Source of the DNA: Podarcis melisellensis
Taxonomy: Eukaryota
Length of the DNA: 64,000 nt
Strand: one strand, 5' to 3'
Assembly: GCA_964234715.1 (NCBI GenBank)
Contig: OZ174281.1
The notes under the pieces: model-generated
Told to the model about the DNA's origin: nothing
What the model saw: the letters and a program-made list of their open reading frames with translations, nothing else
Database searches by the model: none
Program-made: the position numbers and the translations under genes
In this document: positions 1 to 64,000 of the stretch, piece after piece
Position numbering within the stretch: the first letter of the stretch is position 1
How the letters are laid out: each line of letters begins with the position of its first letter

Positions 1-2222
1 GTTCTATAAAGGGAGCTTCTGGAGGCTTTGAATATATCCTTGGATTGCCTCCACTTGTAAAATTTATAAATCCCCACCCCAACCACGGTGACAAAGAAGG
101 CCACTGAGATCAAGATGACAGCAATGATTAAATAGAAAGTCAAGTGCTTCTTTGTTTGGGGTGTAGTGGAGACAGCAGTCAAGTCTGTCAGTGTCTCCCT
201 AGATGTCTCTGCTACATCTACAGCAAGGGTCACTGTGGAGGACAAGGCAGGCTCCCCATTGTCTTTTATTAAGATGAGCAATGTTTGCTTGCGAGAATCT
301 TCTTCTTGCAGAGAACGAGCTGTACTTATCTCCCCAGAATGCAGCCCCACAGTGAACAGCCCTGGGTCAGTGACCTGAAGGAAGGAATACGAGAGCCAGG
401 CATTGTAACCAGAATCTGCATCCCAGGCCACAATTTTTGTGACCATGTAACCAGGGCTGACTGTGGGTGAGATGACTTCTGAGAGCGAAGAACTGTTGTT
501 TGAGTTTGGGTATAAGAGCCTGGGTGCATTGTCATTCTGATCCGTGACAAAAACATTGACAGTGATGTTAGTGGCGAGAGGCGGGAGGCCGGCATCACGA
601 ACCTGGACCACTAGCCTGAACTCCATGGTGCCCTCATGGTCCAAGGGGACTAGGACATATATACTGCCATTTTCCCGATTAATAGAAAAATACCTGCCCG
701 CCAAGTCTCCCGAGGACATGGGACTATCCAGGATGGAGTAGGAAAGGTGGGAATTCCGGTTCAGATCTGGGTCAGAGGCACTGATGTTAAAGATCAGGGT
801 CCCTGGAAGGTTGTTTTCCTCCACGTACACATCATAGGAGGATTGTGGAAATTTAGGAGGGTTGTCATTTACATCAGACACTTTAACCAGTATTTGCTTT
901 TCTGCCATGAGTGAAGGTGTGCCTGCATCCTGAGCTGTGATGGTGATGTTGTACTCAGAGACAAGTTCCCTGTCCAAGGGTCCTTTGGTCTGTAAGGTAT
1001 AATAATTTTTAAGGGAAGAGCTGAGGGCAAAAGGGATCCCAGAAGGTATAAAGCAATTTACTAAGCCATTATCACCAGAGTCCTGATCCGTGACACTCAG
1101 CAACGCAATCACAGTCCCTGGAGCCGCGTCTTCTGGTATTGGGCTGTACACCGACGTCACTGTTATTTCTGGGGTGTTGTCGTTCACATCCACAATCTCT
1201 ACCAGCACTTTGCAATGAGCGACACCAGGATTCGAACCCTTATCTTTTGCCTGGATATAAATCTCATAAAATTTGGCTTCTTCAAAATCCAGCAACCCCT
1301 TCAGCCTCAGTTCTCCAGTGGCAGAGTCTAGGGCAAAGAGCTGTCGGATTCTGGCAGGGGTGTGACTGCTGAAAGAGTACACAATCTCCCCATTGGGGCC
1401 TTCGTCCAGGTCGAAGGCTCTGGTTTGGACAACCAGGGTGTTCAAGGGTGTGTCTTCTTTCACGCTGGCTCTGTAGATGGACTGGTTGAAGACAGGGGCG
1501 TTGTCATTTGCATCCAGGACGTCAACCAGCACCTGCAAGCTGGCCGATCGGGGTGGGGTCCCTCCATCCATCGCCGTGAGAACCAGCTGCACTTCCCGCT
1601 GCTGCTCCCGGTCCAGCTCTTTCTCCAGCACCAGCTCCGCATACTTCGTCCCGTCGCCTCGCGTCTGCACGTCCAGCACGAAGTGCGGGTTGGCGCTGAG
1701 CTGGTAGGTCTGCAGAGAGTTGCTTCCCACGTCGGGGTCCTGCGCGCTCTCCAAGGGGAAACGCGCCCCGGGGGTCACCGACTCGCTGATCTCCAGCTTC
1801 ATCTGCTTGCTCTGGAAAGCCGGGTCGTTGTCGTTGACGTCCTGGATCTCCACGGTCACGCCGTACAGCACCAGCGGGCTCTCGGCCACCACCTCCAGGC
1901 TGAGCGCGCACGGCGAGAGGGCCCCGCAAAGTTCCTCGCGGTCGATGCGCTCGCTCACCAGCAACTTCCCGCTGCCCAGGTCCACCTCGAAGTACTTTCG
2001 TCCGCCGCCCGACACCACGCGGAGGTTCCTCGCGGGCAGCTGGGCGAGATCCAGGCCCAGGTCGCCCACCACGTTGCCCACCGAAGAGCCCCTGGGCATC
2101 TCCTCGGGGATGGCGTAGCGCGTGGCGGCGAGCGCCCGCTCCGAGACGCCCAGCCACAGCCAGAAGCCCACGACGGGCAGCCATCGCGCTCTCGGCCGGC
2201 TCCTTCCCGCGGCGCCTCTCAT
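1..2222 (-). CDS. PCDHGC3: Protocadherin gamma-C3 variable exon (signal peptide, EC1-EC6, TM, start of cytoplasmic domain); 3' end lies beyond the window start
   Basis: Missing from the ORF track because no stop lies in the window. Manual translation from ATG 2222: MRGAAGRSRPRARWLPVVGFWLWLGVSERALAATRYAIPEE...DVNDN...KKHLTFYLIIAVILISVAFFVTVVGVGIYKFYKWRQSKDIFKASRSSLYR. The juxtamembrane sequence resembles mammalian gamma-C3 (KKNLTFYL...YKWKQSRDLYRAPVSSLYR). It is the first C-type exon after the A/B array and has a CSE. Confidence 0.92.
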   Translation of the reverse strand, partial: MRGAAGRSRPRARWLPVVGFWLWLGVSERALAATRYAIPEEMPRGSSVGNVVGDLGLDLAQLPARNLRVVSGGGRKYFEVDLGSGKLLVSERIDREELCGALSPCALSLEVVAESPLVLYGVTVEIQDVNDNDPAFQSKQMKLEISESVTPGARFPLESAQDPDVGSNSLQTYQLSANPHFVLDVQTRGDGTKYAELVLEKELDREQQREVQLVLTAMDGGTPPRSASLQVLVDVLDANDNAPVFNQSIYRASVKEDTPLNTLVVQTRAFDLDEGPNGEIVYSFSSHTPARIRQLFALDSATGELRLKGLLDFEEAKFYEIYIQAKDKGSNPGVAHCKVLVEIVDVNDNTPEITVTSVYSPIPEDAAPGTVIALLSVTDQDSGDNGLVNCFIPSGIPFALSSSLKNYYTLQTKGPLDRELVSEYNITITAQDAGTPSLMAEKQILVKVSDVNDNPPKFPQSSYDVYVEENNLPGTLIFNISASDPDLNRNSHLSYSILDSPMSSGDLAGRYFSINRENGSIYVLVPLDHEGTMEFRLVVQVRDAGLPPLATNITVNVFVTDQNDNAPRLLYPNSNNSSSLSEVISPTVSPGYMVTKIVAWDADSGYNAWLSYSFLQVTDPGLFTVGLHSGEISTARSLQEEDSRKQTLLILIKDNGEPALSSTVTLAVDVAETSRETLTDLTAVSTTPQTKKHLTFYLIIAVILISVAFFVTVVGVGIYKFYKWRQSKDIFKASRSSLYR

Positions 2223-2900
2223 CTCCCGGCCTCGCAAAGTTTCTTTCTTTCTGCGGGAGCGGCGGGGAGGTCCCTCTAAAAGTTTTCAGCCGTCCCTTCC
2301 ATGCGGCCGCCACCCTGCCCGGTCCAGGCTCGCCTCGCGCGGACTTTGGGGGTCGGGCATCGCTCGGCGGCGCGGCGCTCCGGCGGCGGGACTGCGCTCC
2401 GTCTGTTGCTGGCGCTCAACTCGCGGCGGCGGCGGCGGCGGCGTCCCACTTCGCGCTGCTTCGCCGCCAGCATCGCCGGGTCAACAGCGGCGCGCAGAGT
2501 CGCGACCATTAACTGCAGGAGAGGCCGCTCCCGCTCCGCCTCCCCGGCTCGCCGCCGGGACTCCGAGGCACGAGGCGCACGGCTCCATCCAAGCCGGGCC
2601 GGCCGGGGCCGGTGGACTTCTTTTTCGGGGGGGGGCGGGGGTGTTCCTCGGTCAAAGGCTTGTGGAGGCTGCCCCCTAGGCTGCACAGCCCTCCCCGCTC
2701 TGCCGCCGCGAGAAGGAGCGAAGGGAAGCGCGGACCAAGGAGGCAGCAAGGGCTCATTGTTCTCGCTGGGGAGCGTGGAGGAAGGGCTGGACCCCGGACG
2801 CTTCCCAGGGATCGGGAGAGAGATGCCCGCCTGCCTCCGCTGCCTCCGCCTCTGGCTCCCTCGCTTACGCTCTCCCGGCCTGGCGGCTCTGTGGGGCAGC
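1480..2900. promoter_or_regulatory. CpG island over the PCDHGC3 promoter and 5' exon, with (GGC)n at ~2423-2443 and a GC box at ~2627-2641
   Basis: Visibly very high GC and CpG density compared with the flanks. Confidence 0.85.
2478..2517 (-). promoter_or_regulatory. CSE (CTCF-binding conserved sequence element) of PCDHGC3
   Basis: Minus strand TGCAGTTAATGGTCGCGACTCTGCGCGCCGCTGTTGACCC: TGCAG upstream module plus CGCT box, ~255 bp upstream of the ATG. Confidence 0.8.
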
Positions 2901-4042
2901 CCAGTGCTCCCCATGCACGGCAATGTTCAGGGAGAACCCGCAAGCCCCCCAAGGCGGTGTAAGCTTCCCCTCTCCCTCTGCTCCCCAATCTGCTGCCCAA
3001 AGGGAAAGGGGTGAGCAGGAAGATAGCAGGTTATTGTATTATGATTTTGTTACAGGACTTTCTATACGAACCTTCATCGGAACCCCCCAGGATAGTTTGT
3101 GTGTGCGTGTGCATGGATTAAAATGCAGACAATATACAGCAGAACAGTAATAAAAGCCAACGATCTTATGCAAGCAAGCAAAGAATCCACAGGGCTAAAA
3201 TCAGCTCTAAAAGGGCTGGGGAAATGGAAAAGTCTACCTGGCGCTGGAAGGATGACAAAATACGTACCAAGTGGACCCCTCTACAGATTGCACTTTACAA
3301 CTGAGGCACCACCACTGAGAAGGCCCTTTCTTTGGGGAGCAGCTGCCTTGTCTAAGTTTGTGGGGCTGCCCCCAGAAGTTGTTCTGTTGAAGTTCTGAAT
3401 GTTTAGGCCAACATAGAAAGTATCCTGGGTCCTAAGCTGGAAAAGGCTTTAAAAGTGAAAGCCAGCACTTGGGCTCAGAAATTGGGAGCCAATGCAGCTG
3501 GCATATAGCATCACTGTTACATTATCCTAAAAAGCCTACCTCAGTTGCATTCTGCAACTCCAGCAGCTGCATTCTGAACTCGCAGCAATTTCCAAGCCAT
3601 ATTTGAGAGGCAACCCCACAGAGAGTGTATCACAGTAGTCTAACCTGGTACAGCATAATCAGTCACAAGACACGGCACACACACACCATTTCAATGACAA
3701 TGCCTTTGAGGGGCCCAGTCCCCTCAAATATTTTAGGGGAGACTAAGGGACCTCAGTCCCTAGGAGTTGGCTCCTATGAACCTGGAAGTTATCAGAGTAC
3801 AGATCACTGATGTTAAGCTAAACTTACAATTGCTGCTTGCTCTCAGCTCCCTGCTACACTGGGGAGAGACAGAAGGTGAGGGGACCTGGGGAAGTAGTGT
3901 CTGCTCCCCTCACTTGCCTTTGCAGTGGGGTTTCACTCCACAGGGAGAGCGCAGGCAAAGCACAGAAGCAACCATTACCCTGCACCAAAGCTTGCTTAGC
4001 TCTCTCTCTCTCCTAGGAGTATGGCAAGAAGGTTTAGGCCAG

Positions 4043-4183
4043 CAGTAGCCTAGCGTGGGGGGTGCAGGGGGGCCCGGCCACACCAGGCGCAACATCTGGC
4101 GGTTAGGGGGCGCAAATCCACGTGTTAGGGGGTGCAAATTACTTGCCTTGCCCCGGGTGCTGACAACCCACGCTACGCCACTG
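4043..4183. mobile_element. Non-autonomous hAT MITE
   Basis: Termini CAGTAGCCTAGCGTGGG / CCCACGCTACGCCACTG; 8-bp TSD TAGGCCAG at 4035-4042 and 4184-4191. Confidence 0.85.
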
Positions 4184-4472
4184 TAGGCCAGTAATAATCA
4201 CAAGGAGAAGCCACTGCTGCTTCAGTTTGCTCACCTGCAAGCCCCACCCTAGAAGAGAATGAGCGGGATCCAGGGCATGAGACAGTCTGAAGAAGTCACC
4301 TCAGGTGGTGGAATCCCTGCAGAGATGCCCCCCCCCCCGTTGCCACCAGAGTAGTGAGGAGAAGTGGCGGCAGTGTCTTCCAAGTTCCAGTGAGGTATCG
4401 CAAGAGCCCACAGAGGCCTCCGGAGGCCTTCTCACTAGAACAGTGCCAGATTAGGGGAGTGCAAGCAGTTCT

Positions 4473-4608
4473 NNNNNNNNNNNNNNNNNNNNNNNNNNNN
4501 NNNNNNNNNNNNNNNNNNNNNNNNNNNNNNNNNNNNNNNNNNNNNNNNNNNNNNNNNNNNNNNNNNNNNNNNNNNNNNNNNNNNNNNNNNNNNNNNNNNN
4601 NNNNNNNN
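4473..4608. other. Assembly gap (N run)
   Basis: Run of n. Confidence 0.99.
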
Positions 4609-5280
4609 CTACTAAGAAGATAAGTAAAAAATACAAAAAGGAATTATTGTGAAGATAAGAAATATTTTTTTCTTGGGTGTGGGGTGGGGAGACACACACA
4701 AAATTTTGTACTTGCTCAGGGCACCATATTATCAAAGTCCACCCCTGGCTGGAACCCAGAAGCCACAGCTACACGACCCCATAAGTGAGCCTTGGGTGGG
4801 GGCAGCAGGTGGCACATATGTAGGGGCAAAATGAGATGGGCCCCCTCTGGTGCTTGCATACCCTTCCTCTTGATCTAGATGGCACAGTGGGGAGGATTGG
4901 CTCCAATCTCCAGCATTGCACCATCCCACAGAATGCAGGGGAGATAATGAGAGGAAGAGGAGGCTACTTCTGATATGAGCAACCACTTGCACATTTCTGC
5001 TCTGAGTTTGGACACTGTGAAGACTGGGGCAGCCAAGCTGCAGCAGCTAGAGACTGCAAGTAGTCACAGAGCCGTCCTTCTCAGACAAGGGGGATCAGAA
5101 CAGCCAAGTCTCAGGATACTTCCTTTTCTTTCTCTGTGTTGCTGATAGAACAAGTAGCTTCAGTCTAGGTTTGTGACTATGGGACAGGAATAGTAGTTAT
5201 TCCAGATGAAATAACCTGAAGTAAAAAAGATGCAAATTTTGTGTTATATAATGCAAACCATTAAACAGTGTTGGGAGGTA

Positions 5281-5506
5281 CAGTGGTACCTCGGGTTAAG
5301 AACTTAATTCGTTCTGGAGGTCCGTTCTTAACCTGAAACTGTTCTTAACCTGAAGCACCACTTTAGCTAATGGGGCCTCCTGCTGCTGTCGTGCCCCAGG
5401 AGCACGATTTATGTTATCATCCTGAAGCAAAGTTCTTAACCTGAAGCACTATTTCTGGGTTAGCGGAGGCTGTAACCTGAAGCGTCTGTAACCCGAGGTA
5501 CCACTG
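5281..5506. mobile_element. Tc1/mariner (Tigger/pogo-like) MITE
   Basis: TIRs CAGTGGTACCTCGGGTTA / TAACCCGAGGTACCACTG, TA TSD; second copy at 27657-27898. Confidence 0.88.
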
Positions 5507-5947
5507 TACACTGATGTATAATGTTTACCAACAATTTCTAGGATGGAGCAGTGCTTAAGCTGAGCCCTTCCCTTCTTCAGCTGCAGCTAAATCATAGATT
5601 TACCCTTCAAGGGGTTGAGCAACAGTCTTGAAGCATTGCTCTTGCCCCTGCTTGCTCCTACCTGCTCACTCCTGCATCTCTACCCACCCTGTTCAACTGG
5701 CCAGCGCTCAAGGCAACTGATCACCTACCTATCCTGCTTCCCTGCCAATGGGAGTTCTTAGCAGCTGGTATTGGAAACATTTTACACATCCCATTTATGA
5801 TCACAGGTAGCTGTTTCCATTATGCAACAGTAGCCTATCAGTTAAACAATTGCTGGAATATGTAAAACTAGCTGACAGTGTATCAGACCATTAGCCCATC
5901 ATTGACTACTCCAAAAGGCAAATCTAAGACCTCGGGAGGACATCTTT

Positions 5948-6030
5948 CATAGAATCATAGAATCAAAGAATTGTAGAGCTGGAAGGGACCCAAATGGTCA
6001 TCTAGTCCAACCCCCTGCAAAGCAGGAGCC
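5948..6030 (-). mobile_element. CR1 LINE 3' end fragment
   Basis: (CATAGAAT)n terminal repeat followed by the same 3' UTR as at 10515. Confidence 0.7.
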
Positions 6031-7924
6031 ACAATAATCTCTTTAGCTGGCAGTGGGAGGAATAGGAATGGAGGACCTTCCATATAAAAAGTACCAAAGA
6101 CCCCATATTTCTTCCTATCCACCAGCAGGAAAACCAGGAAAGTTGGACTTTGGTCAGATGAAATGTCTGTTCAGGGATGCTTTTTATAGCCTCAAAGAAA
6201 GCAAGTTTGTACTTGCTTAATGCGATACTCTTCCAAATCCCACTTTAACAGAATTTCCCACCAAAGGCCTAGCTTCTAAAGAACAAAATTAAATGGCCAG
6301 AAAATGGCATGGGCGTTAATGCCAATGCTAAATACAGGAATGGAGATGCTTCTTCATAAACATTAATAGCGCAGAAAATGGAGCTGAAAGACAGATTATT
6401 TGAAGTGCAGCAATTTCATAAGGCACACCGAAGGATGGACAGTTCAAAGATATAAAGTCTGAAAATCAACTGAGGCTGCACCATGTTAATGGTGTAAAAG
6501 AGCGTGTGTCTGTGGGCATTCCACACCACACTGGACAGTACCAGAATGACTGTTATTTTCACATCTTCTCCCTTTTAAAACATTCTCTCACTCTCTTCTT
6601 CTGCTTTAAACAACAAACAAAAAAGCGTCCACCTTCTGACCCAAATAAGAACCCCCAAGGTGGCATACACTTACAATGATGAAATGTACACCCAGGATAA
6701 TACAACAGAGAGCACACAGAAAGCACGTGAAAAGAACAGAATGGTGCAGCAGGGGGTAAATATTCAGCACAGAGGAAATGTGAATGCTAACAGCTCAGCT
6801 ATCCAAGTTCCATGACAAGCCAAAAATGTTACTTTCCCCCCACAAGGCCACTAGATAAGACTTTTTGCAGCGGATGTGCTTCTTTGTATCCCAGCCTGTT
6901 GATTCTGAATTGAAGGTCAACAACAATGGAAAAAATTAGCAAGCAATAGTGATAGCATATGACTAGCCAAACTGAGCATTCAATGGGAGATCTGTGATTG
7001 GATCTCCCCATACACTTTGCTTTTCCTTGTTTGGATCAGTGCTACAGAATGGGAGCAAGACCTAAAAATCTTTATTGTGGCCTTATGGCTCTACTCAAAC
7101 TTGCCTTCCTGGAACTGCTGTATTATGACAGCATGCTTTCCCCCCCTTTGGTTTCTGGCAGCTTGGCTACTGGCCCTGATCCAAATGTCCCCACCCCACC
7201 CCTGCTGACCTAGGCCAGTAAATTTATTGGTGAGAACCAGTCACACTCCTATCACACTGCGAGCAAACGCTAAGCATCTGATTCCCATCACCACTGCAGT
7301 GAGTTCTATGCAGGCCTAGCCTTAAAGCCACAGCAGAACTATGTGGCTTGTCACCTGAAAAGGAATGAGGCCCTTCAGTTCTGTCTCAGTTGCCCTAGGC
7401 ACTGTTTGCTTGCAAGATAAATGCTAGGTCTTTTCTTTAAAGCACCACTGTGGGGCACCTATACTATTGAACCCCTTACCAAGGAAGTCCACATGCCACC
7501 TTCATGAGTGCCCCATATATATTTGTTCTAAAAGGCCTTTGTTGGCAGCTGGCACTGCAGTTTGGGTTAGCAGCCTTAATGCCACGCACACTCTCTGCTT
7601 TTATTGGCCATTGCTCTTACTTTTGCATTGTTTTTATGACTATGCTTATTGCAGGAGCTGTGGCTTATGCTGAGGGGTTTTATTGTCAGCATTATGACAG
7701 GTTGCTGCTGCCGCTGTGATTTGGATTATTTATTCTATTTTTTTGGTGCTGTTTTCATGTTGTAAATTACTAATGTAAGAACAACAACAATTCCAACCAG
7801 TGCTGCTCACAAACCTTTGAACTGAGCCAAATTTTTCATCAGGCTACTTTTTATGTTTCTGAATGAGGCACATAGTGTTGATCTCTGACTGCAATTTATT
7901 TCAGTCTTAATTGAGAAATAGAGG

Positions 7925-7925
<1 letters not shown>

Positions 7926-7971
<46 letters not shown>
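7926..7971. repeat. (TG)n microsatellite
   Basis: Direct reading. Confidence 0.97.
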
Positions 7972-7975
<4 letters not shown>

Positions 7976-8148
7976 ACAGTCTTGAATGGACCTTTGCCTT
8001 GTGCAAATGTATCAGGTTGCATAGAAGGCAAAGAAGTAACGGAGGAACACCTACTGAAAATATAACAAGTTGCTAGCCGTGTAGGAAATTTATAGCAGGA
8101 AAACACCACAGGCTAAAATATCTTTCCATATTCTATGGGTCATTAGAC

Positions 8149-9583
8149 CAGTGTTTCCCAACCTTTTTTGGGCAAAGGCACACTTGTTTCATGAAAAAAA
8201 TCTCGAGGCACACCACCATTACAGCCCCGTGACGTCAGCGCGCAGCGTCACGCCGGGAGGGACATGAATTGCTAGCAAATTACATAATCACCTCCTTGAG
8301 GGCTGGCTCATCTTCTCCGAAGGCAGAACCCCATTAATTAACAGCACAGACTCACACCATAGCCAAGACGAGGGGGGAAAACCTCAGTCATGCACAGTCA
8401 TGCACATGTGGGGGCTAAATGAGGACGAAGACCGGGCAGAGAGGAGGGTTCAAATCACCCCACCTGGCCAGGACAATCCCTGGGTGCTCCCTTGGGCCAC
8501 TCGCCTGACCCACCTCGCAGGGCTGTTGTTGCGAGGATAACACGGGGAGAACCACGCGCACCCCCGGGAGCTCCTTGGAGGAGAAAGCGGGCGATGAATG
8601 CAATGCACGAAATATATGAGAGGTGACCAGGTTTTGCAGGTGAGGGGCCCCCGCCAGCCTCCGCTTCCAACACCCGGCGCAACGACGCCGAAGTTTCCCC
8701 CCGGGCTCGGCTCGGGGAGCACCGGTGCTCCCCCCGCGGCTCCCCTTCGCCCTCCCGGCTCTCTCTGCCGCCCACTGGGCACCCCCCTCACCTGCCAAGT
8801 CCGGAGCGCCGGTGGAAGTTGCATGCATGCATGCAGGGCGCCGCGTTGCCATTGCATTGCACTGCACTCCATGCAACGCCTGCACGCATGCATTGCCTTG
8901 CACGCCTGCCAAGGGGTCTCCCCGCGGTCCGATGCGTCCCCTCCGGCGCGGATGCAGCATTGCAAAAATAAAAAAACCCCGACGCAGCCCTACCTGGGGA
9001 GCAGCCTCCGCCTCCACCGCTCCGCCTCCGCGGGGATCCCCGGGCTCCATCCTGCCGCCCGATCTCCGGAGGGCGCAGGCAGGCTGTGCGGGGTCTGCGC
9101 GGAAGAGCCCCTGCCCGCCCGGCTGCCGCCGCTGCGCTCATTCCATGGCCGGGAGAAGAGCGCTTCAAATAAAACGCCCGGCCCGCCAGGCCACGCTGGG
9201 AAACGTAGTTTGCGCACCCCGCGCGGGCGCGGAGCCCAAGGACAAGGGGACTATGGATCCCGGCAGCCCCCGCGCCGGGGACAGAGGAGGAGAGGCCGGG
9301 TGCAGGGATGGAGGGACGGGTGGGCGAGCGAGTGAGTGAGTGGCAGCCGCCAAGCCTTGGCCGAGAGCCAGGAAGGGCCTCCCCGGAGGAGGAGGAGGAG
9401 GAGGAGGGAGGCGCAGAGCGGGAGGGAGGGAGGGAACCCCAGGGGTCATCTAGTGACGGCGCCCCAATCGAAAATTTGACTTTTTAAAAAAAAATCTTTC
9501 AATTTTTAAATTTTTCCCGCGGCACACCAGGCAACATCTCGCGGCACACTAGTGTGCCGCGGAACAGTGGTTGGGAAACACTG
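8149..9583. mobile_element. Young non-autonomous hAT element, 1435 bp, CpG-rich
   Basis: Perfect 15-bp TIRs CAGTGTTTCCCAACC / GGTTGGGAAACACTG; perfect 8-bp TSD CATTAGAC (8141-8148, 9584-9591); no recognisable transposase ORF. Confidence 0.9.
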
Positions 9584-10512
9584 CATTAGACTAAAATCAG
9601 TCATGTTAAAAGGTCTGTGTGGGTGTGCAGCAAATATCCTTTGGAAACACATGCTTGAGGAATATCCCAAATCTGATGCAACCATGCAAATCTATTCATG
9701 ATTAGCTCTTGACTTCTTACCTAGTCTCTCTGGATTGTGTGTGAGAGAGCCTCCTGGGTGACAAGCAAGCTTCTACCTATGTACAGCTTCTCCCTGATAT
9801 ATGCAGCTGGTAGCAGGGAGGAGCGCACTATTTTCTGCACTGCAAGGGATCTTTGCATTTGCTTTTTCCTATGGAGACACAAGTCCCACATCAGCACTCA
9901 CAAATGACATTTCTTTCATAATTTAAAGTGGATTTTCATTGTCTTCTTTCTAAAAATAGTGTCAATCATATCCATTTTATTAATATTTTTTTGATTTATG
10001 AACAGCTTTTTTGTCACACAGAGGCAAATTTTAACAACCTCAAGATTATTTAGAAGGAAATGATAAAACCAAAATTGTGAACAAATTCTAAAGACACTGT
10101 AAAATGCAGTAGAAGCAGTCTTAGAAAAAATTAAGCACTATGGATGGGAGAGGTAAGCATATGTTTAATCTCTCCGACTGAGGTCAAAATAAGGTTGTCT
10201 CTGTAGCCTTATCTGTCAGGTTTTCCTGGATTCTACACATGCCACCCATTGTCTGTTTGAACCCTTAACTGGCCATGTTCCCCAGATTTCAATTTAAAAT
10301 AAAGAAACAAGTCTCTAGTCCTCATTGAATGGGGCTCTGGCTCTGGCTTGGGTGGCTTGGGCTCTGCGGTGGCAGAGAGGCTATCAGGCGATTGCCCTAA
10401 AAAAGCTCAACAACGTTTTGTGTCCGGATTTTTACCTCTTGAAATATGGCAACCCCACTATACAACCTTTAGAAGATATCTGAAGGCAGCCCTGCATAGG
10501 GAAGTATTTTTT

Positions 10513-11136
10513 TAGAATCATAGAATCATAGAGTTGAAAGAGACCACAAGGGCCATCGAGTCCAACCCCCTGCCAAGCAGGAAACGCCATCAGAGCACTC
10601 CTGACATATGGTTGTCAAGCCTCTGCTTAAAGACCTCCAAAGAAGGAGACTCCACCACACTCCTTGGCAGCAAATTCCAGTGTCGAACAGCTCTTACTGT
10701 CAGGAAGTTCTTCCTAATGTTTAGGTGGAATCTTCTTTCTTGTAGTTTGGAACCATTGCTCCATGTCCGCTTCTCTGGAGCAGCAGAAAACAACCTTTCT
10801 CCCTCCTCTATGTGACATCTTTTTATATATTTGAACATGGCTATCATATCACCCCTTAACCTCCTTTTCTCCAGGCTAAACATGCCCAGCTCCCTTAGCC
10901 GTTCCTCATAAGGCATCGTTTCCAGGCCTTTGACCATTTTGGTTGCCCTCCTCTGGACACGTTCCAGTTTGTCAGTGTCCTTCTTGAACTGTGGTGCCCA
11001 GAACTGGACACAGTACTCCAGGTGAGGTCTGACCAGAGCAGAATACAGTGGCACTATTACTTCCCTTGATCTAGATGCTATACTCCTATTGATGCAGCCC
11101 AGAATTGCATTGGCTTTTTTAGCTGCTGCGTCACAC
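10513..11136 (-). mobile_element. 5'-truncated CR1 LINE (ORF2 C-terminus plus 3' UTR), apparently nested in an older repeat tail
   Basis: ORF 10590-11285 contains [19 protein letters not shown]...[15 protein letters not shown]...RRLRGDMI, typical of the CR1 RT C-terminus; (ATTCTATG)n tail. Confidence 0.93.
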
Positions 11137-12256
11137 TTATGTTGTATGTTTTTATATATGTTGGAAGCCACCAGAGTTGCTAGGGCAACCCAGTCTACTA
11201 CTACTACTACTATTAAATAGGACGTCCCTATTTTCATCAGAGATATATTGGAGGGTATGACACTAACTTCTCCCCCCCCCCACATGAGACAATAGGGGGA
11301 GTGCTGTGGGAGGGGGGGTGATTTTGATTACAAAAATAATTAGAAGGGAGAATGTTAATCACTCCTTCCTTCTAAGTCTCCTTCTTGCAATCAACTTTTA
11401 GTCCTTTGACCACATTTCCCTAACAAAATAAAATCTTCAGACCAAACCACCATGCAGAGTTTGAGGCTCAGCACATGGTTAAACGTTGCCTTAAAATGAT
11501 GCAGTATATATCATTAATCTCACCACTGTCCTGCCCCATCATTTTCTGCTGATGGTTGGATTGGATTTATAGTCATATACATCCCACACAAAATGCAACT
11601 CAGAGCACAGCAAAAGTCAGTCTGGTTAACAGTCCCCTCACATCCGCTACCAGCCAAAAACCTGTTCATATGAAGTAGTATCCATCACATCCTTTGCCCT
11701 CTTGCCTTTTGTGGGCTAAGACCATAGTTCTTAGGCCCACGATTGACAAAACCTCTCTCAATAGCTTGTATGTGAAGTGCATTGTAGCTAGCTTTAAGTG
11801 GTTAACAGCCGAATAGATTCTGCACAGGCTGTATGTAGAGAAGTACATTGAAATTTACGAAACAGGGCTGTAAGGTTGCAATCCTATGCACATTTACTGT
11901 TGAGAGTAAAATCCGTTGAACTTGAGGGAAAGAAGGACCAAAACAGAGAATGACAACGGCATGTTCATGATTGTTTCTTGTTTACTAAATAACAAGTATA
12001 GGAAAGCCCAATCCAGACTGGGGCTGGGAGAGAGAGAAGAGTCAAGCCTTTGCTCCTGTTGTGGTCCTGATCCAGATCACTGCCCCCAGCAGCTGTTTAC
12101 AAATTGACCACTATTGTGTCTAATTTCACCCTTACTTCCAAGTAAACATGTATAGGATTGGGCTTTTACCAAACTAATGACTACAATAGTTTCAGCATTA
12201 CCCTCACCTGGTGGCTTTTTCAATTTTCTAGTTTGCCTTTATCGCCGACCAAGTTA

Positions 12257-12785
12257 CCGTACTTTTCTGTCTATAAGACGTCCCTTTGTATTAGACACTT
12301 TGTATTAGGACTAAATTTTAAGAAAATGATGGGAGATGGTCCAAAGTTGTTGAGCCTCTCCCCCACGCATCTGTGGGCAGGAAACACTCCCTAGATCATT
12401 CCCCACACGCAATGGCATTGGGTGAATTTGCGCTCCCTCCAGCCATCCAGTTTGCAAGAGAGCAACCTCCCCCAATGCTGCCATGCATGGGAAATGATCC
12501 AGGGAAATGATCCTGTGCGCAGCGGCATCAGGTGAATTTGCGCTCCTGTCAAAGAGCTGGCTGGCGGCACACGGCTTCTTCCCACCCATGCAGCTGTGGG
12601 TAGGAAACACCCCCCAGATTGCTTCCCGCCCGCTGCGGCATCGGGGGAAGCCACGCTCCAGCCCACTGAATGGCTGGCGGCACACTGCCCCCCCCTCCAT
12701 GCCACTATCCATGTATTGGACGACCTCAGTTATTTGAAGTGATTTTTGAGTCAAAAACCCTCGTCCAATACACGGAAAAATACGG
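12257..12785. mobile_element. Tc1/pogo-like non-autonomous DNA transposon
   Basis: Imperfect TIRs CCGTACTTTTCTGTCTATAAGACG / CGTCCAATACACGGAAAAATACGG flanked by TA. Confidence 0.72.
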
Positions 12786-15289
12786 TATATTGTTTTACAC
12801 CTGTGTGCATAATAATAGTTCATAATAAAAATGTTCATGTCCCTGGAACATTCACAAGCCACTTGGGGAACCTAAGATGAAGAGTTGCCTTGCTGAATCA
12901 AAGCAAAATCCATCTAGATCAGCATTCTGCTGTTAATATCAGAAAGCAAAGACCTCTGCAAGCTGTCAAGCAAGGCATAGAAATGAAAGGCACCAGCTGT
13001 TCCTTTGAGGTATACTGCCTTCATCTATGTAGGTTCAACCATTTTTCATAAAGCAATCTCATCACATCTTAGGATGCTGAGTTAATTATTAACTTTGTAC
13101 AGAAGTATTTTCTTATGTCAGCCTTGAACTGTATGCAGACCACTTCTTTGAAGACCTTGAATTATGAGATGAGAGGTAGGGGGGAATTCGCTCTCTACCC
13201 ATGCTTTGCATAGTGATAAGAACATAGCCTCAACTGAAGCAATAAAATACATAACCTGTATGCCACAATAAACCTTTAAGGTAGTCATTGTGGGTTTTGC
13301 TGCAACAAACAAAAAACTGCTGACATTCTGGAGTAATTTAGAGAGCAGAACATTTTCTATAGAAGAGATAATAACAAATATATCAGGAATCCACTAGTTT
13401 GCTTTTCATGCCTTTGGTATCATATTCCATTATTCGTTGCAGAGTGGTTTTAATTAAACCAACTTGTGATCTTTCAGATGAAGGGTGGTATACAAATTTT
13501 AACAACAACAGGCCATTCAGTAAATGCTAATTTACCATTGTAGATATAACTTTAGAAATTGGTTGCCCGTAGTCCCTGCCAAAATCTGAGAAGCATTTTA
13601 AAACATGTTCAGTCAGAAAGCATCATCCTGCATTTGTCCACTGTTGCAGCAACTGATGACTCACATTTATCTTAAGATCAACTGAGTAACACCCAAACTT
13701 GGCTGCCAAATGTCTCCTTTTGCCTGCCATTTTTAAGTGGCCCTCCTTTATATCAAAAAGTTGGTTCTGATACAAAATTACACATGTGATTTGATGATTC
13801 AAGAGAAGCCCATAAAAAGAACAAAATGTCTTGTGGCACCTCAAAAACTGAAATTTGTTGCCTGAAAACAACAGAGTCTTTTAAAGCCTAGCAAATTTAT
13901 TACGGCGAAAGTTTTTGTGGGCTAGAGTCCACCATGAAAGCTTATTCCACAATACATATGTTAGCTGCCAAAGAATTCTCTTGTTTTCGTACTATGAAGC
14001 AAATCAATTGATTCAGCTGAGCCAGAACAGAACAGTATGAAACTTGCTGAGAAATTCTAGTACAGCTACTCCAGGCTGAAACTGCCCATTTTAAGTCTTT
14101 TTGGCAGAGTATTGTTAATTTGGGGTCACCAGCAGGGGATCCTGCTCTTCCACTGAATGTTGCCATTTTTTATATCAGATTTGTGTTCTTTAGTACAAAT
14201 GACCTGTTTATGGGCCAGCCTAATACATTTTGGCACCTGAGGCAAACCACAAAATGGCACCCCCTCCCTGCCAGGGAAGAAGGGGTGAGTGAATATCTAC
14301 ACCAGGAACAAGGAAGGAATAAAGATCTATTTTGGGATCTGCTGCCCCTTTAGAACCTGCCACCTGAGGCTGTTGCCTCTCCTTGTCTGATCCAGGCCTA
14401 TTCAGACAAAGGCGTTGTTGGTAATGGTGTTTTATGGGCAGGTGAATGAACTCTGATGGCCTGGCTGGTGTTATTAGGTCCTGTCTCCTGCTTGAAACCT
14501 TATTTGATAATGATAATTATTATTTATACCCCGCCCATCTGGCTGGGTTTCCCCAGACACTCTGGGCAGCTTCCAACAAAATATTAAAAATATTTTATCA
14601 CTGCCTCTCCTTTCTCAGTCAATTTCCCTAGCTTACAGATGACTTAGTCCTAACAGATGACAAATATTATCTTTAGCAGAGTCAATCCATTCAAATGAGT
14701 CTTATGCCTCTTTACAATTCCTATAATCCAATTTTAAAAAGGCAGAATCACATTTCAATATTACTATTTTTAAACAGATGCAATGTGCAGAAAGGAGTAG
14801 TAGACATTGATCAGTCTGTAAGATCTTCTTGATCACAAGGGGATGGATGCTGGATGCACACATACTAAAAAAAAAAATGGAGATAGGTGCTGCTTCTAAG
14901 TATTTGTCCCACCTTTGTGGAGGAGACGCTTTCTGGGTGTGGAAAATAGTAACATGCAATATCATATCCCATTTATAGCATGCTTTGATCCAGTATCTTC
15001 CCTCCATCACCCTTGATAGCCAGTATTCTTGCAAAACTCCATCACTGATCATAACACTTTAAATTCCGTGTTATACAGTTTCACCTGTGTTACAGAATGT
15101 AAGTACCCAGCGTGCCATATACACCATGTTGGAAAAATGAGGGCAGACCTTTGTTACAATTTCAAAAAATCACAAATGAGTAGTCGCGCACACACAAGCC
15201 TTGAAAAACCTGTTGCCACCTGCTTAAACGAGCACAGCCTTTCAGATTTGGAAATATAGCCAAAAGGAAAACAAACAAAACTCATGTAC

Positions 15290-15455
15290 TACTCATATTA
15301 CATCTGAAGAACTGTGCCCAGCCCTGGACATCACATATTCAGAAGAATATAGATAAACTGGAACAGGTTCAGAGGAGGGCAGCGTAGATATGGTCCATAG
15401 TATAAAAGGCAAACCCTATGACTGGGTATGTTTAGCCTGAAGAAGAGAAGAATGT
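15290..15455 (+). mobile_element. Degenerate CR1 ORF2 fragment, followed by (AC)n at 15468-15500
   Basis: Similar to the reverse complement of 10870-11020 (…ATAAACTGGAACAGGTTCAGAGGAGGGC…TTTAGCCTGAAGAAGAGAAG). Confidence 0.6.
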
Positions 15456-15465
15456 GATAGTATTC

Positions 15466-15503
<38 letters not shown>

Positions 15504-16080
15504 GCAACAAATAAGACAAGGTATTTAAAATCAACACAAAGTAAAACTGATTTGTAGCTAAATATTAAGTTGGTTGCGCTTGTAATAAAGTCTAGGAACA
15601 CTATGCTAAACCCAGAACTGCAGTATAACATATGATCAGTAGAGGGCAGACATAACCCAACAAATCTGTACCAAAGAAGAAATTACATTATTGCAATAGA
15701 ATGATTGTCCTGTTACCTTTCAAGAATAAAGGGACAATTCTGACATTGTTAAATGTCTTCTTGGGTCCATTACCCTCAAATCTAAAGGAAAGTTCAAGCC
15801 TACCAGGTTCCATAAAAATATCTCACTTTATGGAAACATCCATACCTTATAGGTGCAGAAGACTACTGTATATTCTATGCCAAGATTCCACCTTTTGCTT
15901 ATATTGTTCATCAGGGTTCCTCCCCCCTAAAAAAGAAGCATCTTAACTAAGCAGTTTTCGAAATGTAGGTGAAATCTGGGTGCCACCAAGCTGCTTTTCT
16001 TCACTCTGAACAAACAGGTTAGAAAACGGAAATATTACAGCCTTGCAGTCTATGTCTTAAAATGTATCTGTGATTCTCAC

Positions 16081-18522
16081 CTGTACACTGTTATCAGGGA
16101 TGAGATTTTCACCCAGAGATTCATTCCCAATTCCAGAATCATCCTTCAGAATGGGATCATCTGTGGCCACTGAGGGGTTTGGTTTCAGAAAGGCAAACTC
16201 ATTCCGGTCTGCCTTAGACGCTAAGCATACTTCATATGAATAGGGCAATGTCAATGTCCCATTATTGTAATTGCAGGAAAATTTGTGTCCCAAGCTAGAG
16301 TACAAGTCAGTATTGTAGGATCCAAGCACTGTTTGGCTTCTCTGTCTCCGACATTTAAGTATTAAAACTGTTAAGACTGTAAAAAGGAATAAGAATGAGA
16401 CCAAAGCCAAGGCTATAACTAAAATGGCATTCATATCAGACTGATACTTAGAGTCAGTGGCTGGTTTGCTCATTTCCGGAAGTGCCTCTTGGAAGTTCTC
16501 AGCAACCACAAGGTTGAGGACCACAGTAGCTGAGCGTGGAGCCTTCCCATTGTCCTTCACCAAGATGACCAGCTTCTGTTTCACAGCATCTTTCTCCAGA
16601 AGGGCTCGTGACGTCCTGATCTCTCCTGTGTGGGTCCCAATGGTGAAGAGGGCCGGTTCTGTGGCCTGAAGCACTTGGTAGGAGAGCCAGGCATTGTGCC
16701 CAGAGTCAGCGTCCACAGCCACCACTTTGGTCACTAGGTAGCCTGGCTCTGCTGAATGAGGAACCATCTCAAACAAGGCAGAGCCCTCAGCACCCGGGAC
16801 AGGATACAGAACCCGAGGGCTGTTATCGTTCTGATCTAAAATGTACACCCACACAGTGGCGTTGTTGCTGAGAGAGGGAGAGCCGCCATCTTGGGCCTTC
16901 ACTTGGATCTTAAACTCCCTGAATTGCTCATAGTCAAAGGAGCGCTGTGCATAGATAGTTCCCGTCTCAGAGTTGATGGAGACGTAAGAGGAGAGAGGCA
17001 GCTCCTCCATGTTGCTGTTGAGGATGGAGTAAGTGATACGTGAGTTGCGGTCCAGATCCGGGTCCGAGGCTTTGATGGCGAAAATGGAGGCACCTGAGGG
17101 ATTGTTTTCTGGCACAAAGACACTGTAGGTTGATTTTTCAAAGGCAGGGGGGTTGTCATTGATATCTGAAATCTGCAGGGAGATGGTTTTGTTGGAGGAG
17201 AGAGGGGGGCTACCTTTGTCGGTGGCCGTGATTGTGATGTTGTATCCTGAGGCTTTTTCTCTGTCTAGGGGACTCTCTGTAAGTAGCTTGTAGTAAGTGT
17301 TAGATGAAGAAAGAATTTTAAAAGGCAAATTATGTTGTATGTGGCAAGTAACCTTCCCATTTTCTCCTTCATCTCTATCATCCACATTGATCAAAGCTAT
17401 CACAGTTCCTGGTAGGGAGTCTTCGGGAACTGGACTAAACATAGATGTTAGCAAAATCTCTGGAGCATTGTCATTCTCATCCAGAACATCAATCTCGACT
17501 TTACAATGTGCCAGTAGTCCACCACCATCTTTGGCTTCCACTAACATCATATAGCTTCTGGATTCTTCGAAGTCTAAAGTCTCCCTAACTAGAATTGCTC
17601 CACTTTCAGGATCCAGGCTGAATTTCTGGCTTGTTTTAGGTGGGATATTGCTAAAACTGTATCTTATCTGAGCATAAGGACCTTCATCAGCATCTGCGGC
17701 TTTCACCTGGATCACTAGCGATCCTTTTGGTGCACTCTCTTTTAGGCTGAGTTTATAGACTTCCTCATAGAAAACAGGTGGGTTGTCATTTGCATCAGTG
17801 ACATTAATCCATATCTGGGCTGTTCCAGTTTTTCTTGGTTCTCCACCATCCAGGCCTGTAAGGATCAAGTGGAGGCTGTTCTCACTTTCCCGATCCAGAG
17901 GTTTGCTTTGCACTAAAATAGGGTATTTATTTCCATCTGGACTTTCTTTAACTTCCAAGGTGAAGTACTGATTACTGCTCAGCTGGTAATTTTGCAGAGA
18001 ATTTATTCCAACATCAGGATCTTCAGCAATTGCAAGGGGGAATACGGCTCCAGTCAAGCTAGATTCACTTATTTCTAGCCTGATATCATCTTTTAAAAAT
18101 TGTGGTGCATTATCATTAATATCCTCTATGGTGATGCTTATATGAAAAACATTTAGAGGGTTTTCAACCACAGTTTCAAAGTTAAGGACACAACGTGGTG
18201 ATTTCCCACAGATTGCTTCTCGATCTATTTGGTCTCTGACATAGAAGTCTCCATGTTCCTCATTCACAGTAAAGAACTGAGCATTAGCTGCAGAAACAAT
18301 ACGGAGCTTCCTCTTCACCAGGTCTCTCTTACTCAGACCCAAATCCTTGGCCAGATTTCCCACAAGAGAACCCTTCTCCCTTTCCTCAGGAATTGAATAC
18401 CAGACCTCTTCCGACATTGTCAGGCAGAACAAAGAGAATAACAAGGAAAGCTGTACTTGCCGCCGGAGTGGCTCCCTGCTCCCTGTGATCTTCAGCCATT
18501 TCCTCGGCTGCTTTGTTTGCAT
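16081..18522 (-). CDS. Protocadherin gamma-B-like variable exon (814 codons), last alternate exon before C3
   Basis: ORF 16057-18627: six cadherin repeats, EC1 CX5C (CGKSPRC), [11 protein letters not shown]6 start, [11 protein letters not shown]. Likely ATG 18522 (MQTKQP); phase-0 donor CAG|GTGAGA at 16081. Confidence 0.93.
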
Positions 18523-18751
18523 CTTTTCTTTTCTGATTCGGGTCTTCAAGTTTCTTTCATGCTGCAAGAAGTTGTTGTCAGGAGCAGGCATCGTTCCATG
18601 ATGCAGTCTCAATGGGGAGGGATCCATTTTTGGTAGGATGCTATATTGTTGTCCCTCAATTCCAGCTCCTTCAGATTTGCAGAACTTAACTCAGTAATTG
18701 TTACAGCACAGGAAAAGTGAATGGACCCCTGATTTCTATCCTTATCCCGTA

Positions 18752-18793
18752 TTGGCCAACAGCGGCACTCTGAGTCTCTGCTGGAAAACTGCA
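18752..18793 (-). promoter_or_regulatory. CSE/CTCF promoter element
   Basis: Minus strand TGCAGTTTTCCAGCAGAGACTCAGAGTGCCGCTGTTGGCCAA. Confidence 0.85.
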
Positions 18794-19850
18794 GGAGCAC
18801 CTACTGGCACAACATGCTGATAAGAGTTCAGTGGCTGACAGGGTAGCAACATTTCTCACGAGATGTGCACAGGTTTATGAAATTATTTGGTTGTGTGTGC
18901 ATTTCACAATTCTCTCTAAGGCAGTATGTGCAAGAGTGAGTACACATATGGTGCATACAGGAAACACTCTGAAGTTATTACCTTAAGTATCATTGGGCTT
19001 TGTATGAACAAAGTTCCCGAGGCAGAGATACAGCACTTGGCACTTAATTGAGAAGGTTTCCTTCACAATAGCCCCCCACAGCAAAACCTTATATTGTTCA
19101 GAAGGTCTAAAGGTCTAAAGGCAATGCCCATAGTACCAGCTTTTGTGCCAGACTGCCAACCTCTTGCTCCCCACCCCCTAGAATTTCTGAATCCACAATA
19201 CTTCCATTTCATAGGACAGGAATGGGCAGACATCAAGTTAATCTATCAGTCAGAACCAGGTGCAAAAGACATAGGGTTGTAGTCAACTAAGTCCTGCTCT
19301 GAGGTAGACTCAGTGACATAAGTGAACCTAAGTTAGTCATGTCCATCAACTTCAACAGGTCTGAGTAGGACTAGCATTGAGTACCACCCATAGAATTAAA
19401 GAACAGGCTTCTTCTGAGCACATTCTGAGCCAAGGAATATGTTTTCAGTACCAGAACAGAACTGTTCCACAATCATTCTACACAAAAGTTCACTCCTGGT
19501 TAGTTTTCCTCATTTCAGCAGCCTAATTTAGGTGAAAAAAGTTTTTTGTTATTGTTAAGCTGGGAGCCAGAAACCCTTGCCATTCTGCTGAAAATCACCC
19601 AAAGATCTATCAGTGGATCCTGACCCACCACCTGCCCATCTCTGTCTATGATACTGCATGCGATACTTCTGCAATAATTGCAACAATTTTGTTTTTTAGT
19701 CTTATATCCTATTCAGTCTACAGAGACTGATGATAGGCAAGAATGTTATATAAACAGACAAGTTGCAAACGATAATTGTAGTCATGATGACAAAATCACA
19801 GAGTTTGAAATATGTTCCTAAAATCAGTATGGGCCATACAGGAAGTATAT

Positions 19851-21360
19851 GTCTGAGTCCACATCCATGGCCACCACCTTAGTGACCAGGTAGGTAGCCT
19901 GGCTCAGAGGAGTGAGGGGCCAGCTCTATCCCTGTGGAACCATCAATGGGAGGGGAGGGGTACAGGATTTGGGGAGCATTGTCATTTTGGTCCAGGATTA
20001 AGAGAGTCACTGAGACCTTGGAGCTGAGTGGTGGAGAGCCTCCATCCTTCCATGGAACTTAATCTCCTGGAACTTTTCATAAATGAAAGAACATCAGGCA
20101 TAAATAACCCCACACAGAATTAATAGAGTTATATAGACAAATTACTGATCTCATTTTTAATAAGTTATTCTCAGCCTGGATAAGTTGTTCTTCATGGACC
20201 TCACAACCCTGCCCCAAGACTGGACAGCTGATATCCTGGCTGGTTCTCAGAATCTTCCTCATCTCATTGGGGGCCACAGGCTCAGAGAAGAAGGTGAACC
20301 AGGCAGGAACATAAGAGTTGCCACAGTGCCTGGCTAGCTGCTGCAGAGGCTACTCATGAGAAGGAATCAAATGGAAACAAGTCCTGACTGAGATCCTGGA
20401 AGAGGTGGATCCTCTAGCTCCTGTATAAGTTTCCAGTCTAAGTTCCTTCACTGCTGAAGCAACAGGTCCCATCTCCTCTTCAGTCTGCCTGACGCACAGA
20501 AACAGCCACCACCTGGCACCAAACTGTAATGATTGCTGATCAATTTCTTCAGTCTGAAAGGGAGACTGTCAGAACTAAACACAGGATTTCTCCATGGATT
20601 CTTTAATCCTGATTTTGCATGTTTAGGAGGGCTTCTGTTGTCATCTTGAGAGAGATTTCTTTGGGGGGTTTTCTTTGGCAGTACAATATGTGAGGATATG
20701 GCTAATTAAAGAGCATAGCCATACACAGGTAACAAGGATAACAAATATTAACAATCTCCATATTGAGCCTGGACTCACTGAATAATGGAGGCTTGTTTAA
20801 AGCCCAAGGCACTGTCATTGCATCAAGAAATGTGACTCAGGTTTTTGAAGTACCAGACCTTTCTGACTCTCCTCCTTAATATACTGTGAGGAGCAGATGG
20901 TGAGCAGCTTCCTCTCTGTGGTTAAGAATTCTTTCTACCACCAGTTCAACATATCTGGCACCTCCAGCTGCTATTTTCATGTCCAGGAAAAAATTATTCT
21001 TTTAGCTGATTTTGTAGTTCTAGAGAGAATTGGTTTCCAAATCAGTATTTTGTGCCTTATAGATGGCAAATTGGAGTTCTCTTGCTTTATTCTCACCAAC
21101 TTTTGTTTCTGGTTCTTCTGATGGGAACCTGGGCGAATTTTCATTAATAGCTATCATTTCAATTTCCACTCCATAAATTTCCATTGAATCCTCCATATAT
21201 AATCACAAAATTCATGACACACTTCTCTACATGGCCACAAATTCCTCTCCATATATTTGTTCTGTGGTGTGTAAATGACTAGCTTCAGAGTAAAATACTG
21301 AGACCTATATTGTGAAAACAATGTACACCTCTCTGAAAGATCTCTTATATCCAGTCTCAT
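19851..21360 (-). pseudogene. Decayed protocadherin gamma-A-like exon (EC1 to start of EC6; stops, frameshifts, deletions)
   Basis: Minus-strand fragments collinear with the 37-kb gamma-A gene: LDIRDLSER..SQYFTL..ICGHVEKCVMNF..EDSMEIYGVEIE (EC1); NSL*NYKIS*..RYVELVVER..HHLLLTVY*GG (EC2); ALLNMQNQD*..LPFRLKKLISNHYSLV (EC4); [55 protein letters not shown] (EC5/6). Confidence 0.85.
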
Positions 21361-22998
21361 CTCATTTGTGCAGAAGAAGCATGCACTCTGCTACTGAAGC
21401 CATAGTTCTCCCTTTAATTACTGTTAGAGCTGACCATGATTTGGCCACAAAACCATTTTAAAGAGCCCCAGAATACGAGGAAAGCACTTTTGAGTATGTG
21501 TAGACTGCCTGTCTTTTATTGCTAAGTCACCGCAATAAACTTTCACGTGTCTGATGTTGGTGGGAAGTATAACAGGGCACAAGTAAAGTTGGGTTCCAAA
21601 ATATTGGTTGGGGTGATGCAATACTTCCTGATTTCTTATAACAGCTGATTGTCTCCCACACCCTATTACAAACCATTCTTGAAACTCAGTTTTTATTAGC
21701 TTCAAAAGCCCCATCCATTATGGCATGGGGACTGCAGGTGAACAAAAACACGCCCCACAAATGCTTTCTGATTCACAGAAAGAGTCTTCTCTGGATCCTG
21801 GCCCAAGCCTTTCATGAAGCAGAAAACATTGGCACGATCTGAACTATTTTGGGGAAAATGTTTTACAGTTGTAAAATATATGCAAAATTTGTAGTACACA
21901 AAGAGTTCTAAAATATGAACAGATTATTTTAAACAGATTTTACGCAAGTGCAGCATTGAAAATGTCTCCTGATACTACCCTCTTCAGAGATCCCTATTTC
22001 TATGTGGAGGTTTGTGGCCAACATCAGTATACTATTAATTAGCAAGAAGAGATCACTTCCCTATCTCCTGACAGCTAAAAAAATAGTAACTTTTTAAAAA
22101 GCAAAGCTAATCAAGTAAAATTGCTACCTTATTTAATGAAAGTGGATATAACAAACACGCTTCTCAGATTGTTATGAGCTCCTCTTAGAATGGTAGTACT
22201 TCACTACTTCATTCTGCTAAGCATAATTACATCTCAGGAAGTCCAATAGATTTTAGTGACGCATACTTCCAAGTACATATGATCATGAGAGCAGCCAATG
22301 AAAATCAAAGTTATTACTAGGAAACAAACCTAAACAGAAACAATGATAAAGTAAATGATTCACAGTGAGCTCAGTGGTCTAGATAAAGGAAAATGAGTCA
22401 TTTCAGCAAGAGATGCCCACCTCACTGCCTCTTTCTATGGCTGTTCACTGATTATTCCTTCATGTGTAGAATTCATGCACATTCCCCAATGTTTGTGCTG
22501 TCTCTGGCCCTGTCCAACATCTGCATATTCAGTGGAGCATTGGGGAGAAGAACCTACACGTTTACAGCTATATGTGCATAGGTTTTAACCTGGCTTGGGT
22601 GTTATGACTGAACAAGGAATTGCAGTATTGTAAGGGTGCTGCATTATCAGGGTTCTCAACTGTGAGGAGGCTTCTAAGAGCTCAGTGCAGTGGATGGAGT
22701 CAGCTGACTGCAGGGCTGGCAAAAAGGACCCCATGCCTTACTTGTGTTACGATTCTTTTCAGGTATAATAAAAAAACCTCTTTGTACTCAGTTTCTGTTG
22801 CATGGATTCAGCCTCTCCTGCACTGAAGGCATTATGCCACACCCTGGGCATCTCTTTTGTGTTATATCACATCTCCATGGCAGCCACTTTGTGTCAAGAC
22901 ACGCCCCTATAGCAGCCATTTCTGGCTGGTGACCACAACACTCTCTCCAAATTCCAAATGTGCTTACTGGACAAAAAAGGCTGGCTACTCTGCTTTAT

Positions 22999-23350
22999 GG
23001 GACACGGGTGGCGCTGTGGGTTAAACCACAGAGCCTAGGACTTGCTGATCAGAAGGTCGGTGGTTCGAATCCCCATAACGGGGTGAGCTCCCGTTGCTCG
23101 GTCCCTGCTCCTGCCAACCTAGCAGTTTGAAAGCACGTCAAAGTGCAAGTAGATAAATAGGTACCGCTCCAGTGGGAAGGCAAATGGCGTTTCCGTGCGC
23201 TGCTCTGGTTCTCCAGAAGCGGCTTAGTCATGCTGGCCACATGACCCGGAAGCTGTACGCCGGCTCCTTTGGCCAATAAAGCAAGATGAGCGCCGCAACC
23301 CCAGAGTTGGCCACGACTGGACCTAACGGTCAGGGGTCCCTATACCTTTT
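22999..23350 (+). mobile_element. Sauria SINE (tRNA-derived head), full length
   Basis: GGGACACGGGTGGCGCTGTGGGTT head, B box GGTTCGAATCC, ACCTTT-type tail; ~13-bp TSD TACT(C/T)TGCTTTAT. Confidence 0.9.
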
Positions 23351-24524
23351 TACTTTGCTTTATATTCACTATGCAAGAAAGGTCATTATTTGATTTGAGC
23401 ATTATCAGTTTGGACATTGTCCTGTGCAAATGTCAGAAAAAGTGAATGCATTACATATCTCTATCTCTATCTCTATCTCTAATCATCTATATCATTTGTA
23501 TCCATATCTATATCTGTATCATTCTGCAAATTCATCTTGGATGAATGGCAGATTTTTTAAAAAAAACTATGTTTATTCTAAGATAGGTTTCCTTTCATTT
23601 GGAGCTCAAAGGTCAAACCTTCCTCAGGTGAAGTACAAAATGCAACATGAAAGAATCCCAGGCTCACGAGTTTTTTAATCCATTCCCATAAAAGGTCACT
23701 GGAATTCCTCGAACATACTGGTGGAAATGAAGTTACCTTTTCTCTTATGAAGGTTTTATTCCATATTCTGATTGTAAAACATGCCACAGGAAATGTGAAC
23801 ATGGATGGCTCTCATGCTAAACAGCATATTTCATAGTCTGTAAGTTCTTTTCTAGGTGATGTGACCCCAGCACACATATGATCCACACAATATCTGTTGT
23901 TGACACATGAACAGCCCAGACTATTCTCAGTCACAGCCACGTGTAGAAATGTGTGTGAACCAGCAATACATGCAACCAAACAAAATGTCCATGATATGGG
24001 AATGTCACAAAATGCTGATTTCTATATTTGTGTATTACTAGTTCACAACATGTAGTTATATTATCCATGTTATCATGGGTGCCTTTGTTGTCAAGCTTCT
24101 GCTAGGATGGCATATGTGTGGGAGAATGCTATTCTATTAGATGCTATTAATTTTCAGGGATAGAAAACCATATGGATAGAATTAATCTACTCAACAGATT
24201 GGTAAAAACCAAGAGAAATTATTCAATCTATAGCTACACTGATATAGCCAGATCACAACAAAATCAGAAAAAGAAGATGCTCAGCTTAGTTTAGGAATGA
24301 CTCACTTGTAAGAGTGCCAAGAATCCAAGTACCAGTTGGATGTGCTAAGTAAGCATGTCCAGAATGCCTCAGTGGCATGCCATTCAGGCAGGTCTAAGTA
24401 CTGGTTCTTCCCATATAAAGCATCAGACACTTGAGCACATAATGATCTAAAAACAGTAGCTAATAATACCTATGAGGAAGAAAGATGTAGTGCCTACATC
24501 ACAGATTCTGAAAGCAAAGCTTAC

Positions 24525-26957
24525 CTGCTCACCAACCTCCTCTTTGGCACTGGCATCCCCACAGTTGCCATCCACAAGAACCACCTGAGAGCTATCATTG
24601 CATAGCAAGTTTTCTGCCACCTGGATATGGGGTTTTGGGAAAGAGATCTCCTCTTTCCTCATCTCTGACGATAGACAGAGTTGGTAGGAATAAGGTAAAG
24701 TTCCTTCTTCATAGTTTGGTGGAAATATGACCTGTGCCTTAGAAAAAGCATTAGGTTCAAAGCATTGGAATAATTTGGGATTTCCTGATTGTCGAAGTTT
24801 CATGACAATGACCAGTATCACCGTCAGGAGGAATAAAAATGAGATCAATGCCAAAGCCAGCACCAAGTAAAACTGGAGGTCAGAATGATGCTCCGTGTCA
24901 CTGGATTGCCTAGTCATTTCTGGAAGTGCCTCTTGGAAGTTCTCGGCAACAACGAGGTTGAGGACCACAGTAGCTGAGAGCGGAGCCTTCCCATTGTCCT
25001 TCACCAAGATGACCAGCTTCTGTTTCACAGCATCTTTCTCCAGAAGGGCTCGTGACGTCCTGATCTCTCCCGTGTGGGTCCCAATGGTGAAGAGGGCCGG
25101 TTCTGTGGCCTGAAGCACTTGGTAGGAGAGCCAGGCATTGTGCCCAGAGTCTGCGTCCACAGCCACCACTTTGGTCACTAGGTAGCCTGACTCTGCTGAG
25201 TGAGGAACCATCTCAAACAAGGCAGAGCCCTCGGCTCCCGGGACAGGATACAGAACACGGGGGCTGTTATCATTCTGGTCCAAAATGTACACCCACACAG
25301 TGGCGTTGTTGCTGAGAGAGGGAGAGCCGCCATCTTGGGCCTTCACTTGGATCTGAAACTCCCTGAATTGCTCATAGTCAAAGGAGCGCTGTGCATAGAT
25401 AGTTCCCGTCTCAGAGTTGATGGAGACGTAAGAGGAGAGAGGCAGCTCCTCCATGTTGCTGTTGAGGATGGAGTAAGTGATACGTGAGTTGCGGTCCAGA
25501 TCTGGGTCTGTGGCTTTGATGGAGAAAATGGAGGCACCTGAGGGATTGTTTTCTGGCACAAAGACACTGTAGGTTGATTTTTCAAAGGCAGGGGGGTTGT
25601 CATTGATATCTGAAATCTGCAGGGAGATGGTTTTGTTGGAGGAGAGAGGGGGGCTACCTTTGTCGGTGGCCGTGATTGTGATGTTGTATCCTGAGGCTTT
25701 TTCTCTGTCCAATGGACTATCTGTGAGAATTTTGTAATAATTGTTAGATGAGGATAAGATTTTAAATGGTACATTACCTTGTAGATGGCATGTAATTTTT
25801 CCATTTTCTTCAGAATCTTTATCCTTTACACTGATAACAGCAATTACTGTTCCAGAAACAGAATCTTCAGGAATTGGACTAGATAAGGAGGCCAGAATGA
25901 TCTCTGGAGCATTGTCATTCTCATCTATAATCTTTATTTCAATTTTACAATGAGCCACTAATCCTCCTCCATCTCTTGCTTCAACTGTCATAGTGTACTT
26001 CTCTGTTTCCTCAAAGTCAAGAGCTTCTTTAATTGTAATTGTACCACTTTGTGGTTCTAGTTCAAATATTTGGTGGGCTGTTCCTGGGATGTTATTAAAA
26101 ATATAACTAATATGTGCATTTAGACCTTCATCTCTATCAGAGGCTTTTACTTGGAGTATGGGGGACCCCACAGGGGAATTTTCCCTCACGGTGATCTCAT
26201 AGACCTCTTGAGTGAAGACTGGTGGGTTGTCATTGGCATCTGTGACATTAATCGATAACTGGGCTGTCCCAGTTTTTCTGGGCTCACCCCCATCCAGGGC
26301 CGTAAGGATCAACTGAAGGGAGTGATCATTTTCCCGATCCAAAGGTTTTTGCAGCACCAATTCCGCATATTTATGTCCATCCAGACTATCTTGAACCTCC
26401 AATGTGAAAAACTGATTTGGGCTTAACTGGTAGTCTTGAAGAGAATTCTTTCCAATATCAGGATCTTCAGCTTTCCCAAGGAGAAATCTGGCACCTGGCA
26501 ATGTGGATTCAATTATTTCAAGCCTTATATTGTTATTCAGGAAATGTGGTATATTGTCATTAATGTCCTGAATTGCTACACTTACATGGAAAACATTTAA
26601 TGGATTTTCAACTAAGGCTTCAAAATTAATGAAGCACTGTGTGCTCTCTCTGCACATTCCCTCACGATCTATCCTCTCATTCACATACACATTTCCATTT
26701 TCTGCATTGATACTGAAATATGGTTTTTTACCTTCAGAAATGATATGCAGGTTTCTATTCCTCAGTTCTCTGGCATTCAGTCCCAGATCCTTGGCAAGAT
26801 TTCCCACAAAAGATCCCTTTGCCATCTCCTCAGGGATGGAATAGTGAATTGACTCTGAGATCTCCCAGCAGAGGAAAAACAATAATAGTAGAAGCAAAAT
26901 GTGGCTTCTGAATGCCCTGAAGCTTTCTCTAGGAATAACTTCCATCCTCATCTCCAT
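24525..26957 (-). CDS. Protocadherin gamma-B-like variable exon (811 codons)
   Basis: ORF 24447-26957: six EC repeats, [27 protein letters not shown]; donor CAG|GTAAGC at 24525. Confidence 0.95.
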
Positions 26958-27163
26958 TCTCCTGCTAATGAGCAGGTGAGCTTTTTGTTGTTGTTCAAAA
27001 AACAGGGATACAGAAGAATAAGTTGATTCCCTTGATTTCCCTCTCAGTTTGCTTGTATCCCATTTGTTTCCTCATCTCAGTAACAGCAGGCAGGTCTTTG
27101 TAGTCTGTTCTTTCTGCAGCTGGTAAGTAGCAATCTGACAGTGGATCCCTAATAGCTCCCAAA

Positions 27164-27205
27164 TTGGCCAACAGCGGCACTGTGAGTTCCAACTGAAGAA
27201 CTGCA
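27164..27205 (-). promoter_or_regulatory. CSE/CTCF promoter element
   Basis: Minus strand TGCAGTTCTTCAGTTGGAACTCACAGTGCCGCTGTTGGCCAA, 207 bp upstream of the ATG. Confidence 0.85.
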
Positions 27206-27656
27206 AGTGAATCAGCTCAAAGAATAAACCGGAAGAACTGAAATATATGCTTTCCCTCTCCATAAAAAAAACATTTTAATACTTTGAAAGCAACATTTAG
27301 TGACTAAAAGCAATTGTGTTATGTATTGCATATTGACCATATTGATGGATATGTACAACCCCTTCGGACTTTTAATGTTTTCAACAAAATATCCCTCACA
27401 GGCCATTTGCAAGAAAATAACTTTATATACATAAAATATTATATTTTACTAAGATGAAAGTTCTGGATTTCATCCCTTATATTCCCTTCTTTTTTGAAAT
27501 AACAATTGTTTTAAAAAAATATATCCACACTTTTAACATTCCTTATTTTTTAAAAAAAAGTATTTGTAAAAAAGTATTTTTTAAAAATACAGGAAAGGAT
27601 CATTTTTTTGTAAATTCAGTCCCGTAAAGATGGTCTGTGTTCATAGGATTCTTGTA

Positions 27657-27898
27657 CAGTGGTACCTTGGGTTACATACGCTTCAGGTTACATACGCTTC
27701 AGGTTACAGACTCCGCTAACCCAGAAATAGTACCTCGGGTTAAGAACTTTGCTTCAGGATGAGAACAGAAATTGTGCTCCAGCGGCATGGCAGCAGCAGG
27801 AGGCCCCATTAGCTAAAGTGGTGCTTCAGGTTAAGAACAGTTTCAGGTAAAGAACGGACCTCCGGAACGAATTAAGTACTTAACCCGAGGTACCACTG
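27657..27898. mobile_element. Tc1/mariner MITE, same family as 5281-5506, opposite orientation
   Basis: TIRs CAGTGGTACCT / AGGTACCACTG, TA TSD. Confidence 0.88.
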
Positions 27899-28112
27899 TA
27901 CCTGAAATGTTTGATGCCAATGGACAGTTTTCTGAAACTCTTCCCTCAAGACCAGTAGATTTTTTTGACTTTGACTACTCACAACAATGTTTCAGTACAT
28001 TTTCCAAATAAAGGAGGAAATGTGCCGCTAACAATTAGGCATATGCAGAAAATACAACAGCTTGCCAATATGGCAAAGTTGAAAACATTTATACTACATC
28101 TATCACCAATGC

Positions 28113-28298
28113 ATTGATCCCCACAAACTGTGAGATGGGAGCGCCACTGAAATTCACACTCCCCGACTCAACCAGCTGAGGATTTCTCCATCTGTGCAAC
28201 CTGATGGCCAGTAACACAAGGAGGAAGATGAGGAACAAGCAGGAGACAAAAGCCACTGCAAGGACCAGGTAGAAGGTGAGGTCAGACGGAGGAGCAGA
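28113..28298 (-). pseudogene. Isolated protocadherin gamma-A relic (TM plus proximal cytoplasmic segment only)
   Basis: Translates without a stop as [62 protein letters not shown]; TM DNA nearly identical to 37625-37710. Confidence 0.85.
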
Positions 28299-29302
28299 TG
28301 ATGAACTGTCTGTGCTAACTTAGAGAAACAAAGATAGAGAGAGGAAACAAAGTCAAATTTCAAAACTATGTTAGAAAAAAAGAAGGTTCAGCACCAGAAG
28401 AGAGATTTATGGTGAACATTAGAAGAAACTTTCCAGTTGTAGGAGCAATTCAGACATTGTATAGAACATTGTGCCGTATCATTCTTTGGATATTTTCATG
28501 AAAAAAGTTATAAAACAATCTACTAAGGAGTCTTTAAGTCTGGGGTACATTGCCTTAGATTAGTTTGCTTTCTCTTTCTCTTTCCAACAATATGATATTT
28601 TGATTCGGTGGGGGAACACTGGTGGGAGCAACACAGAAAGTAGAGTGGCCCAGATACATTGCATGGAATTCATTCTCTTGTTGATCAGGAGGGGTGGAAT
28701 TGTGAGAGGAAAGAGCACCTCTCAGGCCACAATACTCCCTTATATACACATCTCCTAAAAACACAGAAACCAATGCTTGCACCATATAACCTGCTGCTTC
28801 TGGTTAGTTAATCAGTTAATCCTACTTCATTACTCATAAGCACTGATAAATTAAGATCCTCACTACAAGTAACACACAGAAGGAATGTATAAGAGAGCAT
28901 TTTTAGATTACAACTCTGAAAGTGTGTTTAGGGGCAACACGTTTATGTTAAATGCTCTAAGTATCTGCTATGAGAGAATGGCCAGGATTGGGAAGAGATG
29001 GTGGTTTCATTGGTTTGATGTTGCCTCTGATTCCTGGAATAGGATGGGTGTAGAAATCATGTGACCTGATATTTTGCTGCCATAAAAATGCTAAGTTTTG
29101 TCACAGTGCATTCGAGTTGTATGCAAAAATTACTACAGTAAGTCTGGAACGCATCTGGAGAACAATTGCAAATCCAACCAAATGACCGGTTTGCGCAGGG
29201 TTTTAAAGACAGGCTTTAAAAGGAAACAGTTGTAGATGGTCTACACAGAAACCTAGGAGGATGCAACAAAGAAATAAAAGAAATAAAATTGAATCCATGT
29301 CA

Positions 29303-29455
29303 TAGGGTTGCCATATGTCCTCTTTTGCCAGGACATGTCCTCTTTTTCATGGGTATGTAAAATGAGAGTCGTCATTTTACATACATTAAAACATTAGTTA
29401 AAAGTAGAGGTTAGTAAATGTGTCCTCTTTTTTCTATTCAAAATATGGCAACCCA
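29303..29455. mobile_element. Short MITE with AGGGTTGCCATAT / ATATGGCAACCC termini (related element at ~10190-10455)
   Basis: Terminal inverted repeats visible; TSD not clear. Confidence 0.6.
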
Positions 29456-30768
29456 GGAAGATAAAAAAATGATAAGAGGACCACAAGAAACAAATGAATG
29501 GAACAGAGATGGATCAGGTGGACTGAGTATTTCAAGGAGAAGAATAGCTGACAAAGTGCAAATAGAAGAATGGCAATAGAATGAAAAATTGTAAAACAAA
29601 ATTATAATTTAATGGCAGTATGCCATAAATAGAACTTCCGGTATAGATGAGATGTGTCAGAAAATGGAATCACAATGTGTAGTTTTTGTTCTCACTCTTA
29701 CATTTAGCCTTATTTTGATTTACAGTATTTATAGCACACTCTTCATTGAATATTTTCAGTCCCAATGACTTGAGTCCACTAAAGTTTATACCATAACAAA
29801 TATGTTTGGGTTGCATCCAATGCTTATGTTTCTTCTCCCCTCCCCTTCCTGCAGTCCTTCCTTTGCTCTGGAGGATCCCCAAATTGTCCTAATAAACAGT
29901 ATTTAAGAGATCAGCTTGGCCCTACAACACTGAAAAATGGCAAAGCCCAACCCCTGCCCCAAATGAGGAAGCAACTACAAATGAAGAAAGAAATTTCCAG
30001 TTTGCATCTAAAGCAGCATGCTGGCCATTACTTTTGATGGGAATCCCATAAAAACTTCCCCTATACTTTTCCAGCCCCCAGAGCTCCAGTTTACAACTAG
30101 AAGCTCTATAGATCTTAGATAATTTGAAGGCTGGTGATGGGAGAAGAGAGAGGGCAGGAGAAGGCAAAGCCACACATAAAAAGATGGCCAGCACATTGCC
30201 ATTTGTGTGCACCTGAGGGTATGGCAGGAAAGAGGAGTGGAAGCAAGCAAGAAGCTTGCATACAGATGCATCCTAAACATAATTATTCTTAAATTGTTCA
30301 GTATTTCTGCACACTACTTCTGGAAACCGCAATAAAGCTACTCCTTACACACATCATTACTTTGAAAGTCCAAGACACTGAGACTGCAGTCTTATACATG
30401 TTCACTTCACCTGGAGTTCCTTTTGAGTAGACATGCATGGGATCCTACTGTTAACTTCCAACGTCATAAATACCACAGAACTGGTTTAGTAGTCCAACTG
30501 AGTAAAGCAAAGCTACTTGGATCCAATGCTTAGATATTTTTGCCTTGACACTGTAAACCTTACTTTTTTATCATGCATAAATAAATAGACGGTTCATGAG
30601 GGGCCCAATAAATAAGGCTGAGCTACTGCTTTCCAGATTTAAATAACTCATTTTTCAGTAAACATATATGTCAGAGAAAATGAATTCTCCTCCATATAAT
30701 GTTTCAGTGTCAGTTATGGTAAAAGACCATGCAGCGTGCAATGAAAAGTATTCTGGAATAAGCCCTAC

Positions 30769-33189
30769 CTTATCATCACTTGCCATCTCAGAAATTAAAC
30801 TGCTTCCTCCGTTGCCTGTAAAAGGCACAGCAGGTTTTTCACTGCCAATAATATTGTCTACCATCTGAACACTGGGTGTCAGGAAGGCAAACTCATTCTT
30901 CCTGGTCTCAGAAGACAGACACAGCTGGTAGGAATAGGGCAAAGTCCCATCTTCAAAGTTGGGTGGGAAGATGGCACCATTCTTGGAATGGGGAACAGGA
31001 CCAAAGCACTGTAGGAACCTGGGATGCCCTGATTGACGGAGCTTCATTGTAACGGCCAGAATCACAGTCAAGAGGAACAAGAAGGAGATCACAGCTAAGG
31101 CCAGCACCAAGTAGAACTGCAGGTCAGACTGATACTCTGAGCTGCTGGGTTGGCTCTTCATTTCCGGAAGGGCCTCCTGAAAGTTCTCAGCAAACACCAG
31201 GTTCAGAGTCATGGTGGCCGAGAGAGACGGCTGCCCGTTATCCTTCACCATAATGACCAGTCTCTGTTTCACAGCGTCTCTCTCCACAAAGGCCCTGGCT
31301 GTCCTGATCTCTCCAGTATGAGAACCAACCGTGAAGAGTGCCGGCTCAGTGGCCTGAGTCAGGTGGTAGGAGAGCCAGGCGTTGTGTCCAGAATCTGCAT
31401 CCACGGCCACCACCTTGGTGACAAGATAATCTGCCTCGGCCGAACGAGGCACCATCTCAAACAAGGCTGAGCCCTTGGCTTCTTGTGAGGGGGACAGGAT
31501 ACGAGGGCTGTTATCATTCCTGTCAAGAACAAACACCCTGACGCTCACATTGCTGCTGAGAGGGGGAGAACCCCCATCTTGGGCCTTCACTTGCACCCGA
31601 AACTCTCTGAATTGTTCATAGTCAAAGGATCTCTGGGCATAGATGGTGCCGGTCTCTGAATTAATGGAGATATAGGAGGAGATGGGAAGCTCCTCAATGT
31701 TGCTGTTGAGTATGGAGTATGTGATCCGTGAGTTCTGGTCCATGTCGGGATCAGAGGCTTTGATGGTGAAAATGGAGGCACCTGAAGGATTGTTTTCTGG
31801 CACGTAGATGTTGTAGGATGATTTCTGAAATGTAGGGGCATTATCATTGATATCTGAGATCTGGAGAGAGATTGTTTTGTGTGTGGAAAGAGGTGGAGTT
31901 CCTTTATCAATTGCTGTGATTGTAAGATTATATGCAGGAGCCATTTCTCTGTCCAAAGGACTGTCTGTCTGGAGCTTGAAGTAATTGTTAGATGAGGGAA
32001 GAACTTTGAAGGGTAAACCATCTTGTAAGTAGCAAGTAACCTTTCCATTATCACCACTATCTTTGTCATTCACATTAATCAGAGCAATTACAGTTCCCGG
32101 CAGAGAATCTTCAGGAACAGGACTGAACATGGAGGCTAAAGTCACCTCTGGGGCATTATCATTCTCATCAAGCACAGTTATTTCAGTATTGCAATGTGTC
32201 AACAATCCGCCACCATCTTTTGCTGTAACCATCATTGTATATTTTTCAGTTTCCTCAAAGTCCAATGGATCTATAAGAGTGATTGTACCGTTGATTGGAT
32301 CCAGTCTGAATTTCAATTGGACATTTGCTGGTATATTGCTGAAATGATACCTGATTTGGGCATTTGTACCTTCATCTTTATCTGAGGCTGAAACCTGAAG
32401 CACAGGAGATCCAAGGGGAGTATTCTCCCTCAAACTGACCTTGTACACCTCTTGAGTGAAAACAGGTCGGTTGTCATTGACATCAGTAACATTAATCCGT
32501 ATCTGGGCTGTTCCAGTTTTCCTAGGCTGACCCCCATCCAAGGCTGTAAGGATTAAGTGAAGGGTCTGTTCATTTTCCCGATCCAGTGGTTTATTTAGCA
32601 CTAATTCTGCATAACTATTTCCATCTTTTCTCTCTCTAACTTCCAAAGTGAAGTACTGATTGGAGCTCAGCTGGTAATCCTGGAGAGAGTTCATCCCAAT
32701 GTCAGGATCTTCCGCCTTCCCAAGGAGAAACTGTGTACCTAGCAGAGTGGATTCAAGGATCTCTAAACTGATATTGCTATTCAGGAACTGGGGTGCATTA
32801 TCATTAACATCCTGGATTTCTACTGTTACATGGAAAACATTCAGCGGGTTTTCTACCACAACTTCAAACTGAACAAAGCAAAGTGGATTTTTGCCACATA
32901 TCCCCTCCCTATCAATCCTGTCATTTACATAGAGGTTTCCATTCTCTGCATTGATACTGAAATGCTGCATTTTAGCCACAGACACAGTGTGCAGATTGCG
33001 ATATTTTAGTTCTTTGGTGCTCAGTCCCAAGTCCTTGGCAAGGTTCCCCACAACGGAACCCTTTGCCATCTCCTCAGGGGTTGAATAATGGATCTGCTCT
33101 GATGCAGCCCAACAGGTAAAAGACAATAGAGAGAGAAGCAGTACTTGCCTTGTGAGTGCCCTGCCATTCCCTGTGTGCCTCCTCTCCAT
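30769..33189 (-). CDS. Protocadherin gamma-B-like variable exon (807 codons)
   Basis: ORF 30655-33189: six EC repeats, [25 protein letters not shown]; donor AAG|GTAGGG at 30769. Confidence 0.95.
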
Positions 33190-33460
33190 CTGGCTGGTTC
33201 TCTCAAAAACAGGCTGCTTCCTTTTCTCAGTTTCCTATGCTCAAGCTCTCACAGTGATGAAGGAAACAACATGAGGTATCACTGAGGAAGAATAAATTGC
33301 CCTTGTTCTCATATGTGTGCAAAGCAAAAGAGATTTTTCCTTCTCTGCAAGAGTTCCCTGTCTCTGTCCTCTTCAGTTGGCCTGATCTGAACAGCAGTGA
33401 TGGGAGTTACTGTAGTCTAGGAAGCATCACTGAATCTCTATCCTCTCTCTGACTCTCATA

Positions 33461-33502
33461 CTGGCCAACACTGACACTTGGAGGACTACTGAAGGAACTG
33501 CA
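33461..33502 (-). promoter_or_regulatory. CSE/CTCF element, variant (CGCT replaced by CAGT)
   Basis: Minus strand TGCAGTTCCTTCAGTAGTCCTCCAAGTGTCAGTGTTGGCCAG; same spacing as the other CSEs. Confidence 0.75.
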
Positions 33503-33757
33503 AGGAAAACCATGTTCACCATAACATAGAGAGATGGAGCTAAAAAAATGTACATGTTTCCACAATGTGAACTTTCTCTTTAGCCAACTGCAAGTGGGGC
33601 ATTTGAAAAAGCTTTCCCTTGTTTCACCTTTGTTTAGCATATTTATTACTTATTACTTTTATTGTCCACACCTTCAGCAACAAAGGCTTCCAGGGTGGGG
33701 CACAGGTCCAAAACAGCAATATAAATAAAACAAAAATAAAATAAACTACACTCATAA

Positions 33758-33934
33758 TAGAGACCAACTAAGTTTGTTATTGATATGAGCTTTCATGTGC
33801 ATGCACACTTCTTTGTGCATGCACACGAAAGCTCAGACCAATAACAAACTTAGTTGGTCTCTAAGGTGCTACTGGAAGGAAATTTTTTATTTTGTTTCAA
33901 CTACGGCAGACCAATACAGCTACCTACCTGTAAC
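33758..33934. mobile_element. Penelope-like retroelement remnant with inverted (palindromic) structure
   Basis: ~50-bp arms TAGAGACCAACTAAGTTTGTTATTG.. / ..CAATAACAAACTTAGTTGGTCTCTA, then AGGTGCTACTGGAAG..GCTACCTACCTGTAAC. Family assignment is from recall. Confidence 0.6.
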
Positions 33935-34459
33935 TTGGTTATGAATAGATTTCATTTATTTTCTAACTGGCCTCAATCCAGCTCCCTTTCAAAATGGGAT
34001 TGGTGGCTCTGGCAGATTTTCATTATTCCCCTTACACATACATGCAAAAGAAGCACAAACTATCCCTTTTTAAATGCAGTGGAAGGCCCTTTGAGATACT
34101 AGGTGTGAATAAACTTCTGGATAATCCCCCCCCCCCCCGCTTCACTCAGTTCCCTTCAGCAACAAAGTGAAGTATGGGCTCTCTTTTCCATGCTACTCTT
34201 CTCAGTAACTTCAGTTCATGGTAGATGTGGGCAGAGATGGCAGTTAGCGTTTTGCAGACATATTCAAAGGACGATTCCTCTTTTGCCTTCCTTGTCAATA
34301 ATGGGTGTAGCTTCTTCATGCACTAGGACTTTGACTGAGGAGGCTGCAGCTCCCAGAGGAGGCCAGTGGCTCTCTCCAAGGTCTTCAGCAAAGGGGTCAG
34401 AAGACAGCAGAGGAACACAGAGGCTAGAGCTACTTTCAGTGGCTTTTTAGATAGTACTG

Positions 34460-34870
34460 TGAAAATTGAGATTGCATCTGGGACTGTAGTTTCGCTTACA
34501 TGAAGATGATACTCATGTCCACTTTTTATTGGTAATATGGTGACATTGTTAATATATATACTTGTGTACAGTTATAACCAGTATATTTAACGTTCCCCCA
34601 CCATATTACATATCTGTGTTGCACAAATAAACTGCCATTAATTTGAAGCAGAGAATTGAATCCTGTCATGGTAACCAGTGTGGAGTGGTTCATGGTTTGA
34701 GAGTTTCTTTATCACCAGTAGTTGCTGATCCTTGGTGATACTTCCAAGTGAAGAGCCTTCCTCCATTTCCTCAGGGAAAAAGTGGCAAATCTTCAAGGAG
34801 TGGTAATGAGTTGCCAATGTTAACAGATAAAAGAGACAGAGTGATAAAAGATTTGTCAGTCTAAGGTATT
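34460..34870 (-). pseudogene. Highly decayed protocadherin 5' relic (signal peptide, EC1, start of EC2)
   Basis: Minus strand LCLFYLLTLATHYHSLKICHFFPEEMEEGSSLGSITKD..KKLSNH (cf. [21 protein letters not shown]) and INN..LHVSETTVPDA. Confidence 0.65.
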
Positions 34871-35788
34871 AGAAGGGAGATCTTCTGATTCTGAGGTATA
34901 AATAGGACCAATGTGAGCAATTTTGTTAGCAGGTTTTATTGAAAATATGCCACCGTGGTCTTTAGGAGGTAGCTTGCTTTGGGTGGTGGGGATAGATTGA
35001 GTTGTAACTTCCTGTCAATGGCTAAAACAATCTTGCGTGGCACCCCCATGCAATTTCAGCGAACAAGGAAACTCTCTTTGCTGCTCCTAAGACATATCAT
35101 AGAAATGCAAACGGGCCTTGTGCCATGTTCAGACATATTCAACAAAAGCCTGACATTCTTTATAAAGTTATCTAACTCCATCCAGAACTGAAAGATTTTC
35201 ATTGCTCTCATAGTTTCTCTCATTCATATTGCAGAAAGTTTTTTTTAATCATATAAAATACAAGGATGATAAATATACAATTACATATGGCTTGAGCTAA
35301 CTGGAGGCAACTATAGCAGGACACACATCAAAACTACCCCCCTCCCACCATTGGGACTTTGCAGAGTTATGTGGCCACTGCCAGATCCACAGCCCTGCTG
35401 TTCACATTAGCCATGGCAGAACATGGGGATCCAGAATGACCTGGTCCGAGTCTGTTGCCTGACTGCAGCAAGACTGGCTCAGGATACAGCAGTTACTGGG
35501 CCAGCTCAGCCATGTCCCTGCCCTCAGAATGCCCCATTTGGGGCTCTCCATTGGCTCCTGCACACCCAGCAGGTAGAAGGTGATGTCAGCTGAGCCGAGA
35601 GAGCCAGGCAGAGGGACGTCTCTGCCTAATCCAACCCCGTTCTCTAGCTCAGTGGAAATGGGGGTTGGATTGCTTTGTGTATCATCACTGGCTTATTAAA
35701 ATACCTGTCTGACCTCTTTAGACTCTCAGATGATGCCAAATATTATTGCTCAAAATGTGAAATAAATTTGCCTTGTTATAATATCCTA

Positions 35789-36129
35789 CTTGAGAGTCCC
35801 ATGGACTGCAAGAAGATCAAACCTATCCATTCTGAAGGAAATCAGCCCTGAGTTCTCACTGGAAGGACAGATCATGAAGCTGAGGCTCCAGTACTTTGGC
35901 CACCTCATGAGAAGAGAAGATTCCCTGGAAAAGACCCTGATGTTGGGAAAGATGGAGGACACAAGGAGAAGGGGATGACAGAGGACGAGATGGTTGGACA
36001 GTGTTCTCAAAGCTACCAGCATGAGTTTGACCAAACTGCGGGAGGCAGTGGAAGACAGGAGTGCCTGGTGTGCTCTGGTCCGTGGGGTCACAAAGAGTCG
36101 GACACGACTAAACGACTAAACAACAACAA
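35789..36129 (+). mobile_element. 5'-truncated Bov-B/RTE LINE 3' end
   Basis: RVPWTARRSNLSILKEI..LQYFGHLMRREDSLEKTLMLGK; (AAC)n tail; TSD AATATCCTAC. Confidence 0.92.
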
Positions 36130-37353
36130 TATCCTACTACACTAATATTTAACGCACCATTGTTTTCTATATGATGAAATTCTGGGAGACTGAACCAAGG
36201 GAAGGGAAAGGGCAGGAAGCCATTCCCCACTGGCAGAGACAATACTTGGCCATTATATGGCACTTCTGAGTGTTAGGCCAGTGTTATTTATTGCACTGGT
36301 ATTACAGATTTGCAGCTGAGAATGAGAAAAAGTGACATGCCTAATGAGGGCAAAAGTACATGTGGCTTTAAATGTTTTATTACACTGAATGAGAATGCAT
36401 TCTTAATGGAAATAGATGTCACTGGGGGAGCAGGATCATGACCACGGGTGCAGATACAGTATCAATGGGACCATTCTTCTTCTCAGCGCAAATAACGAAG
36501 TGGGTTAGGATTTTTCTTGCAACCCTGTTCTTGCTGCCCCATCCAAGGGATCTATTTCCATTTTTAAATGCAATAAATCATTTAATGTCACCAAAAAGAG
36601 CCAAAATTCACATTACAAATTTCATGCCTTTCAGCTCACATACTTGGCCACTAAACTAGATGAGCTCTTACTCGTATACAGGTTTAATTCCTGATATCTC
36701 CAGTTTTTTAAAACATCTAATAAAACTAGGCTGAGAAACACCTGAGCTGTTACCTACTGCTCCTAAGGCTGGATACTACTAATTAGATAGATTATTGACC
36801 CTGTTTAGTAAACACACAACTGATTTATCCAATGAGTAAAGACATATACTATTTCAGACACAGAATTAGAGGGCAGTAAATCAAAGTTCAAATATTTTGG
36901 GAAGCCTGGATTTCCCACAGATACTATTCTTCGAGAACTAAATAACCTTTCCAAGAGGCAAGAAGGTCAAGAAAGAAGCTCCGAAAGATGCATTCAATTA
37001 AAACAAGATAACCATCACAATCATGTAAAAATTGCTGAACAAGAAAATATATGAATATCTCAAATATTTGTCTCATGGTTGCTCTTTAAGTGCTTAAGCT
37101 CTTGTGGGACAAGCTGTTTACAATTCTCCTATTTATACATGCATTTGCTTGTGACAGAAACAACCACATATACAAAAAGTGAACTATGTGAACTCCCAAA
37201 CCTCATTTTATCTGAAGAGAACAAGTATAAATGAGAGAATATGTCACCAGTTCCATTTCTTCAGAACAAGTGCAAAACAAATAATATAAATGGCATTAAC
37301 GTCTAACTGAAAATATAAAGTGCAAAACCTTTGATTTGTTAGCAAGACTTCAC

Positions 37354-39759
37354 CTGTATATTGGCTGAATCCCCATTACTGTTTGCAGTCTCTTCAGCAA
37401 TGAGAAAGGGATCATTTATCTCACAGGGCTGGTGACTGGTATTGGAAATATTTCCCTTGGGAAATCCGAAATTGCTCTTCCTAGAGTCTGTAGTGAGAGA
37501 AACCTCCTGGCAGTAGGAGTGCAGAAATGCTCGGACTCCGTCAATCCCCACAAACTGGGAAACTGGAACTCCACTAAACTTCTCAGTTCCAGACTGTGAA
37601 TATCTCCACCTATGAAGTTTAACTGCCAGTAACACAAGGAGGAAAGTGAAGAACAAGCAGGAGACAAAAGCCACTGCAAGGACCAGGTAGAAGGTGAGGT
37701 CAGACGGAGGCTCTACAGGAGCTGAGATGCTGCTCAGGTCTGAGAGGATTGCAGGGATGGTGTCAGCCAGCACCACAGTCAGAGTGGCTGAAGCAGAGAG
37801 AGGTGGCTGCCCATTGTCCTTCACTAAAACCACCAGGCTTTGCTTGAGGGCATCTTTCTCCAGAAAGAAGCGGGCCGTCCTGATCTCTCCCGTGTGGAGC
37901 CCCAGAGTGAAGAGCCCTGGCTCGGTGGCCTTGATCAGCTGGTAGGAGAGCCAGGCATTCTGGCCAGAGTCCGCATCCACGGCCACCACCTTAGTGACCA
38001 GGTAGCCTGGCTCAGAGGAGCGAGGGGCCAGCTCTATCCCCGTGGAGCCGTCAGTGGGAGGAGAGGGGTACAGGATTTGGGGAGCATTGTCATTCTGGTC
38101 CAGGATGAAGAGAGTCACTGAGACGTTGGAGCTGAGTGGTGGAGAACCTCCATCCTGGGCCTTGACCAGGAACTTAATCTCCCTCATCTCCTCATAATCA
38201 AAAGAGATCAAGCCATAGACAATCCCAGTCTCAGAGTTAATGGAGAGGAAGGAAGATACTGGGGAGTTACCGATGTTGTGCTCAGTGATGGAATAAGTGA
38301 CTCTGGAGTTCTCTCCACAGTCTGGATCATCAGCCTTCAAGGAAAATATGGAGGCCCCTCTTGGGTTGTTCTCCATTAAATACGAAGTATAAATGGATTG
38401 CAGGAAGTGTGGAGGGTTGTCATTTGTGTCTAAAATCTCAAGTGGAATAACAATTGATGTGGAAAGTGGAGGGGTCCCGTGATCCGTGACTGTGACAGTG
38501 ATGTTGTAGGCTGCCACCTGCTCTCTGTCCAGGGCTCTTGCTGTCACCAAACTGTAGTAGTTGCCATAGGCTTTTGTCAGTAGAAAGGGGAGGTTGCTGG
38601 GGATAGAACATGTGACTTCTGCATTCTCTGCCGAATCCTCATCTTGCACATTCAAAAGGGCTATTGCAGTCGCTGGTGGAGAGTTCTCATGGATGGAGCT
38701 GATAAGTGAAGTTATTTCCAGTTTGGGTGCATTGTCATTTACATCAGTAACAAATACTATGACAGTTGAAGTGTCAAATAGACCTCCACCATCACGGACC
38801 TGGACCTCAATTTCATGAAGAGCAGAGTCTTCGTAGTCTAAGCTTCCTATGAGAGTTAGCGCACCTTTGTGTGTATCTAAGTGAAATATCTGGGAAATCT
38901 TTTCCGTGATTTTTGCAAATGAAAATGTCATTTCTTTGTTGGTCCCTTCATCCAAATCAGTAGCTTTTAATGTAACCACAATGGTTCCTATAGGTAAATC
39001 CTCCCTTGCGCTCACTTCATAAATGTGTTGGCTAAAAATTGGTGCATTGTCATTCACATCCAGGACTGTAATTTGCAGCTGTGCAGTGCCACTCCTGACT
39101 GGATCACCACCATCATATGCGGTGATGATAAGATTATGAACTGCTTCTTTTTCATGGTCCAGAGGTCTTTCCAACACAATTTTTCCATATTGTTTGCCCT
39201 TAACTGATGTTTGGAGAATCAAAGAAAAATGGCTATTGTTGCTGAGTTTGTACCCCTGTAGAGAATTGTTTCCTAAATCAGGATCTTGAGCTTCCAAGAG
39301 GGGAAACTGGGACCCCAAAGCTGCATTCTCGCTGATATTTATCACTAATTTCTCTGACGGGAAGGTGGGCGCATGGTCATTGATATCTGTGACTTCCACT
39401 TCAACTCCATAAATTTTCATTGAATCTTCAACTATAATCTCAAAATTCAAAATACATTTCTCTTCCTGACCACAGATCTCCTCTCTGTCTATTCTCTTTG
39501 TGGTGTGCAAATGTCCACTCTTATAATTCAAAGCAAAATACTGAGTCCTACCTGGGGAAACAATGCGAATTCCACGATCTGAGAGCTCCTTTGCATCCAG
39601 TCCAAGATCTCTCGCAATATCCCCCACCAAAAAGCCTCTCTCAGTTTCTTCAGGAATGGAGTACTGGATCTGTCTGGTGATGGCTTGGCAGATGTTAGCA
39701 GACAGAAATAAAAAGAAAACTCTCCTTTTGCAAGCTTGAGGATACTTTGCTGTTGCCAT
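37354..39759 (-). CDS. Protocadherin gamma-A-like variable exon (802 codons)
   Basis: ORF 37339-39852 (track start is TTG; ATG at 39759, MATAKYP). [20 protein letters not shown] and [27 protein letters not shown] are gamma-A hallmarks; donor CAG|GTGAAG at 37354. Confidence 0.94.
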
Positions 39760-39945
39760 TCCTGGTCTGATATGAAGCTGTTGAGGAGATCTGTGTTTCA
39801 GGATGACTGAGTGTTGCCAGAAAGGGACTTGCAGCTGAGATTCCCAACGCAAAAATGTTCACTGAAACTCTGATCTCTCAGCATTTTCTGAGCTGAGCTG
39901 CTCATCTGGGAAGGCTGAATTTCTCAGTGTATTTCTTAGCCTTGG

Positions 39946-39986
39946 TTGGTCAACAGCGACACTCAGAGTCACAGCCAGGAACTGCA
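39946..39986 (-). promoter_or_regulatory. CSE/CTCF promoter element of the gamma-A exon
   Basis: Minus strand TGCAGTTCCTGGCTGTGACTCTGAGTGTCGCTGTTGACCAA, canonical CGCT box. Confidence 0.88.
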
Positions 39987-40012
39987 CACACTACATTTTT
40001 TTTGTTTCGATT

Positions 40013-40154
40013 NNNNNNNNNNNNNNNNNNNNNNNNNNNNNNNNNNNNNNNNNNNNNNNNNNNNNNNNNNNNNNNNNNNNNNNNNNNNNNNNNNNNNNNN
40101 NNNNNNNNNNNNNNNNNNNNNNNNNNNNNNNNNNNNNNNNNNNNNNNNNNNNNN
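40013..40154. other. Assembly gap (N run)
   Basis: Run of n. Confidence 0.99.
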
Positions 40155-41295
40155 TGCACAAATTAATTACTAACCCGTTTGATCACTAAATGTCATGCTC
40201 GTGTTTCCTTGCTCTATCAATTTAATGCATTTATTTGCGTCAATACACAAGACATATAATAGGATCACAGATTTTGAAGGCACCACGAAGGTGATCTAGT
40301 CCAATCCCCTGCAATTCAGGAATCTTTTTGTCCCACATGGGGCTCAAACCCACATTAAGAGTCTCATACTCCACTGACTGAGGTATCCCACATAAGCGGG
40401 AATGCTGCTGATGTGCACACTGTTTCACAGATAAACAAAACCAAGTGAGTATTTATTTTAATTTATCATGAAACACCAAGTTATCCTTTGTAAGCATAGA
40501 AGTGGATTCTTATTCGCTAGAAAAGGAGAGAACCCCAATAACCAACAAGTCAGTTAAACCTCCCTTGGTAAGATTAAGTTTTCTACATAGGTATGTAATG
40601 TGCAACTCCACAGTTACCGCATAAACAAGTATGGAAATTTGTACATAGGAATCCTAATGTTAGATGAAAGTCATGAAAATCTTATGTTTCCATGCATTTT
40701 CCCTAGCTCTTGGAACATTGACTCCTAAATATATATAGTATTTTAAAAACATTTTTACTGGAAATATGTGTGTCTTTTCAAGGCTTAATACATCACAGCA
40801 TCTACTAGGAATTCCTCACAAAACATTATGAGGGGAGGGAACTTGTAAAATAATTTCAAAGTAAAACATTCTAAAACTATTTTTTTATATGAAAAAGGCA
40901 AACATTTTCTGAAAATTTATTTATTATAATTATTTTCTTCAGCAGAAGGGCTGGAATAATTCTTTTTTGAATCTTTCCTAAGTTGTTACATGTCTGTCAA
41001 TCAGCATTTACGGAATGCATGTATCCAGAACAGTTCTTCTTGGTCCCTAGTAGGAATCTGGCTACTCCAAGAGTTCTCCTGTAAATGCAAACTACACATG
41101 GTCCAGCTCTTTTGCGCCACAGCATCACAATGCTGACTCATATAACAGTATTCATCTAGCGTCTGCTCCCTCTGTCTTTCAGAAGTGCTATTTTCTGTGC
41201 TTTTGATTATAGCTTCCTTACAAGTCCTTATAGTTGAATCTTTACAATCCGCCAAATTCTGGAGGTAAGGAACATTTTCAGAGAATCCCATACAT

Positions 41296-41372
41296 CTTCC
41301 TTCCTTCCTTCCTTCCTTCCTTCCTTCCTTCCTTCCTTCCTTCCTTCCTTCCTTCCTTCCTTCCTTCCTTCC
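41296..41372. repeat. (TTCC)n microsatellite
   Basis: Direct reading. Confidence 0.97.
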
Positions 41373-41785
41373 TTTTTTATTTCTTTCTGTTTACTGAGGG
41401 TACAATAAACAGCTTCTATTTAGACAGCGCCTGTTTACTGAGGGTACAATAAGCAGCAATGTTAAGATCTCTTCGCTTCTACTTAGGCAGTGGTGGGTCA
41501 CAAAAATCTGTTCACTGGTATTAGTTCCATAGCAGACCCTGCCTCCTGCCTCCTACTTGCTGGGGCCATGCAGAGCTCCTTCTGCAGCATTTGCTCCCTT
41601 GTGGCCAGAGCAGGATCTAACCACGAATGAAGGAACAATTACAGTAATTGCTCTACCAGCGTTTGGCATGGTATTGGATCCAACAGCATGAAATAGGTTT
41701 GTTGGACATCATAGGCTGTGTACACATGTAGCCTCTAAAATGCACAGGGGAAATCCCCCCCTTCACTTTGTACGTAGTTGTTTGC

Positions 41786-41786
<1 letters not shown>

Positions 41787-41816
<30 letters not shown>

Positions 41817-41868
41817 CTTCTTCTTCTTCTTCTTCTTCTTCTTCTTCTTCTTCTTCTTCTTCTTCTTC
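41787..41868. repeat. (TTC)n microsatellite
   Basis: Direct reading. Confidence 0.97.
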
Positions 41869-42945
41869 CAAAGAGAGGTGCAGGAACTCCCAAAGTTGTT
41901 GAGCTTCTTTTTGGGAGCCGTCAAAAACACACGCCGCATCAACTACCTTAAAAAGAGCCCAAAACACTCACCACGCCAAGTCCCAATCCATCCCAGGTCT
42001 GCCAGAATGCTCAGGAGAGGTGCTACTGAAAAAAAGACCTGGTTGTTTGCAATTTCACACACCTTTGTGCAATAACATCATCCAAAGTAGCAGCTACTCT
42101 CTGTGTTGTCTGTACACAGGTGGGCATGTTTTCAAACTAGTGTGTAATGAAGTTCTGTGTTCCCCTCCCCATCAGTATTTCCTATTTTCACATACCTTTT
42201 AAAAAGCAAATATTTTTCAGTCTTTTGAGAGGGGGTTGGAAACTGATGTGTTCATATACATATACATATCCATATGTTTATGGAGAGAGCTAAGTTGCTG
42301 TACTGCTCCGTTTTTGTTTTTGTTTTTGCCTCTTTCATTCACAGACAGGTTAAACAAGGTGAGGAGCAGTGGCACAGCCATGCAACATCAGTAGATCTGC
42401 TCCAATAGGAGGTGACCTAAGAAAGCATTCTTGGTCTACACATGCATGCAACAAGTGCTTGAGAAGTACAATCTTGGCACAAAACAGATTATATCCATTC
42501 CAGAAGGATACACTTAAAATGACAAATAGCGTGGGACAGGGCTGACATCGGGATGACGTGTGCACAGCACCCCAAAAAGGCATCTGAATCCAGCACTGAA
42601 TGCACATTATCATGCAGTTTGTACACACCATTACTGGTATATTTGAACTCATTTGCTCTGGTTGAAGGAGGATGTCAAAGTACTGCCAGATTAGAGACTT
42701 TGGCAATTAAGTTGTATATGAAAAATGCATTAAATAAAAAGATTGTGATAATTACATTACGACGGTCAGGAACTGAGAGCAATAGAAAGACAAATAAGAG
42801 AGTGCTACAAGAAATCAAGATATCTAATTCAGAAGGATTTTATGATACTGTAGAAGTTTCCTTGGAAAATAACAGAAGTAGTTTGATTTTGATTTGTCCA
42901 CATTAATGGTAATAGCCCCTATTATTGTTCTGTATAATAGCCCAC

Positions 42946-43302
42946 ATGGAGGAGGAGACTCTTGAGAGTCCCATGGACTGCAAGAAGATCAAACCTATCC
43001 ATTCTTAAGGAAATCAGCCCTGAGTGCTCACTGGAAGGACAGATCATGAAGCTGAGGCTCCAATACTTTGGCCACCTCATGAGCAGAGAAGACTCCCTGG
43101 AAAAGACCCTGATGTTGGGAAAGATGGAGGGCACAAGGAGAAGGGGACGACAGAGGATGAGATGGTTGGATGGTGTTCTTGAAGCTACCAGCATGAGTTT
43201 GACCAAACTGCGGGAGGCAGTGGAAGACAGGAGTGCCTGGCGTGCTCTGGTCCATTGGGTCACGAAGAGTCGGACACGACTAAACAACTAAACAACAACA
43301 AC
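42946..43302 (+). mobile_element. 5'-truncated Bov-B/RTE LINE 3' end
   Basis: ORF 42962-43291 is an RTE RT C-terminus (…RRRGRQRMRWLDGV…DRSAWRALVH); AAC tail; TSD ATAATAGCCCACA. Confidence 0.92.
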
Positions 43303-44769
43303 ATAATAGCCCACAAGATGCAATTCCCCCCAATTAATTAATTTCATTAAATTTTCATCTTACGGTCTGTCCCACAACACCACACAGCAGACCCATCCAC
43401 AGAATTCCATTCCATAAAAACGTAAGAACAGTCCTACTGAATCAAACCAATGGCCTATGCAGTCAAGCATCCTGTCTCCCACAGTGGGTGGCCAGATTCC
43501 TCTCAGAAGCTCCATTCTTGGACCACAGCAACTAAAATCAGAGGCACAATGCCCCTGGGACTAGAGGTAATATTGTCACCATGACTACAAACCAGTGATG
43601 GCTTTATCCACCATAAATTTCTCTATTAAATTTACATCTTGCCACTTTTCCTGTAGGAGCCCTCATATGATCTAAAGCCACCATATTCTCCTTAAAGCCA
43701 CCAAGTTGGTGGTGATCACTGCATCTTGTAGTAGCAAATTCCATAGCTGAACTATAAGGTGAACTATAACTTACATTGTTATAAAGAACAAAGAAACATA
43801 ACATAAGAAGAAGCCTGCAATATTGGCCCAAAGGTGGAGCTTGTCCAGCACTCATGGAGGCCAACCAGAAGCCCATGGGAAGCCCCCAAGCAGAACATGT
43901 CACAACAGCACTGCCACCACCTGTGATTCCATGAACCTCATACTCACAGACAAATAGCCTTTGGCAGCGGAGGCAGAACCTAGACATCATGGTTAGTAGC
44001 CATGGAATTTGTGTAAATCGCTTTTAAAGCCATTCAGGCTGTGGGCTATCACAGCGTCTTGTTAGTTATGAGAGAGAGAAAACTTTTCTATTTCTGCATT
44101 TTCCACACTATGCTGAAATCTATGCCTCTCAATTATACCCTTCCTTATTTGCCTTTTCTCCCCTAAACTTAAAAATAAAAAATGTCATAACCTTTTTTCA
44201 TAGGGGAATTACTCCACCCACCTGTCATTGTGCTTGCTCTTTCCTGAACATTCTTCAGTTTTATTTTTAATTCATTTCCTAACAATTTCTACCATGGTTT
44301 TCACCTTTTCCACATCTGTTTTACACTGTGTCAATATCTTCATCGAGCTATCCACTATGACTCCAGGATCTTGTTCCTAGTCAGTCACCGCTGATGACAA
44401 AATATGTGAAAAAAAGATTTCTTTGCACTTTCTTAAATGGGGTCTTACATTGAATTGTTGTTACCTTATTATTGATATCTACATCAGTACGGAAAACTCA
44501 GATTCACTGCACTCTTCCATTTCATTCATAATTACTAGAAGTTAAACCATAACAAGATCAAGACTCACCTGAACATCATTTTCAGCTACAGCATTGAAGA
44601 TGCCCCTGCCATTGCAACTTGAAGGTTACTTGTAAAAAATGTTCTCTACATTATGAACAGCAGGTTCTAGTAATATAATTTCATGTTTCTTTTGGTTCTC
44701 TCATTTACTAAATCAGGTAGGTAAGAGGAAGACAAATTAAAAATATTAGTTTTACTCAGTGCAATTTGT

Positions 44770-44872
44770 CTAGGCAAAGAGGCGCCTAATTTGTTCTCTT
44801 ATAATGGCAAAGGGGCCTACCTGAGAGGTGCCAGAACTGAGTTCTGGTGCGTTCTGACTGAAAAAAAGGTCT
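44770..44872. mobile_element. Fragment of a probable non-autonomous DNA transposon just inside the intron (copy at ~58613-58715)
   Basis: TTGTTCTCTTATAATGGCAA..CCTGAGAGGTGCCAGAACTGAGTTCTGG..CTGAAAAAAAG resembles a common lizard repeat (from recall); absent from the homologous position after the 24.5-kb exon. Confidence 0.55.
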
Positions 44873-44937
44873 GGTTTTACTCCTACAAGGAGCAAGGTTG
44901 TGGTGCCTACATCACAGTTTCTGAAAGCAAAGCTTAC

Positions 44938-47367
44938 CTGCTCACCAACCTCCTCTTTGGCACTGGCATCCCCACAGTTGCCATCCACAAGAACCACCTG
45001 AGAGCTATCATTGCATAGCAAGTTTTCTGCCACCTGGATATGGGGTTTCGGGAAAGAGATCTGCTCTTTCCTCAACTCTGACGATAGGCAGAGTTGGTAG
45101 GAATAAGGTAAAGTTCCTTCTTCATAGTTTGGTGGAAATATGACCTGCGCCTTAGAAAAAGCATTAGGTTCGAAGCATTGGAATAATTTGGGATTTCCTG
45201 ATTGTCGAAGTTTCATGACAATGACCAGTATCACCGTCAGGAGGAACAAAAATGAGATACATGCCAAAGCCAGCACCAAGTAAAACTGGAGGTCAGAATG
45301 ATGTTCTGTGTCACTGGATTGCCTAGTCATTTCCGGAAGTGCCTCTTGGAAGTTCTCGGCAATCACAAGGTTGAGGACCACAGTAGCTGAGAGCGGAGCC
45401 TTCCCATTGTCCTTCACCAGGATGACCAGCTTCTGTTTCACAGCATCTTTCTCCAGAAGGGCTCGTGACGTCCTGATCTCTCCCGTGTGGGTCCCAATGG
45501 TGAAGAGGGCCGGCTCCGTGGCCTGCAGCACTTGGTAGGAGAGCCAGGCATTGTGCCCAGAGTCTCTGTCCACAGCCACCACTTTGGTCACTAGGTAGCC
45601 TGACTCTGCTGAGTGAGGAACCATCTCAAACAAGGCAGAGCCCTCGGCGCCCGTGAAAGGATACAGAACACGGGGGCTGTTATCATTCTGGTCCAAAATG
45701 TACACCCACACGGTGGCATTGTTGCTGAGAGAGGGAGAGCCGCCATCTTGGGCCTTCACTTGGATCTGAAACTCCCTGAATTGCTCATAGTCAAAGGAGC
45801 GCTGTGCATAGATAGTTCCCGTCTCAGAGTTAATGGAGACGTAAGAGGAGAGAGGCAGCTCCTCCATGTTGCTGTTGAGGATGGAGTAAGTGATACGTGA
45901 GTTGCGGTCCAGATCCGGGTCCGAGGCCTTGATGGAGAAAATGGAGGCACCTGAGGGATTGTTTTCAGGAACAAAGACACTGTAGGTTGATTTTTCAAAG
46001 GCAGGGGGGTTGTCATTGATATCTGAAATCTGCAGGGAGATGGTTTTGTTGGAGGAGAGAGGAGGGCTACCTTTGTCAGTGGCCGTGATTGTGATGTTGT
46101 ATCCTGAGGCTTTTTCTCTGTCCAAAGGACTGTCTGTAAGGATTTTGTAGTAGTTCTTTGAAGTTGACTCTATTTTAAACGGTATGTTACCTTGTAGATG
46201 GCATGTAATTTTTCCATTTTCTCCAGAATCTTTATCCTTTACGTTGATGAGAGCTATTACTGTTCCAGAAGCAGAGTCTTCAGGAACTGGACTAGATAAG
46301 GAGGCTAGAATGATCTCTGGAGCATTGTCATTCTCATCTAGAATCTTGATATCAACATTAGAGTGAGCCACTAATCCTCCTCCATCTCTTGCTTCAACTG
46401 CCATAGTGTACTTCTCTGTTTCTTCAAAGTCAAGAGCTTTCTTAATTGTAATTGTTCCACTTTGTGGATCTAGTTCAAATATTTGGTGGGCTGTTTCTGG
46501 GATGTTATTAAAAATATAACTAATATGTGCATTTAGACCTTCATCCCTATCAGAGGCTTTTACTTGGAGTATGGGGGACCCCACAGGAGAATTTTCCCTC
46601 AGGCTAACTGTATAAACTTTTTGAGTGAATACTGGTGGGTTATCATTGGCATCTGTGACGTTAATCCATATCTGGGCAGTCCCAGTTTTTCTGGGTTCAC
46701 CCCCATCCAGGGCCGTAAGGATCAACTGAAGTGAGTGCTCACTTTCCCGATCCAAAGATTTTTGCAGCACCAATTCTGTATATTTATGGCCATCTTCTCT
46801 CTGTAGTATGTCTAGAATGAAATAGTGATTTGGACTTAGCTGGTAATTCTGGAGAGAATTAATACCAATATCAGGATCTTCAGCTTTCCCAAGGAGAAAT
46901 CTGGCACCTGGTAATGTGGATTCAATTATTTGAAGCCCAATATTGCCCTTTATGAATTGTGGGGCATTATCATTAATGTCCTGAATTGCTACACTCACAT
47001 GGAAAACATTCAATGGCTTTTCCACCACAGCTTCAAAGTCAATAATGCAGTGTGTGCTCTCTCTACACATCCCCTCACGATCTAGCCTCTCATTCACATA
47101 CAGATTTCCATTTTCAGCACTGATAGTGAAATATGGCTTTTTACCTTCAGAAATGATATGCAGGTTTCTATTCCTCAGTTCTCTGGCATTTAGTCCCAGA
47201 TCCTTGGCAAGATTTCCCACCAAAGACCCCTTTGCCATCTCCTCAGGGATGGAATAGTGAACCTCTTCCAAAACTGCTCCACAGAACAAAGATGAAAATA
47301 TCAGAAGTGTTATATACCTTCCTGGTGTTTGAAAGCTCTCTCCATGAAGGATTCCTCTCATCTTCAT
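44938..47367 (-). CDS. Protocadherin gamma-B-like variable exon (810 codons)
   Basis: ORF 44770-47391 (track start is GTG; first ATG 47367); donor CAG|GTAAGC at 44938. Confidence 0.95.
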
Positions 47368-47611
47368 TTTCCTCTTCTCTTTGATGAGCACAGGATTTCA
47401 GATTTCCACCAAGACAGGAGATTTTTTTGCCCAGTAAAAAAAGAACTGGATCCTTTGGCTTAATTTGTATATGCTGCAGTGTTTTCTGTTTTCTTTCTCA
47501 GCTGAAACGTTTGTTCCAGCGTCTGCTGGTATTCCCGATGTGCAGTTTGGGACAAAGAGATCTCTCTGCAGAAAGCATCAGTGGAACTTCAGCTGCCCTT
47601 GGGTTGCCGCC

Positions 47612-47653
47612 TTGTCCAACAGTGACACTGTGAGTCTGAAACTGAGAACTGCA
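47612..47653 (-). promoter_or_regulatory. CSE/CTCF element, variant (CGCT replaced by CACT)
   Basis: Minus strand TGCAGTTCTCAGTTTCAGACTCACAGTGTCACTGTTGGACAA. Confidence 0.78.
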
Positions 47654-49441
47654 ATCTTTTCCCAGTGATTTTTCTTCCCTAATTCATGACATGGCATGGT
47701 GGTATTTATATTTAATGACTCAAACTATATTCTGATACAGGATATGTGAACCCTCTTCTGTTATAAAGCAGAAATATTTGTGTTTTGTTTGTGTTATCTT
47801 TTCACTAGTATTACAGGTAAAAAAAAATCAACTTCAAAGGAGTATTTGCAGTAAAGGACAAGCAATAAAAACATAGTATAGATTCATTTCCTCAATTTAA
47901 AGCACTTACAGTTTTTACCAATCTGTAAACCTCTCTAAGAGAAAAATTGAATTTCTCTAGTGGATTTCTCTATGAAGTGTTACGGTGTATAAAGAAAAAG
48001 ACGATGGGAGAATTGAGGAAATTATTTTATTCAAGGTTTTAAAAACCTCCAAGGAAGGAGAGATAGAATGATGGAATCTTACAGTTGGAGGTGACCCCAG
48101 GGGTCAACTAGTCCAACCCCCGGCAATGCAGGAATCTCAGTTAAAGCATCCATGGCAGATGGCCATCCAACCTCTGTTTATAAATTGAATTATGTGCAAT
48201 TCAAGTGTTCAATGTGCTTTAAGTGTCTTCAGCTGGTGTAGTGTAAGAAACAGAATAGTAATGCAGTTTATGTCCTGCATTTGGCATGAACTCAGCATGT
48301 TCCCTTAAGTAAGCCACATTTCCCTCAAGGCTCTTCCTGCAGTATGGGAATAATTGCACTAATGCTATATAATATTATACATTATAAGTATTATAACCTG
48401 GGAGGTAATGTAGCTGTTCTGACAAATCCTGGATATTTGAGGAACTTTATTCAGCTTTAGCTCCAGACTTAGCCTGCAATCTTTTGCACTGCGCTGGTGG
48501 TGGTAGGGTTTGGATTGGTTGGAGCTGTTCCTCAGCCAAGCCCTACCAGCCTCTACTGGCCTCTACCCATAGGGGGTCACTCTGCTGGGGCAGAATTGCC
48601 TGTTCCCTCTGCCAAATGTATGCTTGGTTAGAAGTCATGCCAGTGGGATCTCCACTCATGGCAGCTGATGAAAAATTCTGAAAGGGGACAAGGACAGGGA
48701 GAGACAGGAGCCAGTCCCACTACTGTCCCGTGGTGGCACTGGGCCTGATGTGGGTCTAAGTGAGGTGCCCCTCCACCTTCTGCCCAGACCAGCAGCAACG
48801 CTGCGGATGTGACAGTGGTCTCTTTGCTCTGTTATGCCTCACAACGCCCAAGCCAGGATTTGGATAACAGCCTTAGTCATGGTTATAGCTGATCCACAAA
48901 AATCAACGTGGTTTAACTCAGTAATAGCTCACTTGTCAAGTTGATTTCAATGCTTTGGCCACGTCTGGATCCAGCCCACTATATACATAACCCTAAATAA
49001 TACATATACCTTCCAAGATAGCCACAATTCGCATTTCTTCAGCAAAAGCAGTCTCTAAGCAGTTTACAACTATAAAATAAATATGATCAACCAGTTGTGC
49101 ATCTCCAGCTAAATAGCCAATATCCACGCTCTACTCTAGAAGACCACTGCCAATTAGTCTTGACCTGGTGGTGGATTTTATATCACACATACTGAAACAT
49201 GATTGATCTACACAATACAGGTAAAAAGAAAAAAGTGTGGTCTATGTTTGCTTCCACACCCCAGCATGAAGCCAAACACAGTTAATGGTTTTGTCTATGT
49301 GCCACAACTTATTTACTTACAAGTCTGATCTACATATGATTAAATAATACTACTTCTACAACCTCAGTGATGACATACTTAATGCCAAGATGGAGGCTAG
49401 GAACTGTCTTTTCTGCCAGACACATTAAACAGTTGTCGCCA

Positions 49442-49499
49442 TTCAATATTGATCCAATACTTGGACATTGTTGGGTCCAAGTATTGGATTAATATTGAA
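49442..49499. repeat. Inverted repeat, 25-bp arms with 8-nt loop (1 mismatch)
   Basis: TTCAATATTGATCCAATACTTGGAC-ATTGTTGG-GTCCAAGTATTGGATTAATATTGAA. Confidence 0.9.
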
Positions 49500-50613
49500 A
49501 CTGGTCTTTTCTCTTCAGTGCCCTCCCTCCCAGCTCCACTGAGTGCAAATGAGGACCTTTAGGTATCATCAGCTCTGAGCCAGTAAGTGCTACAGTCAAT
49601 GAGATCATCCGTACAGACGAATAATTGCCATCACCAGATTCTCCCAAATTAGTAAGAATACCATGGAGGTTGGTTTGGATAACTCTCCTTTCAGGTCTTG
49701 GGCTGCTCACTATAGGATTCTTATGTTTTCTAACCTACATAGCACTTGCCAATTGTGGCACATTTAAAAAGAATGGCTGGGGTCCAAATACAGCCAGTCT
49801 TTAATTACTGACTGCCTAGCAGATGAGAAAGCTCCTGTCATTCATCCTCTCATTTGGCCAATTTAGCAACAAGAACAAAATACTACCATTCAGCCCCAGT
49901 TGGGAACTGATAGATCCTGCCTTGTTTGAAGCTAGAAGGAGAAGGCCAGATACTGCCATGCCAAAACAGAGGCCTAGAGATGGTGCCACCATGCCCACGC
50001 CAACTGTCCACAGAGGCAGCGTTGAGAACATGCTGCACAATTTACACCTCCAAAAGATTAAAGTAAAAGCATCTTCTGTGGAGTTCAAAGATACACATAA
50101 AAATGTTGCATCCACATTACACATGACCTCCTACATTAAAACAATGGGTTAAGCATTGCATCCAGTGCTCAATTAAATACCAACAATTTGATCAGTGAAA
50201 TCCAATCTGCACTGTTAAATGAAACAGGGAAACTCTAGATCTGAGGCATGATGTCAAAGTACTTTGTACAATGTTCTTCAACATGAACCACAAGTAGCCT
50301 ATTCAGACTTTTGTAAGGACTCTAGTATATCTGAAATTAACATCATTTTAGACCTAGTGAAGCCATATCATATTATTTTAAATCCAGGTAGCTACAACGC
50401 ACTACTGGTGAAAAATGATACATTGTACTCCAATAATTCAATGTTGTAGTTGACCATTCTTGATTTAAAAGGAAAGAAGGGGGCTATGATTATAAAATAG
50501 AAGCACCAGCACATTGCTCCCACCCCATGTCATGAAATGAGAAGAAAATAATTATCTTCCTCATTTACTATATTATTTAATGTTCAAGCTACTTATGCTG
50601 GAAAGCTGAAATA

Positions 50614-50864
50614 CAATTGTACTTTGGATCCCGAACACCCTGGAACTCGGACATTTTGGCTCCCGAATGCTGCAAACCCGGAAGTGATTGTTCTGGTTTG
50701 CAAAAAAAATTTGGGAACCTGAATGTCTGATGGTGGTTCTGAGACTTCTGATTGGCTGCAGGAGCTTCCTACAGCCATTCAGAAGCTACAATTTGGTTTT
50801 CAAAGGTTTTGGAAGTCAAACGGACTTCCAGAATGGATTCTGTTTGACTCCCAAGGTAGGACTG
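50614..50864. mobile_element. Degenerate Tc1/Tigger-like MITE
   Basis: Imperfect TIRs CAATTGTACTTTGG / CCAAGGTAGGACTG, TA on the left. Confidence 0.55.
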
Positions 50865-51374
50865 CACAATCTGGGAGTAAGCCCTATTGAACTCAATAGC
50901 ACACAACTGCCATACAGAAAGAAGTACACCTCCGCAATTATATAATAAAAACGTCAGCACATTCCACACCCACTCATAAGATTAAATAAGCAATATATAT
51001 ATCCATTTCACTTCATTTAATTTCATGTCCCCACTATTCAAATTCCAAAGCTTAAATCCTAAGCACTCTTACCTGACAAAAAGTCACACTGAATTCAACA
51101 GGACTCACATCTGGGTAGATATGGTTAGGATTGAACTAGAAATCTCAAAATGCAATGGAGAAAATAGACCATACCTGCAACAGGTAGTTTAGCCTCAGCT
51201 GTTTACTATATATAAAGAAGATGATGATTCATGAATCTAGATGGAAAATTAAATAAAGTCTGAAAAATTAAAAGGCAAGTACATATGATGTATAAAAGGT
51301 TGTATTGAAATGTCACTTAACGGTAAAGAACTACAGAGTGTACCATGCATGTAACTGCAGAGAACAAATCTTAC

Positions 51375-53795
51375 CTCTTCACCATTAGCCATCTCAGAAA
51401 GAAAATTGTTTCCACTGTTGCCTGTAAAAGGAACACTAGGTTTCTCACTGCCAAGAATATTGTCTACCATCTGAACACTGGGTGTCAGGAAGGCAAACTC
51501 GTTCTTCCTGGTCTCAGAAGATAGACACAGCTGGTAGGAATAGGGCAAAGTCCCATCTTCAAAGTTGGGTGGGAAGATGGCACCATTCTTGGAATGGGGA
51601 ACAGGACCAAAGCACTGTAGGAACCTGGGATGCCCTGACTGACGGAGCTTCATTGTAATGGCCAGAATCACGGTCAAGAGGAACAAGAAGGAGATCACAG
51701 CTAAGGCCAGCACCAAGTAGAACTGCAGGTCAGACTGATACTCTGAGCTGCTGGGTTGGCTCTTCATTTCCGGAAGGGCCTCCTGAAAGTTCTCAGCAAA
51801 CACCAGGTTCAGAGTCATGGTGGCCGAGAGAGACGGCTGCCCGTTATCCTTCACCATAATGACCAGTCTCTGTTTCACAGCGTCTCTCTCCACAAAGGCC
51901 CTGGCTGTCCTGATCTCTCCAGTATGAGAACCAACCGTGAAGAGTGCTGGCTCAGTGGCCTGAGTCAGGTGGTAGGAGAGCCAGGCGTTGTGTCCAGAAT
52001 CTGCATCCACGGCCACCACCTTGGTGACAAGATAATCTGCCTCGGCCGAACGAGGCACCATCTCAAACAAGGCTGAGCCCTTGGCTTCTTGTGAGGGGGA
52101 CAGGATACGAGGGCTGTTATCATTCCTGTCAAGAACAAACACCCTGACGGTCACATTGCTGCTGAGAGGGGGAGAACCCCCATCTTGGGCCTTCACTTGC
52201 ACCCGAAACTCTCTGAATTGTTCATAGTCAAAGGATCTCTGGGCATAGATGGTGCCGGTCTCAGAATTAATGGAGATATAGGAGGAGATGGGAAGCTCCT
52301 CGATGTTGCTGTTGAGTATGGAGTATGTGATCCGTGAGTTCTGGTCAATGTCGGGATCAGAGGCTTTGATGGTGAAAGTGGAGGCACCTGAAGGATTGTT
52401 TTCTGGCACATAGATGCTGTAGGATGATCTCTGAAATGTAGGGGCATTATCATTGATATCTGAGATCTGTAGTGAGATTGTTTTGTGTGTGGAAAGAGGT
52501 GGAGTTCCTCTATCAGTGGCTGTGATTGTAATATTATATGCAGGAGCTATTTCTCTGTCCAAAGGGCTGACTGTCAGAAGTTTGTAGAAATTGTTAGATG
52601 AGGAAATAATCTTGAAGGGCAAATCACTGTTTAAATAGCAGGTAACTTTTCCATTATCACCAGCATCTTTGTCATTTACATTGATTAGAGCAATTAAGGT
52701 TTCAGATGGTGAATCTTCAGGAACAGGGCTGAACATGGAGGTTAAGGTCACATCTGGGGCATTATCATTCTCATCAAGAACCCTTATCTCAATATTACAA
52801 TGAGTCACCAATCCTCCGCCATCTTTTGCAGCAACCGTCATAGTATATTCATCGTTGTCCTCAAAATCCAGTCGCTCCAAGAGGGTGATTACGCCACCAA
52901 TGGGATCTAGACTGAATTTCTCTTGGGAAGTTGCTGGTATGTTGCTGAAATGATACCTGATTTGGGCATTTGTACCTTCATCCTTATCAGAGGCTGCAAC
53001 CTGGAGCACCGTGGATCCAATAGGAGCATTTTCACTCAAACTGACCTTGTACACCTCTTGAGTGAAGACAGGCGGGTTGTCATTGGCATCGGTGATATTA
53101 ATCCGTATCTGGGCTGTTCCACTTTTCCTAGGCTCACCCCCATCCATAGCGGTAAGTACTAAGTGAAGGTTCTGCTCTTTTTCCCGATCCAAAGATTTCT
53201 GCAACACCAGTTCTGCATATTTATTTCCATCTTTTCTCTCTCTAACTTCCAAATTGAAGTACTGATTGGAGCTCAGCTGGTAATCCTGGAGAGAGTTCAC
53301 CCCAATGTCAGGATCTTCCGCTTTCCCAAGGAGAAATCGAGTGCCTAGCAGAGTGGATTCAAGGATCTCTAAATTGATATTGCTATTCAGGAACTGGGGT
53401 GCATTATCATTAACATCCTGGATTTCTACTGTGACATGGAAAACATTCAGCGGGTTTTCTACCACAACTTCAAACTGAACAAAGCAAAGTGGATTTTTGC
53501 CACATATCCCCTCCCTATCAATCCTGTCATTTACATAGAGGTTTCCATTCTCTGCATTGATACTGAAATGCTGCATTTTAGCCACAGACACAGTGTGCAG
53601 ATTGCGATGTTTTAGCTCTTTGGTGCTCAGTCCCAGGTCCTTGGCGAGTTTCCCCACAACGGAACCCTTTGCCATCTCCTCAGGGGTTGAATAATGAATC
53701 TGCTCTGATGCAGCCCAACAGGTAAAAGACAATAGAGAGAGAAGCAGTACTTGCCTTGTGAGTGCCCTGCCATTCCCTGGGTGCCTTCTCTCCAT
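51375..53795 (-). CDS. Protocadherin gamma-B-like variable exon (807 codons), probable chimera
   Basis: ORF 51249-53795; donor GAG|GTAAGA at 51375; 5' part nearly identical to the 30.8-kb exon. Confidence 0.95.
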
Positions 53796-54063
53796 CTGGC
53801 TGGTTCTCTCAAAAACAGGCTGCTTCCTTTTCTCAGTTTCCTATGCTTAAGCTCTCACAGTGATGAAGGAAACAACATGAGGTATCACTGAGGAAGAATA
53901 AATTGCCCTTGTTCTCATATGTGTGCAAAGCAAAGGAGATTTTTCCTTCTCTGCAAGAGTTCCCTGTCTCTGTGCTCTTCAGTTGGCCTGCTCTGAATAG
54001 CAGTGATGGGAGTTACTGTAGTCTAGGAAGCATCACTACAGTATCCTCTCTCTGGCTCTCATA

Positions 54064-54105
54064 CTGGCCAACACTGACACTTGGAGGACTACTGAAGGAA
54101 CTGCA
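54064..54105 (-). promoter_or_regulatory. CSE/CTCF element, CAGT variant (duplicate of 33461)
   Basis: Identical to 33461-33502. Confidence 0.75.
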
Positions 54106-54360
54106 AGGAAAACCATGTTCACCATAACATAGAAAGATGGAACTGAAAGAATTTACATGTTTCTACAATGTGAACTTTCTCTTTAGCCAACTGCAAGTGG
54201 GGCATTTGAAAAAGCTTTCCCTTGTTTCACCTTTGTTTAGCATATTTATTACTAATTACTTTTATTGTCCACAGCTTCAGCAACAAAGGCTTCCAGGGTG
54301 GGGTACAGGTCCAAAACAGCAATATAAATAAAACAAAAATAAAACAAACTACACTCATAA

Positions 54361-54540
54361 TAGAGACCAACTAAGTTTGTTATTGGTATGAGCTTTCGTG
54401 TGCATGCACACTTCTTCTTCGTGCATGCACATGAAAGCTCATACCAATAACAAACTTAGTTGGTCTCTAAGGTGCTACTGGAAGGAATTTTTTTATTTTG
54501 TTTCAAGTACAGCAGACCAGTACAGCTACCTACCTGTAAC
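54361..54540. mobile_element. Penelope-like palindromic remnant (duplicate), with a 15-bp flanking direct repeat
   Basis: AACTACACTCATAAT at 54347-54361 and 54538-54552. Confidence 0.6.
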
Positions 54541-55064
54541 TACACTCATAATGTTTGGTTGTGAATAGATTTCATTTATTTTCTAACTGGCCTCAATCCA
54601 GCTCCCTTTCAAAATGGGATTGGTGACTCTGGCAGATTTTCATTATTCCCCTTACACATACATGCAAAAGAAGCACAAACTATCCCTTTTTAAATGCAGT
54701 GGAAGGCCCTTTGAGATACTAGGTGTGGATAAATTTCTGGATAATTCCCCCCCCCCCCTCACTCAGTTCCCTTCAGCAACAAAGTGAAGAATGGACTCTC
54801 TTTTCCCTGCTCAGTAACCTCAGTTCATGGTAGATGTGGGCAGAGATGGCAGTTAGCATTTTGCAGACATATTCAAGGGAAGATTCCTCTTTTGCCTTCC
54901 TTGTCAATAATGGGTGTAGCTTCTTCATGCACTAGGACTTTGACTGAGGAGGCTGCAGCTCCCAGAGGAGGCCAGTGGCTCTCTCCAAGGTCTTCAGCAA
55001 AGGGGTCAGAAGACAGCAGAGGAACACAGAGGCTAGAGTTACTTTCAGTGGCTTTTTAGATAGT

Positions 55065-55475
55065 ACTGTGAAAATTGAGATTGCATCTGGGACTGTAGTT
55101 TCGCTTACATGAAGATGATACTCATATCCACTTTTTATTGGTAATATGGTGATATTGTTTTTATATATACTTGTGTACAGTTATAACCAGTATATTTAAC
55201 CTTCCCCCACCATATTACATATCTGTGTTGCACAAATAAACTGTGCCATTAATTTGAAGCAGAGAATTGAATCCTGTCATGGTAAACAGTGTGGGGTGGT
55301 TTCATGGTTTGAAAGTTCCTTTATCACCAGTAGTTGTTGATCCTTGATGATACTTCCAAGTGAAGAGCCTTCCTCCACTTCCTCAGGGAATAAGTGGCAA
55401 ATCCTCAAGGATTGGTAATGACTTGCCAATGTTAACAGATAAAAGAGACAGAGTGATAAAAGAATTGTAAGTCTA
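55065..55475 (-). pseudogene. Duplicate of the decayed protocadherin 5' relic
   Basis: Homologous to 34460-34870 (…ICHLFPEEVEEGSSLGSIIKD…). Confidence 0.62.
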
Positions 55476-56400
55476 AGGTGTTAGAAGGGAGATCTTCTGA
55501 TTCTGAGGTATAAATAGGATCAACGTGAGCAATTTTGTTAGCAGGTTTTATTGAAAATATGCCACAGTGGTCTTTAGGAGGTAGCTTGCTTTGCGTGGTG
55601 GGGATAGATTGAGTTATAACTTCCTGTCAACAGCTAAAACAATCCTGCGTGGCACCCCCATGCAATTTCAGCTAACAAGGAAACTCTCTTTGCTGCTCCT
55701 AAGACATATCATAGAAATGCAAACGGGCCTTGTGCCATGTTCAGACATATTCAACAAAAGCCTGACATTCTTTATAAAGTTATCTAACTCCATCCAGAAC
55801 TGAAAGATTTTCATTGCTCTCATAGTTTCTCTCATTCATATTTCAGAAAGTTTTTTTTAATCATATAAAATACAAGGATGATAAATATACAATTACATAT
55901 GGCTTGAGCTAACTGGAGGCAACTATAGCAGGACACACATCAAAACTACCCCGCTCCCACCGTTGGGACTTTGCAGAGTTATGTGGCCACTGCCAGATCC
56001 ACAGCCCTGCTGTTCACATTAGCCATAGCAGAATATGGAGATCCAGAATGACCTGGTCCGAGTCTGTTGCATGACTGCAGCAAGACCGGCTCAGGATACA
56101 ACAGTCACTGGGCCAGCTCAGCCATGGCCCTGCTCTCAGAATGACCCATTTGGGGCTCTCCATTGGCTCCTGCACACCCAGCAGGTAGAAGGTGATGTCA
56201 GCTGAGCCGAGAGAGCCAGGCAGAGGGACGTCTCTGCCTAATCCAACTCCGTTCCCTGGCTCAGTGGAAATGGGGGTTGGATTGCTTTGTGTATCATCAC
56301 TGGCTTATTAAAATACCTGTCTGACCTCTTTAGACTCTCAGATGATGCCAAATATTATTGCTCAAAATGTGAAATAAATTTGCCCTGTTATAATATCCTA

Positions 56401-56741
56401 CTTGAGAGTCCCATGGACTGCAAGAAGATCAAACCTATCCATTCTGAAGGAAATCAGCCCTGAGTTCTCACTGGAAGGACAGATCATGAAGCTGAGGCTC
56501 CAGTACTTTGGCCACCTCATGAGAAGAGAAGATTCCCTGGAAAAGACCCTGATGTTGGGAAAGATGGAGGACACAAGGAGAAGGGGATGACAGAGGACGA
56601 GATGGTTGGACAGTGTTCTCAAAGCTACCAGCATGAGTTTGACCAAACTGCGGGAGGCAGTGGAAGACAGGAGTGCCTGGTGTGCTCTGGTCCGTGGGGT
56701 CACAAAGAGTCGGACACGACTAAACGACTAAACAACAACAA
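56401..56741 (+). mobile_element. Bov-B/RTE 3' end (duplicate of 35789-36129)
   Basis: Identical ORF translation and TSD. Confidence 0.92.
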
Positions 56742-56944
56742 TATCCTACTACACTAATATTTAACGCACCATTGTTTTCTATATGATGAAATTCTGGGAG
56801 ACTGAACCAAGGGAAGGGAAAGGGCAGGAAGCCATTCCCCACTGGCAGAGACAATACTTGGCCATTATATGGCACTTCTGAGTGTTAGGCCAGTGTTATT
56901 TATTGCACTGGTATTACAGATTTGCAGCTGAGAATGAGAAAAAA

Positions 56945-57141
56945 TGATGTTGGGAAAGATGGAGGGCACAAGGAGAAGGGGATGACAGAGGATGAGATGG
57001 TTGGATGTTGTTCTTGAAGCTACCAGCATGAGTTTGACCAAACTGCGGGAGGCAGTGGAAGACAGGAGTGCCTGGCATGCTCTGGTCCATGGGGTCACGA
57101 AGAGTCGGACACGACTAAACAACTAAACAACAACAACAACA
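56945..57141 (+). mobile_element. Bov-B/RTE 3' end cut by a deletion breakpoint (corresponds to 43110-43302)
   Basis: Starts abruptly at TGATGTTGGGAAAG; only the 3' TSD half ATAATAGCCCACA remains. Confidence 0.9.
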
Positions 57142-58780
57142 TAATAGCCCACAAGATGCAAATTCCCCCAATTAATTAATTTCATTAAATTTTCATCTTA
57201 CGGTCTTTCCCACAACACAACACAGCAGACCCATCCACAGAATTCCATTCCATAAAAACGTAAGAACAGTCCTACTGAATCAAACCAATGGCCTATGCAG
57301 TCAAGCATCCTGTCTCCCACAGTGGCTGACCAGATTCCTCTCAGAAGCTCCATTCTTGGACCACAGCAACTAAAATCAGAGGCACAATGCCTCTGGGACT
57401 AGAGGTAATATTGTCACCATGACTACAAACCAGTGATGGCTTTATCCACCATAAATTTCTCTATTAAATTTACATCTTGCCACTTTTCCTGTAGGAGCCC
57501 TCATATGATCTAAAGTCACCATATTCTCCTTAAAGCCACCAAGTTGGTGGTGATCACTGCATCTTGTAGTAGCAAATTCCATAGCTGAACTATAAGGTGA
57601 ACTATAACTTACATTGTTATAAAGAACAAAGAAACATAACATAAGAAGAAGCCTGCAATATTGGCCCAAAGGTGGAGCTTGTCCAGCACTCATGGAGGCC
57701 AACCAGAAGCCCATGGGAAGCCCCCAAGCAGAACATGTCACAACAGCACTGCCACCACCTGTGATTCCATGAATCTCATACTCACAGGCATATAGATAGC
57801 CTCTGGCGGTGGAGGCAGAACCTAGACATCATGGTTTGTAGCCATGGAATTTGTGCAAACCGCTTTTAAAGCCATTCAGGCTGTGGGCTATCACAGCCTC
57901 TTGTTAGTTATGAGAGAGAGAAAAAACTTTTCTATTTCTGCATTTGCCATGCCATGCTGAAATCTATTCCTCTCAATTATGTCCTTCCTTATTTGCCTTT
58001 TCTCCCCTAAACTTAAAAATCCGAAACGTCACAACCTTTCCTCATAGGGGAATTACTCCACCCACCTCTCGTTGTGCTTGCCCTTTCCTGAACATTCTTC
58101 AGTTTTATTTTTAATTCCTTTCCTAACAATCTCTACCATGGTTTTCACCTTTTCCACATCTGTTTTACACTGTGTCAATATCTTCATCGAGCTATCCACT
58201 ATGACTCCAGGATCTTGTTCCTAGTCAGTCACCACTGATGACAAAATATGTGAAAAAAAGATTTCTTTGCACTTTCTTAAATGGGGTCTTACATTGAATT
58301 GTTGTTACCTTATTATTGATATCTACATCAGTACGGAAAACTCAGATTCACTGCACTCTTCCGTTTCATTCATAATTACTAGAAGTTAAACCATAACAAG
58401 ATCAAGACTCACCTGAACATCATTTTCAGCTACAGCATTGAAGATGCCCCTGCCATTGCAACTTGAAGGCTACTTGTAAAAAATGTACTCTACATTATGA
58501 ACAGCAGGTTCTAGTAATATAATTTCATGTTTTTTTGGTTCTCTCATTTACTAAACCAGGTAGGTAAGAGGAAGACAAATTAAAAATATTAGTTTTACTC
58601 AGTGCAATTTGTCTAGGCAAAGAGGCGCCTAATTTGTTCTCTTATAATGGCAAAAGAGACTACCTGAGAGATGCCAGAACTGAGTTCTGGTGCGTTCTGA
58701 CTGAAATAAAGGTCTGGTTTTACTCCTACAAGGAGCAAGGTTGTGGTGCCAACATCACAGTTTCTGAAAGCAAAACTTAC

Positions 58781-61210
58781 CTGCTCACCAACCTCCTCTT
58801 TGGCACTGGCATCCCCACAGTTGCCATCCACAAGAACCACCTGAGAGCTATCATTGCATAGCAAGTTTTCTGACACCTGGATATGGGGTTTCGGGAAAGA
58901 GATCTGCTCTTTCCTCATCTCTGACGATAGGCAGAGTTGGTAGGAATAAGGTAAAGTTCCTTCTTCATAGTTTGGTGGAAATATGACCTGCGCCTTAGGA
59001 AAAGTATTAGGTTCGAAGCATTGGAATAATTTGGGATTTCCTGATTGTCGAAGTTTCATGACAATGACCAGTATCACCGTCAGGAGGAATAAAAATGAGA
59101 TCAATGCCAAAGCCAGCACTAAGTAAAACTGGAGGTCAGAATGATGCTCTGTGTCACTGGATTGCCTAGTCATTTCTGGAAGTGCCTCTTGGAAGTTCTC
59201 GGCAACCACAAGGTTGAGGACCACAGTAGCTGAGAGCGGAGCCTTCCCATTGTCCTTCACCAGGATGACCAGCTTCTGTTTCACAGCATCTTTCTCCAGA
59301 AGGGCTCGTGACGTCCTGATCTCTCCCGTGTGGGTCCCAATGGTGAAAAGGGCCGGCTCTGTGGCCTGAAGCACTTGGTAGGAGAGCCAGGCATTGTGCC
59401 CAGAGTCAGTGTCCACAGCCACCACTTTGGTCACTAGGTAGCCTGGCTCTGCCAAGTGAGGAACCATCTCAAACAAGGCAGAGCCCTCGGCACCCGTGAA
59501 AGGATACAGAACACGAGGGCTGTTATCGTTCTGATCCAAAATGTACACCCACACGGTGGCATTGTTGCTGAGAGAGGGAGAGCCGCCATCTTGGGCCTTC
59601 ACTTGGATCTGAAACTCCCTGAATTGCTCATAGTCAAAGGAGCGCTGTGCATAGATAGTTCCCGTCTCAGAGTTGATGGAGACGTAAGAGGAGAGAGGCA
59701 GCTCCTCCATGTTGCTGTTGAGGATGGAGTAAGTGATACGTGAGTTGCGGTCCAGATCCGGGTCTGAGGCTTTGATGGCAAAAATGGAGGCACCTGAGGG
59801 ATTGTTTTCAGGCACAAAGACACTATAGCTTGATTTTTCAAAGGCAGGGGGGTTGTCATTGATATCTGAAATCTGCAGGGAGATGGTTTTGTTGGAGGAG
59901 AGAGGGGGGCTACCTTTGTCGGTGGCCGTGATTGTGATGTTGTACTCTGAGGCTTTTTCTCTGTCCAAAGGACTGTCTGTGAGGATTTTATAGTAGTTCT
60001 TAGATGTTGACACTATTTGAAATGGTACATTACCTTGTAGATGGCATGTAAGTTTTCCATTTTCTCCAGAATCTTTATCCTTTACGTTGATGAGAGCAAT
60101 TAGTGTTCCAGAAGCAGAGTCTTCAGGAACTGGACTAGATAAGGAGGCCAGAATGATCTCTGGAGCATTGTCATTCTCATCTATAATCTTTATATCAACA
60201 TTACAGTGAGCCACTAATCCTCCTCCATCTCTTGCTTCAACTGTCATAGTGTACCTCTCTGTTTCCTCAAAGTCAAGAGCTTTTTTAATTGTAATTGTAC
60301 CACTTTGTGGTTCTAGTTCAAATATTTGGTGGGCTGTTTCTGGGATGTTATTAAAAATATAACTAATATGTGCATTTAGACCTTCATCCCTATCAGAGGC
60401 TTTTACTTGGAGTATGGGGGACCCCAGAGGGGAATTTTCCCTCAGGCTAACTGTATAAACTTCTTGATTGAAGACTGGTGGGTTGTCATTGGCATCTGTG
60501 ACATTAATCCATATCTGGGCAGTCCCAGTTTTTCTGGGTTCACCCCCATCCAGGGCCGTAAGGATCAACTGAAGCGAGTGCTCACTTTCCCGATCCAAAG
60601 ATTTTTGCAGCACTAATTCTGCATATTTATGGCCATCTTCTCTCTGTCGAATCTCTAGAATGAAATAGTGATTTGGACTTAGCTGGTAATTCTGGAGAGA
60701 ATTAATCCCAATATCAGGATCTTCAGCTTTCCCAAGGATAAATCTGGCACCTGGTAATGTGGATTCAATTATTTGAAGCCCAATATTGCCCTTTATGAAT
60801 TGTGGGGCATTATCATTAATGTCCTGAATTGCTACACTTACATGGAAAACATTCAATGGCTTTTCCACCACAGCTTCAAAATCAATAATGCAGTGTGTGC
60901 TCTCTCTACACATCCCCTCACGATCTATCCTCTCATTCACATACAGGTTTCCATTTTCAGCATTGATAGTGAAATATGGCTTTTTACCTTCAGAAATGAT
61001 ATGCAGGTTTCTGCTCTTCAGTTCTCTGGCATTTAGTCCCAGATCCTTGGCAAGATTTCCCACCAAAGACCCCTTTGCCATCTCCTCAGGGATGGAATAG
61101 TGAACCTCTTCCAAAACTGCTGCACAAAGCAAAGATGAAAATATCAGAAGGGTAATATGCCTTCCTGGTGTTTGAAAGCTCTCTCCATGAAGGATTCCTC
61201 TCATCTTCAT
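58781..61210 (-). CDS. Protocadherin gamma-B-like variable exon (810 codons), recent duplicate of the 44.9-kb exon
   Basis: ORF 58613-61234 (first ATG 61210); donor CAG|GTAAGT at 58781. Confidence 0.95.
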
Positions 61211-61449
61211 TTTCCTCTTCTCTTTGATGAGCACAGGATTTCAGATTTCCACCAAGACAGGAGATTTTTTTGCCCAGTAAAAAAAGAACTGGATCCTTTG
61301 GCTTAATTTGTATATGCTGCAGTATTTTCTGTTTTCCAGCTGAAACGTTTGTTCCAGCGTCTGCTGGTATTCCCGATGTGCAGTTTGGGACAAAGAGATC
61401 TCTCTGCAGAAAGCATCAGTGGAACTTCAGCTGCCCTTGGGTTGCCGCC

Positions 61450-61491
61450 TTGTCCAACAGTGACACTGTGAGTCTGAAACTGAGAACTGCA
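61450..61491 (-). promoter_or_regulatory. CSE/CTCF element, CACT variant (duplicate of 47612)
   Basis: Identical to 47612-47653. Confidence 0.78.
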
Positions 61492-63290
61492 ATCTTTTCC
61501 CAGTGATTTTTCTTCCCTAATTCATGACATGGCATGGTGGTATTTATATTTAATGACTCAAACTATATTCTGATACAGGATATGTGAACCCTCTTCTGTT
61601 ATAAAGCAGAAATATTTGTGTTTTGTTTGTGTTATCTTTTCACTAGTATTACAGGTAAAAAAAAATCAACTTCAAAGGAGTATTTGCAGTAAAGGACAAG
61701 CAATAAAAACATAGTATAGATTCATTTCCTCAATTTAAAGCACTTACAGTTTTTACCAATCTGTAAACCTCTCTAAGAGAAAAATTGAATTTCTCTAGTG
61801 GATTTCTCTATGAAGTGTTACGGTGTGTAAAAAAAGACGATGGGAAAATTGAGGTAATTATTTTATTCAAGGTTTTAAAAACCTCCAAGGAAGGAGAGAT
61901 AGAATGATGGAATCTTACAGTTGGAAGTGACCCCAGGGGTCAACTAGTCCAACCCCCTGCAATGCAGGAATCTCAGTTAAAGCATCCATGGCAGATGGCC
62001 ATCCAACCTCTGTTTATAAATTGAATTAAGTGCAATTCAAGTGTTCAATGTGCTTTAAATGTCTTCAGCTGGTGTAGTGTAAGAAACAGAATAGTAATGC
62101 AGTTTGTGTCTTGCATTTGGCATGATCTCAGCATGTTCCCTTAAGTAAGCCACATTTCCCTCAATGCTCTTCCTTCAGTATGGAAATAATTGCACTAATA
62201 CTATATAATATTATACATTATAAGTATTATAACCCGGGAGGTAATGTAGCTGTTCTGACAAATCCTGGATATTTGAGGAACTTTACTCAGCTTTAGCTCC
62301 AGACTTAGCCTGCAATCTTTTGCACTGCGCTGGTGGTGGTAGGGTTTGGATTGTTGGAGCTGTTCCTCAGCCAAGCCCTACCAGCCTCTACTGGCCTCTA
62401 CCCATAGGGGGTCACTCTGCTGGGGCAGAATTGCCTGTTCCCTCTGCCAAATGTATGCTTGGTTAGAAGTCATGCCAGTGGGATCTCCACTCATGGCAGC
62501 TGATGAAAAATTCTGAAAGGGGACAAGGACAGGGAGAGACAGGAGCCAGTCCCACTACTGTCCCGTGGTGGCACTGGGCCTGATGTGGGTCTAAGTGAGG
62601 TGCCCCTCCACCTTCTGCCCAGACCAGCAGCAACGCTGCGGATGTGACAGTGGTCTCTTTGCTCTGTTATGCCTCACAACGCCCAAGCCAGGATTTGGAT
62701 AACAGCCTTAGTCATGGTTATAGATGATCCACAAAAATCAATGTGGTTTAACTCAGTAATAGCTAACTTGTCAAGTTGATTTCAATGCTTTGGCTCTATG
62801 TATGGCCAAGTCTGGATCCAGTCCACTATATACATAACCCTAAATAATACATATACCTTCCAAGATAGCCACAATTCACATTTCTTCAGCAAAAGCAGTC
62901 TCTAAGCAGTTTACAACTATAAAATAAATATGATCAACCAGTTGTGCATCTCCAGCTAAATAACCAATATCCACGCTCTACTCTAGAAGACCACTGCCAA
63001 TTAGTCTTGACCTGGTGGTGGATTTTATATCACACATACTGAAACATGATTGATCTACACAATACAGGTAAAAAGAAAAAAAAGTGTGGTCTATGTTTGC
63101 CTCCACACCCCAGCATGAAGCCAGACACAGTTAATGGTTTTGTCTATGTACCACAACTTATTTACTTACAAGTCTGATCTACATATGATTAAATAATACT
63201 ACTTCTATAACCTCAGTGATGACATACTTAATGCCAAGATGGAGGCTAGGAACTGTCTTTTCTGCCAGACACATTAAACAGTTGTCGCCA

Positions 63291-63348
63291 TTCAATATTG
63301 ATCCAATACTTGGACATTGTTGGGTCCAAGTATTGGATCAATATTGAA
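63291..63348. repeat. Perfect inverted repeat, 25-bp arms with 8-nt loop
   Basis: TTCAATATTGATCCAATACTTGGAC-ATTGTTGG-GTCCAAGTATTGGATCAATATTGAA. Confidence 0.92.
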
Positions 63349-64000
63349 ACTGGTCTTTTCTCTTCAGTGCCCTCCCTCCCAGCTCCACTGAGTGCAAATG
63401 AGGACCTTTAGGTATCATCAGCTCTGAGCCAGTAAGTGCTACAGTCAATGAGATCATCCGTACAGACGAATAATTGCCATCACCAGATTCTCCCAAATTA
63501 GTAAGAATACCATGGAGGTTGGTTTGGGTAACTCTCCTTTCAGGTCTTGGGCTGCTCACTATAGGATCCTTTTGCTTTCTAACCTACATAGCACTTGCCA
63601 GTTGTGACACATTTAAAAAGAATGGCTGGGGTCCAAATACAGCCAGTCTTTAATTACTGACTGCCTAGCAGATGAGAAAGCTCCTGTCATTCATCCTCTC
63701 ATTTGGCCAATTTAGCAACAAGAACAAAGTACTACCATTCAGCCCCAGTTGGGAACTGATAGATCCTGCCTTGTTTGAAGCTAGAAGGAGAAGGCCACAT
63801 ACTGCCATGCCAAACAGAGGCCTAGAGATGGTGCCCACCCCAACTGTCCACATAGGCAGCGTTGAGAACATGCTGCACAATTTACACCTCCAAAAGATTA
63901 AAGCAAAAGCGTCTTCTGTGGAGTTCAAAGATACACATAAAAAGGTTGCATCCACATTACACATGACCTCCTACATTAAAACAATGGGTTAAGCATTGCA

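What the first reader, a model, noticed from the sequence alone, without database searches (positions are those of the whole stretch)
51375..53795. Probable chimeric Pcdh-gamma isoform made by unequal crossover inside EC2
Seen: this exon and the 30.8-kb exon are near-identical over kilobases of promoter, the signal peptide, EC1 and the first part of EC2. Identity drops at ~53222/32616 ([17 protein letters not shown] vs [17 protein letters not shown]), stays patchy through EC3 and early EC4, and the exon ends and downstream introns are unrelated. Known: cPcdh homophilic specificity depends on antiparallel EC1:EC4 and EC2:EC3 contacts. Inference: crossover between two older paralogs X (30.8 kb) and Y duplicated ~20.6 kb and left a hybrid with X promoter, EC1 and EC2a joined to Y EC2b-EC4. 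That would give a new or cross-reacting recognition code in one step.
Basis: partly seen in the sequence, partly recalled or inferred. Interest (0 to 1): 0.72.

Follow-up and report, generated by a model that had tools for sequence, protein, structure and literature searches.

The report
Old protocadherin exon, recently re-duplicated
This lizard protocadherin-gamma exon looks like a fresh hybrid of two genes, but the same patchwork is present in three other lacertid genomes, so it is an old gene caught in an ordinary recent block duplication and not a new recognition code.

Summary
The exon at 51375-53795 (minus strand, "H") is an intact clustered protocadherin gamma-b variable exon. Against the exon at 30769-33189 ("X") it is a four-part mosaic:
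- promoter, signal peptide, EC1 and the start of EC2: 94-100% identical
- EC2b-EC4a core (53343-52580): about 84%
- last 125 nt: 87%; introns unalignable

The same mosaic, with the same boundary, separates the H and X orthologues of Podarcis lilfordi, which lacks the long duplication. P. raffonei DNA and Zootoca proteins show it too, and Lacerta agilis DNA does for H. So the EC2 break is the old edge of a tract kept uniform by gene conversion. It is not a fresh crossover scar, and H encodes no new code.

After the split from P. lilfordi, at least 12.6 kb was copied: the H-downstream spacer, exon e44 (as e58) and X's upstream DNA, minus 6.8 kb holding e37. The copy joins an H-type body somewhere in 53916-53343, and only the last 50 nt of that interval lie in EC2. 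The parental H exon predicted at about 65.2-67.6 kb lies outside the window and could not be read.

Earlier notes of this scan describe similar events elsewhere in this cluster. This is an ordinary case of a known process.

The parts
51375..53795 (-). Variable exon H (wH): 807 codons covering signal peptide, EC1-EC6, transmembrane segment and a short cytoplasmic stub. Splice donor GAG|GTAAGA.
   Evidence: ORF and translation. Pfam Cadherin_2, five Cadherin stretches and Cadherin_C_2. Donor sequence. EC linkers at aa 127, 236, 341, 446 and 556.
53343..53916 (-). Interval that must hold the recent junction: last ~120 nt before the ATG, signal peptide, EC1 and the first ~17 codons of EC2. H and X have no fixed difference in it.
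   Evidence: Sites fixed between H and X orthologues of two Podarcis species: wH is X-type at 53921 and 53916, H-type from 53343 on, and none lie between. The tree of the coding head is an unresolved star.
52580..53343 (-). Non-homogenised specificity core (EC2b, EC3, first half of EC4), H-type. About 16% from X and 3.5-6.3% from the H orthologues.
   Evidence: Distance matrix. H clade supported 100/99 and X clade 100/100. dS 0.48 against 0.05-0.09 in the flanking parts.
51500..52579 (-). Homogenised EC4b-EC6, transmembrane and proximal cytoplasmic tract. Paralogues are as alike as orthologues, and GC3 is raised.
   Evidence: wH-wX 2.3%, wH-plH 3.6%, tree unresolved. GC3 0.58 against 0.38-0.47 elsewhere. 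The other subfamily (e16, e24, e44, e58) rises to 92-100% at the same alignment column.
49318..51499 (-). H-type exon tail (51375-51499) and H-type downstream intron. Orthologous to the intron after H in P. lilfordi, and unrelated to X's intron.
   Evidence: Window 54119-49318 matches the P. lilfordi H block at 95%. Tail and intron distances. Tail tree.
53917..56947 (-). X-type upstream DNA: the upper part of the proximal promoter plus 2.8 kb of distal upstream. It is a lineage-specific copy of 33311-36335.
   Evidence: Self-alignment. Tiles map only to the upstream region of P. lilfordi X. wH carries the X state at nearly all informative sites above 54100. wH and wX promoters are sisters, support 96/95.
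56945..64000 (-). Copy of 43110-50160: the spacer downstream of H, exon e58 (58781-61210, a copy of e44) and its downstream spacer. The match runs off the window end.
   Evidence: 96.9% over 7 kb. Tiles map to the P. lilfordi H-B2 spacer and to B2, not to Y-B1 or B1. Three-way site counts: sites where the two window copies agree against P. lilfordi number 94-106, against 12-26 private to one copy.
56945..56947 (.). Deletion junction in the upper copy. The equivalents of 36336-43109 (6.8 kb, with the gamma-a-like exon e37) are missing. The break lies inside one copy of a 344-nt repeat, so it is not a simple repeat-by-repeat recombination.
   Evidence: Pairwise BLAST of the three pieces. The P. 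lilfordi, P. raffonei and L. agilis loci all have the e37 orthologue between B2 and X.
30769..33189 (-). Variable exon X, the paralogue whose upstream DNA was copied. Orthologue of P. lilfordi P0016 and of P. raffonei L004:23385.
44938..47367 (-). Variable exon e44 (B2 orthologue), the source copy of e58.
37354..39759 (-). Variable exon e37 (gamma-a-like). Present only in the lower copy of the block.

Best explanation
H is an old gamma-b variable exon. Its orthologues sit in the same place (B1-H-B2-A-X) in Podarcis lilfordi, P. raffonei and Lacerta agilis, and an H-type protein exists in Zootoca.

H and its paralogue X have been kept nearly identical over two tracts by recurrent gene conversion:
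- a head: about 0.3 kb of proximal promoter, the signal peptide, EC1 and the first 17 codons of EC2
- a body: EC4b to the cytoplasmic stub

The EC2b-EC4a core, the last 125 nt and the introns have diverged freely (core dS about 0.5). This is the usual clustered-protocadherin pattern.

After the split from P. lilfordi, non-allelic recombination between the identical heads of X and H made a tandem duplication. The unit is 20.6 kb in the lower copy. In the upper copy it is 13.8 kb, after loss of 6.8 kb that held e37. The H copy in the window therefore sits behind X-type upstream DNA and a copy of e44 (e58).

Shown: the mosaic, its age, the lineage-specific copy and the junction interval. Inferred: the recombination mechanism, and a surviving parental H exon at about 65.2-67.6 kb.

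Because H and X do not differ in the junction interval, the protein is unchanged. The outcome is one or two extra near-duplicate isoforms and a swapped distal promoter context, not a new adhesion specificity.
For: Mosaic identity:
- Described.
- The same mosaic separates the P. lilfordi pair, which has no long duplication. Window against P. lilfordi: promoter 2.9% vs 4.1%, head 3.2% vs 2.8%, core 16.2% vs 16.7%, tract 2.3% vs 3.7%, tail 12.8% vs 15.2%.
- dS for head, core and tract is 0.095, 0.48 and 0.053 in the window, and 0.090, 0.51 and 0.074 in P. lilfordi.

Age of H and X:
- Orthology clades for core and tail have 100% support. The coding head gives a star tree.
- H-type and X-type proteins with the same head occur in P. 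lilfordi and Zootoca, and H-type ones also in P. raffonei and L. agilis.
- Gene order is conserved in three genomes.
- P. raffonei H and X share a species-specific signal-peptide change, which points to concerted evolution.

Recent duplication:
- Window 64000-54400 maps to the P. lilfordi H-B2 spacer, then B2, then X upstream.
- Junction interval 53916-53343.
- The two copies are sisters relative to P. lilfordi.
- Contigs of an independent run hold both upstream versions.

Literature: homogenised EC1 and EC4-6 beside diverse EC2-3, and tandem duplication by unequal crossover, are described for these clusters (PMC4978886, PMC1852091, PMC4151104).
Against: - The parental H exon and the B1 orthologue, which the tandem-duplication model puts beyond 64000, were not seen. 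The window ends 1.2 kb short of the decisive stretch.
- The reads test was inconclusive. Only short Logan contigs were available. The two haplotypes of the H-downstream intron in organism A have summed depth of about 1.2-1.3 times baseline, which fits two alleles as well as two loci.
- X-upstream divergence between the two copies (3.1%) is close to the divergence from P. lilfordi (3.5-4.3%), so the timing is less clear there than in the B2 flanks.
- In the core tree wH falls outside plH, prH and laH. This is probably the effect of short conversion patches, which was not resolved.
Confidence: 0.7

Rival explanations
1. A single unequal crossover inside EC2 between X and an older paralogue Y, which had a different EC1 and promoter, created a new chimeric protein (X EC1-EC2a plus Y EC2b-EC4) and so a new or cross-reacting code in one step.
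For: X-type upstream is joined to an H-type core, tail and intron. The identity drop lies in early EC2. EC2 is at the 3' limit of the allowed junction interval.
Against: - The same EC1-EC2a plus H-type core combination occurs in P. lilfordi, P. raffonei, L. agilis and Zootoca.
- The P. lilfordi H/X pair has the same boundary without the duplication.
- No fixed H/X difference exists in 53916-53343, so any junction there is silent.
- Identity returns to 98-100% after mid-EC4, which a single crossover does not explain unless homogenisation is added.
Confidence: 0.05
2. Replacement without a gain in copy number. A long-tract conversion, a template-switching event, or a duplication followed by loss overwrote B1, its flanks and H's own upstream with a copy of the H-B2 spacer, B2 and X upstream. 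No second H exon lies beyond the window.
For: In the window e58 occupies the position that B1 holds in the other species, and the exon order visible in the window matches theirs. The upper copy carries a non-homologous 6.8-kb deletion, which shows the region has had more than one simple event. No second H copy was seen directly.
Against: A tract of 13 kb or more is far longer than usual conversion tracts (my own knowledge). The copy begins with DNA that normally lies just downstream of H, as a tandem duplication predicts. Organism A shows two versions of the H-downstream intron.
Confidence: 0.17
3. Assembly artefact: a false tandem duplication or a misjoin within the identical head tract.
For: The junction lies in 573 nt that carry no fixed difference between the paralogues. 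The window has two N gaps. The source reads of the assembly were not available.
Against: The copies differ by 1.6-3.1%, with private changes on both. The upper copy has its own deletion. Contigs of another run match the upper copy's upstream exactly at 54053-54253 and 55272-55442, and a second variant is present as well. A haplotype duplicate would not join X upstream to an H body.
Confidence: 0.05

Closest known systems
Regional gene conversion (concerted evolution) in clustered protocadherin variable exons (Noonan et al. 2004, as cited in PMC4978886 and PMC2764143; fugu, PMC1852091; Xenopus and mouse, PMC4978886)
   Same: EC2-EC3 escape homogenisation and carry the diversity. EC4/5-EC6 and, in some groups, EC1 are kept nearly identical among paralogues, synonymous sites included. 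GC3 is raised in the converted tract, as reported for fugu.
   Different: Here the 5' homogenised tract also covers about 0.3 kb of promoter and ends at a sharp boundary 17 codons into EC2. That boundary is shared by at least three lacertid genera. The one published lizard study (anole, PMC2764143) reported little conversion in gamma-b. This lacertid pair has a dS ratio of about 9 between core and tract.
Lineage-specific tandem duplication of protocadherin variable exons by unequal crossover (PMC2764143 for anole gamma-b expansion; PMC4151104 for the mechanism and an engineered mouse duplication)
   Same: [quoted passage not shown] The duplicates keep intact ORFs and promoters. The event is specific to one lineage.
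   Different: The junction can be narrowed to 573 nt inside a variable exon's homogenised head, so the junction exon is hybrid in its upstream DNA but unchanged in protein. The upper copy later lost 6.8 kb with one exon.
Antiparallel EC1-EC4 trans dimer of clustered protocadherins (review PMC7811963, citing Rubinstein 2015, Nicoludis 2015/2016 and Goodman 2016)
   Same: H and X differ in EC2b, EC3 and EC4a, the part of the EC1-EC4 interface where isoform differences are concentrated.
   Different: No structure or binding assay was done here. EC1 is identical between H and X, so any difference in specificity between them must come from EC2-EC4. That is an inference.

Membership tests
Clustered protocadherin gamma (gamma-b type) variable exon | One large exon of about 2.4 kb encoding a signal peptide, six cadherin repeats, a transmembrane segment and a short cytoplasmic stub | tested here: met
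   2421-nt ORF. Pfam Cadherin_2, Cadherin in five stretches, and Cadherin_C_2. Five DxNDNxPxF-type linkers.
Clustered protocadherin gamma (gamma-b type) variable exon | Ends in a 5' splice donor that joins it to shared constant exons | tested here: inconclusive
   A GT donor follows codon 807. Full-length relatives of 941 aa carry Cadherin_tail. RNA reads of a related organism stop at the exon end.
Clustered protocadherin gamma (gamma-b type) variable exon | Sits in a tandem array of like exons on one strand, upstream of C-type exons | tested here: met
   Seven variable exons on the minus strand, plus a C-type exon at 3-2222. The order matches P. raffonei L004.
Clustered protocadherin gamma (gamma-b type) variable exon | Closest annotated relatives are gamma-b isoforms | tested here: met
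   Best hits are 'protocadherin gamma-B5-like' of Zootoca, Podarcis, Lacerta and anole gamma b.
   No fixed H/X difference exists in the junction interval or in EC1. The head tree is a star. Orthologues already carry the same combination.
   The P. lilfordi, P. raffonei and L. agilis H orthologues have the same head, core and tail but their own upstream DNA.
Tandem segmental duplication by non-allelic homologous recombination | Two adjacent copies in direct orientation, with the junction in a tract of high identity shared by the two parent sites | tested here: met
   Direct copies at 96.9% and 94.7%. The junction lies in the homogenised head at 53916-53343.
Tandem segmental duplication by non-allelic homologous recombination | The parental copy of the junction exon is still present at the far end of the upper unit | not testable with these tools
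   It is predicted at about 65,210-67,630, beyond the window. The window's ORFs are not on record in the contig collection, and the reads were inconclusive.

The most novel reading that the evidence does not exclude
In lacertids the gamma-b exons may behave as three exchangeable modules: a promoter-EC1 head, an EC2b-EC4a core, and an EC4b-TM body plus tail. The module boundaries would be fixed and sharp (codon ~152 and codon ~405) and conserved across genera for tens of millions of years. The homogenised modules would then act as built-in recombination sites that repeatedly seed block duplications and head or flank swaps. The evidence so far is the shared boundary in three genera, a P. muralis model with an H/X head on a B-type body, and earlier notes of this scan on other parts of the cluster. 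If true, conversion would be much stronger here than was reported for anole gamma-b.
Probability: 0.3. Interest if true: 0.4.

Novelty: new member of a known kind. Interest (0 to 1): 0.2.

Why it matters
The finding matters mainly as a caution. In protocadherin clusters, a sharp drop in identity between neighbouring paralogues is usually the edge of a gene-conversion tract. It is not the scar of the event that duplicated them. Comparing one or two related genomes settles the question.

The locus does give a clean, datable example of how these clusters grow. Recombination within a homogenised tract adds whole exons with their promoters and leaves the coding sequence of the junction exon unchanged. 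This fits the idea that repertoire growth comes first and divergence follows (PMC4151104).

It also hints that lacertid gamma-b exons are homogenised more strongly than the published anole analysis found.

Tried and rejected
- Reading beyond 64000. Exact look-ups of the window's e58 and H ORFs found no record. The findings index does not accept places beyond the window.
- Testing for a second H copy with reads. Only Logan contigs of a few hundred bases were available, two high-copy repeats (50597-50990, 54340-54536) swamp the tables, and summed depths are not copy numbers. The two-haplotype signal in the H-downstream intron is suggestive only.
- Finding a donor for the divergent core inside the window. 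No other window exon is closer than about 80% to either core, so a patch converted from a neighbour in the window was rejected.
- My first reading, a recent full copy of X with a later conversion patch in EC2-EC3. I dropped it once the P. lilfordi orthologues showed that the core difference is old.
- Simple recombination between the two 344-nt repeats as the cause of the 6.8-kb loss. This was rejected because the upper copy keeps one whole repeat plus part of the other.
- Positive selection as the cause of core divergence. Pairwise dN/dS is about 0.25, which gives no support.
- Species identity. No protein is 100% identical to a window exon, the P. muralis entries included. The genome is Podarcis-like: the C-type exon is 99.6% identical in protein to P. 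raffonei's.
- Noonan et al. 2004 is not held in the library, so it is cited only through papers that describe it.
- The N runs were left untouched.

Full report
**What is in the window**

All protocadherin exons lie on the minus strand, so transcription runs from high to low coordinates. There are seven long ORFs. Call them e58, H (51375-53795), e44, e37, X (30769-33189), e24 and e16. A C-type exon is cut by the window start at 3-2222.

H and X are each 2421 nt, intact, and end at GT donors. Pfam finds the N-terminal cadherin-like domain, five further cadherin repeats and the protocadherin cytoplasmic stub. The best database relatives are "protocadherin gamma-B5-like" proteins of lacertid lizards: Zootoca and Podarcis lilfordi at 95% (the latter over 95% of the query) and Lacerta agilis at 90%. 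The genome is a Podarcis-like lacertid. No entry is 100% identical.

**Checking the observation**

A self-comparison shows a segmental duplication, not just two similar exons. 30766-36335 matches 51372-56947 at 94.7%. 43110-50160 matches 56945-64000 at 96.9%, and this second match is cut off only by the window end. The upper copy lacks the equivalents of 36336-43109, which hold e37.

Identity between H and X in 100-nt steps, and on a codon alignment, runs as follows:
- 94-100% from 56957 down to about 53350
- 72-90% from there to about 52580
- 98-100% from 52580 to about 51530
- 81% and then 62% in the last 100 nt
- noise in the introns

At nucleotide level the drop starts sharply at 53343, about codon 152. 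The EC linkers place the divergent island in EC2b, EC3 and the first half of EC4.

**A control inside the window**

The other subfamily behaves the same way. e16 is 61-74% identical to e24 and e58 through EC1-EC4a. It rises to 92-100% at the very alignment column where H and X recover, and falls again after EC6. There is therefore a cluster-wide homogenised tract starting in mid-EC4. Near-identity there says nothing about recent common descent.

**Relatives**

Alignment with lacertid proteins shows two old gene lineages.
- H-type cores with H-type tails occur in P. lilfordi (P0012), P. raffonei (P0121), L. agilis (P0129) and Zootoca (P0008, P0136).
- X-type cores with X-type tails occur in P. 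lilfordi (P0016) and Zootoca (P0135).
- All of them carry the same EC1-EC2a head.

I fetched the loci. P. lilfordi has the order Y, B1, H, B2, A, X, B3. P. raffonei has H, B2, A, X, B3 and an e16-type exon. L. agilis has B1, H, B2, A. This matches the window's e58, H, e44, e37, X, e24, e16.

In P. lilfordi the similarity between paralogues covers only the exon and about 330 nt upstream, apart from one further ~800-nt spacer match. There is no long non-coding duplication.

**The decisive comparison**

The P. lilfordi H/X pair differs region by region almost exactly as the window pair does:

| Region | Window pair | P. lilfordi pair |
|---|---|---|
| Promoter | 2.9% | 4.1% |
| Coding head | 3.2% | 2.8% |
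| Core | 16.2% | 16.7% |
| Tract | 2.3% | 3.7% |
| Tail | 12.8% | 15.2% |
| Introns | unalignable | unalignable |

Synonymous divergence tells the same story. It is 0.09 in the head, 0.48-0.51 in the core and 0.05-0.07 in the tract. GC3 is 0.58 in the tract against 0.38-0.47 elsewhere.

Trees with eight sequences give H and X clades with 100% support for the core and for the tail. For the coding head they give an unresolved star of all Podarcis and window H and X sequences.

P. raffonei H and X even share a species-specific signal-peptide change.

The mosaic is therefore old and is maintained by regional gene conversion. The published pattern for these clusters is the same: EC2-EC3 escape conversion, while EC4-6 and sometimes EC1 are homogenised (PMC4978886, PMC1852091).

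**What is recent**

Tiling the window against P. lilfordi shows that 64000 down to 57200 corresponds to the spacer downstream of H, then B2 and its downstream spacer. 57200 down to 54400 corresponds to X's upstream region. The exon body and the intron below it correspond to H. The lower copy, 50400 down to 33600, is collinear with P. lilfordi.

So the DNA in front of H in this genome is a copy of what lies between H and X, minus 6.8 kb. Three-way site counts put the two window copies together against P. lilfordi in the B2 flanks: 94-106 sites where they agree against it, and 12-26 private to one copy. The signal is less clear in X upstream. The event therefore post-dates the split from P. lilfordi. 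The spacers of P. raffonei and L. agilis are also of the short, ancestral kind.

**The junction**

I used sites that are fixed between the H and X orthologues of two Podarcis species. H in the window has the X state at 54122-54120, 53921 and 53916, and the H state from 53343 onward. No diagnostic site lies between. The proximal promoter of H is sister to that of X, with support 96/95.

The junction therefore lies in 53916-53343. Only the last 50 nt of that interval are EC2. Because the parents do not differ there, the junction is silent in the protein.

**Mechanism and its limits**

The simplest reading is non-allelic recombination between the identical heads of X and H. Such a crossover copies everything between the two heads in tandem. 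It predicts the parental H exon at about 65,210-67,630, with its own upstream DNA, and then B1. The window stops 1.2 kb short of that stretch.

I could not reach it. Contigs of public runs were too short to settle the matter. They do show three things:
- One organism holds both versions of the upstream stretch. One version is identical to the window.
- The same organism holds two versions of the H-downstream intron.
- RNA of a related organism covers the exon on the expected strand and stops at its donor.

A replacement event without a gain in copy number, or an assembly error, remains possible but less likely.

Other notes (s1-498325, s1-505005, s1-515105) describe similar crossovers and conversion patches further up the same cluster. 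These are leads, not evidence.

**Verdict**

The break in EC2 is ancient, however. The exon is the orthologue of an old gene, and no new recognition code was made. This is an ordinary instance of known protocadherin cluster dynamics.

Noticed in passing
window 3-2222 (minus strand); N run 4473-4608: A C-type gamma variable exon, cut by the window start, is 99.6% identical in protein over 740 residues to the first C-type exon of P. raffonei (L004:51877-54387). The region is GC-rich (0.52-0.60), unlike the gamma-b exons.
   Followed up: partly
window 16081-18627, 24525-26957, 44938-47367, 58781-61210: Exons e16, e24, e44 and e58 share an EC4b/EC5-EC6 tract at 92-100% identity while their EC1-EC4a parts are 61-74% alike (e16 against the others). 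For e16 the tract ends before the transmembrane segment. This is much stronger regional homogenisation than the published anole gamma-b analysis reports (PMC2764143).
   Followed up: partly
window 44880-47366 vs 58723-61209: The recently duplicated exons e44 and e58 differ more (3.5%) than their non-coding flanks (1.6-2.8%). About 44 private changes lie on each copy.
   Followed up: partly
window 35789-36132, 42961-43304, 56401-56744: A 344-nt repeat is present twice in the lower copy and once in the upper copy, plus a partial copy at 56945-57136. About 100 nt of it also occurs upstream of the Y exon in P. lilfordi. Its nature was not determined.
   Followed up: partly
window 50597-50990 and 54340-54536: Two very high-copy elements, with contig word depth of 10^4-10^6 in three lizard runs and many loose ends and joints. 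They are probably transposon fragments in the H-downstream intron and in the X-type upstream DNA.
   Followed up: no
window 52950-52999 (H codons ~266-282, EC3): A short stretch where H in the window carries the X-type version ([13 protein letters not shown]), as does Zootoca H. P. lilfordi H and an L. agilis exon carry another version (..EGSYAQIRYYF). It looks like a short conversion patch that crosses gene and species lines, and it may explain why wH falls outside the other H sequences in the core tree.
   Followed up: partly
protein P0111 (Podarcis muralis A0A670IJV3): A P. muralis gene model has the H/X-type head (95-96% over residues 41-165) joined to a body of the e24/e44/e58 type. It is either a head swap across subfamilies or a faulty model.
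   Followed up: no
L004:3297 and L004:23385 (P. raffonei H and X): Both paralogues carry the same species-specific signal-peptide change (SLLSLTCW where the other species have SLLSFTCW). This is direct evidence of concerted evolution of the head within one species.
   Followed up: partly
window 51079, 51131, 51138, 51170 (H-downstream intron): Run X1 (organism A) holds two versions of this intron. One is like the window. The other matches P. raffonei at all four sites and is the only version in organisms B and C. They may be two loci or two divergent alleles.
   Followed up: partly
window 41296-41374 and 41787-41868: Perfect (CTTC)n and (CTT)n microsatellites lie in the spacer upstream of e37, in the segment that the upper copy lacks.
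   Followed up: no
plx 2920-5340 (P. lilfordi exon Y, OX395132.1): A third member of the subfamily is itself a mosaic relative to H: promoter 1.6% from H, coding head 8%, core 14.6%, tract 2.9%, tail 7%. This suggests an older Y-B1 / H-B2 block duplication followed by conversion of H's coding head by X, or the reverse.
   Followed up: partly
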